Positions 1-64,000 of a stretch of 64,000 bases of DNA are shown here, in pieces. A model generated the notes under the pieces. It was given only the letters and a program-made list of their open reading frames with translations, was not told the origin of the DNA and did not search any database. Source of the stretch: Nemertoderma westbladi. Its lineage: Eukaryota > Animalia > Xenacoelomorpha. Positions within the stretch are counted from its first letter, which is position 1. Every line of letters begins with the position of its first letter. The stretch spans positions 164,836 through 228,835 of the forward strand of contig JAUCBJ010009163.1 in the NCBI GenBank assembly GCA_032718475.1. The letters are read 5' to 3'. The position numbers were made by a program, and so were the translations under genes.

Positions 1-3000
1 ATCCCACTCCACGAGATAGAGAATCTTAAATGAACGTCAAAAGAACAGGTAACACTTACATTTATAGAAGTAATCAGCTATTATTTGCTACGTCTTTCCG
101 CTGGAGATGTATGAATTTTGACTGTGCCAGAACACCCCCTATCTGTGGTTGTATGAGTGGAGAGATAAGTAGCTTATCTCCCTATTAATATTGTTGTGTT
201 CTAGAATATTTATTATTGTTTCATCGTATTGCCAAAGTGACTGGAGCTGAAGTTAACTTACAATACTATAATTCACCTCAAATATCTCAGCTATTTCATG
301 AACATAATGAAGTATTAAAGCCATGTCAAAATCCTTGGTGTTTTTCTGCAATAATTTATCAAAATATCCTCTGTTTTTTTCAAAACCATATCGATTTTAT
401 ATTTATAACTTCTAACCCACTCCACGAGATAGAGAATCTTAAATGAACGTCAAAAGAACAGGTAACACTTACATTTATAGAAGTAATCAGCTGTTATTTG
501 CTACGTCTTTCCGCTGAAGATGAATGAATTTTGATTGTGTCAGAACACCCCCTATCTGTGGTTGTATGAGTGGAGAGATAAGAAGCTTATCTCCCTATTA
601 ATATTGTTGTGTTCTAGAATATTTATTATAGTTTCATCGTATTGCTAAAGTGGCTGGAGCTAAAGTTATTATGTAATGCAATAATTCACCTCAAATATCT
701 CAGCTATTTCATGAACATAATGAAGTATTAAAGCCAAGTCAAAATCATCGGTGTTTTTCTGCAATAATTTATCAAAATATCCTCTGATTTTTTTCAAAAA
801 CCATATCGATTTTCTTATTTATATCTTCTAACCCACTCCACGAGATAGAGAACCTTAAATGAAAGACAAAAGAACAGGTAACACTTATATTTATAGAAGT
901 AATGAGCTGTTAATTGCTACGTCTCTCCGCTGAAGATGAATGAATTTTGATTGTGTCAGAACACCCCCTATCTATGGTTGTATGAGTGGAGAGATAAGTA
1001 GCCTATCTCCCTATTAATATTGTTGTGTTCTAGAATATTTTTTATAGTTTCATCGTATTGCCAAAGTGACTGGAGCTAAAGTTATTATGTAATGCAATAA
1101 TTCACCTCAAATATCTCAGCTATTTCATGAACATAATGAAGTATTAAAGCCATGTCAAAATCCTTGGTGTTTTTCTGCAATAATTTATCAAAATATCCTC
1201 TGATTTTTTACAAAAACCATATCGATTTTCATATTTATAACTTCTATCCCACTCCACGAGATAGAGAATCTTAAATGAACGTCAAAAGAACTGGTAACAC
1301 TTACATTTATAGAAGTAATCACCTGTTATTTGCTACGTCTTTCCGCTGGAGATGGATGAATTTTGATTGCGTTGGAACACCCCCTATCTGCGGCTTTCAG
1401 AGTGGAGAGATAAGTATCCTATCTCCCTATTAATATTGTTGTGTTCTAGAATATTTTTTATAGTTTCATCGTATTGCCAAAGTTACTAGAGCTGAAGTTA
1501 ACTCATAATACAATAATTCACCTCAAATATCTCAGCTATTTCATGAACATAATGAAGTATTAAAGCCATGTCAAAGTCCTTGGTATTTTTCTGCAATAAT
1601 TTATCAAAATATCCTCTGATTCTTTACTATAACCATATCGATTTTAATATTTATAACTTTTAACCCACTCCACGAGTTAGATAATCTGAAATGAAAATCA
1701 AAAGAACAGGTAAAACTTACATTTATAGATGTAATCAGTTGTTATTTGCTACGTCTTTCCGCTGGAGATGGATGAATTTTGATTGTGTCAGAACACCCCC
1801 TATCTGTGGCTTTCTGAGTGGAGATATAAGTAGCCTATCTCCCTATTAATATTGTTGTGTTCTAGAATATTTATTATAGTTTCATCGTATTGCTAAAGTG
1901 GCTGGAGCTAAAGTTATTATGTAATGCAATAATTCACCTCAAATATCACAGCTATTTCATGAACATAATGAAGTATTAAAGCCATATCAAAATACTTGGT
2001 GTTTTTCTGTAATAATTTATCAAAATATCCTCTGATTTTTTTAAAAAACCATATCGATTTTCTTATTTATATCTTCTAACCCACTCCACGAGATAGAGAA
2101 TCTTAAATGAAAGTCAAAAGAACGAGTAACACTTACATTTAAAGAAGTAATCAGCTGTTATTTGCTACATCTTTCCGCTGAAGATGAATGAATTTTGATT
2201 GTGTCAGAACACCCCCTATCTGTGGTTGTATGAGTGGAGAGATAAGAAGCCTATCTCCCTATTAATATTGCTTTGTTCTAGAATATTTATAATTGTTTCA
2301 TCGTATTGCCAAAGTGACTGGAGCTGAAGTTAACTTACAATACCTCCAATACTTACAATTCACCTCAAATATCTCAGCTATTTCATGAACATAATGAAGT
2401 ATTAAAGCCATGTCAAAATACTTGGTGTTTTTCTGCAATAATTTATCAAAATATCCTCTGTTTTTTTCAAAACCATATCGATTTTATATTTATAACTTCT
2501 AACCCACTCCACGAGATAGAGAATCTTAAATGAACGTCAAAAGAACAGGTAACACTTACATTTATAGAAGTAATCAGCTGTTATTTGCTACGTCTTTCCG
2601 CTGGAGATGGATGAATTTTGATTGTGTCAGAACACCCCCTATCTGTGGCTTTCTGAGTGGAGAGATAAGTAGCCTATCTCCCTATTAATATTGTTGTCTT
2701 CAAGAATATTTTTTATTGTTTAATCGTATTGCCAAAGTGAATGGAGCTGAAGTTAACTTATAATACTATAATTCACCTCAAATATCTCAGCTATTTCATG
2801 AACATAATGAAGTTTTAAAGCCATGTCAAAATCATTGGTGTTTTTTCTGCAATAATTTATCAAAATATCCTCTGATTTTTTTAAAAAACCATATCGATTT
2901 TCTTATTTATATCTTCTAACCCACTCCACGAGATAGAGAATCTTAAATGAAAGTCAAAAGAACGAGTAACACTTACATTTAAAGAAGTAATCAGCTGTTA

Positions 3001-5717
3001 TTTGCTACATCTTTCCGCTGAAGATGAATGAATTTTGATTGTGTCAGAACACCCCCTATCTGTGGTTGTATGAGTGGAGAGATAAGAAGCCTATCTCCCT
3101 ATTAATATTGCTTTGTTCTAGAATAATTATTATTGTTTCATCGTATTGCTAAAGTAGCTGGAGCTAAAGTTATTATGTAATGCAATAATTCACCTCAAAT
3201 ATCTCAGCTATTTCATGAACATAATGAAGTAGTAAAGCCAAGTCAAAATCATTGGTGTTTTTCTGCAATAATTTATCAAAATATCCTCTGATTTTTTTCA
3301 AAAACCATATCGATTTTCTTATTTATATCTTCTAACCCACTCCACGAGATAGAGAATCTTAAATTAAAGACAAAAGAACAGGTAACACTTACATTTATAG
3401 AAGTAATCAGGTGTTATTTGCTACGTCTTTCCGCTGAAAATGAATGAAATATTTCATATTTATAACTTCTATCCCACTCCACGAGATAGAGAATCTTAAA
3501 TGAACGTCAAAAGAACAGGTAACACTTACATTTATAGCAGTAATCAGCTGTTATTTGCTACATCTTTCCGCTGAAGATGAATGAATTTTGATTGTGTCAG
3601 AACACCCCCTATCTGTGGTTGTATGAGTGGAGAGATAAGAAGCTTATCTCCCTATTAATATTGCTTTGTTCTAGAATATTTATTATAGTTTCATCGTATT
3701 GCTAAAGTAGCTGGAGCTAAAGTTATTATGTAATGCAATAATTCACCTCAAATATCTCAGCTATTTCATGAACATAATGAAGTATTAAAGCCAAGTCAAA
3801 ATCATTGGTGTTTTTCTGCAATAATTTATCAAAATATCCTCTGATTTTTTTCAAAAACCATATCGATTTTCTTATTTATATCTTCTAACCCACTCCACGA
3901 GATAGAGAATCTTAAATGAAAGACAAAAGAACAGGAAACACTTATATTTATAGAAGTAATCAGCTGTTATTTGCTACGTCTTTCCGCTGAAGATGAATGA
4001 ATTTTGATTGTGTCAGAACACCCCCTATCTATGGTTGTATGAGTGGAGAGATAAGTAGCCTATCTCCCTATTAATATTGTTGTGTTCTAGAATATTTTTT
4101 ATAGTTTCATCGTATTGCCAAAGTGACTAGAGCTGAAGGTAACTCATAATACAATAATTCACCTCAAATATCTCAGCTATTTCATGAACATAATGAAGTA
4201 TTAAAGCCATGTCAAAATCATTGGTGTTTTTCTGCAATAATTTATCAAAATATCCTCTGATTTTTTTCAAAAACCACATCGATTTTCTTATTTATATCCT
4301 CTAACCCACTCCACGAGATAGAGAATCTTAAATGAAAGTCAAAAGAACAGGTAACACTTACATTTATAGAAGTAATCAGGTGTTATTTGCTACGTCTTTC
4401 CGCTGAAAATGAATGAAATATTTCATATTTATAACTTCTATCCCACTCCACGAGATAGAGAATCTTAAATGAACGTCAAAAGAACAGGTAACACTTACAT
4501 TTATAGCAGTAATCAGCTGTTATTTGCTACATCTTTCCGCTGAAGATGAATGAATTTTGATTGTGTCAGAACACCCCCTATCTGTGGTTGTATGAGTGGA
4601 GAGATAAGAAGCTTATCTCCCTATTAATATTGCTTTGTTCTAGAATATTTATTATAGTTTCATCGTATTGCTAAAGTAGCTGGAGCTAAAGTTATTATGT
4701 AATGCAATAATTCACCTCAAATATCTCAGCTATTTCATGAACATAATGAAGTATTAAAGCCAAGTCAAAATCATTGGTGTTTTTCTGCAATAATTTATCA
4801 AAATATCCTCTGATTTTTTTCAAAAACCATATCGATTTTCTTATTTATATCTTCTAACCCACTCCACGAGATAGAGAATCTTAAATGAAAGACAAAAGAA
4901 CAGGTAACACTTATATTTATAGAAGTAATCAGCTGTTATTTGCTACGTCTTTCCGCTGAAGATGAATGAATTTTGATTGTGTCAGAACACCCCCTATCTA
5001 TGGTTGTATGAGTGGAGAGATAAGTAGCCTATCTCCCTATTAATATTGTTGTGTTCTAGAATATTTTTTATAGTTTCATCGTATTGCCAAAGTGACTGGA
5101 GCTAAAGTTATTATGTAATGCAATAATTCACCTCAAATATCTCAGCTATTTCATGAACATAATGAAGTATTAAAGCCATGTCAAAATCCTTGGTTTTTTT
5201 CTGCAATAATTTATCAAAATATCCTCTGATTTTTTTACAAAAACCATATCGATTTTCATATTTATAACTTCTATCCCACTCCACGAGATAGAGAATCTTA
5301 AATGAACGTCAAAAGAACTGGTAACACTTACATTTATAGAAGTAATCACCTGTTATTTGCTACGTCTTTCCGCTGGAGATGGATGAATTTTGATTGCGTT
5401 GGAACACCCCCTATCTGCGGCTTTCAGAGTGGAGAGATAAGTATCCTATCTCCCTATTAATATTGTTGTGTTCTAGAATATTTTTTATAGTTTCATCGTA
5501 TTGCCAAAGTTACTAGAGCTGAAGTTAACTCATAATACAATAATTCACCTCAAATATCTCAGCTATTTCATGAACATAATGAAGTATTAAAGCCATGTCA
5601 AAGTCCTTGGTATTTTTCTGCAATAATTTATCAAAATATCCTCTGATTCTTTACTATAACCATATCGATTTTCATATTTATAACTTCTATCCCACTCCAC
5701 GAGATAGAGAATCTTAA
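1..5717. repeat. ~415-bp tandem satellite array, block 1 (runs off the left edge)
   Basis: The motif CCCACTCCACGAGATAGAGAATCTTAAATG recurs at 3, 416, 832, 1248 and onward, a period of 413-416 bp, with high identity between monomers. Confidence 0.98.
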
Positions 5718-6969
5718 CCCTATTACCACTGGGGTGTTTTGACCATTAGCACCACTGGGGGGGGCCGATTCGGCCCGCCCTCTATATTTTTGTAGTCGTC
5801 CAATGAAATCCTACAAAATTTGGGCTGTTGGTGAAACAACTATAGATGAACACTACCAAACCTTAAAAAATTAAAATTTCATAAGCAGGGACTCATAATT
5901 TTGATGAAAAATAAAAGTAGTCCCAGGACAAAATTACAAAATTTTTCGTTTTCTAAAAACTAATAGTGTGGCAGTGTTGGCTAGATTTAGTAGGTTTTTC
6001 ATGACGCTGAATCGAATGTGATTATATTCCACTTCCAAAAATTGAAGTGGATGCTATTTTTCGTGCACCTTAGAAGTGGGCGTGGCACTTCAAATTTTGA
6101 AAAATTTGATATTCAGAAAATGCCCCTAATTTTTTTATTTCAACGCATCTTTATAGGTTTTCTGGGCCGCTGAATCGATTGAACGTAATATAGAAGCCTG
6201 AAGACTGAGTGGTTCGCCATTTTTGGTGCACCAAAATTAGGGCGTGGCACTTCAAATTTTGAAAAATACGAGATTCGGAAAATAAACCAAAATTGAAATT
6301 TTATCGCATTTATATAGGTTTTCCAGACCGCTGAATCGATTGAAACTAATATAGAAGCCTGAAGACTTAGAAGTTAGCCATTTTTTGAAATCAAAACTTT
6401 AGTGTTTTTTCCGAATAAAGTAATTTTGAAAATTTGAAGTGCCACGCCCTAATTTTGGTGCACCAAAAATGGCGAACCACTAAGTCTTCAGGCTTCTATA
6501 TTACTTTCAATCGATTCAGCGCTCCAGAAAACCTATAAAAATGCTTTGCAAATCAAAACTTTAGTGTATTTTCCGAATCTCGTATTTTTCAAAATTTGAA
6601 GTGCCACGCCCTAATTTTGGTGCACCAAAAATGGCGAACCACTACACTTACATACTTGTATAGAGCATTAGAGTGATCCAAACCAATAAAAATAAATAAA
6701 AATAGCCCAACCATAAATAATTACTAGATCACGAATGACTTTGTAAAATTCGAAAATTTCAAAAAATTTGGTGCTCGAGACCAAATTTTGAGGTGGCACC
6801 CACATCGAAAAGTAGAAATCCAATTGCAACGGCGTTTTTTGCAAAAGATGCGGCATTAAATTTGGCTAATTCTCACAAAAAATTGGGCCGGTACGTAATG
6901 TGGTTGCATAGTTACAGCAACTAAAAACTAGGAAGGGGCCGATTCGCCCCCCCCCCAGTGTTAATAGGG
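5718..6969. mobile_element. Non-autonomous piggyBac-like DNA transposon (MITE) inserted in the satellite
   Basis: Left end TTAA|CCCTATTACCACTGGGG; right end CCCCAGTGTTAATAGGG|TTTA. The TIR has 1 mismatch in 17. It sits at the satellite ATCTTAAATG site with a TTAA TSD (right copy has 1 mismatch), and the satellite resumes in phase. It has internal direct and inverted subrepeats and no transposase ORF. Confidence 0.88.
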
Positions 6970-9900
6970 TTTAATGAACGTAAAAAGAACAGGTAACACT
7001 TACATTTATAGAAGTAATCAGCTGTTATTTGCTACGTCTTTCCGCTGGAGATGGATGAATTTTGATTGTGTCAGAACACCCCCTATCTGTGGCTTTCTGA
7101 GTGGAGAGAAAAGTAGCCTATCTCCCTATTAATATTGTTGTGTTCTAGAATATTTATTATAGTTTCATCGTATTGCTAAAGTGGCTGGAGCTAAAGTTAT
7201 TATGTAATGTAATAATTCACCTCAAATATCTCAGCTATTTCATGAACATAATGAAGTATTAAAGCCATGTCAAAATCGTTGGTATTTTTCTGCAATAATT
7301 TATCAAAATATCCTCTGATTCTTTACTATAACCATATCGATTTTAATATTTATAACTTTTAACCCACTCCACGAGATAGATAATCTTAAATGAAAATCAA
7401 AAGAACAGGTAAAACTTACATTTATAGATGTAATCAGTTGTTATTTGCTACGTCTTTCCGCTGGAGATGGATGAATTTTGATTGTGTCAGAACACCCCCT
7501 ATCTGTGGCTTTGTGAGTGGAGATATAAGTAGCCTATCTCCCTATTAATATTGTTGTGTTCCAGAATATTTATTATAGTTTCATCGTATTGCTAAAGTGG
7601 CTGGAGCTAAAGTTATTATGTAATGCAATAATTCACCTCAAATATCACAGCTATTTCATGAACATAATGAAGTATTAAAGCCATATCAAAATACTTGGTG
7701 TTTTCTGTAATAATTATCAAAATATCCTTTGATTTTTTTCAAAAACCACATCGATTTTCTTATTTATATCTTCTAACCCACTCCACGAGATAGAGAATCT
7801 TAAATGAAAGTCAAAAGAACAGGTAACACTTACATTTATAGAAGTAATCAGCTGTTATTTGCTACGTCTTTCCGCTGAAGATGAATTAATTTTGATTGTG
7901 TCAGAACACCCCCTATCTGTGGCTTTCTGAGTGGAGATATAAGTAGCCTATCTCCCAATTAATATTGTTGTGTTCTAGAATATTTTTTATAGTTTCATCG
8001 TATTGCCAAAGTGACTAGAGCTGAAGTTAACTCATAATACAATAATTCACCTCAAATATCTCAGCTATTTCATGAACATAATGAAGTATTAAAGCCATGT
8101 CAAAATCATTGGTGTTTTTCTGCAATAATTTATCAAAACATCCTCTGATTTTTTTCAAAAACCACATCGATTTTCTTATTTATATCCTCTAACCCACTCC
8201 ACGAGATAGAGAATCTTAAATGAAAGTCAAAAGAACAGGTAACACTTACATTTATAGAAGTAATCAGCTGTTATTTGCTACGTCTTTCCGCTGAAAATGA
8301 ATGAATTATTTCATATTTATAACTTCTATCCCACTCCACGAGATAGAGAATCTTAAATGAACGTCAAAAGAACAGGTAACACTTACATTTATAGCAGTAA
8401 TCAGCTGTTATTTGCTACGTCTTTCCGCTGGAGATGGATGAATTTTGATTGCATTGGAACACCCCCTATCTGTGGCTGTATGAGTGGAGAGATAAGTAGC
8501 CTATCTCCCTGTTAATATTGTTGTGTTCTAGAATATTTATTATAGTTTCATCGTATTGCTAAAGTGACTAGAGCTGAAGTTAACTCATAATACAATAATT
8601 CACCTCAAATATCTCAGCTATTTCATGAACATAATGAAGTATTAAAGCCATGTCAAAATCCTTGGTGTTTTTCTGCAATAATTTATCAAAATATCCTCTG
8701 TTTTTTTACAAAAAGCATATCGATTTTCATATTTATAACTTCTAACCCACTCCAAGAGATAGAGAATCTTAAATGAAAGTCACAAGAACAGGTAACACTT
8801 ACAATTATAGCAGTAATAAGCTGTTATATGCTACGTCTTTCCGCTGGAGATGGATGAATTTTGATTGTGTCAGAACACCGCCTATATCTGTGGCTGTCTA
8901 AGTGGAGAGATAAGTATCCTATTTCCGTGTTAATATTGTTGTGTTCTAGAATATTTATTATAGTTTCATCGTATTGCTAAAGTGGCTGGAGCTAAAGTTA
9001 TTATGTAATGCAATAATTCACCTCAAATATCACAGCTATTTCATGAACATAATGAAGTATTAAAGCCATGTCAAAATACTTGGTGTTTTTCTGTAATAAT
9101 TTATCAAAATATCCTCATATTTTTTTTAAAAACCATTTCGATTTTCTTATTTATATCTTCTAACCCACTCCACGAGATAGAGAATCTTAAATGAAAGTCA
9201 AAAGAACAGGTAACACTTACATTTATAGAAGTAATCAGCTGTTATTTGCTACGTCTTTCCGCTGAAGATGAATGAATTTTGATTGTGTCAGAACACCCCC
9301 TATCTGCGGCTTTCAGAGTGGAGAGATAAGTATCCTATCTCCCTATTAATATTGTTGTGTTCTAGAATATTTTTTATAGTTTCATCATATTGCCAAAGTT
9401 ACTAGAGCTGAAGTTAACTCATAATACAATAATTCACCTCAAATATCTCAGCTATTTCATGAACATAATGAAGTATTAAAGCCATGTCAAAATCCTTGGT
9501 ATTTTTCTGCAATAATTTATCAAAATATCCTCTGATCCTTTACTATAACCATATCGATTTTCATATTTATAACTTCTAACCCACTCCACGAGATAGCGAA
9601 TCTTAAATGAATGTCAAAAGAACAGGTAACACTTACATTAATAGAAGTAATCAGCTGTTATTTGCTACATCTTTCTGCCAGAGATGGATGAATTTTGATT
9701 GTGTCAGAACACCCTCTATCTGTGGTTGTATTAGTGGAGAGATAAGTAGCCTATCTCGCTATTAATATTGTTGTATTCTATAATATTTATTATAGTTTCA
9801 TCGTATTGCTAAAGTGGCTGGAGCTAAAGTTATTATGTAATGCAATAATTCACCTCAAATATCTCAGCTATTTCATGAACATAATGAAGTATTAAAGCCA

Positions 9901-12900
9901 TGTCAAAATCCTTCGTGTTTTTCTGCAATAATTGATCAAAATATCCTGTAATTTTTTACAAAAACCATATCGATTTTCATATTTATAACTTCTATCCCAC
10001 TCCACGAGATAGAGAATCTTAAATGAACGTCAAAAGAACAGGTAACACTTACATTAATAGAAGTAATCAGCTGTTATTTGCTACATCTTTCTGCCAGAGA
10101 TGGATGAATTTTGATTGTGTCAGAACACCCTCTATCTGTGGTTGTAGGAGTGGAGAGATAAGTATCCTATCTCCCTATTAATATTGTTGTGTTCTAGAAT
10201 ATTTTTTATAGTTTCATCGTATTGCCAAAGTGACTGGAGCTGAAGTTAACTTATAATACTATAATTCACCTCAAATATCTCAGCTATTTCATGAACATAA
10301 TGAAGTATTAAAGCCATGTCAAAATCATTGGTGTTTTTCTGCAATAATTTATCAAAACATCCTCTGATTTTTTTCAAAAACCACATCGATTTTCTTATTT
10401 ATATCTTCTAACCCACTCCACGAGATAGAGAATCTTAAATGAAGTCAAAAGAACAGGTAACACTTACATTTAAAAGTAAAGTAAAAAAAAAAGACTTTAT
10501 AGAAGTAATCAGCTGTTATTTGCTACGTCTTTCCGCTGGAGATGGATGAATTTTGATTGTGTCAGAACACCCCCTATCTGTGGCTTTCTGAGTGGAGAGA
10601 AAAGTAGCCTATCTCCCTATTAATATTGTTGTGTTCTAGAATATTTATTATAGTTTCATCGTATTGCTAAAGTGGCTGGAGCTAAAGTTATTATGTAATG
10701 TAATAATTCACCTCAAATATCTCAGCTATTTCATGAACATAATGAAGTATTAAAGCCATGTCAAAATCCTTCGTGTTTTTCTGCAATAATTGATCAAAAT
10801 ATCCTGTAATTTTTTACAAAAACCATATCGATTTTCATATTTATAACTTCTATCCCACTCCACGAGATAGAGAATCTTAAATGAACGTCAAAAGAACAGG
10901 TAACACTTACATTTATAGAAGTAATCAGCTGTTATTTGCTACGTCTTTCCGCTGGAGATGGATGAATTTTGATTGTGTCAGAACACCCCCTATCTGTGGC
11001 TTTCTGAGTGGAGAGATAAGTAGCCTATCTCCCTATTAATATTGTTGTGTTCTAGAATATTTTTTATTGTTTCATCGTATTGCCAAAGTGACTGGAGCTG
11101 AAGTTAACTTATAATACTATAATTCACCTCAAATATCTCAGCTATTTCATGAACATGATGAAGTATTAAATCCATGTCAAAATCCTTGGTGTTTTTCTGC
11201 AAGAATTTATCAAAATATCCTCTGTTTTTTTCAAAACCATATCGATTTTCATATTTATAACTTCTAACCCACTCCAAGAGATAGAGAATCTTAAATGAAA
11301 GTCAAAAGAACAGGTAACACTTACATTTATAGCAGTAATCAGCTGTTATATGCTACGTATTTCCGCTGGAGATGAATGAATTTTGATTGGTCAGAACACC
11401 CCCTATCTGTGGATGTCTGAGTGGAGAGATAAGTATCCTATCTCCCTGTTACTATTGTTGTGTTCTACAGTATAATATTTATTATAGTTTCATCGTATTG
11501 CCAAAGTGACTGGAGCTGAAGTTAACTCATAATACAATAACTCACCTCAAATTTTTCAGCAATTTCATGAACATAATGAAGTATTAAAGCCATGTCAAAA
11601 TCCTTGGTGTTTTTCTGCAATAATTTATCAAAATATCCTCTGATTTTTTAGGAAAACCATATCGATTTTCATATTTATAACTTCTAACCCACTCCACGAG
11701 ATAGCGAATCTTAAATGAAAGTCAAAAGAACAGGTAACACTTACATTAATAGAAGTAATCAGCTGTTATTTGCTACATCTTTCTGCCAGAGATGGATGAA
11801 TTTTGATTGTGTCAGAACACCCCCTATCTGTGGTTGTATGAGTGGAGAGATAAGTAGCCTATCTCGCTATTAATATTGTTGTATTCTATAATATTTATTA
11901 TAGTTTCATCGTATTGCTAAAGTGGCTGGAGCTAAAGTAATGCAATAATTCACCTCAAATATCTCAGCTATTTCATGAACATAATGAAGTATTAAAGCCA
12001 TGTCAAAATCCTTGGTATTTTTCTGCAATAATTTATCAAAATATCCTCTGATTCTTTACTATAACCATATCGATTTTAATATTTATAACTTTTAACCCAC
12101 TCCACGAGATAGATAATCTTAAATGAAAATCAAAAGAACAGGTAAAACTTACATTTATAGATGTAATCAGTTGTTATTTGCTACGTCTTTCCGCTGGAGA
12201 TGGATGAATTTTGATTGTGTCAGAACACCCCCTATCTGTGGCTTTGTGAGTGGAGATATAAGTAGCCTATCTTCCTATTAATATTGTTGTGTTCCAGAAT
12301 ATTTATTATAGTTTCATCGTATTGCTAAAGTGGCTGGAGCTAAAGTTATTATGTAATGCAATAATTCACCTCAAATATCACAGCTATTTCATGAACATAA
12401 TGAAGTATTAAAGCCATATCAAAATACTTGGTGTTTTCTGTAATAATTTATCAAAATATCCTTTGATTTTTTTCAAAAACCACATCGATTTTCTTATTTA
12501 TATCTTCTAACCCACTCCACGAGATAGAGAATCTTAAATGAAAGTCAAAAGAACAGGTAACACTTACATTTATAGAAGTAATCAGCTGTTATTTGCTACG
12601 TCTTTCCGCTGAAGATGAATGAATTTTGATTGTGTCAGAACACCCCCTATCTGTGGCTTTCTGAGTGGAGATATAAGTAGCCTATCTCCCAATTAATATT
12701 GTTGTGTTCTAGAATATTTTTTATAGTTTCATCGTATTGCCAAAGTGACTAGAGCTGAAGTTAACTCATAATACAATAATTCACCTCAAATATCTCAGCT
12801 ATTTCATGAACATAATGAAGTATTAAAGCCATGTCAAAATCATTGGTGTTTTTCTGCAATAATTTATCAAAACATCCTCTGATTTTTTACAAAAAGTATA

Positions 12901-15900
12901 TCGATTTTCATATTTATAACTTCTAACCCACTCCAAGAGATAGAGAATCTTAAATGAAAGTCACAAGAACAGGTAACACTTACAATTATAGCAGTAATAA
13001 GCTGTTATTTGCTACGTCTTTCCGCTGAAAATGAATGAATTATTTCATATTTATAACTTCTATCCCACTCCACGAGATAGAGAATCTTAAATGAACGTCA
13101 AAAGAACAGGTAACACTTACATTTATAGCAGTAATCAGCTGTTATTTGCTACGTCTTTCCGCTGGAGATGGATGAATTTTGATTGCATTGGAACACCCCC
13201 TATCTGTGGCTGTATGAGTGGAGAGATAAGTAGCCTATCTCCCTGTTAATATTGTTGTGTTCTAGAATATTTATTATAGTTTCATCGTATTGCTAAAGTG
13301 ACTAGAGCTGAATTTAACTCATAATACAATAATTCACCTCAAATATCTCAGCTATTTCATGAACATAATGAAGTATTAAAGCCATGTCAAAATCCTTGGT
13401 GTTTTTCTGCAATAATTTATCAAAATATCCTCTGTTTTTTTACAAAAAGCATATCGATTTTCATATTTATAACTTCTAACCCACTCCAAGAGATAGAGAA
13501 TCTTAAATGAAAGTCACAAGAACAGGTAACACTTACAATTATAGCAGTAATAAGCTGTTATATGCTACGTCTTTCCGCTGGAGATGGATGAATTTTGATT
13601 GTGTCAGAACACCGCCTATATCTGTGGCTGTCTAAGTGGAGAGATAAGTATCCTATTTCCGTGTTAATATTGTTGTGTTCTAGAATATTTATTATAGTTT
13701 CATCGTATTGCTAAAGTGGCTGGAGCTAAAGTTATTATGTAATGCAATAATTCACCTCAAATATCACAGCTATTTCATGAACATAATGAAGTATTAAAGC
13801 CATGTCAAAATACTTGGTGTTTTTCTGTAATAATTTATCAAAATATCCTCATATTTTTTTTAAAAACCATTTCGATTTTCTTATTTATATCTTCTAACCC
13901 ACTCCACGAGATAGAGAATCTTAAATGAAAGTCAAAAGAACAGGTAACACTTACATTTATAGAAGTAATCAGCTGTTATTTGCTACGTCTTTCCGCTGAA
14001 GATGAATGAATTTTGATTGTGTCAGAACACCCCCTATCTGCGGCTTTCAGAGTGGAGAGATAAGTATCCTATCTCCCTATTAATATTGTTGTGTTCTAGA
14101 GTATTTTTTATAGTTTCATCATATTGCCAAAGTTACTAGAGCTGAAGTTAACTCATAATACAATAATTCACCTCAAATATCTCAGCTATTTCATGAACAT
14201 AATGAAGTATTAAAGCCATGTCAAAATCCTTGGTATTTTTCTGCAATAATTTATCAAAATATCCTCTGATCCTTTACTATAACCATATCGATTTTCATAT
14301 TTATAACTTCTAACCCAATCCACGAGATAGCGAATCTTAAATGAATGTCAAAAGAACAGGTAACACTTACATTAATAGAAGTAATCAGCTGTTATTTGCT
14401 ACATCTTTCTGCCAGAGATGGATGAATTTTGATTGTGTCAGAACACCCTCTATCTGTGGTTGTATTAGTGGAGAGATAAGTAGCCTATCTCGCTATTAAT
14501 ATTGTTGTATTCTATAATATTTATTATAGTTTCATCGTATTGCTAAAGTGGCTGGAGCTAAAGTTATTATGTAATGCAATAATTCACCTCAAATATCTCA
14601 GCTATTTCATGAACATAATGAAGTATTAAAGCCATGTCAAAATCCTTCGTGTTTTTCTGCAATAATTGATCAAAATATCCTGTAATTTTTTACAAAAACC
14701 ATATCGATTTTCATATCCCACTCCACGAGATAGAGAATCTTAAATGAACGTCAAAAGAACAGGTAACACTTACATTAATAGAAGTAATCAGCTGTTATTT
14801 GCTACATCTTTCTGCCAGAGATGGATGAATTTTGATTGTGTCAGAACACCCTCTATCTGTGGTTGTAGGAGTGGAGAGATAAGTATCCTATCTCCCTATT
14901 AATATTGTTGTGTTCTAGAATATTTTTTATAGTTTCATCGTATTGCCAAAGTGACTGGAGCTGAAGTTAACTTATAATACTATAATTCACCTCAAATATC
15001 TCAGCTATTTCATGAACATAATGAAGTATTAAAGCCATGTCAAAATCATTGGTGTTTTTCTGCAATAATTTATCAAAACATCCTCTGATTTTTTTCAAAA
15101 ACCACATCGATTTTCTTATTTATATCTTCTAACCCACTCCACGAGATAGAGAATCTTAAATGAAAGTCAAAAGAACAGGTAACACTTACATTTAAAAGTA
15201 AAGTAAAAAAAAAAGACTTTATAGAAGTAATCAGCTGTTATTTGCTACGTCTTTCCGCTGAAAATGAATGAATTATTTCATATTTATAACTTCTATCCCA
15301 CTCCACGAGATAGAGAATCTTAAATGAACGTCAAAAGAACAGGTAACACTTACATTTATAGCAGTAATCAGCTGTTATTTGCTACGTTTTTCCGCTGGAG
15401 ATGGATGAATTTTGATTGCATTGGAACACCCCCTATCTGTGGCTGTATGAGTGGAGAGATAAGTAGCCTATCTCCCTGTTAATATTGTTGTGTTCTAGAA
15501 TATTTATTATAGTTTCATCGTATTGCTAAAGTGACTAGAGCTGAAGTTAACTCATAATACAATAAATCACCTCAAATATCTCAGCTATTTCATGAACATA
15601 ATGAAGTATTAAAGCCATGTCAAAATCCTTGGTGTTTTTCTGCAATAATTTATCAAAATATCCTCTGTTTTTTTACAAAAAGCATATCGATTTTCATATT
15701 TATAACTTCTAACCCACTCCAAGAGATAGAGAATCTTAAATGAAAGTCACAAGAACAGGTAACACTTACATTTATAGCAGTAATAAGCTGTTATATGCTA
15801 TGTCTTTCCGCTGGAGATGGATGAATTTTGATTGTGTCAGAACACCGCCTTATCTGTGTGGCTGTCTAAGTGGAGAGATAAGTATCCTATTTCCGTGTTA

Positions 15901-18900
15901 ATATTGTTGTGTTCTAGAATATTTATTATAGTTTCATCGTATTGCTAAAGTGGCTGGAGCTAAAGTTATTATGTAATGCAATAATTCACCTCAAATATCA
16001 CAGCTATTTCATGAACATAATGAAGTATTAAAGCCATGTCAAAATACTTGGTGTTTTTCTGTAATAATTTATCAAAATATCCTCATATTTTTTTTTAAAA
16101 ACCATTTCGATTTTCTTATTTATATCTTCTAACCCACTCCACGAGATAGAGAATCTTAAATGAAAGTCAAAAGAACAGGTAACACTTACATTTATAGAAG
16201 TAATCAGCTGTTATTTGCTACGTCTTTCCGCTGGAGATGGATGAATTTTGATTGTGTCAGAACACCCCCTATCTGCGGCTTTCAGAGTGGAGAGATAAGT
16301 ATCCTATCTCCCTATTAATATTGTTGTGTTCTAGAATATTTTTTATAGTTTCATCGTATTGCCAAAGTTACTAGAGCTGAAGTTAACTCATAATACAATA
16401 ATTCACCTCAAATATCTCAGCTATTTCATGAACATAATGAAGTATTAAAGCCATGTCAAAATCCTTGGTATTTTTCTGCAATAATTTATCAAAATATCCT
16501 CTGATTCTTTACTATAACCATATCGATTTTCATATTTATAACTTCTAACCCACTCCACGAGATAGCGAATCTTAAATGAAAGTCAAAAGAACAGGTAACA
16601 CTTACATTAATAGAAGTAATCAGCTGTTATTTGCTACATCTTTCTGCCAGAGATGGATGAATTTTGATTGTGTCAGAACACCCCCTATCTGTGGTTGTAT
16701 GAGTGGAGAGATAAGTAGCCTATCTCCCTATTAATATTGTTGTGTTCTAGAATATTTATTATAGTTTCATCGTATTGCCAAAGTGACTGGAGCTGAAGTT
16801 AACTTATAATGCAATAATTCACCTCAAATATCTCAGCTATTTCATGAACATAATGAAGTATTAAAGCCATGTCAAAATCCTTGGTGTTTTTCTGCAATAA
16901 TTTATCAAAATATCCTCTGATTCTTTACTATAACCATATCGATTTTAATATTTATAACTTTTAACCCACTCCACGAGATAGATAATCTTAAATGAAAATC
17001 AAAAGAACAGGTAAAACTTACATTTATAGATGTAATCAGTTGTTATTTGCTACGTCTTTCCGCTGGAGATGGATGAATTTTGATTGTGTCAGAACACCCC
17101 CTATCTGTGGCTTTGTGAGTGGAGATATAAGTAGCCTATCTCCCTATTAATATTGTTGTGTTCTAGAATATTTATTATAGTTTCATCGTATTGCTAAAGT
17201 GGCTGGAGCTAAAGTTATTATGTAATGCAATAATTCACCTCAAATATCACAGCTATTTCATGAACATAATGAAGTATTAAAGCCATATCAAAATACTTGG
17301 TGTTTTTCTGTAATAATTTATCAAAATATCCTCTGATTTTTTTCAAAAACCACATCGATTTTCTTATTTATATCTTCTAACCCACTCCACGAGATAGAGA
17401 ATCTTAAATGAAAGTCAAAAGAACAGGTAACACTTACATTTATAGAAGTAATCAGCTGTTATTTGCTACGTCTTTCCGCTGAAGATGAATGAATTTTGAT
17501 TGTGTCAGAACACCCCCTATCTGTGGCTTTCTGAGTGGAGATATAAGTAGCCTATCTCCCAATTAATATTGTTGTGTTCTAGAATATTTTTTATAGTTTC
17601 ATCGTATTGCCAAAGTGACTAGAGCTGAAGTTAACTCATAATACAATAATTCACCTCAAATATCTCAGCTATTTCATGAACATAATGAAGTATTAAAGCC
17701 ATGTCAAAATCATTGGTGTTTTTCTGCAATAATTTATCAAAACATCCTCTGATTTTTTTCAAAAACCACATCGATTTTCTTATTTATATCTTCTAACCCA
17801 CTCCACGAGATAGAGAATCTTAAATGAAAGTCAAAAGAACAGGTAACACTTACATTTATAGAAGTAATCAGCTGTTATTTGCTACGTCTTTCCGCTGAAA
17901 ATGAATGAATTATTTCATATTTATAACTTCTATCCCACTCCACGAGATAGAGAATCTTAAATGAACGTCAAAAGAACAGGTAACACTTACATTTATAGCA
18001 GTAATCAGCTGTTATTTGCTACGTCTTTCCGCTGGAGATGGATGAATTTTGATTGCATTGGAACACCCCCTATCTGTGGCTGTATGAGTGGAGAGATAAG
18101 TAGCCTATCTCCCTGTTAATATTGTTGTGTTCTAGAATATTTATTATAGTTTCATCGTATTGCTAAAGTGACTAGAGCTGAAGTTAACTCATAATACAAT
18201 AATTCACCTCAAATATCTCAGCTATTTCATGAACATAATGAAGTATTAAAGCCATGTCAAAATCCTTGGTGTTTTTCTGCAATAATTTATCAAAATATCC
18301 TCTGTTTTTTTACAAAAAGCATATCGATTTTCATATTTATAACTTCTAACCCACTCCAAGAGATAGAGAATCTTAAATGAAAGTCACAAGAACAGGTAAC
18401 ACTTACATTTATAGCAGTAATAAGCTGTTATATGCTACGTCTTTCCGCTGGAGATGGATGAATTTTGATTGTGTCAGAACACCGCCTTATCTGTGGCTGT
18501 CTAGAGTGGAGAGATAAGTATCCTATTTCCGTGTTAATATTGTTGTGTTCTAGAATATTTATTATAGTTTCATCGTATTGCTAAAGTGGCTGGAGCTAAA
18601 GTTATTATGTAATGCAATAATTCACCTCAAATATCACAGCTATTTCATGAACATAATGAAGTATTAAAGCCATGTCAAAATACTTGGTGTTTTTCTGTAA
18701 TAATTTATCAAAATATCCTCATATTTTTTTTAAAAACCATTTCGATTTTCTTATTTATATCTTCTAACCCACTCCACGAGATAGAGAATCTTAAATGAAA
18801 GTCAAAAGAACAGGTAACACTTACATTAATAGAAGTAATCAGCTGTTATTTGCTACATCTTTCTGCCAGAGATGGATGAATTTTGATTGTGTCAGAACAC

Positions 18901-19132
18901 CCTCTATCTGTGGTTGTAGGAGTGGAGAGATAAGTAGCCTATCTCCCTATTAATATTGTTGTGTTCTAGAATATTTATTATAGTTTCATCGTATTGCTAA
19001 AGTGACTGGAGCTGAAGTTAACTTATAATACAATAATTCACCTCAAATATCTCAGCTATTTCATGAACATAATGAAGTATTAAAGCCATGTCAAAATCCT
19101 TGGTGTTTTTCTGCAATAATTTATCAAAATAT
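6970..19132. repeat. ~415-bp tandem satellite array, block 2, with multi-kb internal duplications
   Basis: Same monomer. Diagnostic variants recur about 4.7 kb apart, e.g. the insertion TTTAAAAGTAAAGTAAAAAAAAAAGAC at ~10470 and ~15190. Confidence 0.98.
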
Positions 19133-19604
19133 GTGAGGTTTGATCAAGAAATCGACCTACCGTTGCAAAATATTATTTCACATAATTAGAGGTTGAAGTC
19201 AAAATAGTTCATTTGGTATTAAAATATCGAATTTTATTTTTTGACTTTTTCTAGATCAGAATTTTTTGCTAATTCTGAAACTGTAAACGAAATTTTCATA
19301 TCTATTTTAGTTTTGGAGTTATTTGATTTTTTGTAGACCTCACTCATTTTGAAATTATTATAAATAAGTGGCCAAATATTTGTAAGATTCAGTAACAGTA
19401 TTACTCAAAATACTATAATTGTATTTGTCCTACAGAATAATTTTTGCTATGAGTTTTCCTGTTCAGTGATTTAATTTCAATTGTTACTTTCCACGGCTGA
19501 CGGATCATAGACTGTCGATCAGTCTGTTTGTCTGTCTGTCTGTGTGTCCGTTTGTCTGTCAAAAATTAAGGAAACATGATATCTAACAAAATGTTTTGCT
19601 TTGG
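19133..19604. mobile_element. AT-rich fragment of a probable non-autonomous element with a (GTCT)n microsatellite, lying where the BEL 5' LTR is expected
   Basis: Abrupt exit from the satellite at 19132. The (GTCT/GTCC)n tract at ~19521-19560 resembles those at ~51770 and ~51900. There is no similarity to the 3' LTR. Confidence 0.5.
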
Positions 19605-22600
19605 GGGTTTTCTCGGAAGGCGATTCCATTTCCAACGAGTCGACACACGACGGCGGTCGACATGCCAGTGTCGCCGGCCAGCCACAGGCCGAGGGCGACG
19701 GACGGCCCACTGGAACGGCGACGGTGGGGCCGCCGGCACGACGCCGGACCCAGAGAGATGTAGGAGATGTCGGCAATGAGGACGTCGGGGTCCGCGATCG
19801 ACTTCAACGGGCCTACAACGCCACCCGGAAATCACTTAAGGAGGCCAAGGAGGGGGCCCAGATAGACGAGGTAAACCTAAATAAAAAACTAGGTGAGTCG
19901 AACGAACATTTTGACTATCTAAAACGTTTTGGGCAGGGAGAACTAGCCAGCGAGAGAGCGAGAGGGGTTGCCACCGAACTGTTCGAACTATGGGAATGCA
20001 GGGGTATGGAACCTAGCGTAGTGTACATAGGGCCATACTTAGTCGATGCCCGGGGAATAAAATTAGTGGGTTGGAGGAAACCGCAGGAGGGCGAATCCGA
20101 GGTTAACCCCGAGGATTCAGTCTCATCGGTCGGAAAAGGTTCCGAAAAAAGGGGGGGGGGGGGTTAGTAGGACGGGAAGGCGGAGGGAATCCGTCGCAAC
20201 CGATAAGTCTGCTACATCCTCCGTAAAAGAAAGACGGGTGAGAGAAATAAATGCGGCGTGTTATCTCGATCTAATAGCGCAAGACCAGAGAGAAGTAGAG
20301 AGACAGTTAGAGGAGGGGAGAGTGCTATTAGAGAAAGAAATGGAACTGGCTAGAGAGACCGGAGAGAGGGCCGAGAAAGCCGCAAGAAGCTTTAGGGAGT
20401 GTGAGGAAATAGGGAGGAAGGAACGAGAAGAGCGCGAGGCGAGAGAGGAGTGTGAACGCAAAGAGCGCGAGGCTGAACGAAAGGAGCGCGAGGCAGAACT
20501 TAAAGAGCGTGAGGTGGCAAGGGAAGCGAAACGAATGGAGAGAGTTGAGAGAGCGAGGGATTTGGCCGAGCAGAGCGCGCGGGAGAGTCGGGAGAGAGCA
20601 GCGGAGGGGAAGCGTGTGCGGGATGGTTTACATGCCCGCCTAGGGGGGCTCATTCAATACCAAACCAAACAAAAGCGCAGACTAAAAATGGCCCAGCTGG
20701 GGCTATCAGAAAGTGACGCTGGCTCGAGCATTTTCGAGGAGCCAAGGGTCGAAGAAACATTTATTAATACCCCACTTACAGGGACCGCACGACAGACCCG
20801 AGACTGGTGTAACCGTACGGGCGGGGGGGGGGGGGGGGTAATAATAATAATACAGTAGATAACGTTGATATTAATAGTACCGTACTAGATAATTCTAATC
20901 AAACTTTCATTGCAGGAAATAATATTTTGCCCGACAGTAGTAATTTAAATCCTAGTGATTCTAATATTAATGTAGGAAATAATTCAAATAATTTAAATCT
21001 AGGTCCGAATTTACAAAATAATCCAAATAATTTAAATATAAATCTGAATTTACAAAATAATTCAAATAATCTTATTTCGAACGAGCAAAATAATTCCGTT
21101 TCTAATTTGGGCGCACAAGGTAACTTAATCGAGTTAGAGGATTTAATTGATCTAACCGATGACAATATTAGTGGTGCTATTAACGTGAACGTGTCGGATG
21201 TGTATAACCCGGCAGACGAGGGCCTGGTAGGCCTACAGCTAGTAGGCAGAAAGTTGCGGGGTTGAGCCAACCCGAAGAGGGCCTGGTAGGCCACTTAGTT
21301 AGTGGGCTGGAAGTGGCGGGGTTGAGCCAACCCGGAGAGGGCCTGGTAGGCCACGTAGTTAGTAGGCAGGGAGTGGCTGGGTTGGGTAAACCCAGCGAGG
21401 GCCTGGTAGGCCACGTAGTTAGTAGGCAGAAAGTAGAGGGCCTGGTAGGCCACACAATAGCAGAGGGAGAGGCGGGGGTGAATAGACCCAGCCGCAGTAG
21501 GGTTGACGTGTCGGCTAGAGAGGGATATAGTAGCGGGGTGAGAGATAGTGAAGTTAGATGTGGCGAGTGGGGGGGGGGGGGGGGGGGGCTACAGGAGCCC
21601 CACAACAGCGAGTTAGCGGCGAAAGGGGGGGGGGGGCAGAGAGTGCCCCACAGGCGTCGACGGATAATGCGCGGGCCGAGACAGGTAAACCGCAACACCC
21701 GGCGACGGAGAGTGATAGGGGGATTGCGAGTATCCCCAGCGGCGTGCAATCGAGCAGAGAGAGACAGGTTGACGTCGCGAGAGGGCGGACGAAGCGTCGA
21801 GCCCGATCAGAAGAGGGAAGAAGAACAGTGGAGTTTAACCGGGAGGTCGACGAGAGATCTCACGAGCGGGAATACTGCACTACAGAGAGAAGAAGGGAAG
21901 AGAGTAGAAGAAGTGTCGCCGCGAACGACAGGAGAGCGAGGACGGATAGCGAGCCGTCGGTAGTAGAGGTGGAGACGGAGAGTCAGCAGGGTCGAACTTC
22001 GGGAGATTGCCGTCGCCCCGGAGGAGCGCGACCTGACGAGGCGTATTGCGCGCAGAGAGAGGGGTACGGGATGTACCGGCACGAGAGCGAGAGCAGTAGA
22101 GGGGGTCGAAGAGAAGCTTCCCGACGGGATATACCTACCGATCGAGAATGCGGTGGCCGCGGGGAGGATTATTCGAGAAGGATAAACTTCGATCCCGAGC
22201 GACACATACAGACTGCAGGACATACTGTAGGCCTTACTGCACATACCATAGGCTATGCTGAGAGAGATAATATAGGCGATAGGATAGCGCGAACAGCGGG
22301 ATTAAACCCGGAAGTCGCGGAGTATATACCGGCAAGGAGGCCAGAAGTAGATAGGCCTATACCGGTACCAGCACAGCAGTATGACTACAGCATGCAAGGA
22401 CATAACATATACCCAGGGGAAGGGGGGATTATTGCGGATAGATGCATGGGCTCCAATATATTAACATCAACCCCAGTACCAAATATACCAGTGGGGGGGG
22501 GGGGGGGGGGACAGGGTGACATTCCCCCATCACAATATCAACAATATACCCCAGTAGGAGTAAGAACATCGAACCCCTTGGACGAGAATAGATCATGCGA

Positions 22601-23008
22601 CACAGAAATATGGAGGGGGCCGCTACCCCCTATGATATATCCAAGTCAGAGGAAAGCGGCAAACAGGACGAACGGACCGCACCCAACGGGAGAACCTATG
22701 CAGCACCCATCGAACCCATTGGAAGCGCAAGCGGTGGGGATGGCCACGTTAATCGATGCACTAAAAACAAGGATCGAGTTACCACCCGTGGAACCATTCA
22801 AATTCGATGGGAGTAGGCCGGAAGAATACCTACAGTTTCGGCGCATGTATAGTAACGAAATATTAACGAAAAATTTGACGCAGGCGGAGTGCCTAAAGTA
22901 TCTGCAAGTATATACAGGGGGCCCAGCATACGACATCGTGAGGCAATACCAGGGTATCGAGGGTGGCTTCACGACGGCATGGCGGGCGTTAGACAGGGAA
23001 TACGGCAC
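19601..23008 (+). pseudogene. gag: BEL/Pao Gag N-terminal part, about 1100 codons broken by frameshifts
   Basis: ORFs 19601, 20238, 20927, 21262 and 21558 join end to end across poly-G runs (~20151-20163, ~20823-20838, ~21568-21588) and a 1-nt deletion near 21235. The last piece has the BEL Gag core ELPPVEPFKFDGSRPEEYLQF...YLQVYTGGPA...AWRALDREYG. Confidence 0.8.
21218..21452 (+). repeat. 60-bp tandem repeat (20 codons) inside gag, two short hairpins per unit
   Basis: GGCCT-GGT-AGGCC occurs at 21221, 21280, 21340, 21400 and 21439. GGGTTG-AGC-CAACCC or a variant lies between the first four. Confidence 0.9.
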
Positions 23009-26000
23009 CCGGCCAAGATCATCCGGCAGACCCTGAGAGGTATAACATCGGGTGGCCTACAGGATAACCCCGTTAGCATAAAGACATTCGCTAACAAAGT
23101 CGAGAAGGCGCTAATCGTGCTAAAGACATTGGATGCGCCATACGAACTCAACGCGTCCAACAACATCACAACGATAGCCCAGGCACTTCCGATGTGGCTG
23201 CGCAATAAGTGGAGGAAAATCGCTTTCTCCACTCGAGATAGGAAGGGTGCGGAACCGGGTTTAGAAGAGATGTCAAGCTTCTTAAACTATGAAGCTGAAC
23301 TTATAACGGACCCAGTCTACAGCGAGGATAGCCTGGGAAAGGGATCAAAGACCGATTACCACAGGCCGAAACCAGAACATAACACATCAAACGCATTACC
23401 AAAGCTCAGGCAATCACTGCCATACGCAGCGACGCAGGGGACTGCAAGTCCACAGGTAGCCGAGGGTAAGACGACATCATGGAGCGGACAGGGGAAAAAT
23501 AACAACACAAATAAACATACCCCCAGTACGCCCAGTAGGCAGAATTCAAACAATAAGAACAGTAAGGACTTTGGTACAAATGCATCTGCGATACGCAATG
23601 CACTGTATAAGGATGGCTACGATCCAAAGAGCAAATGCCAGCTACATTCAAATGCGCTTCATCAGACCATGAACTGCAGGTACTGGCAGGCGCTACCCAG
23701 GGAAGATCAGGTAGAATACGCGGCGAGAAATGACATCTGCTCGCGATGCGTGATGAGTGGACACAGAGCTAGACAATGCAGAGAAACGCCAATTAAGTTC
23801 GGCCAGAGTAAAGGACAAACAATGGCAACAAGCACCGTAGTAGCAAAGAAGAGAGGGACGGTACTATTAGGGGTAGTACCAGTAAGGATAATCGGCGAAG
23901 GCAACCGATCAGTAACCACACTGATGCTGGTCGACAGTGGTGCAGCCTTCACCTTAGTTGAGGATTGGGTGGCCGAAGAGATAGGATTGAGAACGAGGCC
24001 AAGTAGAATGGCGGTAACAACCATCTCCAGCAAAGATGAGGTTCTGGAGATGAGAACCGGACGGTGCGCGATAGCAGCGGTAGCACCGGGATGCGATTAT
24101 GGGGCGACCATCGACCCCATCCAGGTGATAGAGTCGATAAATATTAACGCCAGGCGGCCAACCAACATCGAGGTCGAACAATACAGATTCCTGGACAGTA
24201 TCGACTTCTCAATCCCAGAGGTGGACGTTAGGAAGGTATCCATCATAGTAGGAATGGACTGCCCAACGGCCCACGAGAGAATGCAAACGGTCTTCGGCGA
24301 AGACAGGCAGTGTGACCCGGTGGCGATATTGACACCATTCGGGTGGACACTGAGTGGCCCAATCAAGAGTAAGATACCATTTAGGATGTCGGAGACATCA
24401 GGATGCATGTTCGCGGGAACTATGCGAGAGATGGAGGATGAGGGAGCAGAGGAGCAGCTCAGGAGACTGCTCAGGCAGGATTTTGAGGGATTAAAGGAGA
24501 CCGGGGTCGGAACCTCGGTAGAAGACAAGCAGGCTTTACAAAGTGTAAAGGAATCGATGACATGCGATGAGGGGCGGTATACCATAGGGATGGTATGGAA
24601 GCTACCAAAGCTACCGTTACCCGACAACAAAGGGATGGTACTTACGAGGCTTCGCAAGTTAAAGCAGACGTTAAAACGGAGCCCCGAGAAGAATGAGTAC
24701 ATCCACAAGACAATTAGAAAGTATGTCGAGAAAGGATGGGCCGTGGAGTTACCGGTCGACGAGCCAAACACGGACAGGACCTATTACCTGCCACTCCACG
24801 TGGCTATAGACCCGAAGAAAGGTAAACTGCGGATGGTAGTTGACGCATCAGCCAAGACCAACGGGAAATGCCTAAACGATTATCTGCTGGAGGGTCCCAA
24901 CATCTACAACTCAGGGATCGAGGTCCTACTCAGATTCAGGAATGGCAAACACGCTTTCACCTGCGACATCGAAGGCATGTTCAACCAAGTCCGTGTAACG
25001 GAAGAGGATAGCGACAGCCAACGCTTCCTATGGTACGACGGCGATGAGGAACCGTCGACCATACCAATGTATAAGATGGTAGTACAGAATATGGGAGCCA
25101 AGTCGTCTTCGTTTACAATGACTATGGCCGTAAGAGATACGGTAGCAGGGAAGGAAGATAAGTTCAGCGCCAAAGCCGTCGATATGATTCGACGCGGCTT
25201 CTACGTAGACGACGGGATGGAGTCTGGAAATACGGTTAAGGAGCTACTGGACACAGGGCGCGAGGTTCGCGACATCCTTAAAGGATCCGGCTTCAACCTA
25301 ACCAAATTCCAATCCAGTTCGAAGGAATTTATCGAGGCAATAAAAGACGAGAGACCAGGATCGACCATGGATAATCCCACAACAGCCAAGGGGCAGGACA
25401 TGGCGAACAAGAGGATAGAGTCTCAACAGAAGGCACTGGGAATCGTGTGGAACAGAGAGACAGACGAGTTAAAATACCAATTGAGTCAGGAGGGAGCAGG
25501 TATCCACACAAAGAGGGGCTATGTGTCATATATAGCGAGGATATACGATCCCCTAGGCCTAGCATCCCCATTACTAGTCACGGGGAAACAGATACTCAAG
25601 AGAGTATACAAATTAAAGGACGAGTGGGACGCAGAGGTCCCAGAAGAGATTAGTAAGCAGTGGAACAAGTGGACAGAGAGTTTAGAGCAGATGGGAACAT
25701 ACAGCATGCCGCGTGTATATTTCCCGGATGGGGACATGACGAATCTGGATCTACATATGTTCTCCGATGCGTCATTAGAGGCATATGGAGCGGCACTCTA
25801 CTTAGTACAACGAGAGGGGGCTCACAAGCCCAGACTCGCATTCAGTAAAGCGAAGTCGACGCCACCAGACTCAGCATCAGTTCCGAAACTCGAGTTGACA
25901 GCTGCGAGATTAGGAGTTAGGGCCACAGCCTACTTAGTGGACGCTATTCCCAACATAGTGGAAACACATTACTGGACGGATTCCATGGTAGTGCTCGGTT

Positions 26001-27880
26001 GGCTACACAACGAAAGGACGAGATACCCTATATTCGTCGCGAATAGAGTGGACGAAATAAGGGCGACCACAGAACTGGAAAGGTGGCACTACTGCCCAAC
26101 GGACGAGAACCCAGCGGACTTGTTATCGAGGGGCGTGGTACGCCACACTTTCTTGAAGAAGGAAGTATTGTGGCAACACGGGCCACAGTTTCTGAGCGAT
26201 AGGGAGGCCTGGCCGCCGATGAGAAAGGTGGACCCGGGCTCAGGAGAAGTAGTGTCAGAAGGAGAAGAGGGAGATTCAGAGGGAGAGGAGATATACTCCC
26301 AGATGGTGAGGGAGATAAGGGACGTGCAACCAAAACCAGGAGAACTGTGCGATAACCCGACGGATAAACTCCTTAGCTACAGTTCTAGTTGGTACAAGAC
26401 CAAGAAGTTAGTGGCATACTGGAGAGCCTTCGGGAATTTCCTCAGGGGAGTTGGTAAAGACGTGAAGATTAGAACGACAATAGACCTGGAAGGAGCGGCC
26501 AAAGCAGTCATCCGCTACGAGCAGAGGAAGAACTACGGCGACGAGGTGGAACGCGTCGGTAAGCAACAGCATCTCCGGCGGGACAGCGAGCTGATCACGC
26601 TGTCACCACAACTTAATGACGACGGGATCCTAGTAATGAACTCTAGGGTGGGATACAACAACAGTATCGTCGTACCACCGAAGCCCATCATCATTCCCAC
26701 AGGATCGCCGATAGTCCACCAGATTATCTGGGACTCCCACAAATCGATATTGCACGGGGGCACCAACCGAACCCTCACGGAGATAAGAAGGACCTTTTGG
26801 GTCAAACAGCTGAGGAAGAAGGTAAAGGCGGTAGTGGGGCAGTGCCAGAGCTGCCGACGAGCGAAGAAGGAATGGGCCATACAGGAGATGGCGCCACTAC
26901 CGGCCAGTAGAGTAAGACAGCACGACCCGCCATTTACGCATTGCGGTGTGGATATGTTCGGGCCGATAAAGATTAAGGTGATGCGACACACGGAGAAACG
27001 CTACGGTATCATCTTCGTATGCAACAACACGCGGGCGGTAGGAATAGAACTCGCCCAAGATGCAACCGCATCAGCATTCATCAATGCTTTAGAAAGATTT
27101 AGAGACCGCAAAGGTGGGACAATCGCAGTGCTGTATTCTGACAGCGGGACCAACTTTGTGGGGGCGGAGAACGAGATGGCAGAGGCCTTGGATATCCTGG
27201 AAGGGGAGGAAGTCAGGGCGGCCATGAGAAGGCGACAAGTAAAGTGGGAGAGGAGGACGCCGTATGCTCCGCATACGCTAGGATGCGTCGAGAGATTAGT
27301 GGGTAGTTCGAAACGTCTGATGACGAAGCTGATGAACACCCACATGGTTACAGAAGACGTACTAAGGACAGTACTGGCAAAGTGTGAGGGTATCATTAAT
27401 AGCAGACCGCTATATCCAGAGAATGATGACCCTGAGTCATTAGACGTGCTGACGCCCAGTCACTTTCTAATGGAGAGGCCGGCGACAATCGACATGCGGG
27501 GTGTAGACCCAGACGACATACACTCCCGCCAGAGTTGGAAAGTCGCTATGGCAATAAGCGCAGAGTACTGGAGGAGGTGGGTCGAGGAATATCTGCCCAC
27601 ACTACACAGAAGAAGTAAGTGGAGGAACACGAACAGAGAGCTAAAGGAGGGTGATCTCGTGATCGTCACGGATGATACTATCATCAACAACCAATGGCGG
27701 TTGGCGAGAGTTGTGGGCACTTACTCCGATGAGGACGGAAGAGTCCGATCGGTAGAAGTGCGAATAGGTGGAAAGATCACATCAAGGTGCAAAAGACAGA
27801 AAGACCTACAGGAGGGCTGTAGGAAAATGCTGTCTACTAGAGGGGGCACCTTGATCTTGTGTGATTTTAGTGGAGTTTAG
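23008..27880 (+). CDS. pol: BEL/Pao Gag C-terminus plus Pol polyprotein (zinc knuckle, aspartic protease, RT, RNase H, integrase)
   Basis: ORF 22889-27880 has the knuckle CSRCVMSGHRARQC, protease LVDSGA, RT YYLPLH/RMVVDAS/DIEGMFNQV/FYVDDG, RNase H FSDAS/PKLEL/WTDS/NPADLLSRG, and integrase H..H..CQSC, GVDMFGP, SDSGTNF, VERLV. The BEL-like tail KTYRRAVGKCCLLEGAP* is in another frame ending at 27854, implying a frameshift near 27790. Confidence 0.96.
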
Positions 27881-27956
27881 TCGTCCAAGTTTTGGTCTGA
27901 GGGGGGTGGGATTGAGGGCGAGATGCCCTTCCCACACAATAAAATTAAAATAAAAA

Positions 27957-28420
27957 GTTAGTTAGTAAGAAGGTACGTAGTACCGTCAGTAGGCAGAAGT
28001 TAGTTAGTAAGAAGGTACGTAGTACCGTCAGTAGGCAGAAGTTAGTTAGTAAGAAGGTACATAGTACCGTTAGTTAGTTGGAGAGAGTTAGAGTTTAGTA
28101 AGAGGGTACATTGTACCGTTAGTTAGTTGGAGAGAGTTAGAGCTTAGTAAGAGGGTACATAGTACCGTTAGTTAGTCGGAGAGAGTTAGAGTTTAGTAAG
28201 AGGGTACATAGTACCGTTAGTTAGTTAATAGAGTTAGAGGTTAGTAAGAGGGTACATAGTACCGTTAGTTAGTTAGTAGAGTTAGAGGTTAGTAAGAGGG
28301 GACATAGTACCGTTAGTTAGTTAGTGGAGTTAGAGGTTAGTAAGAGGGTACGCAGTACCAATTAGTTAGTTAGTTAGAGAGAGTTAGAAGTTAGTAAGAG
28401 GGTACGTAGTACCGGTTAGT
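27957..28420 (+). repeat. Array of 10 GGTAC-NNN-GTACC hairpin units (period 42-54 nt) between pol and the extra ORF
   Basis: Stems start at 27972, 28014, 28056, 28105, 28154, 28203, 28251, 28299 (1 mismatch), 28347 and 28401. The linkers are (GTTA)n- and GAGA-rich. Confidence 0.93.
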
Positions 28421-28889
28421 AAGAGTAAGAGGTATAGGGATATATATATAGTACAGATATTAGTTAGTAGTTAGTAGCGAGAGGGGGGCATATGAGTACA
28501 GCTGGATAAATCGTGTAGGCCGCGCAACGCATACTGTTGTACTGCACAAGCCCACAGAGAAGGCCAGAATGTGGATTATGAAATAGAATAATCCATAGGC
28601 AATAGTTTAAAATATTAGAATTAAAATAAGAATAGGGCTGAAAAATTAACAAATTACAGTAACAATAGAAAAGAAAATTCTAGAACATAATAAAAGTAAC
28701 TGACAAAATTCGCAGTTTAGGTACAATTTGGTAGGTACAGAAATAAAGCCGTGTAAATAGGCTAATTAACTTAGTAATTCAGAGGGAGATAGGCCATCGA
28801 ACTGAGATAAACCACCTTAACCTATCACTCATCTTACTGCGCCTTGGTAAGGCACCACCCAGCGGGTGAGCAATCGGGTAAAGTTCGAG

Positions 28890-31346
28890 ATGGCAAGCAA
28901 ACTTGTGCGAAAGAGAAAGGCGGAGCTAGGAGGAAAGGAGATATTGGTGGATTTCACCAAGAGACATCCGGAAGAGATAACGAGGGGATACTACGAACGG
29001 TTAGAGAGGGGTCATGCAGCGCGAGCGCTACAGGACCACTTCAGGGAGGTGCATGAACAGCGGCTGGTTGGGACCTATGGGACGCCATCGCTGGACAACG
29101 CGATCTTCGAGCACTTCCACTACGTGGTAAAAGGAGACGAAGCGAAGTTCGGGATTCCGAAGTATGCAAGGGATCCACCGAGGAAGGATTGGAAGAGATT
29201 CGTAGAGTCCGTCGGCAGAGAAGGATATATGGTCATGGATGATGGGGGGACTGTGGAAGACGAGGAGGGTTCGAGGAGAGGATCGGCGGCATCGGCCAGA
29301 ACCATACTCCTACATTTGGTCGCGCCAAATGGGGACATATTCCTATTCGATCTAGGAACGTATGGAAAGAAGGATGGACCGAAGTTAAACCGGCTACCAA
29401 AGGCGGTGCAAGCACTAGTGAGAGAGAAGTCAACGACAAAAGTGGGATCGGCGATTCGCGACGACGCGGAGAGAATCATCGGTCCGGACACCCCCAACCT
29501 TCTGGATACGCAGACGGTCTACATGGCTATGACAGCACCGGATGGGTTGGGACTAATAGAGAACACAGGACATTGCGGGGCAGTGGCGATGGGCCAGTTA
29601 ATGGGGCTCGTGTGTCACAAACCGATGGACTGGGGCAAGTTCAGAGAGGAGTACGGAGCAGACTTGGCGAGCTCGTTAAAGTGGGGAGCAAGGCCAGGGA
29701 GACAATATGTGTATCAATTCCGGAGAGGAGCTATAAAGGTATATCAGAGGCGATATATCCTACAGGAGGACTGGATAATGATAGGTTTGCCTAACCTATT
29801 CATGACCGTGATTATCGAGAGAGAACCAACGGCATTCCTATTATCGAGATCACCCCTAAGCTACAGAACGTTTAAGACGGCTTTTGAGGGTCTGGTAGAC
29901 CACCCGGGGCTGAAGGGCGAGTCGGTGTACTACAACAGCCGACATCTGGTAGACGTGGAGGTGGATACGCCGTGTCAGAGATGGGAGCAGCTAGAGACGG
30001 ATAGACGAGAGGCGAAGCGACTGGAAGAAGTCGCCAGATGGGAGAGGATAGAAGCAGAAGAAAGGGAGGAGGAAGCTAGGGCACAGAGCTACGGCTTCGA
30101 GGAACAGGCGGGCTTGGATGAACTTCGTTGGACTTCATCAGGGAGTTCGGGGGAGTCTCTAGGGCGAGAACTGGGATGGACGGTGGGGTCACCGAAACAG
30201 TCGACGTCGGGATTGCAGGCGACGCCCATACCAGCGGGCGCCGAGGGCGACCAGCCGCTAAGGAGGCTAGGGGAGCTAGAGGGATGGAGAGCTACGGGCG
30301 AGAGCCAAGGCGGGAAGGGACATAGTGGGTACACCGGGATACCGGGGTTGAAGCCACTCCCAGAGGAGGACGAAGACGACGACGAGTTCGGAGAGATGCC
30401 GCCCATCGGGAGGATCGGCCACTCAGACACAGACTGGGTTGGCGGGAGGGTGGTGATGGCCAGTGGGACAAGGGCTTTCTGGAATAGACCCGGCAAGCGG
30501 GCCTGGGTGCACGACGAGCCGGTGATGGATTTCGCGGGGAGCACCATTAGGTTGGGCGAGCAACCGGGGACGGCACCACGGGTAGTATTCGGGGAGACGA
30601 TGCCCGAGAGGGGCGAAGAGGTCGACGTAGATAGGGACGCTAACGTCCGGAAGTTCGCTTACCAGCGACTCCACAGACCACGGAGATCGCTTGGGACGAA
30701 AGACGACGTGGGGCGGGAGACATTGGTACTCGGCTGTGACTACTGTGGGAAACAGACCCATCAGGAAAGGAGCTGTTTGTACCGGTTCCAGAAAGGGACT
30801 TATTGTCTCTATTGCCGCGAGTCGAGCCACAGGATGGGGGCGTTTCCACGGTTGCATAACCGATGTTCGAAGTGTAACTTTCGGGGACATTACGGATGCC
30901 AGTGCGACTGGATGGACGACGAAGAGAAGTTTAGGGTCTTCGAAGAATGGGCCGACGTCGGGGCGATGACTCGGCAACGTATGAAGGCCCAGGAGCTCCG
31001 GTGGGACTTCTTTAACATCAATCAGGAGGCTCACATGGAGATTATCAAACGGAGGCTTCCATTTACCTACCAGGAAGTGGCGATGGCGGCATCATATGCC
31101 GGAGTGATAAATACGCAGAGGTATTTGGACAGGTGGACGCCACAGAGTAGAGGAGAGTTTAGGGATTTCTTGGCGGAGCATGTGCCGCGGGCAATGAAGA
31201 TGATCCTATGGGATGCCATCAGGGGGAGACAACAGGGCCACTCGGAAGGGCCACCCGCGAAGCGATACCGGGAGCTAATAACACCGGCACCCAAGGAGTC
31301 GACGACCGGGATCAGTAAGGAGGTGGCGGCGAGGGTCCGAAGATAG
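28890..31346 (+). CDS. Retrotransposon accessory ORF3 (~818 aa): DnaQ/DEDDy-like 3'-5' exonuclease domain, charged linker, three CCHC zinc knuckles
   Basis: Uninterrupted 2.46-kb ORF with first ATG at 28890 (GAGATGG). WRN/EXD/Mut-7-like pattern: YMVMDDGG...ILLHLVAPNGDIFLFDL...LPKAVQALVREKSTTKVGSAIRDDAERI...NLLDTQTVY...YQRRYILQED. Knuckles: CDYCGKQTHQERSC, CLYCRESSHRMGAF (last C to F) and CSKCNFRGHYGCQC. Confidence 0.8.
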   Translation: MASKLVRKRKAELGGKEILVDFTKRHPEEITRGYYERLERGHAARALQDHFREVHEQRLVGTYGTPSLDNAIFEHFHYVVKGDEAKFGIPKYARDPPRKDWKRFVESVGREGYMVMDDGGTVEDEEGSRRGSAASARTILLHLVAPNGDIFLFDLGTYGKKDGPKLNRLPKAVQALVREKSTTKVGSAIRDDAERIIGPDTPNLLDTQTVYMAMTAPDGLGLIENTGHCGAVAMGQLMGLVCHKPMDWGKFREEYGADLASSLKWGARPGRQYVYQFRRGAIKVYQRRYILQEDWIMIGLPNLFMTVIIEREPTAFLLSRSPLSYRTFKTAFEGLVDHPGLKGESVYYNSRHLVDVEVDTPCQRWEQLETDRREAKRLEEVARWERIEAEEREEEARAQSYGFEEQAGLDELRWTSSGSSGESLGRELGWTVGSPKQSTSGLQATPIPAGAEGDQPLRRLGELEGWRATGESQGGKGHSGYTGIPGLKPLPEEDEDDDEFGEMPPIGRIGHSDTDWVGGRVVMASGTRAFWNRPGKRAWVHDEPVMDFAGSTIRLGEQPGTAPRVVFGETMPERGEEVDVDRDANVRKFAYQRLHRPRRSLGTKDDVGRETLVLGCDYCGKQTHQERSCLYRFQKGTYCLYCRESSHRMGAFPRLHNRCSKCNFRGHYGCQCDWMDDEEKFRVFEEWADVGAMTRQRMKAQELRWDFFNINQEAHMEIIKRRLPFTYQEVAMAASYAGVINTQRYLDRWTPQSRGEFRDFLAEHVPRAMKMILWDAIRGRQQGHSEGPPAKRYRELITPAPKESTTGISKEVAARVRR

Positions 31347-32041
31347 AAAGCAGATCCCAGAGGAGCGGCCGTAACCAGGAAACGACCCAGGGAGGAGGAC
31401 GGCAAAGGGAAAGACTTGAGGTGGTTCCCAAAGACTGGTGGAACGAACTAGGACTTTGGAGTAATATGCCTGGAAGGCACCGAGCGAGACAGGCGAACTC
31501 CTAAGTATAAATTAAGTAATTCAAATAATTAAAAAAGGTGCAATTAGTAGGTACGTACGTAGCAATCATTATTAGTTTAGCGAAATATAATTGAAGTAAG
31601 TACTATAGTTACTCAACCTTTTTCCAATTAGCTACTGGACCGGGGATGACTGACTATGACGAACGAGACACTAGACGACTTCACATTTCCAGAGTGTGAC
31701 GGCACAGGAGAGGGGGATGGGACTCGTCAGAGATGAGTGAGTTAGCCAAAGAGGGGTCGAGCGATGGAGCGACAGTGCGAAGTGCAGAGGGAGTGCGAGT
31801 GCAATTCAAGTGTGGGGGGGGGGGGAGGAACAAGAGGGTAAATGAGGGACAGGGAAGTCCGAAAGTTAGAGTGGAGGTGAGGAGAAGTAGCGAGAGTCAG
31901 GGTGAGAATGATGTCGAGTTAGAGTGGCGAAAGTGTTTGGGAAACAAAGGTCGTGTGAGAGGAGCGCATGATCGGCCCGACACGGCACGCCAGGTAGACA
32001 GGGTAGCGAGATCCAGCGGAATCGTAGCGCACTTGAGGTGG

Positions 32042-32079
32042 ATGCTATCTTCTTACCGGGAAGATAGCATGGGGGGGAG
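32042..32079 (+). promoter_or_regulatory. Polypurine tract GGGGGGGAG (32071-32079) preceded by a perfect 11-bp hairpin
   Basis: ATGCTATCTTC (32042-32052) pairs with GAAGATAGCAT (32060-32070). GGGGGGGAG follows and abuts TGTT, the usual BEL PPT-LTR junction form. Confidence 0.75.
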
Positions 32080-32653
32080 TGTTAGCGGATTCAATTCCGC
32101 TAACCAGCCCCATAAAGTGAGCTTTAACCAATATTGGGAACACGAGGTTGATACCCAATATCAACCTCGTACCACCCCAATAAAGTGGGGACAAGGAAAC
32201 CCCAGAGGACGTACGCACAAAGGGGTCAAGGGTTACACCCCTGAGAGAGAGAGAGAGAATAACAGGGGCAATGGGAAACACACCAGGGAAGGTGAAAGGG
32301 CGACAACGAGGGTATTAGCCATTAGGGGGGAAGCATCAACTGGGTAGAGCAATATGGCCAACTGTGCAATATATATTACCGGTCCATGCAATATTCATTC
32401 ACTTGTAGTAAGTCAGCTAGTTAGGACAGTAGCGGAACTCTAGTTACCGTCTCCGCCTACTGTCATCAGTACAATCACATACCGGTACATTACAGCTTTA
32501 TGCTTTATCTCTATTATATCATATATCCCGAGCTTATATATATATCGACCGATCAACAACCTATAACTCTTTACATCTTTCACACGCGGTGGGGACGCGT
32601 AGACTAGAAACCAAAACCCGGATAAACCGGGATCTTCCGCAGATCCCATGACA
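32080..32653 (+). repeat. 3' LTR of the BEL/Pao element (574 bp)
   Basis: Starts TGTTAGCGGAT right after the PPT and ends ATCCCATGACA (imperfect inverted termini, 8/11). The satellite resumes at 32654. A TATA-like tract lies at ~32535. No second LTR is in the window to confirm it. Confidence 0.75.
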
Positions 32654-35600
32654 ATAGAAGTAATCAGATGTTATTTGCTACATCTTTCTGCCAGAGATGG
32701 ATGAATTTTGATTGTGTCAGAACACCCCTTATCTGTGGTTGTATGAGTGGAGAGATAAGTAGCCTATCTCGCTATTAATATTGTTGTTATATTTATTATA
32801 GTTTCATCGTATTGCTAAAGTGGCTGGAGCTAAAGTTATTATGTAATGCAATAATTCACATCAAATATCTCAGCTATTTCATGAACATAATGAAGTATTA
32901 AAGCCATGTCAAAATCCTTCGTGTTTTTCTGCAATAATTGATCAAAATATCCTGTAATTTTTTACAAAAACCATGTCGATTTTCATATTTATAACTTCTA
33001 TCCCACTCCACGAGATAGAGAATCTTAAATGAAAGTCAAAAGAACAGGTAACACTTATATTTATAGAAGTAATCAGCTGTTATTTGCTATGTCTTTCCGC
33101 TGAAGATGAATGAATTTTGATTGTGTCAGAACACCCCCTATCTATGGTTGTATGAGTGGAGAGATAAGTATCCTATCTCCCTATTAATATTGTTGTGTTC
33201 TAGAATATTTTTTATAGTTTCATCGTATTGCCAAAGTGAATGGAGCTGAAGTTAACTCATAATACAATAATTCACCTCAAATATCTCAGCTATTTCATGA
33301 ACATAATGAAGTATTAAAGCCATGTTAAAATCATTGGTGTTTTTCTGCAATAATTTATCTAAATATCCTCTGATTTTTTTCAAAAACTTTATCGATTTTC
33401 ATATTTATAACTTCTATCCCACTCCACGAGATAGAGAATCTTAAATGAACGTCAAAAGAACAGGTAACACTTACATTTATAGAAGTAATCAGCTATTATT
33501 TGCTACGTCTTTCCGCTGGAGATGTATGAATTTTGACTGTGCCAGAACACCCCCTATCTGTGGTTGTATGAGTGGAGAGATAAGTAGCCTATCTCCCTAT
33601 TATTATTGTTGTATTCTAGAATATTTATTATTGTTTCATCGTATTGCTAAAGTGGCTGGAGCTAAAGTTATTATGTAATGCAATAATTCACCTCAAATAT
33701 CTCAGCTATTTCATGAACATAATGAAGTATTAAAGCCATGTCAAAATCCATGGTGTTTTTCTGCAATAATTTATCAAAATATCCTCTGATTCTTTACTAT
33801 AACCATATCGATTTTCATATTTATAACTTCTATCCCACTCCACGAGATAGAGAATCTTAAATGAAAGTCAAAAGAACAGGTAACACTTATATTTATAGAA
33901 GTAATCAGCTGTTATATGCTACGTCTTTCCGCTTGAGATGGATGAATTTTGATTGTGTCAGAACACCCCCTATCTGTGGCTGTCTGAGTGGAGAGATAAG
34001 TATCCTGTTTCCGTGTTAATATTGTTGTGTTCTAGAATATTTATAACAGTTTCATCGTATTGCCAAAGTGACTGGAGCTGAAGTTAACTTATGCAATAAT
34101 TCACCTCAAATATCTCAGCTATTTTATGAACATAATGAAGTATTAAATCCATGTCAAAATCCTTGGTATTTTTCTGCAATAATTTATCAAAATATCCTCT
34201 GATTTTTTTCAAAAACCATATCGATTTTCATATTTATAACTTCTATCCCACTCCACGAGATAGAGAATCTTAAATGAAAGTCAAAAGAACAGATAACACT
34301 TACATTTATAGAAGTAATCAGCTGTTATTTGCTACGTCTTTCCGCTTGAGATGGATGAATTTTGATTGCGTCAGAACACCCCCTATCTGTGGCTGTCTGA
34401 GTTGAGAGATAAGTAGCCTATCTCCCTATTAATATTGTTGTGTTCTAGAATATTTATTATAGTTTCATCGTATTGCTAAAGTGGCAGGAGCTAAAGTTAT
34501 TATGTAATGCAATAATTCACCTCCAATATCTCAGCTATTTCATGAACATAATGAAGTATTAAAGCCATGTCAAAATCCTTGGTATTTTTCTGCAATAATT
34601 TATCAAAATATCCTCTGATTCTTTACTATAACCATATCGATTTTAATATTTATAACTTCTAACCCACTCCACGAGATAGAGAATCTTAAATGAAAGTCAA
34701 AAGAACAGGTAACACTTACATTTATAGAAGTAATCAGCTGTTATTTGCTACGTCTTTCCGCTTGAGATGGATGAATTTTGATTGTGTCAGAACACCCCCT
34801 ATCTGTGGCTGTCTGAGTTGAGAGATAAGTAGCCTATCTCCCTATTAATATTGTTGTGTTCTAGAATATTTATTATAGTTTCATCGTATTGCTAAAGTGG
34901 CAGGAGCTAAAGTTATTATGTAATGCAATAATTCACCTCCAATATCTCAGCTATTTCATGAACATAATGAAGTATTAAAGCCATGTCAAAATCCTTGTTG
35001 TTTTTCTGCAATAATTTATCTAAATATCTTCTAATTTTTTACAAAAACCATAATATAGATTTTCATATTTATAACTTCTATCCCACTCCATGAGATAGAG
35101 AATCTTAAATGAAAGTCAAAAGAACAGGTAACACTTACATTTATAGAAGTAATCAGCTGTTATTTGCTACGTCTTTCCGCTGGAGATAAATGAATTTTGA
35201 TTTCATTGGAACACCCCCTATCTGTGGCTTTATGAGTGGAGAGATAAGTAGCTTATCTCCCTATTAATATTGTTGTGTTCTAGAATATTTATTATTGTTT
35301 CATCGTATTGCCAAAGTGACTGGAGCTGAAGTTAACTTATAATACTATAATTCACCTCAAATATCTCGGCTATTTCATGAACATAATGAAGTATTAAAGC
35401 CATGTCAAAATCCTTGGTGTTTTTCTGCAATAATTTATCAAAATATCCTCTGATTTTTTACAAAAACCATATCGATTTTCATATTTATAACTTCTATCCC
35501 ACTCCACGAGATAGATAATCTTAAATGAACGTCAAAAGAACAGGTAACACTTACATTTAAGGCAGTAATCACCTGTTATTTGCTACGTCTTTCTGCTGGA

Positions 35601-37848
35601 GATAAATGAATTTTGATTGCATTGGAAAACCCCCCTATCTGTGGCTTTATGAGTGGAGAGATAAGTATCCTATCTCCCTATTAATATTGTTGTGTTCTTC
35701 AGTAGAATATTTATTATAGTTTCATCGTATTGCCAAAGTGACTGGAGCTGAAGTTAACTTATAATACTATAATTCACCTCAAATATCTCAGCTATTTCAT
35801 GAACATAATGAAGTATTAAAGCCATGTCAAAATCCTTGGTATTTTTCTGCAATAATTTATCAAAATATCCTCTGATTTTTTTCAAAAACCATATCGATTT
35901 TCATATTTATAACTTCTATCCCACTCCACGAGATAGAGAATCTTAAATGAACGTCAAAAGAACAGGTAACACTTACATTTATAGAAGTAATCAGCTGTTA
36001 TTTGCTACGTCTTTCCGCTGGAGATGGATGAATTTTGATTGTGTCAGAACACCCCCTATCTGTGGCTTTCTGAGTGGAGAGATAAGTAGCCTATCTCCCT
36101 ATTAATATTGTTGTGTTCTAGAATATTTTTTATAGTTTCATCGTATTGCCAAAGTGACTGGAGCTGAAGTTAACTCATAATACAATAATTCACCTCAAAT
36201 ATCTCAGCTATTTCATGAACATAATGAAGTATTAAAGCCATGTCAAAATCCTTGGTATTTTTCTGCAATAATTTATCAAAATATCCTCTGATTCTTTACT
36301 ATAACCATATCGATTTTAATATTTATAACTTCTAACCCACTCCACGAGATAGAGAATCTTAAATGAAAGTCAAAAGAACAGGTAACACTTACATTTATAG
36401 AAGTAATCAGCTGTTATTTGCTACGTCTTTCCGCTTGAGATGGATGAATTTTGATTGTGTCAGAACACCCCCTATCTGTGGCTGTCTGAGTTGAGAGATA
36501 AGTAGCCTATCTCCCTATTAATATTGTTGTGTTCTAGAATATTTATTATAGTTTCATCGTATTGCTAAAGTGGCAGGAGCTAAAGTTATTATGTAATGCA
36601 ATAATTCACCTCCAATATCTCAGCTATTTCATGAACATAATGAAGTATTAAAGCCATGTCAAAATCCTTGTTGTTTTTCTGCAATAATTTATCTAAATAT
36701 CTTCTAATTTTTTACAAAAACCATAATATAGATTTTCATATTTATAACTTCTATCCCACTCCATGAGATAGAGAATCTTAAATGAAAGTCAAAAGAACAG
36801 GTAACACTTACATTTATAGAAGTAATCAGCTGTTATTTGCTACGTCTTTCCGCTGGAGATAAATGAATTTTGATTTCATTGGAACACCCCCTATCTGTGG
36901 CTTTATGAGTGGAGAGATAAGTATCCTATCTCCCTATTAATATTGTTGTGTTCTTCAGTAGAATATTTATTATAGTTTCATCGTATTGCCAAAGTGACTG
37001 GAGCTGAAGTTAACTCATAATACAATAATTCACCTCAAATATCTCAGCTATTTCAGGAACATAATGAAGTATTAAAGCCATGTCAAAATCCTTGGTGTTT
37101 TTCTGCAATAATTTATCAAAATATCCTCTGATTTTTTACAAAAACCATATCGATTTTCATATTTATAACTTCTATCCCACTCCACGAGATAGATAATCTT
37201 AAATGAACGTCAAAAGAACAGGTAACACTTACATTTATAGCAGTAATCACCTGTTATTTGCTACGTCTTTCTGCTGGAGATAAATGAATTTTGATTGCAT
37301 TGGAAAACCCCCCTATCTGTGGCTTTATGAGTGGAGAGATAAGTATCCTATCTCCCTATTAATATTGTTGTGTTCTTCAGTAGAATATTTATTATAGTTT
37401 CATCGTATTGCCAAAGTGACTGGAGCTGAAGTTAACTCATAATACAATAATTCACCTCAAATATCTCAGCTATTTCATGAACATAATGAAGTATTAAAGC
37501 CATGTCAAAATCCTTGGTATTTTTCTGCAATAATTTATCAAAATATCCTCTGATTTTTTTCAAAAACCATATCGATTTTCATATTTATAACTTCTATCCC
37601 ACTCCACGAGATAGAGAATCTTAAATGAACGTCAAAAGAACAGGTAACACTTACATTTATAGAAGTAATCAGCTGTTATTTGCTACGTCTTTCCGCTGGA
37701 GATGGATGAATTTTGATTGTGTCAGAACACCCCCTATCTGTGGCTTTCTGAGTGGAGAGATAAGTAGCCTATCTCCCTATTAATATTGTTGTGTTCTAGA
37801 ATATTTTTTATAGTTTCATCGTATTGCCAAAGTGACTGGAGCTGAAGT
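32654..37848. repeat. ~415-bp tandem satellite array, block 3 (about 12.5 monomers)
   Basis: Same monomer and orientation as blocks 1-2. It ends abruptly at GCTGAAGT|ATCTTT (37848). Confidence 0.98.
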
Positions 37849-37940
37849 ATCTTTATTCCTATGGTGTAGACTGAATATCTATTTGAATTTCCCACCACCA
37901 CTACACTAACCTCTCCAACAACATACATATTTGTAATAGT

Positions 37941-38750
37941 TTAATAACGATTTGGTGGGTTTGAAACTCTACCAGAGTGGGTAATGGGTGGTTGTTTCGT
38001 AACAGCTTCGGCGTGAGTCAGTTTCTTGTGCACTGTTGTTGAAGATTTACGTGGTTTTCCATGATATGGTGGTTGGGCTAATAGAACTGGCTTGTCAGTA
38101 TCTATGTGAGCAGGTTTTAACCGATCAATAGAGATGGTTTCTTCTCTATTTCCCATTCTGATTTTAAACATTTTTGGGCCAGTTACTAGGACCTTGTAGG
38201 GTCCTGTGTATGTTCTCTGCAAGGGTTTGCAATGTCTATCAACGCAAAGAAATACATAATGTGAGTTAGTCAGGCTGGAGGGCACATTAACTTTTGGGAG
38301 TCCATGTGCTGTAGATGGAACAGAATTAAGTGTTTAAACTTTATCTCATAATATTTTGAGGAAATCGTAGTTGTTTGGTTTAGCGCCATTATCAATAGCA
38401 GGAAGAAAATCTCCAGGGACCTGCCATACACTAGTTCAGCACAACTCACGCCGAGGTCTTCTTTGAATGGAGTGCAAAGACCAAGTAGTACGCCAGGTAT
38501 ATTGGCCACGCTTTGAATTGGTGGTGCCAGCGATCTAGAATCCCATTAGCATCTGGATGATATGCAGTGGTGTTATGTACTGTAATACCTAATTGCTCAG
38601 AGATGCCTCGCCACAGTTTCGATATAAATTGTCATTCCCGATCAGTTGGTACGCCAAATCTAGAAATCCATGTGGAGATAAGCGCTGATACACATGATGT
38701 TGTGGATGTATCAGCCAACAGAACTGCTTCCAGCCATATTGTATCCACCA
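37941..38750 (-). pseudogene. Decayed Ty3/Gypsy integrase fragment
   Basis: Three frames give WLEAV..DTSTTSCVSALISTWISRFGVP, PGVLLGLCTPFKEDLGVSCAELVYG and KPLQRTYTGPYKVL...ETISIDRLKPAH, typical of a Gypsy integrase core and C-terminus. Confidence 0.85.
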
Positions 38751-38754
38751 GATT

Positions 38755-39330
38755 TGCATCTATTGCGACAACAACGACCACCTCCATAAAGAATGTCCAA
38801 CCATGCACAATCGATGTTAGGATTGTCGTTTCCAGGGACATTTCGAGTGAAATTGTGTGAAGGGAATGGCAATGGTGAAGTGGACGCTATTCAAATGCCA
38901 CGTCAACCATGGAGTCATGATGTCCACTCGAGTAAATCTGGAACCATCATCTGCTACCTTTGTATACAAAGAAGACGTCACGTTTTCTAGGAGTTTTAGG
39001 AAACCACATCGACAGACCGACAGTCGAGATGATCACGTAAGCACCAGCGCACGTCTGCCGGATATGCTGGTATAGACAGATGAGCCACCTATGGCCTTGC
39101 ATCCATAATATCTGTAGTCATTCAGTAGGGTGGTGCGTACCCATGCATGCATGCGTAACCCATGCACAATCGATGTCAGGATTGTCTTTTCCAGGGACAT
39201 CTCAAGCGGGATTACGTGAAGGCAATGCCAGTGGAGAAGTTGGTGCTATTCGAATGCTACGCCGACCATGGGGTCATGATGTCCACTCGAGTAAAGTCCA
39301 CCAACATGCATTGGTGTTTCTTTAAACTAT
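38755..39330 (+). pseudogene. Two tandem decayed homologues of the ORF3 zinc-knuckle C-terminal domain
   Basis: From 38755: CIYCDNNDHLHKECPTMHNRC*DCRFQGHFE*NC. From 39162: MHNRCQDCLFQGHLKRDYVKAMPVEKLVLFECYADHGVMMSTRVKSTNMHWCFF. ORF3 reads CLYCRESSHRMGAFPRLHNRCSKCNFRGHYGCQCDWMDDEEKFRVFEEWADVGAMTRQRMKAQELRWDFF. Confidence 0.85.
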
Positions 39331-41589
39331 TGGGAGAAATAACCATATTTGTTGCTGCCTGGAACTTCCACGTAAAGTATATCGAGCTTACACGGTGGGG
39401 CTGAACCAACTTTTTATAAAAGTAAAATGCCCAGCCAAACTGATTTCATTTCTTGGGGCACTTCAACGCCCAAAAATGATGAAATTGATTCCAAAAATGC
39501 TAAACCAGCACTACTGGGAGGATTGAAACAGCGATATGATCATTAAGCTTTAATATCGAACATTAACATTAATCGCAACTTTAGGAAAAATATACATTTA
39601 TATTATGTAGTTATAAATGAACATGTAAATATAACATGAAAGTCAGTTATTACATAGACCTAAATAATTTTATATTAATAAAAGTAGAACAGGAAAATAA
39701 AAAAATTTAAAAAACACACTGGATGGGATGGGACCTACTTAAATAATGAAATAAATATAAATAAGGAGCCATAATGGTGTACTAGTACATGCGAAAGTGT
39801 GCACCTTGTGACTATGGATCCTACTAGACCCTACTAGGCCCTACTTGACTTCTCACACTGTAATTTCTCACATATTAGATTCTTGTATATCTTAATTACT
39901 TAATACTGTACACTCAATTCAATACGATATTATTAATACAGTATTGACCTGAAATTGCAAAATGAGATTACATTTTCACAGCACTGGTACCTATGAGTGA
40001 CTGCTTGTACTGAGTGATTGATTTATTCTTAATTTTATTTCATTGTATAACTAAACATATAATTGGTACCAGTACTCTACCAAACTTCTTCGTCTCTGCA
40101 TCTGTGTTATACAGCCAGGATAAAAGCATGTAAACGGTCTCCATCTCTCCAAGAATAAAGGTGTCGAAATTAGATCAGTGGTGGTAGGCCTACTGGCCAC
40201 CCGGAAAATAATAGCAGATGTCGAAACACCTTAATCACTACTGGTACCACCAGGTGGACATCATTGTTCATTCACCTAACTCCAAAAATAATGATAAGTT
40301 TAACTTCTCATCAATTTTATGTTGCGACGATTGCCTAGCTCTTTTTGCGTTGACAGTCGACCTTAATCAACATAATCTCGAATCTCTCCAAACCACCACC
40401 GAGGATGTTTTTACTGGTTCTGTTATAGTGGGGAACCCTCCTGAACACAGCTGCAACAACTGCCACCATGCTGTTCCCACTTCTAATGATAAGTTGGTTG
40501 GTTGCGGTCAGTGCCGGATTAACCTTAAGGCATATAAGGCACGTGCCTTTATTGCCTTTTTTCTCAGCGAGTCATGCTTGTAAAAAAAATATTTTTATCT
40601 GAAAAGTCCACATTTTTTCTCACTAAAATTTATAGAAAACAGAGCACGAAAGTGCATCTTTCACCTACTTTCTATCCCTAAATTTGTGATAGAAATTGCA
40701 AAATTCTAGCCAGTCGACCGACAGGGTGCTGTGTTATTAGTTCGAGACATGATGGAAGGGAAATAATAAAACATGGGCAGTAAAACTTTAAAGTGCTAAT
40801 TATGAACAATGGAGAATTTAATTTTATTTATTTGTGAGGAATTATTTGTAGTTATGCTCTTAAACTTTCTGGTACAACCAAATAATGACGTGGTGACATA
40901 CTGGAAATACTGTTCATTGTAAATGTATGGCGTGGAGATATGGTAGTGCGAAATTATTATTATTATTTTTTTTATAAATATAGGCCGTAATAGATAAAAA
41001 AAGGATAAATTTATTAGATAGAATAGTTAGTGATAAAAAAAACGTGTCAGAATTAACTTCTTGACACAAATTTAATTTAACCGAAATTCAGATGTTCTGC
41101 CCTCCTGTATTAAATTTTGCATTCGATGGCCTTTTAGGTGCAATTCCTGCAAAACCTAAAAGCATAATTGGGCAGCATAATTGAATTTGGTAAATTAAAA
41201 TTAGTGACAAAAAGTACTTTTTTCCAAGACTGTTTTCTATCGGAGAACATTACTTTCTCAGCAAGTCCAAATCTAGATCAGAAATATTATATCTTTGCAC
41301 AAAGCCCACACTTTTGGTGTGTTATATTTGTCAGCAAGTCCTGTAAAGATAAGTAAGCCTACCGTGCAAAACCTACCCTACAGAATATAAATAACACATT
41401 CCCACGATCCGATCAAAATTGCTAAATACCTACAGGATCCTAGTCAGCCTTAAGGGGGCCAACTCTAACCACCACAGAAATGAAATTTTTTAAATTTGCA
41501 CAATTTTTTTGTATGACCCGTTGGCCGATAAGGCACCCATTATCACAGAGGTGTCTTCAGCAGTTGGAGTAGACTCTCTATCAATCACC

Positions 41590-42620
41590 GAGGTTATCCG
41601 CCTTGGTAAGAAATCGGATCGGAAGTTTCATTAGCGAACAAGAAGCACAACTATTTCGATCAAATTTTGAGGATAACCTTTGACAAGAAGATTCTACTAT
41701 CAACAAAGAAAGTGCTAGTGTCGCTTACAACTTAAACATAGCAGATGAAGTAAGCAGAGAAGAAGGATCATATGCGACTGTTAGCTACAGTGTATGCCCA
41801 GGCAGCTCTATATGGCGAATCGTTAAACAAGATGGGGCAAGTGGAAGCAGGCCAGCATGGAAATATCAGAACCAGGAAAACGACTAGATGGTAAGATAGC
41901 CATCCGAACAGTCTATCTACCAATGTTTCTCATGACCGTATCAATGATAACTCTAAGAACGTTCATCAGCAGAAGGGGCACCTCAATGCTTGTTGCATTA
42001 ATGCGAAATCTGCATGCAAGAAATTATCTGATTTAAATATTTTATTGTCGAATTTTGAGTATGATATAGTAGGCAGGATTAACTGAGACCTGGTTTACCA
42101 CAGTATTCCAGATGCATCCAATAACTGCCAAGTATTTAGGAAGGATAGACACACTACTGGGGTGGTTTCTTGTTACTGGTTCATAAAAACATTAAATGTG
42201 TGCAAGTTCCTTTGACCTATGACTGTGACTGCTGCTGATTGATGCTGTTGACCTTGTTGGCAACTCTCCGGTGGTTCGCCTTGTGTGCGTTTACCGAGAA
42301 CCTAGCTCAACATCAACCAATGATGATATATGTAATGTAATACTCTCTCTCACCCGTGTGATATAAATTTCACCTTGTGTAATTATAGGTGATTTTAACC
42401 TAAGCGAGTTTAATTGGTTTAATTTTACTTATCCTGATACAGTTGCATATGATAGGTTTGCTAACTACTCCTTGGAATGTAGTCTGTTTCAACTTCAATT
42501 ACAACCTTCAAGGGGGAATAGTGTTTTAGACTTATTATTTACCACTGACGAAATTATAGTTTCTAGTGTATATGTGTTCCCTGGCTTTTCTACCAGCAAT
42601 CATGGTTTGTTGTGCTTATT
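41590..42620 (+). pseudogene. Decayed CR1/L2-type non-LTR retrotransposon: ORF1 tail and apurinic-endonuclease domain
   Basis: Hand translation across frameshifts gives VIRLGK (~41595), CINAKS..KKLSDL, TETWF, VFRKDR, VCVYREP, IIGDFNL..FNW, PSRGNSVLDLLFT and SNH. Confidence 0.75.
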
Positions 42621-42967
42621 GCAGATCACAGATTAATCACAGGTCCACCCACATATGTGATGGAGCCAAAGGACGAGAGAGGGTGTATTTATGGTAAAGC
42701 TATGACAAGGTTCAACCCAAAGTCGTAGCACGCCCCACACTATTGCATGAGTGCAAAATAAAGGCAGACAACATTTTGGGATTTTAATATAGCGAAATTA
42801 AACAGGGCTTTTAATGAAATATTATATATGTGCTGTATTATTATAGTGTACTTTCGTTCATAACGATATATCAATTTAAATAATAATATTAAATATAAGT
42901 GTATGTTTAATTGTGAATACACATCGATTTTCTTAAATGCAGGTCTAATTCGGTTTACTAAAGCATT

Positions 42968-45900
42968 TTAATTTGTTCCAAAGCTGGACATAATTTTGCT
43001 GAAATAACTTTCTGAGTTGTTTAAAAGCTCCTGTGGTTTATCAAGTTCAACTATTTTTCCATTCGCAACAACTACTACTCTATCACTGTCCATTATAGTT
43101 TCAATTCTGTGAGCAATTATCAAAACTGTTAAATCTTTCAATTTAGTCTTCATTACTTCTTGAATAACACTTTGTGTTTCCAAATCAATAGAGGCGGTAG
43201 CTTCATCCATTAACATAATTTTACATTTTCTTAGAATTGCCCGGCCCAAACATAACAATTGTTGTTGACCTGTACTGAAATTGGATCCCCTAGAATGTAC
43301 ACGAATTATATCCAAATCATTATAATCTATATTACTATTGATGGTTTTACTATCTGGTATTGAAATCCTTTCTTTTTTCATATTTAGTAAACGAGAGACA
43401 ACTTCATTCTTCATCTGTACTGTTTCTAATACATCCCATATGTCACTATCAGAATGCTCATTGAATGGGTCCATATTATCACGCAATGATCCTGCGAATA
43501 ACACAGCACCTTGGGGTACTACAGCAATGGCACCACGAAGTGACATCAGTGGTATGTTAGCTATATCAATCCCATCCATCTCAATTATACCTTCATAATT
43601 AGCTAACCTTAACATTGATGTGAAGATCGATGTCTTTCCAGCCCCAGTTCGACCAATAAATGCTATTTTTTCCCCTGCAGCTATGTTAAGATTAATATTG
43701 TTAAGGACCAGTTTACTCGTATCATAAGTTAAACAAACATTAATAAGCGATATAGTCCCTTTGTTGGGCCAGTTATTTGGTGGTGTTATGTAATCCTTTC
43801 GCACATATGGTTCCTCATCAATCCTAGTGTATTGCATGACTCTTTCTACGGATGTCATGGTTACATCCATATCTGCTGATAGGATTACAGCTCTATCTAC
43901 TAAAACGCACAATCCTAAAACATATGTCAATGAAAGGTATGTCATATTTGAATCTAGCAGAGACTCTGATATTAATATACACAAGCAGTAATTGATCATT
44001 GCAAAAACTAAACAGATAATATTAATGTTAATAGCGAGGAACATTTTAATTGGCTGGATCATGAACCAGGCTTCATTGTGTCTATCAAGAAAATTAAAAA
44101 ATATATTTCTGTAAGAATTCTGCACTTTGTAAGAACGTATCACAGGAAGTCCCTCCAATGTTTGCGATATGTGATCAAATATAGGATTTCGAAGAACTCC
44201 TTCAATTCTCTTTACATCACGCATAGGCCTCAATGTAATCTTCCTTACCCACCACAACATTGCAATCAATGGGATAGTTGGTAAGAAAATCCATGGGGTT
44301 ACACATACTGATATTATAATAACAACTGTTATACATAATACTTTATGCATAATATCTGAAAGAAGGTCAGGTAACATATCATCCATAACGCCAATATCTT
44401 TTGAGAATCGGTTAAGAATTTGCCCAATAGGCGTAAAATCAAAAAATTTCTTAGGAGCCTCAATGACTTTCTTGATTATTACATTGTGCATTTTATGACT
44501 GGCTTTTAGAAATAGGGCATAACCAAGACAGAACTTAGCTATGAAAGTTAACCAATTGAAAACAACGATCGCAAAATACACCAGAATTATGCTGCTCCAT
44601 GTCAACCATCCAAAAATTGTTGGAGTTTTGGTCTTAGTCGCAGTTGCATATGCATTTTGTGAATCAGTAGTGGCCCAACCTGCCAACCAATAATTAATAA
44701 ATGGTTCACTGCCATGGCAAAATATAGACAGGAACACCAATAAAGTTGCCATAGGAATAGTTACACCTGATCTTATATAATGCAAGTAAATATGTTTGCT
44801 AATAGAACCCTTTTCAATAGGATCTTTAGAAACTTCATTCGATTCTTCCATAATATCCACAGGGGCACCTTTATGTGCTAATACAATACGATCCATGGTG
44901 TCTTCTTTCTCATTATCATCAAATACATTTTCCGAAAGAATGTCATTTTCATTTCTCTGATTCATCAGCAAATTCAGAAGAGTATTTGTCTCTGAATTGA
45001 CATCTGTTTGTTTACCATATACCTTTGCCATACCTTTTTCTAGAACTAATATTCTATCTGCACTCTGTAAATGTTTACAATCATTAGTGGCTACAATTAT
45101 AGCTGCACACTTTGACATATATCCTACCAAACACTGCTCGAAAATAGCTCTTCCAACATTATTATCAAGTGATGAAAATGGATCGTCTAATATGTAAATA
45201 TCAGCACGCGAATATAAGGCTCTACACAAATTGATCCAGCTTTCTGTCCACCGGATAGAGCTATTCCCTTTTCACCAACAATAGTAAAGTCACCATTGGG
45301 CAAAACAGCTATATCTGGTCTCAGTTCACACATCGCCAGACATCTATTGTACCATTCCTTCTCGAATTCTTTTTCAAATAAAATATTATCTCTAATTGTT
45401 CCACTAAATATCCAAGGGGATTGGGGGACATAGGCTACCTTTCCTGATAAAGTTACCGAACCGAATGTAACTGGAACTTCTCCTAAAATAGCTTGAAGCA
45501 AAGTTGTCTTCCCTGAACCAACTTGTCCAATAACAACTAAGATTTCAGTGGCTTTCACTGATATACTGATGTTTCTGATAATTTCTTCTCCATCTAAGAA
45601 ACCAGCAGATATATTAGATAATAATACTTCACCAACATTGATTTTTACTCTTTCTTCTTTTACGCGCAATACTTCGAATACGTTTTTATCACGAACCAGA
45701 AGAAATTTGCAAATTCTATGAAAACTAATATATACTTCAGACATGTTTCTTAATAAGACCCCTAAGTGATTACTTAAATGACATGAAAGATCAATAAGAT
45801 ACAGGCAGGTGAATACAGTTGTAGGATCTAAAACACCACCGAGGGTTGAGTAAGAAAAAAACGCCAAGAATCCAACGATTGCTTTCAAGTCTAGACAATA

Positions 45901-46644
45901 AAATGACCTCAAATATAATATCTTGGAAATTTGATTAATTTCAAGTTTGCGTAATTTTTTGATGAAAGATATATATACCTCCTCCCAAATATTCATCTTA
46001 ATAACAGAGATTCCATTAATAATATCATCTATATTTGATATCCTTTTGTCAGTTAATTGTGCGGCGGTGGTTCTCAACTTAGCAAATAATTTTCCAAAGC
46101 AAATCTGCAAAGGAACATAAAACAAAATCACAAGTACCGCAATCCATCCAGCTAAACCCAGCATGTATACAAGAAGACAAGCTATAATTAGATTTACTAA
46201 AGGAGAAACTAACAAATAACCAAATATGCGAGACATTGATTCTAAACGACCCAAATCATTTGATACCAAATTTGTTATATAACCCACACTCGTATTCTCA
46301 AGGTCTATAATTGATAATGAAAGTATTTTATCATATATCAATGAACAACATGCTGTTTGTATCTCAGTAAGTAGAAGTGTATTAAGCAATTTTGAATTGT
46401 TATTAGCTAATAAATATATCATATCTAGAAAAGCAATTAAGCAGGTATACAAATATGCATTTGGGGTCGAAATGGTACTATCTGGCATAAAGTACTTCAA
46501 TATCTCACATAGAAGTAACGCCTTTATGGTCATGCAACAATAACCCAGTAACATAATACTCGAGCTCTTTATGTAACAAAGCCAGTAGGTTCGAACAATA
46601 ACACGTAGTAGAGATGTAGCATTGGGTTTCGTGTGAGACACTTC
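42968..46644 (-). CDS. ABCC4/MRP4-like ABC transporter, large exon 2 (TMD1-NBD1-TMD2-NBD2), with a 1-nt frameshift near 45237
   Basis: NBD1: GQVGSGKT, YVPQSPW, LSGGQKA, IYILDDPFS. NBD2: GRTGAGKT, NFSTGQQQLLCLGRA, LMDEATA, IIAHR. TMD2: FFDFTPIGQILNRFSKD. The splice acceptor TTTTTACAG|GAAGTG is at 46645/46644. Adding one base restores GQKARINLCRALY. Confidence 0.92.
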
Positions 46645-46789
46645 CTGTAAAAATCAAACATATTTTAAGTTAGATTTCGTATAAGAATACGAAATCAAAT
46701 ATAAGAATAATATTAGAATTACATTATTTATATACATACAGCACAATATATATTCAATATTTTTATATACTCTATATCACTTACTAGTT

Positions 46790-47414
46790 CGGTTAAAAAG
46801 TCAGGTGAAGACCTTCAGATACGTAAGTGGAAGGCATGGGCAGCATTAAATAGTCTGTCCAGGATTTGGAAGTCCCATAGAATTAAACGTAACCTTAAGG
46901 TTCAATTATTTATGGCTGCAGTAGTACTAGTACTCTTATATACCCTGCTGGGCTCTAGCTGCTGAGGACACCAAATCTCTGGATGGCACATTCACAAGAA
47001 TGCTGCTCCGGGTTCATTGTGTCAAGTACAATGAACACATCTCCAATCAGACTCTATACAACATTGGAGGTGTTCCATTAGTCACCCTAGCTTGACAGTT
47101 TAGACTCCCTAGCTCCCGGCTCCGTTTTGCATGATATTACTTTCGCCGTTAGGCCCAGCCAGTAAATAATCTTGTGCTTTGGCAGCCTCATGGAGTGAAT
47201 AAGCATTCTGGACAGACAGCTCATGACTTTCTTGAGACGCATCTTAAAGACACAGGCCTTGAAAATGCGGATGATCTAGCAAATATCATGGGTGATAGGG
47301 AGTTGTGGCGACGCAAATTTCTCGACAAACAGGCTCAGCATTATTAATTTAAATGTAAAATATATATAATGCAGCTGCAATGCAGCACGCCGAACGTAGT
47401 AGTAGTAGTAGTAG
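46790..47414 (+). mobile_element. 3' fragment of an RTE-like LINE with a (TAG)n tail
   Basis: Decayed ORF2 C-terminus (AWAALNSLSRIWKS...LDGTFTRML), 3' end GCAGCTGCAATGCAGC and a (TAG)n tail. It is homologous to 63452-63859 in opposite orientation. Confidence 0.8.
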
Positions 47415-48454
47415 ATCTACTTTATTGATATTGAATATTAAGTTAGAACGTTAAATTTATTCGGGGTTTGTAGTTACAGTTCGTCCATCACCATCGTCTA
47501 GTACTAGCTATATTATTCAGTATGTCAAAGGGCATATTTTAAGTATTCAACTGGTTGAATGGTGGTCCACTAGCATCAAAAAAGGGCCCATCATTAGGTG
47601 CCCTTTTTTAGCATGTAAATATTCATTCCGGAACATATATTATTTTGCTTAACAGGGTAGTCAGCTACTATTGGTAGATACAAGGTAAACATGTGATAAT
47701 TAAGTGAACGTGAGTGGATCTATTAGTTTTCTTGCACCTGGAGGAGCCAGCTGGGGATTAGGGAAATCCCGTGTGTGGGAAGGAATTCCTTACAATGCTA
47801 ACATGTATTGTAACTGTACATTCGTTGAGAATGCCAGAAAAACAAGATAGAAAGCCCTTAATGATAGTCTAAATCGTAATTATACATTCCAGAACTTGTA
47901 ATTATTTAAAATTAAATTGATATGTTATGGCCATCAGTCACTTTTTCCTGAAAAATCTGAAACACTTATACTGAACAATTTTGTTCTTACGATTGTGGAA
48001 TTCACAATAAATCGGTACGATAGGCTTAAATTCCATCGGTTCAACGAGTGAACAAGGCTTTAAAATATGACTGAGTGAATATAGATACTGCCCTACAGTA
48101 GGGCCTACAGTATGTTACTGTGTATAAGTGAGATTTACAGCCTAAAGCGATTTAAAAGTAATTGTATCTTTTTTTAAGTAGATCAATGTTATATATGACG
48201 CTAATAATTTTGTCAATACGAGATTATCATTTATCGTGTAACACAATTCACACGACTGTGTGAGAAAGATTTCCAGATAATGCAGACCTCTTCTATAAAG
48301 TACAGAGCCTGGCCGTCATCGAAGGCCTCACACATCCAGGGCGAAGATCCGAAGAGGACTTAGGTTCGAAAAGATTGAGTACATGAGGTTCCATGATGAA
48401 CGTCCGAATAGGACCTTCGTCTCGTTTGGACCTTCGACACAATACCTCGGCCTT

Positions 48455-49472
48455 CAACATCTTTGGGGGGGGGGGGGGTCAATATGACCCTCCCCCCGTG
48501 GTTTTTTTGTTATAATTCTGAAACAAACGCAGTTGGGAATCTGAAATTTTATGACTTTTCCTAAAAATCTATTGTCTTCGTAGTAGTGAAAACCGTTTTC
48601 AAAAATATTGGGTAGTTTTCGAGTTTTAGCACCATTTTTTAACCCTACTTTTGGCACTTTTTTTGAGACGTTTTTTGAAAATTATATTTCATTAAATATG
48701 ATTTGTAACATCTCTATTTTTTATTTATACCGGTTTTTTGGTGCTAGCAATTTGATGTATTTCATATAAATTAATTTAGAAATTTCAAACTTGTTTTTTT
48801 CGGCGGGTGCCAAATTTTGGTGCCAGCACCAAATTTTGAAATATGTCAATTTTGTCAATTGATTATTTGAAACTTGTATTTTACGCAATTGGGGTTTTTT
48901 GGGGTTCTGGTTTCGAAGGAATATATACGAGTAGCACCAAGCGTATCAAACTTGTATTTTTCGGTGCAGTGTGCAGATTTTGGTGCTAGCACGAAATTTT
49001 GAAAAATCCATTCAGTAGATAAAATTGCTTGTGACAATTTATTTCTTGCGTTTTAGAGGTTTATGGCTGTTCTGAATTCAATGGAATATATAATTATCGA
49101 ACTATACATCTCAAACTTGTATTTTTTGGAAGTGAGTGCAAAATGTGGTGCTAGCACCAAATTTTGAAAACCATCATATATATCAATTGATTGTGTCACC
49201 TTGTTTCTTGCGTTATACGGGTTTGTGAGGGTTCTGAATTCAATGGAATCAGTAAAAATTTCATAAGAGTTTTCAAAATTGTATTTTTCGCCAGTGGGTG
49301 AAAATTGTTGTGTCAGCACCAAATTTTTGAAAATAAGCAAATTGATCAGTAGTTAGTATCATCTTGTTTCTTACGTTATATGGATTTATGAGTGTCCTGA
49401 ATCCGATGGAATCAATAAAAACAGCACTGGACATCGCAAACTTGTACTTTTTGGTGATGGGTACGAAATTGG
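48455..49472. mobile_element. One arm of a non-autonomous DNA transposon with subterminal subrepeats
   Basis: G-run + GGTCA-ATA-TGACC palindrome + C-run, followed by degenerate subrepeats (GGTGCTAGCACCAAATTTTG, CTGAATTCAATGGAAT). The architecture resembles 5718-6969. No second terminus was found. Confidence 0.55.
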
Positions 49473-50020
49473 GTGACGGGGTTCTGACTTCCGGGATCAG
49501 CGACGGGGTTCCGACTTCCGGGATCAGCGATGGGGTTCCGACTTCCAGGATCAGCGATGGGGTTCTGACTTCCGGGATCAGCGACGGGGTTCTGACTTCC
49601 GGGATCAATGATGGGGTTCCGACTTCCGGGATCAACAATGGGGTTCCGACTTCCGGGATCAACGATGGGGTTCCGACTTCCGGGATCAACGATGGGGTTC
49701 TGACTTCCAGGATCAGCGACGGGGTTCCGACTTCCGGGATCAGCGACGGGGTTCCGACTTCCAGGATCAGCGATGGGGTTCCGACTTCCTGGATCAGCGA
49801 CGGGGTTCCGACTTCCGGGATCAGAGACGGGGTTCCGACTTCCAGGATCAGCGACGGGGTTCCGACTTCTGGGATCAGCGACGGGGTTCCGACTTCTGGG
49901 ATCAGCGACGGGGTTCCGACTTCTGGGAGCAGCGACGGGGTTCCGACTTCCGGGATCAGCGACGGGGTTCCGACTTCCGGGATCAGCGACGGGGTTCTGA
50001 CTTCCGGGATGAGTGAAGGT
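49473..50020 (+). repeat. 27-bp minisatellite, about 20 copies, in frame with the SGNH ORF (DGVPTSGIS)
   Basis: The unit GACGGGGTTCCGACTTCCGGGATCAGC is repeated without indels. Confidence 0.95.
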
Positions 50021-50851
50021 GTTCCGCCTTCTGCAGAGGCTGTATTTAATGTGATTCCACCGAGGAAAGCGTCAGGTTGGACAAATATAACATGTCTAAT
50101 GTTCATGGATTCAAATCGTAGATATATATCACCACGACAAATAGATAAAAATGCCAGAATGATACCAACACCCACTACACAAGACGTACTGATAAATATC
50201 ATGAGTGCAAAATCTAAGTATCCTAACATCGAAAAAATATATATACATACAGGTACAAACGACATAGACAACAAAAAATCACAAACAAAAATGTTCGGTA
50301 ATATCAAGGAAGCTATTGAAATAATAAAAACTTCATGGCCAGATTCAAAAATTGTTCTATCATCAATCTTACCACGGAATGACTATCATTGTCATGATGT
50401 AGCATCGGCAAACGAACATATTAATAAGATATGCAAAAAATATAACATCATATACTCCAAACATGAAAAATTATCCTCCATTCACTTGTATGATGCAAAA
50501 CACATCTCACAACGTTTCATACATCTACTAGCAATGTCCATAATACAACACTTGAATAAGAGACCAACGCAGCGTATACCTATGGTGATAAATAAGACAA
50601 ATACGGATAGTTGTATAGATACAGCACATGGTCGGGAAGGAGCAAGTAGGGGGGAGGGAGCTCAGATAGGCAGCAGTGTTTCCTTTCGACGCAAAGTGTT
50701 GTTACCTACCCCTACCCAGGCGACCAAAACCCCTACCGAAACACCTAATACTTCATCGGGCAATATACCAAATACAATATACCAATACAAACAGAAGTCA
50801 CAAAAGGAGGGCATAAGAAACGCTGTAATCCAATTATTACAAGCGATGTAG
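49473..50851 (+). CDS. SGNH/GDSL esterase-domain ORF, probably an orphan LINE ORF1 lacking its true 5' end
   Basis: ORF 49364-50851 has block I LMFMDSN, block III IYIHTGTND, IVLSSILPR and block V YDAKH. SGNH domains are known in ORF1 of some non-LTR elements. The first ~36 codons derive from the adjacent MITE arm. Confidence 0.7.
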
Positions 50852-51619
50852 TCGTAATTGCATTGAATTTTTACTGGAAATACTATATACTAACTTGTTA
50901 ATTATTCGTTAATAATTCTACATCATTCGTAAACGAAACTTTCAGGGCATCACTTATTATTAGTATATTCCTTTTCTTAAATATATATCAATGCCCAAAT
51001 ATTTCTTTAAGTATAAATAAATCAATAATTAATAATGTCGAGTTAATATTAAGTATTATTTTAAACATAGTCATATCTCGGGAGATATTGTTAATATACA
51101 CTGGAATCGTTTTAACTATTGTGATTATTTTAACATGCAAGATATTTGTGTCAATATTTTTATGTGCAATAATGGCCTTAGTTGTATTGTGTCTACATAT
51201 TGGTATGGCGACTGTACTTATAATGATGATACCGTTACTGATTTTAATATATAAACCATTTTATTATGATATATTTTATTGTAGTAATAAGCGTCATAGG
51301 GCCAAATTGCAAATTGTCAAGTATAAAAAAAGTAGCGAGATAAGAAACTGGACAATAAATATAATAAAGCAGCGTCTACAAAAAGTACTGAAGATAACTG
51401 TAACCCTAATTGTTTTAATTTCTGTGCAATATAGTAATATTTCCTTATTCACCTATTGTCTAAATAAACATACTGACTTCATAACGAATATAACTATATT
51501 TTATGTAAGTTTAATTTGTGCAATATTTTTAATATCTGAAACGGAATATTTTAAGTTCAATCAAAAGAAATATGGAAAAAAAGGGCGGCAAATTAGAATA
51601 AGCCATAGAATTGTATTAA

Positions 51620-53259
51620 GGGGGGGGGGGGGGGGTACACCCCCCCTCAGGTCAAAATTTTCATTTTTTGTTTTTTTATTTCATCTAGAGTAGAATTTAA
51701 TGCGGATTTCAAATCTGGAAACGGCTTAGCGAGATCTCTTTTACTTCTCGAGTAATGGCTGGTTTTCCGTCTGTATGTCTGTCTGTCTGTCCATCAAAAT
51801 ATTAAAAAGGGCATAAAATAAGCAATCTGAAATGTTTACTGTTAGGATTTTTCTTAATGTCGATGTCTGTTTTAATATTTGGAATTATCTAATCACTATG
51901 TCTGTATCTCAGTCTGTCTCTCAGTTTGTCTGTCTGTCTGTATGTCTGTCTGTCTGTCAACATGTCCGTCAAATTTTAATTAATATATATTTAATAGATA
52001 TTTGTGAGTTTTGTATTACATATTGAACAGTTGTCTAATGGACTAGTTGTCTACTAGTAATAACAAATGTGAACCATCATATAACAATAGCTAGTAATAA
52101 TTATTCTGGGAAACAACCATAAACTTATTTGTTTTAAATTCCGCAGGCTCTGAGAATAATTCACGTGCTGCGCGAAGTCTTCATGTGCAGCATGAACTTT
52201 TCATGTGCCGCGTGAAGGCTTCTCATTCTGATTAAAATAAAAAGCTTTCCGAGGTGCTCGATTAATTAACGTGCTTTATGAAGAATTTAAGTGCTACGTG
52301 AAACCTTCACCTGCTGCGCAAATGTCTCACGTGCTGCGCGAAGGTTTCACATGCTGGGCAAAGCTTAATGTTCTGTGTAAAGGCTTATTATAAAATTATG
52401 TGGAAATTTTTATATAATTTTGAATGTTTCTTAAGGTTATCTCATTATTCCATGACTATTTATTACTAAATGACAAAATAGTATGCGATCAAATCAATAC
52501 GCCAAAATGTAATTTGTTCACGTGCTGCGCGAAGTGTTTTTTGGCAAGCACTCTAAAATTATTTTAACAGGTTGTTAAAAGTGGGTAGGTGTTTTTTTGA
52601 ACCAAATTTCATGAAATCTATTGAGAAATCACAAAATATGGATAGGGGATAACCAATGGGAAAAGAAAAGGAGATACCAGTACTGAAAATAGCGGGAACA
52701 TTTGAAATATATTGTTCTTAAACTTTAAATGCGTTTATCTCGGAATTATATTTTTCACATTCAAAATACTACTACTCAGCCATTTCTTAACCAATTTTCG
52801 AAATTTTTTTTTTGTTTGATTTCTTTTCGGGTTTTGATCAAAAGTTATCGGTTAGAATTTTGAATTGTGCCATATTAATTTCTTGAAATTAGTTAATATT
52901 TATTAAGTAATAATTAATATTAGTTAATAATATTTAAAAAATATTTAAGACCTAAATAAAAAATGTAACCGATAAGTTTTGTGGAGCCGAGGATGCTGAT
53001 TCAGAAAAACCAAGTTTCGAAAATTTTCGCCCAAAATTGTGAGACTAGTACTGTTTTTAGTGAAATTAACAATTTCGCTGGTGGCCGCTAGAGGGCGACG
53101 CAAATTTGAAATTTTTTTTTTTGAACCCAATCTTTGGCCATATGTTAATCCCCCGAAAGGTATAAAATATACAAAATTACACACAAGCAGAAATTATAGC
53201 CATTTGCAAAAAAGGTCCATAGGGGGGTGTACCCCCCACCCCCCCCCCCCCCCCCCCCC
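51620..53259. mobile_element. Non-autonomous TIR transposon with TTAA flanks and GG...CC ends (Kolobok-like)
   Basis: TTAA|G-run-TACACCCCCC at the left and GGGGGGTGTA-C-run|TTAA at the right. It has internal (GTCT)n tracts and ~20-bp TCACGTGCTGCGCGAAG repeats (52160-52530), and no transposase. Confidence 0.82.
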
Positions 53260-53313
53260 TTAATTCATTGTAATGAATAAATTTACTGTAATAATGTTTC
53301 TTTTACAAATTAC

Positions 53314-53547
53314 CTTTTTCCAATTATTTAGAAGTTTTTGTATGGATATTCTGGAATCCAAGCTCTGGGGAAGTGGACGATAGAATGTATCTGTAGTAAC
53401 CGGCTTCTTGTAATGACGAATTAGGAATGGAATTATGTAGAAATGCCATATCCTTAAGAGAGGATGTGTTGAGAGATATTGATTAGAATGAGTTTCTGGT
53501 GGGTTAACTAAGCGTCGCTTCTCCTCCGGAGTTCTAAAAAAACCCAT
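53314..53547 (-). CDS. ABCC4/MRP4-like transporter, coding exon 1 (N-terminal lasso region, 78 codons)
   Basis: MGFF...VNPPE...WHFYIIPFLIRHYKKPVTTDTFYRPLPQSLDS...KLLNNWKK matches the ABCC N-terminal pattern and ends at a GT donor in phase with exon 2. The joined product is about 1300 aa. Confidence 0.78.
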
Positions 53548-53834
53548 TATCGTATAGACTTCGTTACTGATCAATGTAAAATCTTTTATTCGAACAGCAG
53601 GAAAAATTTGGTAAAAGGAGTTTGTTGGGTAAATTTAGAAGCATTACTACTATTTATTTGTTTCGACAGTGTTGGGATTGTTTGATAGATTAATTTTTAA
53701 TTATTATTATAATTTATAATAATTAATAATATTATAATTATTTTAATTATTTTAATTATTAATTGATAGATTAATGGTTGATGCCTGACCAACTAACCCT
53801 AACCAAAATAATAAACGAACTAAATAACCGCCTT

Positions 53835-54470
53835 TTTTGTACCCTTTGACTCGTTGTCCCCTTTGATGTTGTACACTTTGATGTTGTACACTTTGACTCG
53901 TTTTTATGTACCCTTTGACACCCTGTTTTGTACCCTTTGACGTCCTGTTTTGTACCCTTTGACGTCCTGTTTTGTACCCTTTGACGTCCTGTTTTGTACC
54001 CTTTGACGTCCTGTTTTGTACCCTTTGATTTCCTGTTTTGTACCCTTTGACATCCTATTTTGTACCCTTTGACGTCCTGTTTTGTACCCTTTGACACCCT
54101 GTTTTGTACCCTTTGACGTCCTGTTTTGTACCCTTTGACGTCCTGTTTTGTACCCTTTGACGTCCTGTTTTGTACCCTTTGACACCCTGTTTTGTACCCT
54201 TTGACGTCCTGTTTTGTACCCTTTGACGTCCTGTTTTGTACCCTTTGACGTCCTGTTTTGTACCCTTTGATTTCCTGTTTTGTACCCTTTGACATCCTAT
54301 TTTGTACCCTTTGACGTCCTGTTTTGTACCCTTTTACCGCCTGGTTTGTACGCTTTGATCGTCTGGTTTGTACCCTTTGTCTCGTTGTACCCTTTCCTGT
54401 TGTACCCTTTGACTTGTTTTGTACCCTTTGACTCGTTTTGTTCCCTTTGACTCGTTGTACCCATTGACCT
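53835..54470. repeat. 22-bp minisatellite (TTTTGTACCCTTTGACGTCCTG), roughly 25-30 units including degenerate edges
   Basis: Direct reading. It is preceded by CTAACCCTAACC at ~53793, suggesting it lies inside a non-autonomous element that continues to ~58100. Confidence 0.92.
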
Positions 54471-54551
54471 AAAGCGGGAAGTGGGGGGGGAGGGGTTACT
54501 TTATAAATTTTTAGATCTTGGCTCAAAAATTACAATTTTGATGGTATAAGG

Positions 54552-57500
54552 TCAGGTCAGGTCCCCAGATCCTGCTACCACTATGGCAGTAATGTGGTAC
54601 TACCTGTAGCTGTCAGCCCAGTAGGGCAGGCCCGATAAGCATAGCCTATTTATTATTTAGTTGATCAAGAGTGTGTTGGTTTAGTCCTGTCAACTAAATA
54701 AGTCATTGAGGGCTATAGTGCCTAGGGCACCATTGAAGGCAAAGGCTTGATACGCATCTGCAATAGAGATGATACGCGCCCCGCCCTGTCTATACTGGAT
54801 GCTCCTCGACCAGTGTTAGGTAACCTAACCCAGGAGGCACACTTGGTTCAGAGTGTAACAAATGGACCCCTACAGTCGGCAGCAGGGCTGCAGGCCATGG
54901 ATAGGCGGAAGGTAATCAACCAATGGCTAGACATGCTGACAAGGTCGGCGGAAGGTAATCAACCAACGGCGACCTACTGCGAAGACGCTTGTAGGAGTTG
55001 CGACCATAAGCGGTTTACTCCCGCAACTGAAAGATATGAGTAGAGTATGAGAACCCTCCAGGAGAAATACCGGCTCGGTCGTCGCCCGGGTCAACAAGGA
55101 CTGCATCCCTCAGTGGTACACCAGGCTGGGGTCGATAAATTGGTTACTGGAACAGAAGACAAGAGAAGAAAGAAGAACCAACCTGTTGAAATGTAAAAGG
55201 ACACTAAAGATTGCTACAATGAACGCACGCACGCTGAAAGTACATACAAACAGGGTGACATGGTCGCTCTGGCAATGGAATATAACATCGACATCATCTG
55301 CATCCAAGAACATCGGATTTGTCATGAAGACACTGCCATGAAGTACAATGACATTGGAAATGGATGGACGTTAGTAACAAGCTCAGCAGTAAGAAACTCG
55401 GCCAATGCATCAATTGGTGGAGTAGGAATTCTGCTAAGCCCATGTGCACTCACCAACATCGAATCTATAAATTCCAGGGTTATGATCGCAACATTTGATG
55501 GGAATCCCAAGGCAACAGTTATATGTTGCTACAGTCCGACCAATGCCTCAGAGCCAGAACAAGCAGTCAAGTTTTATGAAGAACTGACTGGACTTATAAA
55601 GAACATTCCGAAACACAATGTTAAAGTCATTGCTGGTGACCTGAATGCGCAAATTGGCCCAGAAGACATCAAGGGTTACACATATAACGCCAGTTCTAAC
55701 AGAAATGGGTACTTACTTTTAGACCTAATGGAAGAATGTGAATTGATACCAACAAACAACACATTCAAAAAGAGTAAGGGGAAGCTATGGACCTTTCAAT
55801 ACCCTAATGGAACCAAAGCACAACTGGATTACATCCTTATAAACAAAAAGTGGAGAAACAGCATGACCAACTGCGAGGCATACAGCTCGTTCAACCTAAT
55901 TGGTTCGGACCACAGAATTGTGACTGCAATGATCAGACTCAGTTTGAGAGCCAGCAAACCCAGGACAAGCAAGCAAATCAACTATGAAGTAAACCTACAA
56001 AGTAAAAACCGAACCACCAACAACCGAAAACATTAACAAGGTTAAGAAAGCTAAGGATAATCTTAAATTGGCCTACAATATCAGCCAGGAGAAGTACATA
56101 CAGGATAAAATTGAAGCAATTACAACTGCTCACATACAGCAACAATCAAGACCTAGGCAAACTGTGAATGAGGTATCTGGTCGGAAAAGATGTGCAAAGG
56201 GGCGCCTCAAAGCCGATAGTCCTGAATAACGTGTTGGGAAGTGGAAAAATCACTTCAGCAACTTGCTTGGGCAGCCACCAAACATCGAGGTCAGCCCTAC
56301 AACGAAAATATATGACAAGACACTGCCTATAGAAACAGGGGACTTCACACCTGCCGAACTCCAAAGATGCATTAAAAGCATGTCCAATTATAAAGCAAGT
56401 GGATTAGATGAAATCCCAGTGGAGGTATGAAAAACCGGAGTGCTAAACAGACCATTATTGAATATTTGCAACTGGATGTTAAAAGGGGAAAAGCCACCAC
56501 AAATTTGGGCTAAAGGTCAACTAAAGCCTCTCTCCAAGAAAGGAGACCTCGGCATACCAACAAACTATCGTGGGATCTGTCTGCTTGTGGTAGCTGCTAA
56601 AATATACAATGAAATGATTCTATATAGGATTAGGCCTCACATAGAGAAACTACTGCGCAGCGTAAGAGCCAAAACGGATTTCGACCAAGTAGATCAACAA
56701 TAGTTACACTACGGAGACTGATTGAAGGAATTAAGTCAAAGAATCTCCCCACAGTCATGACTTTTGTGGACTTCAAGAAGGCATTCGACTCCATCCATAG
56801 AGGTAAAATGCTTGAAATCCCAAGAGCTTATGGAATACCAGAAGTAATTGTTGCTGGCATTGGATTGTTATATTGTGACACAGAAGCGCAGGTACTCTCA
56901 CCAGATGGTGAAACTGAGTTTTTCTCAATCCTGGCATACTGCAAGGTGACACATTAGCACCATTACTATTTGTAATTGTGCTGGATTACGCAATGAGGAC
57001 GGCCACAAAGGGTGAAGATCTGGGATTCACACTTCAAGAACGCAGAAGTAGTAGATATCCGGCAACTACAGTCACAGACACAGACTTTGCGGATGACATC
57101 GCCCTGCTCTCTAATACGCTTGCAGATGCACAGCTTCTACTAAATAAAGTGGAGAGGGCTGCTAAGGGTGTTGGATTGCATATAAATGCTACAAAGACCG
57201 AATTAATGACCTTTAATGTTGATGGAAACTTGACAACCATTGATAATAATCAACTAAGGAAGGTCGATGACTTCCACTACCTTGGATCATGGATAGAGAG
57301 TAGCAAAAAGGACATATAAGTTAGGAAAGCAAAGTCTTGGGTAGCTCTATCAAAAATGGATACCATCTGGAAATCAGATCTCTCCAGGCACCTGAAGACT
57401 AAGTTCTTTCGAGCCACTGTGGAAAGTGAATTTTTATACGGGGGTGAGACCTGGACACTGACTAAATCACTTGAACAGCGAATTGATGGTTGCTACACAA

Positions 57501-57916
57501 GACTACTAAGGGCAGCCCTGAACATCAGCTGGAGACAACACATGACAAACGCCGAGCTTTATGGTACAATACTACTACTAGGATCGGCATGCTGCATTGC
57601 AGCTGCATTTTTAAGAATGCTGTGCCGGCTTATCGACAAAAGGTACAATACCACCTGTATCAACCACCCTCCATGAACGCAGATTAAGATTCAGTGGGCA
57701 CTGCTGGCGAAGTAAAGACGAGGTCATACCAGATCTACTTCTCTGGCAACCAACTCATGGAAAGCGTAGTCGTGGACGACCGGCCATAACATATATAGAT
57801 CAACTTGAAAGGGATACTGAACTTGGGAGAAACGAAATTGCAACAACTATGGAGAATCGGGAAGCCTAGAAGGATCTCATTTCCACTGTCCGAGTTCGCT
57901 CGACCTAGTAGTAGTA
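54552..57916 (+). mobile_element. Full-length (~3.4 kb) decayed RTE-clade LINE with a 12-bp TSD
   Basis: TSD GATGGTATAAGG at 54540-54551 and 57917-57928, with a (TAG)n tail. Endonuclease: ATMNART, ICIQEHR, CYSPT, AGDLNA, QLDYIL, GSDHR. RT: NYRGI, FVDFKKAFDSI, QGDTLAP, FADDIAL, YLGS. It has several stops and frameshifts. Confidence 0.93.
57573..57641 (-). mobile_element. 69-bp 5'-truncated insertion of the second RTE-like family, nested in the RTE LINE
   Basis: Flanked by the 10-bp direct repeat GGTACAATAC (57563-57572, 57642-57651). It is nearly identical to the tail end of the copy at 63452. Confidence 0.88.
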
Positions 57917-59819
57917 GATGGTATAAGGGATTTCGAGGACGCTGAGTACCCATTGACCTTTGTACCCATTGACCTAAAGCGGGATGGGGGGGGTTACTTT
58001 AGAAATTTTTAGATCTTGGCTCAAAAATTACAATTTTGATGGTATAAGGGATTTAGAGGACGCTGATCACGATAAACTTGTTAAAAATATTTTCTGGCAA
58101 ATAGTGCCAATGCATCAATCATTTTTTGGTGCTATTTTGGCCCCTGTACTATTGGTATATTATGCATATGCATTGTTATTTCAATTATAATTGTTTTAAG
58201 TACTATTTTAAAACTTTCGTTTCTAGTCAGCATCATTGTATCATTAGGCCTAATGATCGTACTACTATAGCACAAATGCTTGAATTCAATTCGGGGACAA
58301 TTCAATCGTAAGTTTGTGACAATTAGCAATCGAGACTCACAGAGGAAGACATATCTAATTGTTTTCTATCTGGCGCCATTTGGAGTGGAACGGAATAGTG
58401 AATATTACTGTTTTATTACTACTGTATAATAAATTGCAATTGCAATACGCAATAAACAATTGCAAACTGCACAATGAGCCTAGATATAATGAATTTATTA
58501 TACCAGACAGATTTAGCCCAACCAGCCTTTTAGAACCAACTTTTTACCAGAATTACTTGCGAGCCCTTTGCTTTCTTCAAGAATAGAGAGAACAGAAACA
58601 ACAACATTCCAAATTTCACCCAACCCATGTTGGGAGTTGTTTGGATTGAGTTCTGCCTATTGGCGGTCAAGTTGATCTTCCTATTTATTTAATAATCACT
58701 CAGATTAGATATTATAATTATTATTTAGAGATTAAAAAAAAAACTTCACGAAAATTGAATTCGAATTTCGAATAGACACGAATTGAATGAATTTCCACAA
58801 ACACGAGAATTGTTTATAAAGGAAAATAATGTAACAGCCGGCATATCAACAATTTTAATAAAATATTTCGTGAAACATTTATTCTTCTCCAAGGAAATTT
58901 CTTAAAATTATCTTAATCGATAATAGAACCGATATAATAATATAAATATATTAATTAAACTGCCTTCCTTCTTTGGAGTGTAACAGATGCACAGATTTTC
59001 AAGATGTAATTAATTATCTTGGGTACGTTAATGTTAAAAAGCAAGGTTCTGTAAAAGCGAATTAGATTTTCATGACGGGTTGTTTATTAATTTAATAAAA
59101 TCTATGCAAGTGGTCTTAAAAACAAGATAGTGGTTCCCATGTCGTATCAGAAGCACATGGTCAGTATTGGGCAATCTATCCCGATTTTATTGAACACAAA
59201 CATATACTGTACTATCCAGCAACACGCTGTTTGCTGTTCGTCCTTATATGGTCATAGGATCTATGCCACATTTAGTTCGTTTAGTTCGAATATATATTCA
59301 TTTATTTAATAAAAATTAATTTAGATTGACATAAATACAATTGCACAAATTGCAAAGTTAATAATACATTAATGATTTAAAATGATTGTTTAAAATCGTA
59401 ACAATTGTCAGTTGCAATTCTGAAGCTACACTGGTTTTCAAAGCCGCTTATATCTATACAACCGTTAAAAATAATTCGTGGTAATGAAACTATCGTTTTT
59501 GGTGTTTGACTGGTTGGATGAAAAACACAAGTAGCATAAAATTTCAAACGGTAAAAATCAAATTCGGTTGGATAAAACGTCATATTCGTGATCAGTATTC
59601 CAGAAAACCCATAATGTCATAAAATCAGGTTGATTCAGTAATTATTTTTGATTATCAAATTTGTGCTGCTTGTATTTTTTGTACTTCACATTGACATTGA
59701 CACGTATCCAGAAAAGCCGTAATCGACAAGGTAGGATATTTTTCAGTTTCATATTCGTGATCAGCATCCCAAAAAACCGGATGGCCATAAAGTCAATTTA
59801 TAATGAAAGTATGCTGAAC

Positions 59820-60285
59820 ATACGTGAGTGAGAGACTGAATCAAAGGCCTTGACGAATTCAACAAAGATAACAGCTAGATAGATGCCTGTCTTTCTTTTT
59901 TGATAACTCTTCAATTATCCGTCTAAGTGCCAAAATGGGCTCCATGGTCCCACGACCTTTACGGAACCCATTCTGATTTCCACGGAGCAGTCTCTCAATG
60001 GAATCCCTGATGCGATTTAATAGAATTATATTATAGCTTTGCAGCAATCGAGATCAATGAGATTCCCCGAAAAGAACCATAGAGTGTTAGGTTGCCCTTC
60101 TTGGGAACTGGCACCAACTTATTTGTTTTCATTTCTTGTGGGACACTTGTTGTTCGGTACATGTCTACTATGATGGGATAGATGAGCTTTAAACACTCAG
60201 GTATTTTAAAGACCTCAGGGGGAACACCATCTACTACACTGGCACGATTGGTCTTAATGCTCTTTGCAGCAGCCTTCACTGTCGG
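59820..60285 (-). pseudogene. Internal RT fragment of an RTE-like LINE
   Basis: VDGVPPEVFK...LVPVPKKGNL..SFRGISLISIAAK, YNIILLNRIR...QNGFRKGRGT...LRRIIEE and FVKAFDSVS, across frameshifts. Confidence 0.85.
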
Positions 60286-62109
60286 ATTACAAAGGTACCT
60301 AAAAGGTAGTAGTCGAATGGAATGTAGTCGTACAGATGAAAACAATCAGTATATTTTCGGGGGTAAGAAGTTGTAAAGTGTAATAAATATTACTTAGGTT
60401 TAACTTTCTCTGAGTTTGTGTAAAGGAGTGCATGATTTTTTGGTGCAGAAAGGAGGTCAATAATTTAGTTATTTTTGGAGTTGTAAATTGTACATAAAAC
60501 CTAAATATATACACAATACACATTTGGGAACAATACATTGGAAACATATTTTGTTGTAAAGATTAAAATGATAAACAATGTCGTCGTATTTGATATTAAT
60601 AATAATAATATCAGTCGAATGTACAGTTTTAAATGTTGAAATAAATAATTAATGAAAGAAAATTACCTCGTGATGTATAATTATTATATACTCTATATAA
60701 TACTATATATAGTATATTTACTCTGATAAAATCGATTTTAATCACTTCCAACTGAATTGATACAGTATAACGAGGACACCAACGTCCAACACCGCATACA
60801 GCCGAGTTCTGTGAAGAATAATCGGAATAATTATTTACGGAAACAACCGCCTTCCTCTTGTGGCCAACCTCAACTCGAGATAAATCTCCCGCAGATATAG
60901 AACAGCTCTTGGGTCCCGCAGCCCGTTCTAACACTCTAATACCCCTCACTGATAGGGACATGCGACTCGGGCACAGTTACAAATACGGGTTAATTGTTTG
61001 CAAACTCAATAGATTCTATGGGTCCATCGCAAACCGCTAACTCGCTCGGCCCAAACCGACAAACAGGATGGACCTCATCCCACTTATAATGTGTGAACTT
61101 CTTCAAGAGGACATTGTCTGTTACAGTTAGGGTTTAGGGAGGGAGGCGTGTGGCTCCTTAACTCTCTGTGCTCTGTGGGGAGTAATTATCTGGAGAAGTG
61201 TGTCGCAACAGGGGACTGTTTAAACCTCGGTTAATCTGTAGGTTCAGGTAGAACGTTGGTGTCTGTCTGTCTATTGGGGTCCGAGTTAATATTCTCTAAA
61301 TATTCTCGGAAATTAGTGGTAGATAATTATAATATAACTGCTCCGCAATTTCGTTTATTGTTTTGGTTAGAATAACGTGCAACTGTAACCTTATCCTTTC
61401 CCTTAATGGATATTTTTACATTGAGACAAGAAATTAATTCACCGAGTTGTGATTTGTTCTTACAAAGAGAGCGCAGAGAGTGAGGTTTGCTTAAATAATC
61501 GGTTCTTTAACGTTTAATAGGACCTTTTCATACAATGATTTACGTAATTTTATTAAATTATTTCAATTTAATAAATTAAACTCTCTTATATTCTACTGTT
61601 TAAAGAATATTAATAAAATTTATATCCATTTCATGGAACTAATTGCTGTCACTAAAATAATTCTATGGTGAACAATAATACATTGTCATAATTAATTGTG
61701 ATTCTCCCCATAGAACAATGACTAATTATTACTCAATAGGCGTGAGTCGCTCTCGAACTAGAACTACTAAAACATACTGTTTTCTCTAAATTGTACTACT
61801 TACGTTTCAACTTAGGACATGAGTCCGTAACGTGGTACTTTTTGGCGCCATTCTGAGGATATCACCAGCGTTATTAAGCTGACATTTTGGTTGCTATTTC
61901 TGGAATAATAAACCTGAGCAAATGTTTATTTTTATTCAAACCATCTAATGAAACAACAATTTGTATCACTAATTATTCTCAATAGTGTAAAACCGCATCA
62001 ATGGAGAGGATTTAAAATTTCACTTTCCTGATTGGAAACAAAACAATTCCTTAGCGAGGTGTTTCAATGGACCAACAGCTGAATAAAAATCTAATTTAAT
62101 TCCAATGTG

Positions 62110-62300
62110 GTAATTCGTTCCACACTGTTTCCCAAGTTGCCTTGGTTCCCATTTATCGATACAGTAATGGATGAAGGTCTGTGTTGGGCTAGGCTGCATT
62201 AAAAGAATCCATGTTCCAACGATGTGTTGCCGCATCTAGGGATCGAATCAGGACCTAAGGACTGGAACACAGGAATGTTACCACTGGACCAAGCTGCATC
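62110..62300 (-). mobile_element. tRNA-derived SINE (head plus central domain; 3' end not defined)
   Basis: The minus strand has an A-box-like TGGTCCAGTGG and a B-box-like GATTCGATCCC at tRNA spacing, but a poor cloverleaf. It is followed by GCCCAACACAGACCTTCATCC...TCGATAAATGGGAACCA. Confidence 0.65.
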
Positions 62301-63029
62301 ACATTTTGTCAGATATTAATTTCAAGATAACTTAATGATAAGAAATGTTTAACTTTTGTGTGATATAATGGCAACGAAACACAGAATTACATACAACACA
62401 CTGGCCGGCCGTTGACACAGTTTTAAAAAATCCCACGTAACCCGAGAAAATGAAGCGTAAAATATATCGGGGTCGTTAACACACTCAACCTTTTCCCTTT
62501 CAAGTAAACTACTAACCTAACCTAACACCAATTAGCCTTTATGCCTATATATAGGGTCAGTCATTGGGGCGACGTCCTGTTGTGTGTCGGCAGACAGCCC
62601 CTACCAAACTACCGGTACAATGTCAGCCACTATTATGTAGTTTGTTTAGGTTTAATGAGTTTAAATTTTCCTCTCTTTACTGCTTTTTAAACGGCCCCAG
62701 ATATATTTTGCTCCAACGAACAATTATGCTTTGGCCCAATGCCACCTTTATGTAAACCTTTGTTCGATTCAAAAATTCACTCCGAAAGGGGTTGGCCTTT
62801 TTTCTACCGTCTTTCTTTCTTTTGTGTGACTACATATTACAGCGATTTAAACGATGTATAAAAAACATAACAAATTATGGCGACATCATTTTATAACTAT
62901 AATCTATAGTAGATTCCACATATTGAAAAATAATGTTGTTTCTCGTTGTCGGCGATATGTCGTTCATATTTGGTGATCGAAAAAGTAAGATATTAGTGGT
63001 TGATAATTATAATATAACTGTTCCGCTTA

Positions 63030-63110
63030 CAGTGGCGTAGCTGATGTTTGTGGCTGGGGGGGCCCTCCTCGATTTTGGCGCCACCCCCCCCCCCCCCCAC
63101 CTCCCCTTAG
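63030..63110. mobile_element. Possible single terminus of a hAT-type MITE
   Basis: CAGTGGCGTAGC followed by a G-run and a C-run, a common hAT-MITE end. No partner TIR lies in the window. Confidence 0.35.
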
Positions 63111-63451
63111 AAAAAATAATAAATTAATTGTACTTTTTGTGTGACTATTTTCTAGGCTACACAGTACAGTGTATGTTTGACAGAGTGCATCATAATCATA
63201 ATGGCACAACCCGTGCTTTGGCATGAGCGAATGAATTTATAACCGCCAACAGGCAGAAGTTGGAAGGAAGTAGAAAAATAAATGTTTTATTTTTGGAATA
63301 ACAAAAAGACACTTTAATAATTTTTTTCGATTTTTTCGAATTTTTTAATTTTTTTATCCACATCCTGGGTTGACCTGCGTCGATTGATATAACTTTCATT
63401 GACGGACGAACTATGGCTTCGGAGGAGTTAACCCGATATACATGCATACAT

Positions 63452-63859
63452 TACTACTACTACTACTAGGATCGGCATGCTGCATTGCAGCTGCATTTTT
63501 AAGAATGCTGTGCCCGCTTATCGACAAAATTGCACCACCACAACTCCCTATCACCCATGACATTTGCTAGATCATCCGCATCTTCAAGGCCAGTGTCCTT
63601 TAAGATGCGTCTCAAGAAAGTCATGGGCTGTCCACCATGCTTATTCACTCCATGAGGCTGCCAAAGTACAAGATTATGCACTGGCTGGTCCTCACGGCGA
63701 AAGCAATGTCCTGCAAAGCGGAGGCGATTTTGTTCTAGTGTCAAGCTTGGGGGAACCAATGAGACACCTCCAATGTTATATAGTGTCTGGTTGGAGATGT
63801 GTGCATTGTACTTGACACAATGAACCCGGCGTAGCATTCTTGTGAATGTGTATGTATGT
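63452..63859 (-). mobile_element. 5'-truncated RTE-like LINE copy with a (TAG)n tail and 10-bp TSD
   Basis: TSD ATGCATACAT at 63442-63451 and 63860-63869. It encodes FTRMLRRV...RLRFAGHCFRR...LVLWQP...DRELW, an RTE ORF2 C-terminus. Confidence 0.88.
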
Positions 63860-64000
63860 ATGCATACATACATACTGTACATAGTGAATACTTTTACAGT
63901 AAGTCCTAACGGTCTTCTAATAGGTTAAAACATAGCAAAGAAACATCGCTATTTGTATGCCATGAACAATAATTAGCCTATAAGGTGGTTGTATGTAATG

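Follow-up and report, generated by a model that had tools for sequence, protein, structure and literature searches.

Recurring GGU-triloop palindromes in a BEL/Pao retrotransposon copy of Nemertoderma westbladi: a candidate RNA hairpin motif in one of two arrays

The knuckles of Lin28 and HIV-1 NC bind GG-containing loops, and the SL2 and SL3 loops of HIV-1 read GGNG. The A-repeat of Xist is a tandem of short GC-containing palindromic cores separated by spacers, for which local hairpins are set against pairing between repeats. The psi elements of the HIV-1 leader are bound by nucleocapsid zinc knuckles (PMC7395439), and dispersed packaging signals (PS) with PS-mediated assembly are described for RNA viruses and hepatitis B virus (PMC9065705, PMC7612645). 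Tandem repeats are found in the UTRs of Drosophila errantiviruses, for example 307 bp × 2.3 in ZAM and 102 bp × 2-6 in Tirant (PMC5408687). A DEDDy-type exonuclease ORF3 placed after pol is described for the bdelloid LTR retrotransposons Juno and Vesta (PMC5408684). The literature searched yielded no paper on RNA selection by BEL/Pao elements.

The element and its two palindrome arrays

Within the window, the whole stretch of 64,000 nucleotides that was analysed, lies one copy of a BEL/Pao retrotransposon of very high copy number, with broken frames and no LTRs. Two palindrome arrays are inside this copy, and the parts of the element described below are on the plus strand. The BEL/Pao domain set is present in gag-pol. 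DUF1759 gag (Pfam E-value 5.2e-05) lies at the end of a chain of five overlapping ORFs (195, 263, 150, 251 and 492 aa; 19580..23036) upstream of gag and running into it; the frames of this chain break close to G homopolymers and within the first unit of array 1. The gag-pol ORF (22856..27880, 1674 aa) carries one CCHC knuckle (CX2CX4HX4C, CSRCVMSGHRARQC), aspartic protease, RT, Peptidase_A17 (1.3e-41), integrase (Integrase_H2C2, 6.3e-12) and DUF5641 (3.6e-22), and the closest pol relatives have the same domain set at 36% identity. Protein scans of metagenome_contigs and viral_contigs found no relatives of the integrase end of pol, and two pattern scans of viral_contigs gave no match.

The copy is decayed, and truncated or rearranged. 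Its insertion site is a 416-bp satellite, and the insertion is not clean, since the satellite phase is 329 to the left of the element and 26 to the right. Self-comparison and repeat finding recovered no LTR pair (18800-33200 and the rest of the window), a result for this one copy, and no second copy of the element within the window. Two further readings were considered, TGGTA... as a primer-binding site and the beginning of an LTR near 27924, after a purine run; the window offers no second copy for comparison.

Array 1 (21218..21451) consists of five GGCCT-GGT-AGGCC palindromes, all perfect (21221-33, 21280-92, 21340-52, 21400-12 and 21439-51), in a 60-nt coding repeat. The unit GGCCTGGTAGGCC occurs exactly five times (starting at 21221, 21280, 21340, 21400 and 21439), which is the count of the original prediction; the 3' flank ascribed to it, ACGTAGTTAGTAGGCAG, is exact in two of the five units (21340, 21400) and has diverged in two more (21221, 21280), and the unit at 21439 lacks it. 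TRF reports a period of 60 with 3.6 copies and 86% matches over 21218-21434, and the open frame reads as a 20-aa repeat, EGLVGHVVSRQKVAGLSQPG, the period preserving the frame in units 2 to 4. Each full 60-nt unit also holds a second palindrome, GGGTTG-AGC-CAACCC (21259-21273, 21319-21333) or its variant GGGTT-GGGTA-AACCC (21379-21393), which had been overlooked earlier, as had the solitary copies of the array-1 type described below.

Array 2 (27956..28426) lies between pol and ORF3 and is made up of ten units, non-coding and 42-54 nt long. Two AATAAA hexamers (27938-43 and 27949-54, together 27938..27954) lie between the pol stop and the array, and an (AT)5 TATA-like run (28440..28449) follows 27 nt past its last palindrome. 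The first two units repeat at a period of 42 and the later ones at 48-54, and the palindromes GGTAC-NNN-GTACC, which together span 27972-28413, start at 27972, 28014, 28056, 28105, 28154, 28203, 28251, 28299, 28347 and 28401. Ten copies had been predicted; nine are perfect (GGTACNNNGTACC, 9 occurrences), and the tenth, at 28299, has a broken stem (GGGAC/GTACC) that reads intact in 90-94% of the family depth (runs X1-X3). The arms are fixed and the spacers vary (GTA, ATA, ATT, GCA). Stops occur in all three frames, and GUUAGUUAGU sets a UAG, UAG or UAA in every frame. A scan with the array-2 core gave a single match in a 1675-nt metagenome contig; it lies in unrelated sequence with no array and was set aside as chance.

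Among the contigs of the family, 2734 lie on array 2 (run X1), and joints that skip 55-372 nt show its copy number to be variable. None of the 14 places that vary at a level of at least 15% breaks an intact stem. One of these 14 falls within a stem against 2.8 expected, a depletion that is not significant and in which contigs may sit on the wrong unit. The invariant core extends to TTAGTAAGA 5' of the stem, with a variable loop, and the conservation of array 2 is not stem-specific.

The two arrays had been proposed to form one covarying signal, and the likenesses named in that proposal are real. The 5' GAG/GAA and the outer GG/CC pairs are common to both; the inner three pairs, CCT/AGG against TAC/GTA, are complementary in both; and one array is coding, open as the 20-aa repeat, and the other is non-coding. 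Besides the outer pairs and the 5' GAR, a UAG-rich 3' flank is in common. The flank likeness stands above the element background, although modestly: the best match between the arrays, GTTAGTAGGCAGAA and GTCAGTAGGCAGAA, agrees in 13 of 14 letters and ranks in the top 0.41% of 12,567 element 22-mers, and at least two other loci equal or beat its score. Position 27987 is T in 60-77% of the family depth (runs X1-X3), which brings the match to 14/14. The short matches that the two regions share are all plus/plus. The claim of a single covarying signal nevertheless fails, because array 2 has neither the GGT loop nor the AC flank of array 1, no dispersed copies of it are found in the element, and its conservation is not confined to stems. 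Membership of array 2 in the motif class of array 1 was likewise rejected, its 5' flank and stem being fixed.

Solitary copies of the array-1 hairpin

Hairpins of the array-1 type also occur singly. Two are in pol: CGCGA-GGT-TCGCG followed by AC (25259..25271), a loose match, and GGCGT-GGT-ACGCC with G and AC flanks (26132..26144), each starting at codon position 1. A third, GCCTT-GGT-AAGGC followed by AC (28841..28853), is non-coding, the first ORF3 ATG following 37 nt downstream. The fourth, GGTCT-GGT-AGACC (29889..29901), starts at codon position 1 within ORF3 and agrees with the array-1 unit and its flanks in 16 of 18 letters, the two differing letters being both sides of one pair. Similarly, the two in-stem differences of the pol copy at 26132 from array 1 make up one pair. 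The pattern G-stem-GGT-stem-AC is shared at 26132, 29889 and 28841 and loosely at 25259, always on the sense strand, with stems that differ and are fully complementary. AC stands 3' of array 1 and of all four solitary hairpins, and G stands 5' of four of the five types. Across nine distinct hairpin types, 45 of 45 cells pair and all five pairs change on both sides, a count that is descriptive only, as the set was chosen as palindromes.

Outside the arrays, three of the 16 sense TGGTA cores of the element carry four further complementary pairs (26132, 28841 and 29889), as against none of 21 antisense cores. The simple expectation is 0.06 and the mean of dinucleotide shuffles 0.036, and none of 1000 shuffles reaches three; for the stricter GGNN-TGGTA-NNCC, two are observed against 0.003 expected. 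Outside the element, four further pairs accompany three of 75 TGGTA/TACCA cores against about 0.3 expected, and the shared flanks are absent there. Pfam searches of the ORFs at 37.9-42.9 kb, made to account for three such palindromes outside the element, returned a non-LTR endonuclease fragment and one weak match only. The motif is sparse, as there are only three to four solitary copies, and each array counts as one event, since the five copies of array 1 and the ten of array 2 are duplicates.

There is a wider excess of such hairpins in the coding sequence. In pol and ORF3 together (7476 nt), triloop palindromes number 16 against 6.05 in synonymous-codon shuffles, those with GGN loops five against 0.49, and those with GGT loops three against 0.11, with none of 1000 shuffles reaching any of these counts. 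In 150-nt windows the native sequence is more stable than synonymous shuffles by 10.2% in pol and 7.2% in ORF3 (0 of 30 shuffles as stable), and two host ABC-transporter ORFs of the window, taken as control, gave +2.5% and -5.9%. Triloop palindromes amount to 21-22 in 12.6 kb; among the loops of the 21 outside the arrays, GGN occurs eight times (binomial 4.7e-4) and GGT four times (4.1e-4), and the same palindromes read antisense give one and none, respectively. A general G-enrichment of all hairpin loops was considered and rejected (57 short hairpins, 0.333 vs 0.311, P = 0.23).

Local 5-bp hairpins, as first drawn inside the arrays, are not the predicted equilibrium fold there; the predicted pairing goes between units. 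Minimum-energy folds join palindrome halves of different units in both arrays (folding z-scores -3.43 and -3.11), and partition-function folds with 100 nt per side give a mean local five-pair probability of 0.04 for array 1 and 0.14 for array 2. For the four solitary GGT hairpins the corresponding values are 0.94, 0.00, 0.00 and 0.60. In isolation the hairpins are weak (-5.0 to -7.6 kcal/mol). The covariance models of Rfam 15 match nothing at the arrays, their sole hit being a sub-threshold PreQ1 at 19862-19898, which with 24.5 bits (E = 0.22) falls short of the gathering score of 39.

Candidate binding proteins and competing explanations

ORF3 (28890..31346) encodes 818 aa, counted from the first ATG. 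In its N-terminal half it resembles a DEDDy-type 3'-5' exonuclease, and it also has three Cys/His knuckles and, at the C-terminal end, a block that is conserved. Single-sequence searches of Pfam and PDB gave nothing useful, a word-index search found no homologues, and the single-sequence AlphaFold model is poor (mean pLDDT 36.3). The ORF3 family profile, for its part, matches EXD2 (2.3e-09), Egalitarian (0.002) and WRN exonuclease (0.06), and one relative reaches PF01612 at 6.2e-05. Among the exonuclease motifs Y-x3-[DE] is present, and the first motif reads D-D-G here against D-x-E in nine of 12 relatives. The same profile matches the knuckles of Lin28 (~2e-6) and HIV-1 NC (~5e-3). The knuckles assumed for both Gag and ORF3 are in place.

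The array-1 palindrome recurs elsewhere with changed, still matching stems, and hence is likely a repeated RNA hairpin signal. Our best reading, put forward tentatively, is that CCHC knuckles bind a multivalent motif of RNA hairpins. The palindrome, as G-GGNNU-GGU-ANNCC-AC, would be a sense-strand hairpin motif, folded probably in RNA rather than in single-stranded cDNA, and its copies a predicted multivalent docking site for the CCHC proteins of the element, either Gag or the ORF3 exonuclease-knuckle protein. In the selection or pairing of genomic RNA, the knuckles may bind the GG that the loop exposes, with packaging or dimerisation as the presumable outcome. The self-complementary units of array 2 could pair within or between RNA molecules, and they are placed only loosely in this scheme; a role at the DNA level is nearly as likely for them. 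The strongest evidence, the dispersed copies, concerns array 1 only. The reiterated structural RNA signal of the original prediction is supported for the array-1 hairpin, by dispersed compensated copies, excess structure at synonymous sites and the presence of zinc knuckles; in the form proposed it is not supported for array 2, which has no dispersed copies and no stem-specific conservation. Being short and countable, and having natural variants that compensate, such a hairpin motif would give a direct handle on RNA selection in BEL/Pao elements, and two candidate binding proteins are encoded a few kilobases from the hairpins.

The most serious competitor, itself rather unlikely, holds that the arrays are functionless by-products of mutation, in which reverse transcriptase or a replication fork stalls and slips at a hairpin and duplicates the surrounding 40-60 nt, template switching keeping the arms complementary without selection. 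The variable copy number of array 2 in the family fits this, as do the lack of stem specificity in its conservation and the non-significant depletion of stem variants. Internal tandem repeats are, moreover, common in LTR retroelements, ZAM and Tirant being examples (PMC5408687), and with triloop palindromes as frequent as they are here, a repeat unit will often hold one. However, such slippage leaves unexplained why the same loop, with its closing pair and flanks, recurs in four places that are unlinked and all on one strand, the bias towards GGN loops and the 7-10% excess of folding energy over synonymous shuffles, and the 14/14 flank match between the arrays in most of the family depth also speaks against it. 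Far less room is left for array 1 being only a protein repeat (EGLVGH...) whose palindromes are incidental to its codons, which is highly improbable. The frame-preserving period of units 2 to 4, the position inside a long sense-strand ORF chain and the start of all four coding GGT hairpins at codon position 1 agree with a protein repeat, but at the paired codons the residues differ (G, D, R) with complementarity of the nucleotides kept, the signal is lost on synonymous shuffling, and the 28841 copy is non-coding. A conserved peptide motif behind the array-1 hairpin was rejected on the same shuffles, on the differing peptide at paired codons, and on the 29889 hairpin lying in a poorly conserved stretch of the ORF3 alignment with 12 relatives.

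For array 2 taken by itself, the units may act as DNA, as a tandem of palindromes recognised by a dimeric protein of the host or of the element, in an enhancer, insulator or chromatin-targeting module that would possibly drive an internal promoter for ORF3. Fixed arms around a variable spacer, here of 3 bp, are the usual pattern of dimer binding sites, and the gypsy 5' UTR contains 12 Su(Hw) sites. The array is non-coding, begins just past the two AATAAA and ends close before the (AT)5 run, which precedes the ORF3 ATG by about 440 nt, and chromatin localisation has been linked to the repeats in the UTRs of ZAM and Tirant (PMC5408687). Against this stand the 3' flank held in common with the coding array 1 and the chance that (AT)5 is a plain microsatellite; nor can DNA binding account for the array-1-type hairpins, in which stems vary and the loop is kept. 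As an explanation it is unlikely. Improbable, in turn, are RNA-processing or translation signals for ORF3, namely decoy or masked sites resembling the 5' splice site G|GUA and UAG-rich sites for host RNA-binding proteins, together with all-frame stops by which the RNA past pol would be cleared of ribosomes. In array 2 the first two units do read AAG|GUACGU, G|GUAAG lies in the 28841 hairpin with a pyrimidine-rich ...CACCCAG behind it, and the stops set by GUUAGUUAGU are there, but the basis is purely resemblance to consensus motifs, the complementarity of the arms has no reason under it, and array 1 and the copies in pol and ORF3 are far from any ORF boundary.

Comparison with known systems

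Like the Xist A-repeat, the arrays consist of spaced palindromic cores whose local hairpins compete with pairing between repeats; Xist, however, is a cellular long non-coding RNA with a different sequence and different partners. Array 2 resembles the repeats of ZAM and Tirant in being a non-coding internal tandem array with a copy number that varies between copies. It differs in its place between pol and ORF3 rather than in the 5' UTR, in its units of 42-54 nt built round a perfect palindrome, and in belonging to BEL/Pao and not Gypsy. Tandem repeats within retroelements need not be one thing: array 1 is RNA-motif-like, its loop kept while stems change, and array 2 resembles a fixed-sequence module.

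With PS-mediated assembly the hairpins may share the layout of small stem-loops across coding sequence that have a common loop (-RGAG- there, GGU here) on differing stems, a pattern that is non-random here. The motif here, unlike there, belongs to an LTR retrotransposon that has a zinc knuckle in its Gag; the copies are only four solitary and five arrayed, part of the signal is tandem, and binding by the coat protein is a prediction. A bolder version of our tentative reading, and one we consider distinctly unlikely, would make this packaging-signal-mediated assembly in an LTR retroelement over coding sequence: a private code of GGU-triloop hairpins on genomic RNA, tandem in the gag-side ORF and scattered in pol and ORF3, would be read by the element's own zinc-knuckle proteins, perhaps ORF3, while array 2 would zip two genomes together.

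Compared with retroviral psi, the hairpins here are not limited to a 5' leader and are triloops, this copy preserves neither LTR nor leader, and binding is predicted. The likeness is in short hairpins that would expose guanosines, at multiple sites, with CCHC knuckles encoded in the same element, which here means GGU triloops, the CCHC knuckle of Gag and those knuckles of the ORF3 family that resemble the ones of Lin28 and NC.

The retrotransposon copy and its satellite setting

Both arrays are contained in a GC-rich, purine-skewed block of 13.5 kb (19133-32653), which interrupts a 416-bp satellite with 137-bp sub-repeat joints, present on both sides of the element (1-19132 and 32654-37848 of the window). 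The satellite phase, compared on both sides of the block, is 329 at the left stop and 26 at the right restart, and therefore the insertion was not clean. Neither an LTR pair nor a second copy of the element was found within the window. The stretch 19133-19570 is AT-rich and unrelated, and ends in a (GTCT)n-like run that is also present at 51921-51960.

The 1674-aa ORF at 22856-27880 carries the BEL/Pao domain set of Peptidase_A17 (1.3e-41), DUF5641, integrase, protease and RT, and a DUF1759 gag domain lies at the end of the ORF preceding it. The best relatives of pol are BEL/Pao polyproteins (36% identity), and those with a named source come from marine invertebrates and fish. On the gag side, five sense-strand ORFs form a chain (19580-23036) with the frame shifting between them, the breaks being near G-homopolymer runs and within the first unit of array 1. 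Sense-strand runs of about 12-20 G are located at 20815-20843, 21561-21589, 22485-22513 and 31804-31832, of which the first three coincide with frame changes of this chain; they could encode genuine stretches of glycine or reflect errors in homopolymer length. The family is very abundant in the contigs of four public DNA runs from a single organism, with 41,032 contigs of one run (X1) placed on the element, and public-run contigs jump between these G runs.

Other features of the window include an ORF that weakly matches GDSL lipase (49346-51693) and contains an in-frame tandem repeat of 27 nt x 20.6 (49475-50031), as well as an array of 22 nt x 26.6 (53884-54451), downstream of which lies a non-LTR retrotransposon ORF with an apurinic-type endonuclease (55197-56036).

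Hairpin arrays and dispersed copies of the array-1 hairpin

Array 1 (21218-21451) contains exactly five GGCCTGGTAGGCC palindromes, at 21221, 21280, 21340, 21400 and 21439, in a 60-nt coding repeat encoding EGLVGHVVSRQKVAGLSQPG, and every full unit holds a second palindrome, GGGTTG-AGC-CAACCC. A 39-nt repeat of 2.4-3 copies, which encodes an asparagine-rich low-complexity stretch, is found directly upstream (20969-21085). Array 2 (27956-28426) has stops in all frames, in agreement with the original prediction that one array is coding and the other non-coding. Nine of its ten units are intact (GGTACNNNGTACC), and one is broken (GGGAC, 28299).

The flanks said to be shared by the arrays are present but exact only in some units. 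The best common stretch, GTTAGTAGGCAGAA versus GTCAGTAGGCAGAA, ranks in the top 0.41% of the element's own 12,567 22-mers; the similarity thus exceeds composition, though modestly, and at least two other loci in the element score equal or higher. Position 27987 is T in 60-77% of the family depth in three public runs (X1-X3), with which the flank match becomes 14/14. Short plus/plus matches occur at the array borders, namely a 16-mer (21125/28225) and a 10-mer (21450/27932), and 21125-21140 agrees with the array-2 spacer in 15 of 16 letters. The array-flank 12-mer CAGTAGGCAGAA also occurs once inside pol, at 23533-23544 (within 23525-23559), and AGTAGGCAG once more, at 42068.

The recurrence of the array-1 hairpin was searched with its closing pair and loop, TGGTA, as the core, and those cores outside the arrays with four further complementary pairs were counted. 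Such extension was found at 3/16 cores on the sense strand and 0/21 on the antisense; dinucleotide shuffles gave a mean of 0.036 extended cores, and three were reached in none of 1000. The solitary hairpins are GGCGT-GGT-ACGCC in pol (26132, +), GGTCT-GGT-AGACC in ORF3 (29889, +) and GCCTT-GGT-AAGGC (28841, +), the last of them 37 nt upstream of the ATG of ORF3, and a fourth with a GGT triloop is found at 25259. All four have AC directly 3', and most have G directly 5'. The ORF3 copy shares 16 letters with the array-1 18-mer, the two differences being both sides of one pair; likewise, the in-stem differences of the pol copy amount to one pair. In a table of hairpin types, 45/45 cells are paired and all five pairs are changed on both sides; as the rows had been selected for being palindromic, this tally is purely descriptive.

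Each of the four coding copies begins at the first position of a codon. The peptide at their paired codons differs (G, D, R), and conservation around the ORF3 site is poor in the alignment of the ORF3 family; the hairpin pattern is thus not accounted for by a protein motif, which was ruled out. It is very improbable that array 1 is a mere protein repeat. Outside the element, four more pairs were found at 3/75 TGGTA/TACCA cores (about 0.3 expected), which counts against the hairpin reading. These 5-3-5 palindromes, at 37966, 40241 and 41184, are without the shared G...AC flanks, and a Pfam search of the nearby ORFs gave no informative match.

Although a flank is common to both arrays, array 2 has neither the GGT loop nor the AC flank, and no dispersed copies of its core (C-RTA-G) were found. 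The original observation is confirmed, and its interpretation is supported in part, for the array-1 hairpin, which is dispersed with compensating stems; array 2 is not established as the same signal. Across its ten units the invariant block comprises the stem and TTAGTAAGA on the stem's 5' side, with the loop as a variable island. In the family, 14 of 496 array-2 places show variation of at least 15% (12 flank, one loop, one stem), and the only one in a stem is the pair that is broken in the window copy, intact in 90-94% of the depth in runs X1-X3. This depletion (one stem place versus 2.8 expected) is not significant, and the contigs may sit on neighbouring units. Two AATAAA hexamers just before the array-2 start and an (AT)5 run 27 nt after its last palindrome form a layout that would suit a DNA-level regulatory reading.

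Predicted folding of the arrays, pol and ORF3

Several folding predictions speak against simple hairpins. The isolated hairpins are predicted to be weak (-5.0 to -7.6 kcal/mol). Because the units are self-complementary, inter-unit or intermolecular duplexes are predicted to be stabler (-14.7 to -25.6), with the GGU loops contributing G·U pairs. Relative to shuffles, the two arrays are better folded (z = -3.43 and -3.11), but in their minimum-energy folds the palindrome halves are paired between units. The mean local pair probability is 0.04 for array 1 and 0.14 for array 2, and 0.94, 0.00, 0.00 and 0.60 for the four solitary GGT hairpins.

The excess of structure was assessed in pol (22856-27877) and ORF3 (28890-31343), 7476 nt together, against synonymous-codon shuffles. 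Perfect 5-3-5 palindromes number 16 versus 6.05, those with GGN loops 5 versus 0.49 and those with GGT loops 3 versus 0.11, none of the three counts being reached in 1000 shuffles. Short perfect hairpins with loops of 3-7 number 57 versus about 26, as against 23 versus about 24 in two control ORFs of host ABC-transporter type, belonging to one gene or to a pair of genes (42968-46653, -; adjacent ORFs of 767 and 488 aa, each with ABC_membrane and ABC_tran). In 150-nt windows the native sequence is more stably folded than its synonymous shuffles, by 10.2% in pol and 7.2% in ORF3, with 0/30 shuffles as stable; the controls gave +2.5% and -5.9%. By these folding models, the synonymous-site excess of predicted RNA structure is element-wide, and the host ORFs are without it. 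GGN loops account for 8/21 non-array triloop palindromes and for 1 when the other strand is read; hairpin loops of all sizes pooled showed no G-richness.

Competing readings and candidate binders

The array-1 hairpin has probably been under selection as a nucleic-acid structure. Its most likely role, tentatively held, is that of an RNA motif and putative multivalent site for zinc-knuckle proteins, whose docking on the array-1 hairpins would serve RNA selection or pairing. An origin of the arrays as a mutational by-product appears unlikely, and a DNA-level array, for which the position of array 2 between hexamers and AT run speaks, is quite unlikely; a reading as RNA-processing signals is improbable. 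No Rfam family matched at either array.

The zinc-knuckle reading has candidate binders within the element. Gag holds one CX2CX4HX4C knuckle. A full HMMER scan found 35 distant relatives of ORF3 (best 8.7e-15), and a family profile built from ORF3 and 12 relatives has matches to the 3'-5' exonuclease domains of EXD2 (2.3e-09), Egalitarian (2e-03) and WRN, to Lin28 knuckles (about 2e-06) and to HIV-1 nucleocapsid (about 5e-03). ORF3 (28890-31346, +) is not env-like. Its motif is D-D-G in the window copy and D-x-E in 9/12 relatives.

The knuckles of Lin28 and HIV nucleocapsid bind GG-containing loops. The literature search found no description of a comparable hairpin signal in BEL/Pao elements and no report of a DEDDy ORF3 in them. 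DEDDy-type ORF3s are reported in the bdelloid LTR elements Juno and Vesta, which are Gypsy-like (PMC5408684).

Follow-up and report, generated by a model that had tools for sequence, protein, structure and literature searches.

We put at about even chances the reading that ORF3 of the BEL/Pao retrotransposon described below is a conserved accessory gene of a BEL/Pao group, which is predicted to encode a DEDDy 3'-5' exonuclease with three zinc knuckles and which would act in cis on the element's RNA or on its reverse transcription intermediates. ORF3 lies in the window, i.e. the whole 64,000-nucleotide stretch of Nemertoderma westbladi DNA that was analysed. Comparison of related elements by trees and substitution ratios shows that ORF3 and pol are co-inherited, that this association is old and that ORF3 stands under purifying selection. 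The relatives of ORF3 exist in three states, with the catalytic motif intact, as a constrained pseudo-nuclease lineage and as a knuckle-only form.

ORF3 and the element that carries it

The features of the element and of ORF3 in window coordinates are the following:

19580..23036, + strand: gag, spread over several frames, with breaks at G-runs and near 23000 and a split DUF1759
22856..27880, + strand: Pao-type pol frame with gag end, protease, RT, RNase H (Peptidase_A17), integrase and DUF5641, from Pfam
27881..28889, + strand: non-coding spacer of ~1 kb, with a 49-bp tandem array at 27956-28420 and stops in all frames
28890..31346, + strand: ORF3, 818 aa, with N-terminal helices, DEDDy exonuclease, disordered linker, three CCHC knuckles and helical tail
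29103..29933, + strand: predicted DEDDy (EXD2/WRN/RNase D-like) exonuclease domain, aa ~72-348, from profile and fold
29238 (D117), 29244 (G119), 29463 (D192), 29754 (Y289) and 29766 (E293), + strand: catalytic motif positions, from sequence
30096..30728, + strand: low-complexity linker, aa 403-613, predicted disordered (pLDDT <50), unconserved among homologues
30735..30905, + strand: three C-x2-C-x4-H-x4-C zinc knuckles, from sequence and alignment
30918..31094, + strand: conserved helical tail, F-E-x-x-A-D-x-G-x-x-T ... aromatic pair, of no known family
32071..32079, + strand: polypurine tract, from sequence
32080..32648, + strand: putative 3' LTR, TG...CA, 569 bp, without a 5' partner in the window

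The first-pass annotation had noticed an open frame between the integrase and the polypurine tract and 3' LTR, and this frame is real: its codon coordinates were given correctly, it lies on the same strand as pol, and its 818 codons compare with a longest ORF of 251 codons in 1000 base shuffles. Pol upstream of it is of Pao type by Pfam (Peptidase_A17 at 1e-41, DUF5641, Integrase_H2C2), and Peptidase_A17, DUF5641, DUF1759 and Integrase_H2C2 stand in the order expected for the PR-RT-RH-IN arrangement of BEL/Pao elements (Belpaoviridae). The composition of ORF3, said earlier to be the same as that of pol, is only roughly alike, with G and A fractions of 0.35 and 0.27 in ORF3 versus 0.29 and 0.31 in pol. 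That ORF3 is not an env gene was confirmed by hydropathy; the best 19-residue Kyte-Doolittle mean in the window ORF3 is 1.20, which leaves it without a hydrophobic anchor, and the best hydropathy window stays below 1.9 in 28 of 29 ORF3 ORFs. The signal peptide and transmembrane anchor of an envelope glycoprotein were thus not found in ORF3, and the env reading was rejected for want of a membrane anchor.

The polypurine tract stands directly before the TG...CA segment, as had been proposed for a 3' LTR, but self-BLAST of the window finds no 5' partner for it. Neither paired LTRs nor a primer binding site nor a target-site duplication was found for the window copy, and its satellite flanks are 113 nt out of register. 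The window segment 19133-19600, at the expected site of the 5' LTR, is AT-rich, carries a GTCT microsatellite and is unrelated to the 3' LTR.

For comparison with other copies we used contigs from four runs, X1-X4, belonging to three studies, one of which may be the window's own sample. Thousands of contigs align in X1-X3, the family being multi-copy in the same organism, and they cover all 30 bins from ORF3 to the LTR; one X4 contig diverges from the window sequence at 32647, near the putative end of the 3' LTR. ExoI in the window copy reads D-D-G and knuckle 2 ends in Phe, and damage had been suspected at both codons (GGG at 29244, TTT at 30843). Every aligned contig differs from the window letter at position 29245 (29, 18 and 16 contigs in X1-X3) and at position 30844 (64, 36, 50 and 5 in X1-X4); the ExoI Gly and the knuckle-2 Phe are therefore private to the window copy, as none of the aligned contigs shares either codon change. 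Cys ends knuckle 2 in all 15 aligned homologues, which were picked with the window's own sequence. The best-supported indels within ORF3 sum to three bases, and the 29 window differences listed (585 further rows exist) fall 8, 9 and 12 on codon positions 1, 2 and 3. This near-neutral pattern fits, as expected, the decay of the window copy after insertion. Intact relatives have a single gag-pol ORF of 2100-2400 aa, against a gag broken in several places here, and with no 5' LTR, a broken gag and two odd private residues the window element is a decayed copy. Contigs that join across 28907-30042 (three runs) and across 30217-31191 (two runs) show that deletion derivatives without the exonuclease and without the knuckles, respectively, exist as DNA.

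The element is set within a 416-bp satellite array of ~59 copies (window 1-19132 and 32654-38000), which has an inverted-repeat insert at 6078-6662. Further on, the window holds an ABC transporter gene (42968-46653, - strand) that has no introns, is split over two overlapping frames and may be a frameshifted copy, a retrogene or an assembly slip, and two ORFs, GDSL/SGNH esterase-like (49346-50851, + strand) and AP-endonuclease (55197-56036, + strand), that are probably pieces of non-LTR retrotransposons.

Exonuclease, knuckles and tail

The Pfam check that had been proposed (DNA_pol_A_exo1, zf-CCHC) came back empty: ORF3 and its pieces gave no exonuclease or zf-CCHC match and nothing else of relevance, and DNA_pol_A_exo1 was found in none of the 49 locus ORFs and in one of the 35 homologues. 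Pfam being silent, the domains were assigned from profiles and from the fold. Among 1.84 billion representatives searched there were 35 ORF3 homologues, and 15 of these, long enough for both domains, were aligned. The profile of these 15 matched EXD2 best (E 3e-10), followed by T. brucei RNase D (7c45, 4.9e-8, a match that comes mostly from the knuckles, with a weak stretch in the exonuclease), Egalitarian (1e-5), the knuckles of Lin28 and WRN (1.6e-3). An exonuclease-only profile of 31 sequences reached EXD2 at 7e-12; the EXD2 match covers the N-terminal half of the domain. The AlphaFold model of ORF3, built on 16 sequences, is of moderate quality, with a mean pLDDT of 55 and mostly 70-88 in the nuclease (a single-sequence fold with pLDDT 37 was not used). 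With this model Foldseek returned DEDDy proteins at probability 1.0, Egalitarian being top at 1.5e-5, and VIA-align gave Z scores of 11-12.7 over 165-204 residues (residues ~55-348), namely 11-12.4 to Nibbler, WRN, Egalitarian, EXD1 and the trypanosome enzyme (TbRND) and 12.3-12.7 to WRN and the proofreading domain of apicoplast DNA polymerase. Both programs thus place ORF3 in the RNase H-like DnaQ fold, and the DEDDy/DnaQ assignment of the first-pass annotation is borne out by profile and model alike. Its special tie to Mut-7/Nibbler and EXD1 did not hold up, as EXD2 gives the best profile match and the fold scores lie within 1-2 Z of each other, so that no donor can be named.

The catalytic set of the window copy is D-G-D-Y-E, in which the second acid is missing. 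The spacing of ExoIII, earlier called imperfect, is canonical (Y289-x3-E293); it is the acid alone that is unusual, Glu standing there as it does in four intact homologues. The exonuclease also has a family-specific insertion before ExoIII. HRDC, which follows the exonuclease in Rrp6 and RNase D, had no Pfam match in the 49 locus ORFs, in which Pfam misses the exonuclease too. The three knuckles had been recognised correctly, the pattern C-x2-C-x4-H-x4-C being found at the place given, and the helical tail had no match in a sequence search of the PDB.

A word-index protein search found no match with ORF3 or with alignment A1, and 7 proteins with the knuckle alignment; ORF3 likewise found no match in a single-protein locus scan of metagenomes or among viral contigs and phage records. 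In the ESM Atlas the best match of homologue P0004 (0.86) was an exonuclease+CCHC cluster of Euglenozoa, which we take as a lead only.

Relatives, descent and expression route

Scanning with nothing but the knuckle motif yielded at least 120 loci, 80 of them with flanks, and since the loci were selected on this motif exonuclease-only forms could not appear. An exonuclease is found upstream on the same strand in 62 of the 80 flanked loci listed. A Pao-like integrase lies just upstream in 34 of the 40 listed loci that have at least 1.5 kb before the exonuclease, and LTR pairs with primer-site-like sequence enclose ORF3 in L013 and L023 (in L023 a pair of 797 bp, 95%, with a primer-site-like TGG). 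The exonuclease is present in 42 of the 44 listed integrase-bearing loci. The assemblies behind 41 of the 44 have accession prefixes close to one another, so that a single host group may be concerned; the other three loci are from other collections. All seven pol ORFs tested are Pao by Pfam, and the window pol is only ~34% identical to the pol of related loci. The 58 knuckle domains fall into 52 clusters at 90% and 19 at 50%. Of the six exceptions, two (L005 and L052) share 64% identity with L051; the integrase of L051 is located 3.4 kb upstream, a distance that reaches past the ends of the L005 and L052 contigs. Gag-pol was not seen upstream of L008/L032 (one element), L012 and L075. One locus, L071, was discarded as a chance motif match in a 28-aa ORF. 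In L005, L015, L043 and L051 ORF3 has an extra N-terminal region of 480-900 aa without a Pfam match. L008, L032, L072 and L103 are 98% identical and represent one element. Its ORF3 is shortened and its catalytic residues are altered, the 2 kb upstream hold no gag-pol, and inverted repeats lie tangled downstream; the element is possibly non-autonomous or has another carrier.

Trees of pol and ORF3 were built from 22 elements with all domains; the ORF3 tree was obtained by a quick search, and the window forms a long branch. Of the 14 pol clades with strong support, the ORF3 tree recovers eleven, leaves two unresolved and conflicts weakly with one. A check of dN/dS had been suggested, and between related elements it gave purifying values: 0.05-0.44 for the exonuclease (32 of 38 pairs, three being saturated and three identical) and, for the knuckles together with the tail, 0.02-0.31 in 24 pairs, the pairs not being independent in either set. 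Synonymous divergence in the same pairs is 0.75-1.3 for the exonuclease, lower than for pol (1.7 to saturated). Position after integrase, agreement of the two trees and purifying selection together uphold the view of ORF3 as a genuine gene of the element. That it could rather be a neutral, recently captured fragment of a host gene, or a host gene beside the element, is hardly credible and is largely refuted by the locus survey, dN/dS and tree congruence: introns are absent, the congruence spans pol that is only about one-third identical, and ORF3 sits within the LTR pairs of L013 and L023. The few loci without pol and the near-neutral codon positions would suit such a capture, but the latter describe the decay of the window copy only.

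In a set of 54 homologues, from which 4 near-duplicates and 8 partial rows had been dropped, all four acids are kept in 32 (with Tyr in 28), spread over deep branches, and the catalytic set is incomplete in 22, of which 13 belong to one lineage. As to whether the family has D-x-E and an intact Cys, a question raised by the first-pass annotation, the Cys is present in 15 of 15 homologues and the acids are complete in those 32 but not in the other 22. The pseudo-nuclease lineage is monophyletic in the pol tree (11 rows, support 100/99), and its exonuclease dN/dS is still 0.05-0.33. In three further loci (L047:3341-6529, L059:6880-9648 and L061:2-2425) ORF3 keeps knuckles and tail without a detectable exonuclease; a Pao-like integrase precedes it in L047 and L059. 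With the exonuclease lost or dead in some lineages, the constant part of ORF3, in loci that were selected on knuckles, is the knuckle-tail module.

ORF3 has its own ATG as a separate ORF in most loci. In 11 of 38 listed loci it is also in frame behind a TGA pol stop, open over 378-756 nt, while the other frames carry stops, and nine of these 11 fall among the 16 loci of the pseudo-nuclease lineage (11 assigned by tree, 5 by similarity). All 14 TGA loci of this lineage have a stem of 7-11 bp starting 8-11 nt past the stop; the mean stem is 9.1 bp in these 14 versus 5.5 bp in 26 others, in a stem window chosen after viewing the sequences and among loci that are related. The 14 loci are L002, L007, L021, L031, L033, L034, L037, L039, L062, L065, L066, L068, L069 and L080; within the 66 nt past the pol stop the arms of their stems differ yet remain complementary, and TCGG stands at +19/+20 in 13 of them. 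A UGA stop followed by a stem resembles viral readthrough signals, and the related loci have a UGA-C stop, a short spacer, a 3' stem-loop and an open frame, although RNAalifold found no consensus structure in an automatic alignment of the readthrough region. The arrangement in these 14 loci suggests a programmed readthrough signal leading into a Pol fusion. It is missing in 27 of the 38 loci and in the window element, where the pol stop is TAG, 35 in-frame stops follow and the spacer is closed in all frames; there is consequently no readthrough from pol in the window's element, and its ORF3 needs a start of its own. NLS-like motifs in 27 ORF3 ORFs number 41, twice the shuffled expectation of 20.

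Possible functions and comparison with known systems

In our best reading ORF3 would bind RNA as a cofactor within the RNP or particle of its own element. The knuckle-tail module would grip single-stranded nucleic acid; given an intact active site, the 3' end may be fed to the nuclease, by analogy with trypanosome RNase D, and the nuclease would then trim the ends of element RNA, primer or cDNA. As some lineages keep a catalytically dead domain or knuckles only, the core function would be to bind RNA. In one lineage the protein may enter the particle as a Gag-Pol fusion through UGA readthrough, and in the window element translation would start at the ATG of ORF3 itself and yield a separate protein. 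Most BEL/Pao elements have been described without such a gene (PMC8742986), and hence ORF3 is not needed for replication as such.

The serious competitor, which we nevertheless think rather unlikely, is that ORF3 is a silencing suppressor whose knuckles would capture host piRNAs or siRNAs, with the nuclease trimming them or a dead domain sequestering them or mimicking EXD1 or Nibbler. These two proteins are among the fold relatives, though the best profile match is to EXD2. Retention of a pseudo-nuclease has parallels in EXD1 and Maelstrom (discussed in PMC5408684), and the congruence of the ORF3 and pol trees, with dN/dS near pol values, suggests slow conservation rather than an arms race. 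That most loci have ORF3 as a separate frame starting at an ATG of its own, that NLS-like motifs are in excess and that the family is multi-copy in the window's organism would all suit a suppressor; a fusion to Pol would yield little protein and place it in particles. The 3' ends of mature piRNAs carry 2'-O-methyl, which also speaks against the suppressor reading. The in-frame UGA of the relatives points more to a Pol-linked role in the particle than to one in small-RNA biology, while the excess of NLS-like motifs speaks against a cis-acting particle protein in so far as it fits a nuclear, trans-acting role equally.

It seems improbable to us that ORF3 acts in the manner of Egalitarian, as an adaptor that transports or localises RNA and would bring the RNA of the element to germ cells or into the nucleus, catalysis being incidental. 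Egalitarian is the top Foldseek match and is found by the profile, one listed structure shows it on I-factor RNA, and catalysis has been lost in 22 of 54 homologues; however, many DEDDy proteins tie in fold score, and the catalytic set has been kept across deep branches in the other 32. Slightly less probable still is an exonuclease that proofreads DNA or edits its ends in the service of reverse transcriptase: the matches to WRN and the apicoplast proofreading domain and the suggested Pol fusion in 11 of 38 loci would agree with it, yet the lineage without catalytic acids accounts for nine of the 11 in-frame fusions, the opposite of what it predicts. Leaving open whether the protein processes RNA in cis or counters small RNAs, we tentatively propose, with more doubt than belief, that an old BEL/Pao lineage has its own protein for one of these tasks, invisible to Pfam and existing in active, pseudo-nuclease and knuckle-only forms, and that one sub-lineage uses structured UGA readthrough of pol to package it in particles.

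If this last proposal is true, an animal LTR retrotransposon has an accessory factor that acts directly on RNA 3' ends. What nuclease ORFs do in retroelements has been a standing question since they were reported in rotifers, and the present family offers dozens of divergent natural versions under purifying selection; their three states and two expression modes make cis-processing and silencing suppression directly testable against each other. Position alone is moreover no ground for annotating the third ORF of a BEL/Pao element as env.

The arrangement had been presented as possibly novel, but DEDDy ORF3s are already described in the bdelloid rotifer LTR retrotransposons Juno and Vesta and in Athena/Terminon elements (PMC5408684), and the available parts of PMC6431247, PMC5718144 and PMC6338049 repeat this. 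Juno and Vesta share with our element an RNase D-like DEDDy ORF after pol, in the place of env and without a transmembrane domain (PMC5408684); their report found no clear selection within one genome and contains no assay. The carrier here is instead BEL/Pao, and a triple CCHC knuckle and a helical tail are fused to the nuclease, whereas the text of PMC5408684, as far as available, mentions knuckles for gag and pol alone and CCHC not at all. ExoII is mostly Asp here (40 of 66, Glu in 7 of 66) as against DEED in rotifers, and old co-inheritance with pol contrasts with the recent, repeated acquisition in rotifer elements, a comparison made by description and not by sequence. EXD2, WRN-exo, Nibbler (Mut-7), EXD1 and Egalitarian have the same fold at ~11-15% identity, ORF3 differing by its insertion before ExoIII. 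T. brucei RNase D (TbRND; PDB 7c42-7c4c; PMC7797062) has, like ORF3, a DEDDy domain followed by tandem CCHC knuckles, in line with the profile and fold matches, and according to that paper RNA binding requires the knuckles, which also enhance cleavage. TbRND is there a cellular, mitochondrial gRNA trimmer with four knuckles and a 28-aa linker; ORF3 has three knuckles, a disordered linker of ~200 aa and the extra tail, and the shared architecture is probably convergent. Belpaoviridae with an env-like ORF3 (PMC8742986 and the available text of PMC3118150) have the gag-pol order, polypurine tract, LTR and third ORF after integrase in common with our element, in which the third ORF is predicted to encode a soluble nuclease-knuckle protein. 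The third genes named in the ICTV Belpaoviridae profile (PMC8742986) are env-like only; so are those in the available text of PMC3118150, where 'exonuclease' occurs 0 times and whose supplements may hold such elements unannotated. An exonuclease ORF of a BEL/Pao element was not found in the open-access papers searched. A DEDDy ORF3 in LTR elements is thus already known, and what appears new here, by comparison with those papers, is the BEL/Pao carrier, the fused knuckles and tail, and the old co-inheritance with pol.

Follow-up and report, generated by a model that had tools for sequence, protein, structure and literature searches.

A decayed zinc-knuckle relic in the Nemertoderma westbladi genome and its probable source, the third gene of BEL/Pao retrotransposons

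The stretch of Nemertoderma westbladi DNA analyzed here (64,000 bp of contig JAUCBJ010009163.1, positions 164,836 to 228,835, assembly GCA_032718475.1; hereafter "the window") contains an open reading frame, ORF3, behind a BEL/Pao pol and, further downstream, two short decayed fragments that resemble the zinc-knuckle domain of ORF3. An earlier note on this DNA had read the fragments as two divergent paralogues and had proposed that several retroelement lineages in this genome carry the module. The locus thus raises the question of which gene the fragments come from, which kind of element carried it, and what its product may do.

The element and the relic in the window

The BEL element lies on the forward strand, surrounded by a 416-bp satellite array (1-5717, 6970-19132, and 32654-37848) that has an inverted-repeat insert near 6078-6662. 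The gag region (19580-23036) is spread over several frames with DUF1759 near its end, and pol (22856-27880) encodes protease, RT, RNase H, Peptidase_A17, integrase, and DUF5641, with BEL-specific Pfam families and the expected order, in which protease is followed by RT, then RNase H, then integrase. No LTR pair was found in the window, and the BEL copy looks 5'-truncated. Behind a short tandem repeat (27955-28474) follows ORF3 (28890-31346, 818 aa, open, forward strand), which in this lineage lies in a frame of its own some 1 kb behind pol; the base composition is continuous from pol into ORF3. ORF3 encodes a DEDDy-type 3'-5' exonuclease domain (29181-29831) and three CCHC-type knuckles with a conserved helical part (30732-31091). 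In the window copy, Exo I is without its second acidic residue (aa 119) and knuckle 2 is one ligand short (aa 652). In this organism ORF3 is a member of a diverged, many-copy family, 80-99% alike, found on 7676, 5119, 4640, and 91 contigs in four runs (three samples at most). All contigs covering the knuckle 2 codon (59, 46, 33, and 5 in the four runs) differ from the window copy, and the missing Exo I residue is likewise private to it among the contigs of three runs that cover the codon. A recent lesion in knuckle 2, as the earlier note had suspected, agrees with this privacy; both residue losses may be recent lesions or, possibly, assembly errors. Elsewhere in the window are an apparently intronless ABC transporter whose two membrane and two ATPase domains are spread over a pair of long overlapping frames (42968-46653, reverse strand), a frame of 501 codons that contains a 9-residue repeat and a GDSL/SGNH-like domain (49346-50851, forward strand; E 1.7e-5), and LINE endonuclease remnants near 42300-42600 and at 55197-56036.

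Both relic pieces were confirmed in the window sequence on the forward strand. A tblastn search with the 818-aa ORF3 against the window placed piece 1 at 38716-38943 (E 3.6e-6) and piece 2 at 39132-39329 (E 5.4e-7), whereas the next-best match reached only E 0.02, so that the two fragments can indeed be aligned with ORF3. The claim that this alignment extends beyond the Cys/His positions also stands, as both pieces scored above 20000 of 20000 shuffles with all Cys and His masked, ungapped and in register. The post-knuckle part alone is significant for piece 2 (0 of 10000 shuffles as good) and not for piece 1 (1220 of 10000). With ORF3 and the pieces themselves excluded, a profile made from 17 external proteins detects both at 34-35 bits (E about 1e-9 within the window) and finds no third relic copy in the window, the next match being the BEL gag knuckle (E 0.02). 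A profile search of the window found no exonuclease or pol remnant beside the pieces. The relic had been described as unlike ORF3 at the DNA level; the likeness is slight, although a best stretch of 42 bp at 74% (E 0.005) can be recovered.

Piece 1 (38752-38936, in-frame stops at 38818 and 38848) comprises knuckle 2, knuckle 3, and the start of the helical part, while piece 2, which extends to about 39401 (39159-39401, stops at 39156 and 39402), comprises a decayed knuckle 3 and the helical part through W.FF and Y..L. The pieces are therefore homologous as had been proposed, but the motif said to be shared by both through W.FF is not shared throughout, since knuckle 2 is present only in piece 1 and W.FF only in piece 2. 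Common to both is a gapless 136-bp duplicate, 85% identical (38801-38936 and 39160-39295), whose copies enclose a 223-bp spacer, the whole arrangement covering 38801-39295 on the forward strand. Because knuckle 2 precedes only the first duplicate copy, and W.FF to Y..L follows only the second, a single duplicated relic is the simplest reading. The sequence thus suggests that both pieces probably belong to a single, internally duplicated dead relic and are not two paralogues. Over the 42 codons of the duplicate copies, pN (0.16) exceeds pS (0.08), which gives no sign of selection since the duplication. Judged by eye, the spacer resembles a Gypsy zinc finger; this candidate was rejected after Pfam and blast gave no match.

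The ORF3 family and its carrier elements

A phmmer search against 1.84 billion representatives returned 35 matches, of which 33 were kept as family members; P0020 (a TPR protein) and P0035 (plain gag knuckles) were dropped on their Pfam content. The knuckle 2-3 motif is carried by 28 of the 35 proteins, and a DNA scan for this motif found at least 120 metagenome loci, with 117 of the 120 listed passing the domain profile. The expectation that the cargo forms a family is therefore borne out among the matches listed. Flanks were retrieved for 80 of these loci, of which 77 pass the profile; two contig-name prefixes account for 67 of the 80 contigs, and the host organisms may accordingly be few. 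The motif had no matches in viral contigs and 12 in prokaryote genomes, where six fail the profile and six belong to the family; the latter lie on small contigs in two bacterial MAGs (L124, L125, L128, L129, L131, and L133; two with BEL pol) and are probably misbinned eukaryotic DNA. None of the 30 family proteins looked up has an informative name.

Family members share an architecture of a DEDDy 3'-5' exonuclease domain, a long low-complexity linker, three CCHC-type knuckles, and the conserved helical part. The earlier note had advised looking for an upstream exonuclease, and among the matches listed it is present in 55 of the 57 loci with at least 1.5 kb upstream, L047 and L059 having no exonuclease match. 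A profile combining ORF3 with 15 long members matches EXD2 (E 1.7e-10), Trypanosoma brucei RNase D (TbRND; 9e-9), Egalitarian (2.3e-6), and also WRN in the PDB, EXD2 being the closest solved relative of the exonuclease domain. The feature DNA_pol_A_exo1 is annotated on 24 of 30 Atlas matches; searched singly, just one of the 35 phmmer matches has a Pfam exonuclease match. With either D or E accepted at Exo II and III, 35 of 57 non-redundant domains retain the whole acidic tetrad, and 31 of these also have the Tyr. Most tetrad-defective domains belong to one integrase clade (support 0.99-1.0), in which the zinc domain is retained. A single-sequence model of the exonuclease part reached a pLDDT of 34 and was not used.

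The zinc and helical domain has no Pfam family, zf-CCHC being weakly touched in at most 5 of 91 rows, in line with the earlier view that the post-knuckle motif marks a domain outside Pfam. The motif itself, first written as EK...FE..AD.G.M...R.K.....W.FF, needs revision: G, R, and W are kept, while M occurs in only 4 of 91 rows and K in below 50%, and the conserved positions are G, T, R, and WG(F/Y). Among columns that the scan pattern did not cover, those conserved include G (91 of 91 rows), T (90), an aromatic position preceding FE (90), a later Tyr (80), and WG. In the structure model of the C-terminal domain (pLDDT 86.7, pTM 0.80), the three knuckles are predicted to pack on the helical part. 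This model had no match at E up to 0.001 in the PDB or BFVD, and its best Z was 2.7 among 48161 chains; by the model, the zinc domain may represent a new fold, for which the absence of a clear structural match is no proof. The profile of the C-terminal domain (A3) had no sequence match in the PDB, and an Atlas search with the C-terminal part of ORF3 gave scores under 0.9 throughout. Word-index searches returned nothing for full ORF3 or alignment A1 and five proteins for A3. Among unusual members, P0001 (633 aa) has the zinc domain in two tandem copies, and in L005, L015, L043, L051, and P0044 the ORF3 frame is very long (1300-1600 aa) and includes extra parts, which in the four loci had no Pfam match at E 0.001.

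As for the carriers, tblastn found BEL-specific pol upstream on the same strand in 30 of the 32 loci with at least 5 kb upstream, and L022 adds a DUF5641, so that 31 of 32 lie behind BEL/Pao pol among the matches listed. No pol match was on the strand opposite to the module, and Peptidase_A17 was present in all 11 pols scanned in related loci (9/9 and 2/2). BEL linkage is also seen outside the main two contig prefixes, namely in L010, L056, L079, L125, L129, and the window. In L023, pol and module are enclosed by 797-bp repeats, 95% alike and ending in CA, the first of which is followed by a TGG primer-site-like stretch; this is one decayed locus, and seven further contigs close on themselves. 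No pol is found near the module in L012 or in L008, L032, and L072, which are one locus in three contigs with exonuclease, knuckles, and a stop right after knuckle 3, an arrangement that suggests a decayed or domesticated copy. A BEL gag-pol frame in L125 (3542-8668, reverse strand) contains a deoxynucleoside kinase domain before RT (PF01712, E 4.9e-46, aa 293-488). Taken together, the sequences point to carriage by BEL/Pao elements, and the earlier claim that several retroelement lineages carry the module is not supported, as every upstream pol found is BEL/Pao.

Selection, the pol-ORF3 junction, and the proposed function

ORF3 is under purifying selection and diverges together with the integrase. 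Among integrases 23-88% identical, integrase distances are tracked by zinc-domain distances (Mantel rho 0.84 over 30 rows) and by exonuclease distances (rho 0.86 over 28 rows), with 0 of 2000 permutations as high in either case. Across 30 pairs, the zinc domain has a median dN/dS of 0.36 (23 usable values, maximum 0.53), the exonuclease one of 0.43 (27 values), and the integrase one of 0.12 (10 values); the pairs were picked by integrase identity, as picking by protein identity biases dN/dS low. By these sequence comparisons, ORF3 is a gene of the element and not a passenger.

Of 30 loci, 20 have ORF3 as a separate frame, and in the other 10 a single stop lies between pol and the ORF3 frame. 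In 13 loci with a dead active site (L002, L007, L021, L031, L033, L034, L037, L062, L065, L066, L068, L069, and L080), pol ends in UGA without exception and the next base is C in 12 (CGG in six, CAA in three). An 8-bp stem lies 8-9 nt downstream of the UGA in 13/13 of this clade versus 1/29 other pol stops, although both the set of 13 loci and the stem offset were picked with the data already in view, and the loci are relatives with two contig-name prefixes. The stem pairs covary, with a score that none of 2000 shuffles and none of 2000 swapped 3' halves reached (pairing was counted by a script, as MAFFT left the 3' arm unaligned), and a UCGG bulge is conserved in 12 of the 13. Four of the loci were scanned against Rfam, with no match for the stem. 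The frame behind the stop is open for at least 336 codons in nine loci and closes after 28-223 codons in four, which cannot be explained as single indels, and the linker is poorly conserved. The dead-site loci L038 and L060 lack the signal, the intact-site loci L029 and L076 are in frame behind UGA-C, and the window's element has no UGA-stem junction. In alphavirus-type readthrough, as described in part of PMC3159437, UGA stands in a CGG or CAA-UUA context, and a stem lies 8-9 nt downstream of it. The BEL clade has the same UGA context and a downstream stem, but its stem is compact, has the conserved UCGG bulge, and lies at a retrotransposon pol/ORF3 junction. From its sequence features, the UGA and stem are likely a readthrough signal for a Pol-ORF3 fusion.

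We propose that the relic derives from a BEL/Pao third gene whose product binds and, in some lineages, trims element RNA in or around the particle, and we give this statement as a whole, mechanism included, a probability of about one half. By analogy with TbRND, the knuckles of the zinc domain would bind RNA and feed the substrate to the exonuclease fold; the TbRND knuckles bind its RNA substrate (PMC7797062, in part), and the exonuclease domain of Egalitarian helps to bind RNA localization signals (bioRxiv 2025.08.03.668247, in part). The core job would be RNA binding and not cutting, since loss of the active site has left the zinc domain in place. In the UGA-stem clade, readthrough would fuse ORF3 to Pol and thereby load it into particles, and this placement would favor the element's own RNA as the target. 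We more tentatively envisage a deep BEL/Pao clade with its own third gene, an EXD2-like exonuclease joined to a new-fold zinc domain, of which one branch has become a nuclease-off, particle-loaded RNA-binding accessory made as a Gag-Pol-ORF3 readthrough fusion.

A cytoplasmic target on the host side is the somewhat unlikely alternative: ORF3 could be a counter-silencing factor that trims or holds host piRNA, siRNA, or their precursors. Its fold relatives include the small-RNA factors mut-7, EXD1, and Maelstrom (as listed in part of PMC5408684), intact and dead active sites both occur, the family is many-copy in this organism, and ORF3 has a frame separate from pol in 20/30 loci. However, a readthrough fusion with Pol would yield little protein and place it in particles. 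An action on DNA is improbable by comparison with the proposed RNA role, whether ORF3 were to trim cDNA ends or, fused behind integrase, to steer integration. The closest solved relatives do include EXD2 and WRN, DEDDy enzymes may act on ssDNA (PMC5408684, in part), and the fusion point is the integrase C-terminus, but the CCHC knuckles match those of the RNA binders TbRND and Lin28, and the active site is dead in most signal loci.

Source of the relic and relation to known systems

An integrase remnant on the opposite strand, already noticed as abutting the fragments, does adjoin piece 1. It comprises a decayed core and C-terminus (37941-38745, reverse strand) and is cut off where piece 1 begins (rve E 0.0025, match starting at 38742). 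It has no likeness to the window's BEL pol and is therefore not BEL; we take it to be Gypsy/Mag-like, and searches for Gypsy relatives gave nothing useful. This direct contact could be read as the relic being cargo of the neighboring Gypsy-like element, in a module common to unrelated LTR lineages. The DEDDy ORFs of rotifers are common to several element classes (PMC5408684, in part), and L041 too has a non-BEL integrase nearby, located downstream in an arrangement that resembles the window. Nevertheless, the upstream piece in L041 is a BEL DUF5641, the integrase of the window is on the opposite strand and has its core cut by the relic, and Pfam scans of long frames covering most pol-less loci detected no Gypsy pol upstream of the module, a less sensitive test than the BEL tblastn. 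Such an origin is thus very unlikely. A host gene as the source (processed pseudogene or domesticated copy), to which the pol-less L008/L032/L072 and L012 might point, is hardly credible, as ORF3 of the window is the nearest to piece 2 and second nearest to piece 1 among 131 family sequences and, as noted above, informative names are absent from the proteins looked up.

The sequence likeness instead makes it very probable that the relic is what remains of the C-terminal domain encoded by a third gene behind BEL/Pao pol. Its source is probably a sister BEL family in the same genome, and it probably came to lie beside the Gypsy-like relic through nesting or deletion. A quick, mostly unresolved tree groups the pieces with ORF3 with a support of only 66.

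Among known systems, the nearest in layout are the LTR retrotransposons Juno and Vesta and the Athena/Terminon elements of bdelloid rotifers, which have a DEDDy ORF3 (parts of PMC5408684; for Juno and Vesta also PMC6431247). As in the BEL elements, the rotifer ORF3 is a non-env third ORF behind pol, a 3'-5' exonuclease of putative function (PMC5408684, in part). The carriers differ: the available text of PMC5408684 names Juno, Vesta, TelKA, and Mag as the rotifer clades, with no mention of BEL/Pao among them, and the motif is given there as DEED, whereas every pol found upstream of our module is BEL among the matches listed. Compared by description, that same text presents the rotifer ORF3 without a triple knuckle, helical domain, or readthrough. 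TbRND (PDB 7c42/7c45) has a DEDD exonuclease followed by CCHC fingers, and the ORF3 profile matches both parts (E 9e-9). It is, however, a host enzyme that trims guide RNAs and has four extended fingers and a short linker (PMC7797062, in part). A comparison of its structure with the ORF3 zinc domain gave a Foldseek E of 0.34 and a TM of 0.18 (62 columns, rmsd 10.3); in VIA-align, where the best Z is 2.7, TbRND is not among the matches listed. EXD2, the WRN exonuclease, and Egalitarian (PDB 6k17, 2fbt, and 9uju) are host genes matched by the profile over the exonuclease domain only.

For Belpaoviridae, the sole third gene given by ICTV is env-like (PMC8742986). The elements described here share the order of gag, pol, and third gene and the BEL-specific domains, but ORF3 is unlike the env-like gene in having homology to exonucleases and no hydrophobic segment; no membrane segment was found in ORF3 (highest 19-residue hydropathy 1.2), and values above 1.9 occur in 2 of 43 relatives. 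A literature search found no BEL exonuclease ORF in the sources that it covered, which did not extend to Repbase, Dfam, most subscription journals, or the supplement sequences of PMC3118150, and the word "exonuclease" is absent from the main text of PMC3118150, PMC12440569, and PMC13524379 as far as these texts were available. The BEL ORF3 is probably a further DEDDy capture by LTR elements, independent of the rotifer case.

The fragments are dead DNA, and their value is as evidence of a second, older family of the ORF3-type gene in this genome. The family offers natural branches with active and dead sites, a compact and confidently modelled domain, and a short junction. BEL/Pao elements have been described with gag, pol, and sometimes env, and a conserved nuclease-type third gene would add to that description. 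Repeated DEDDy capture suggests a recurring need, which may be RNA handling or escape from small-RNA silencing.
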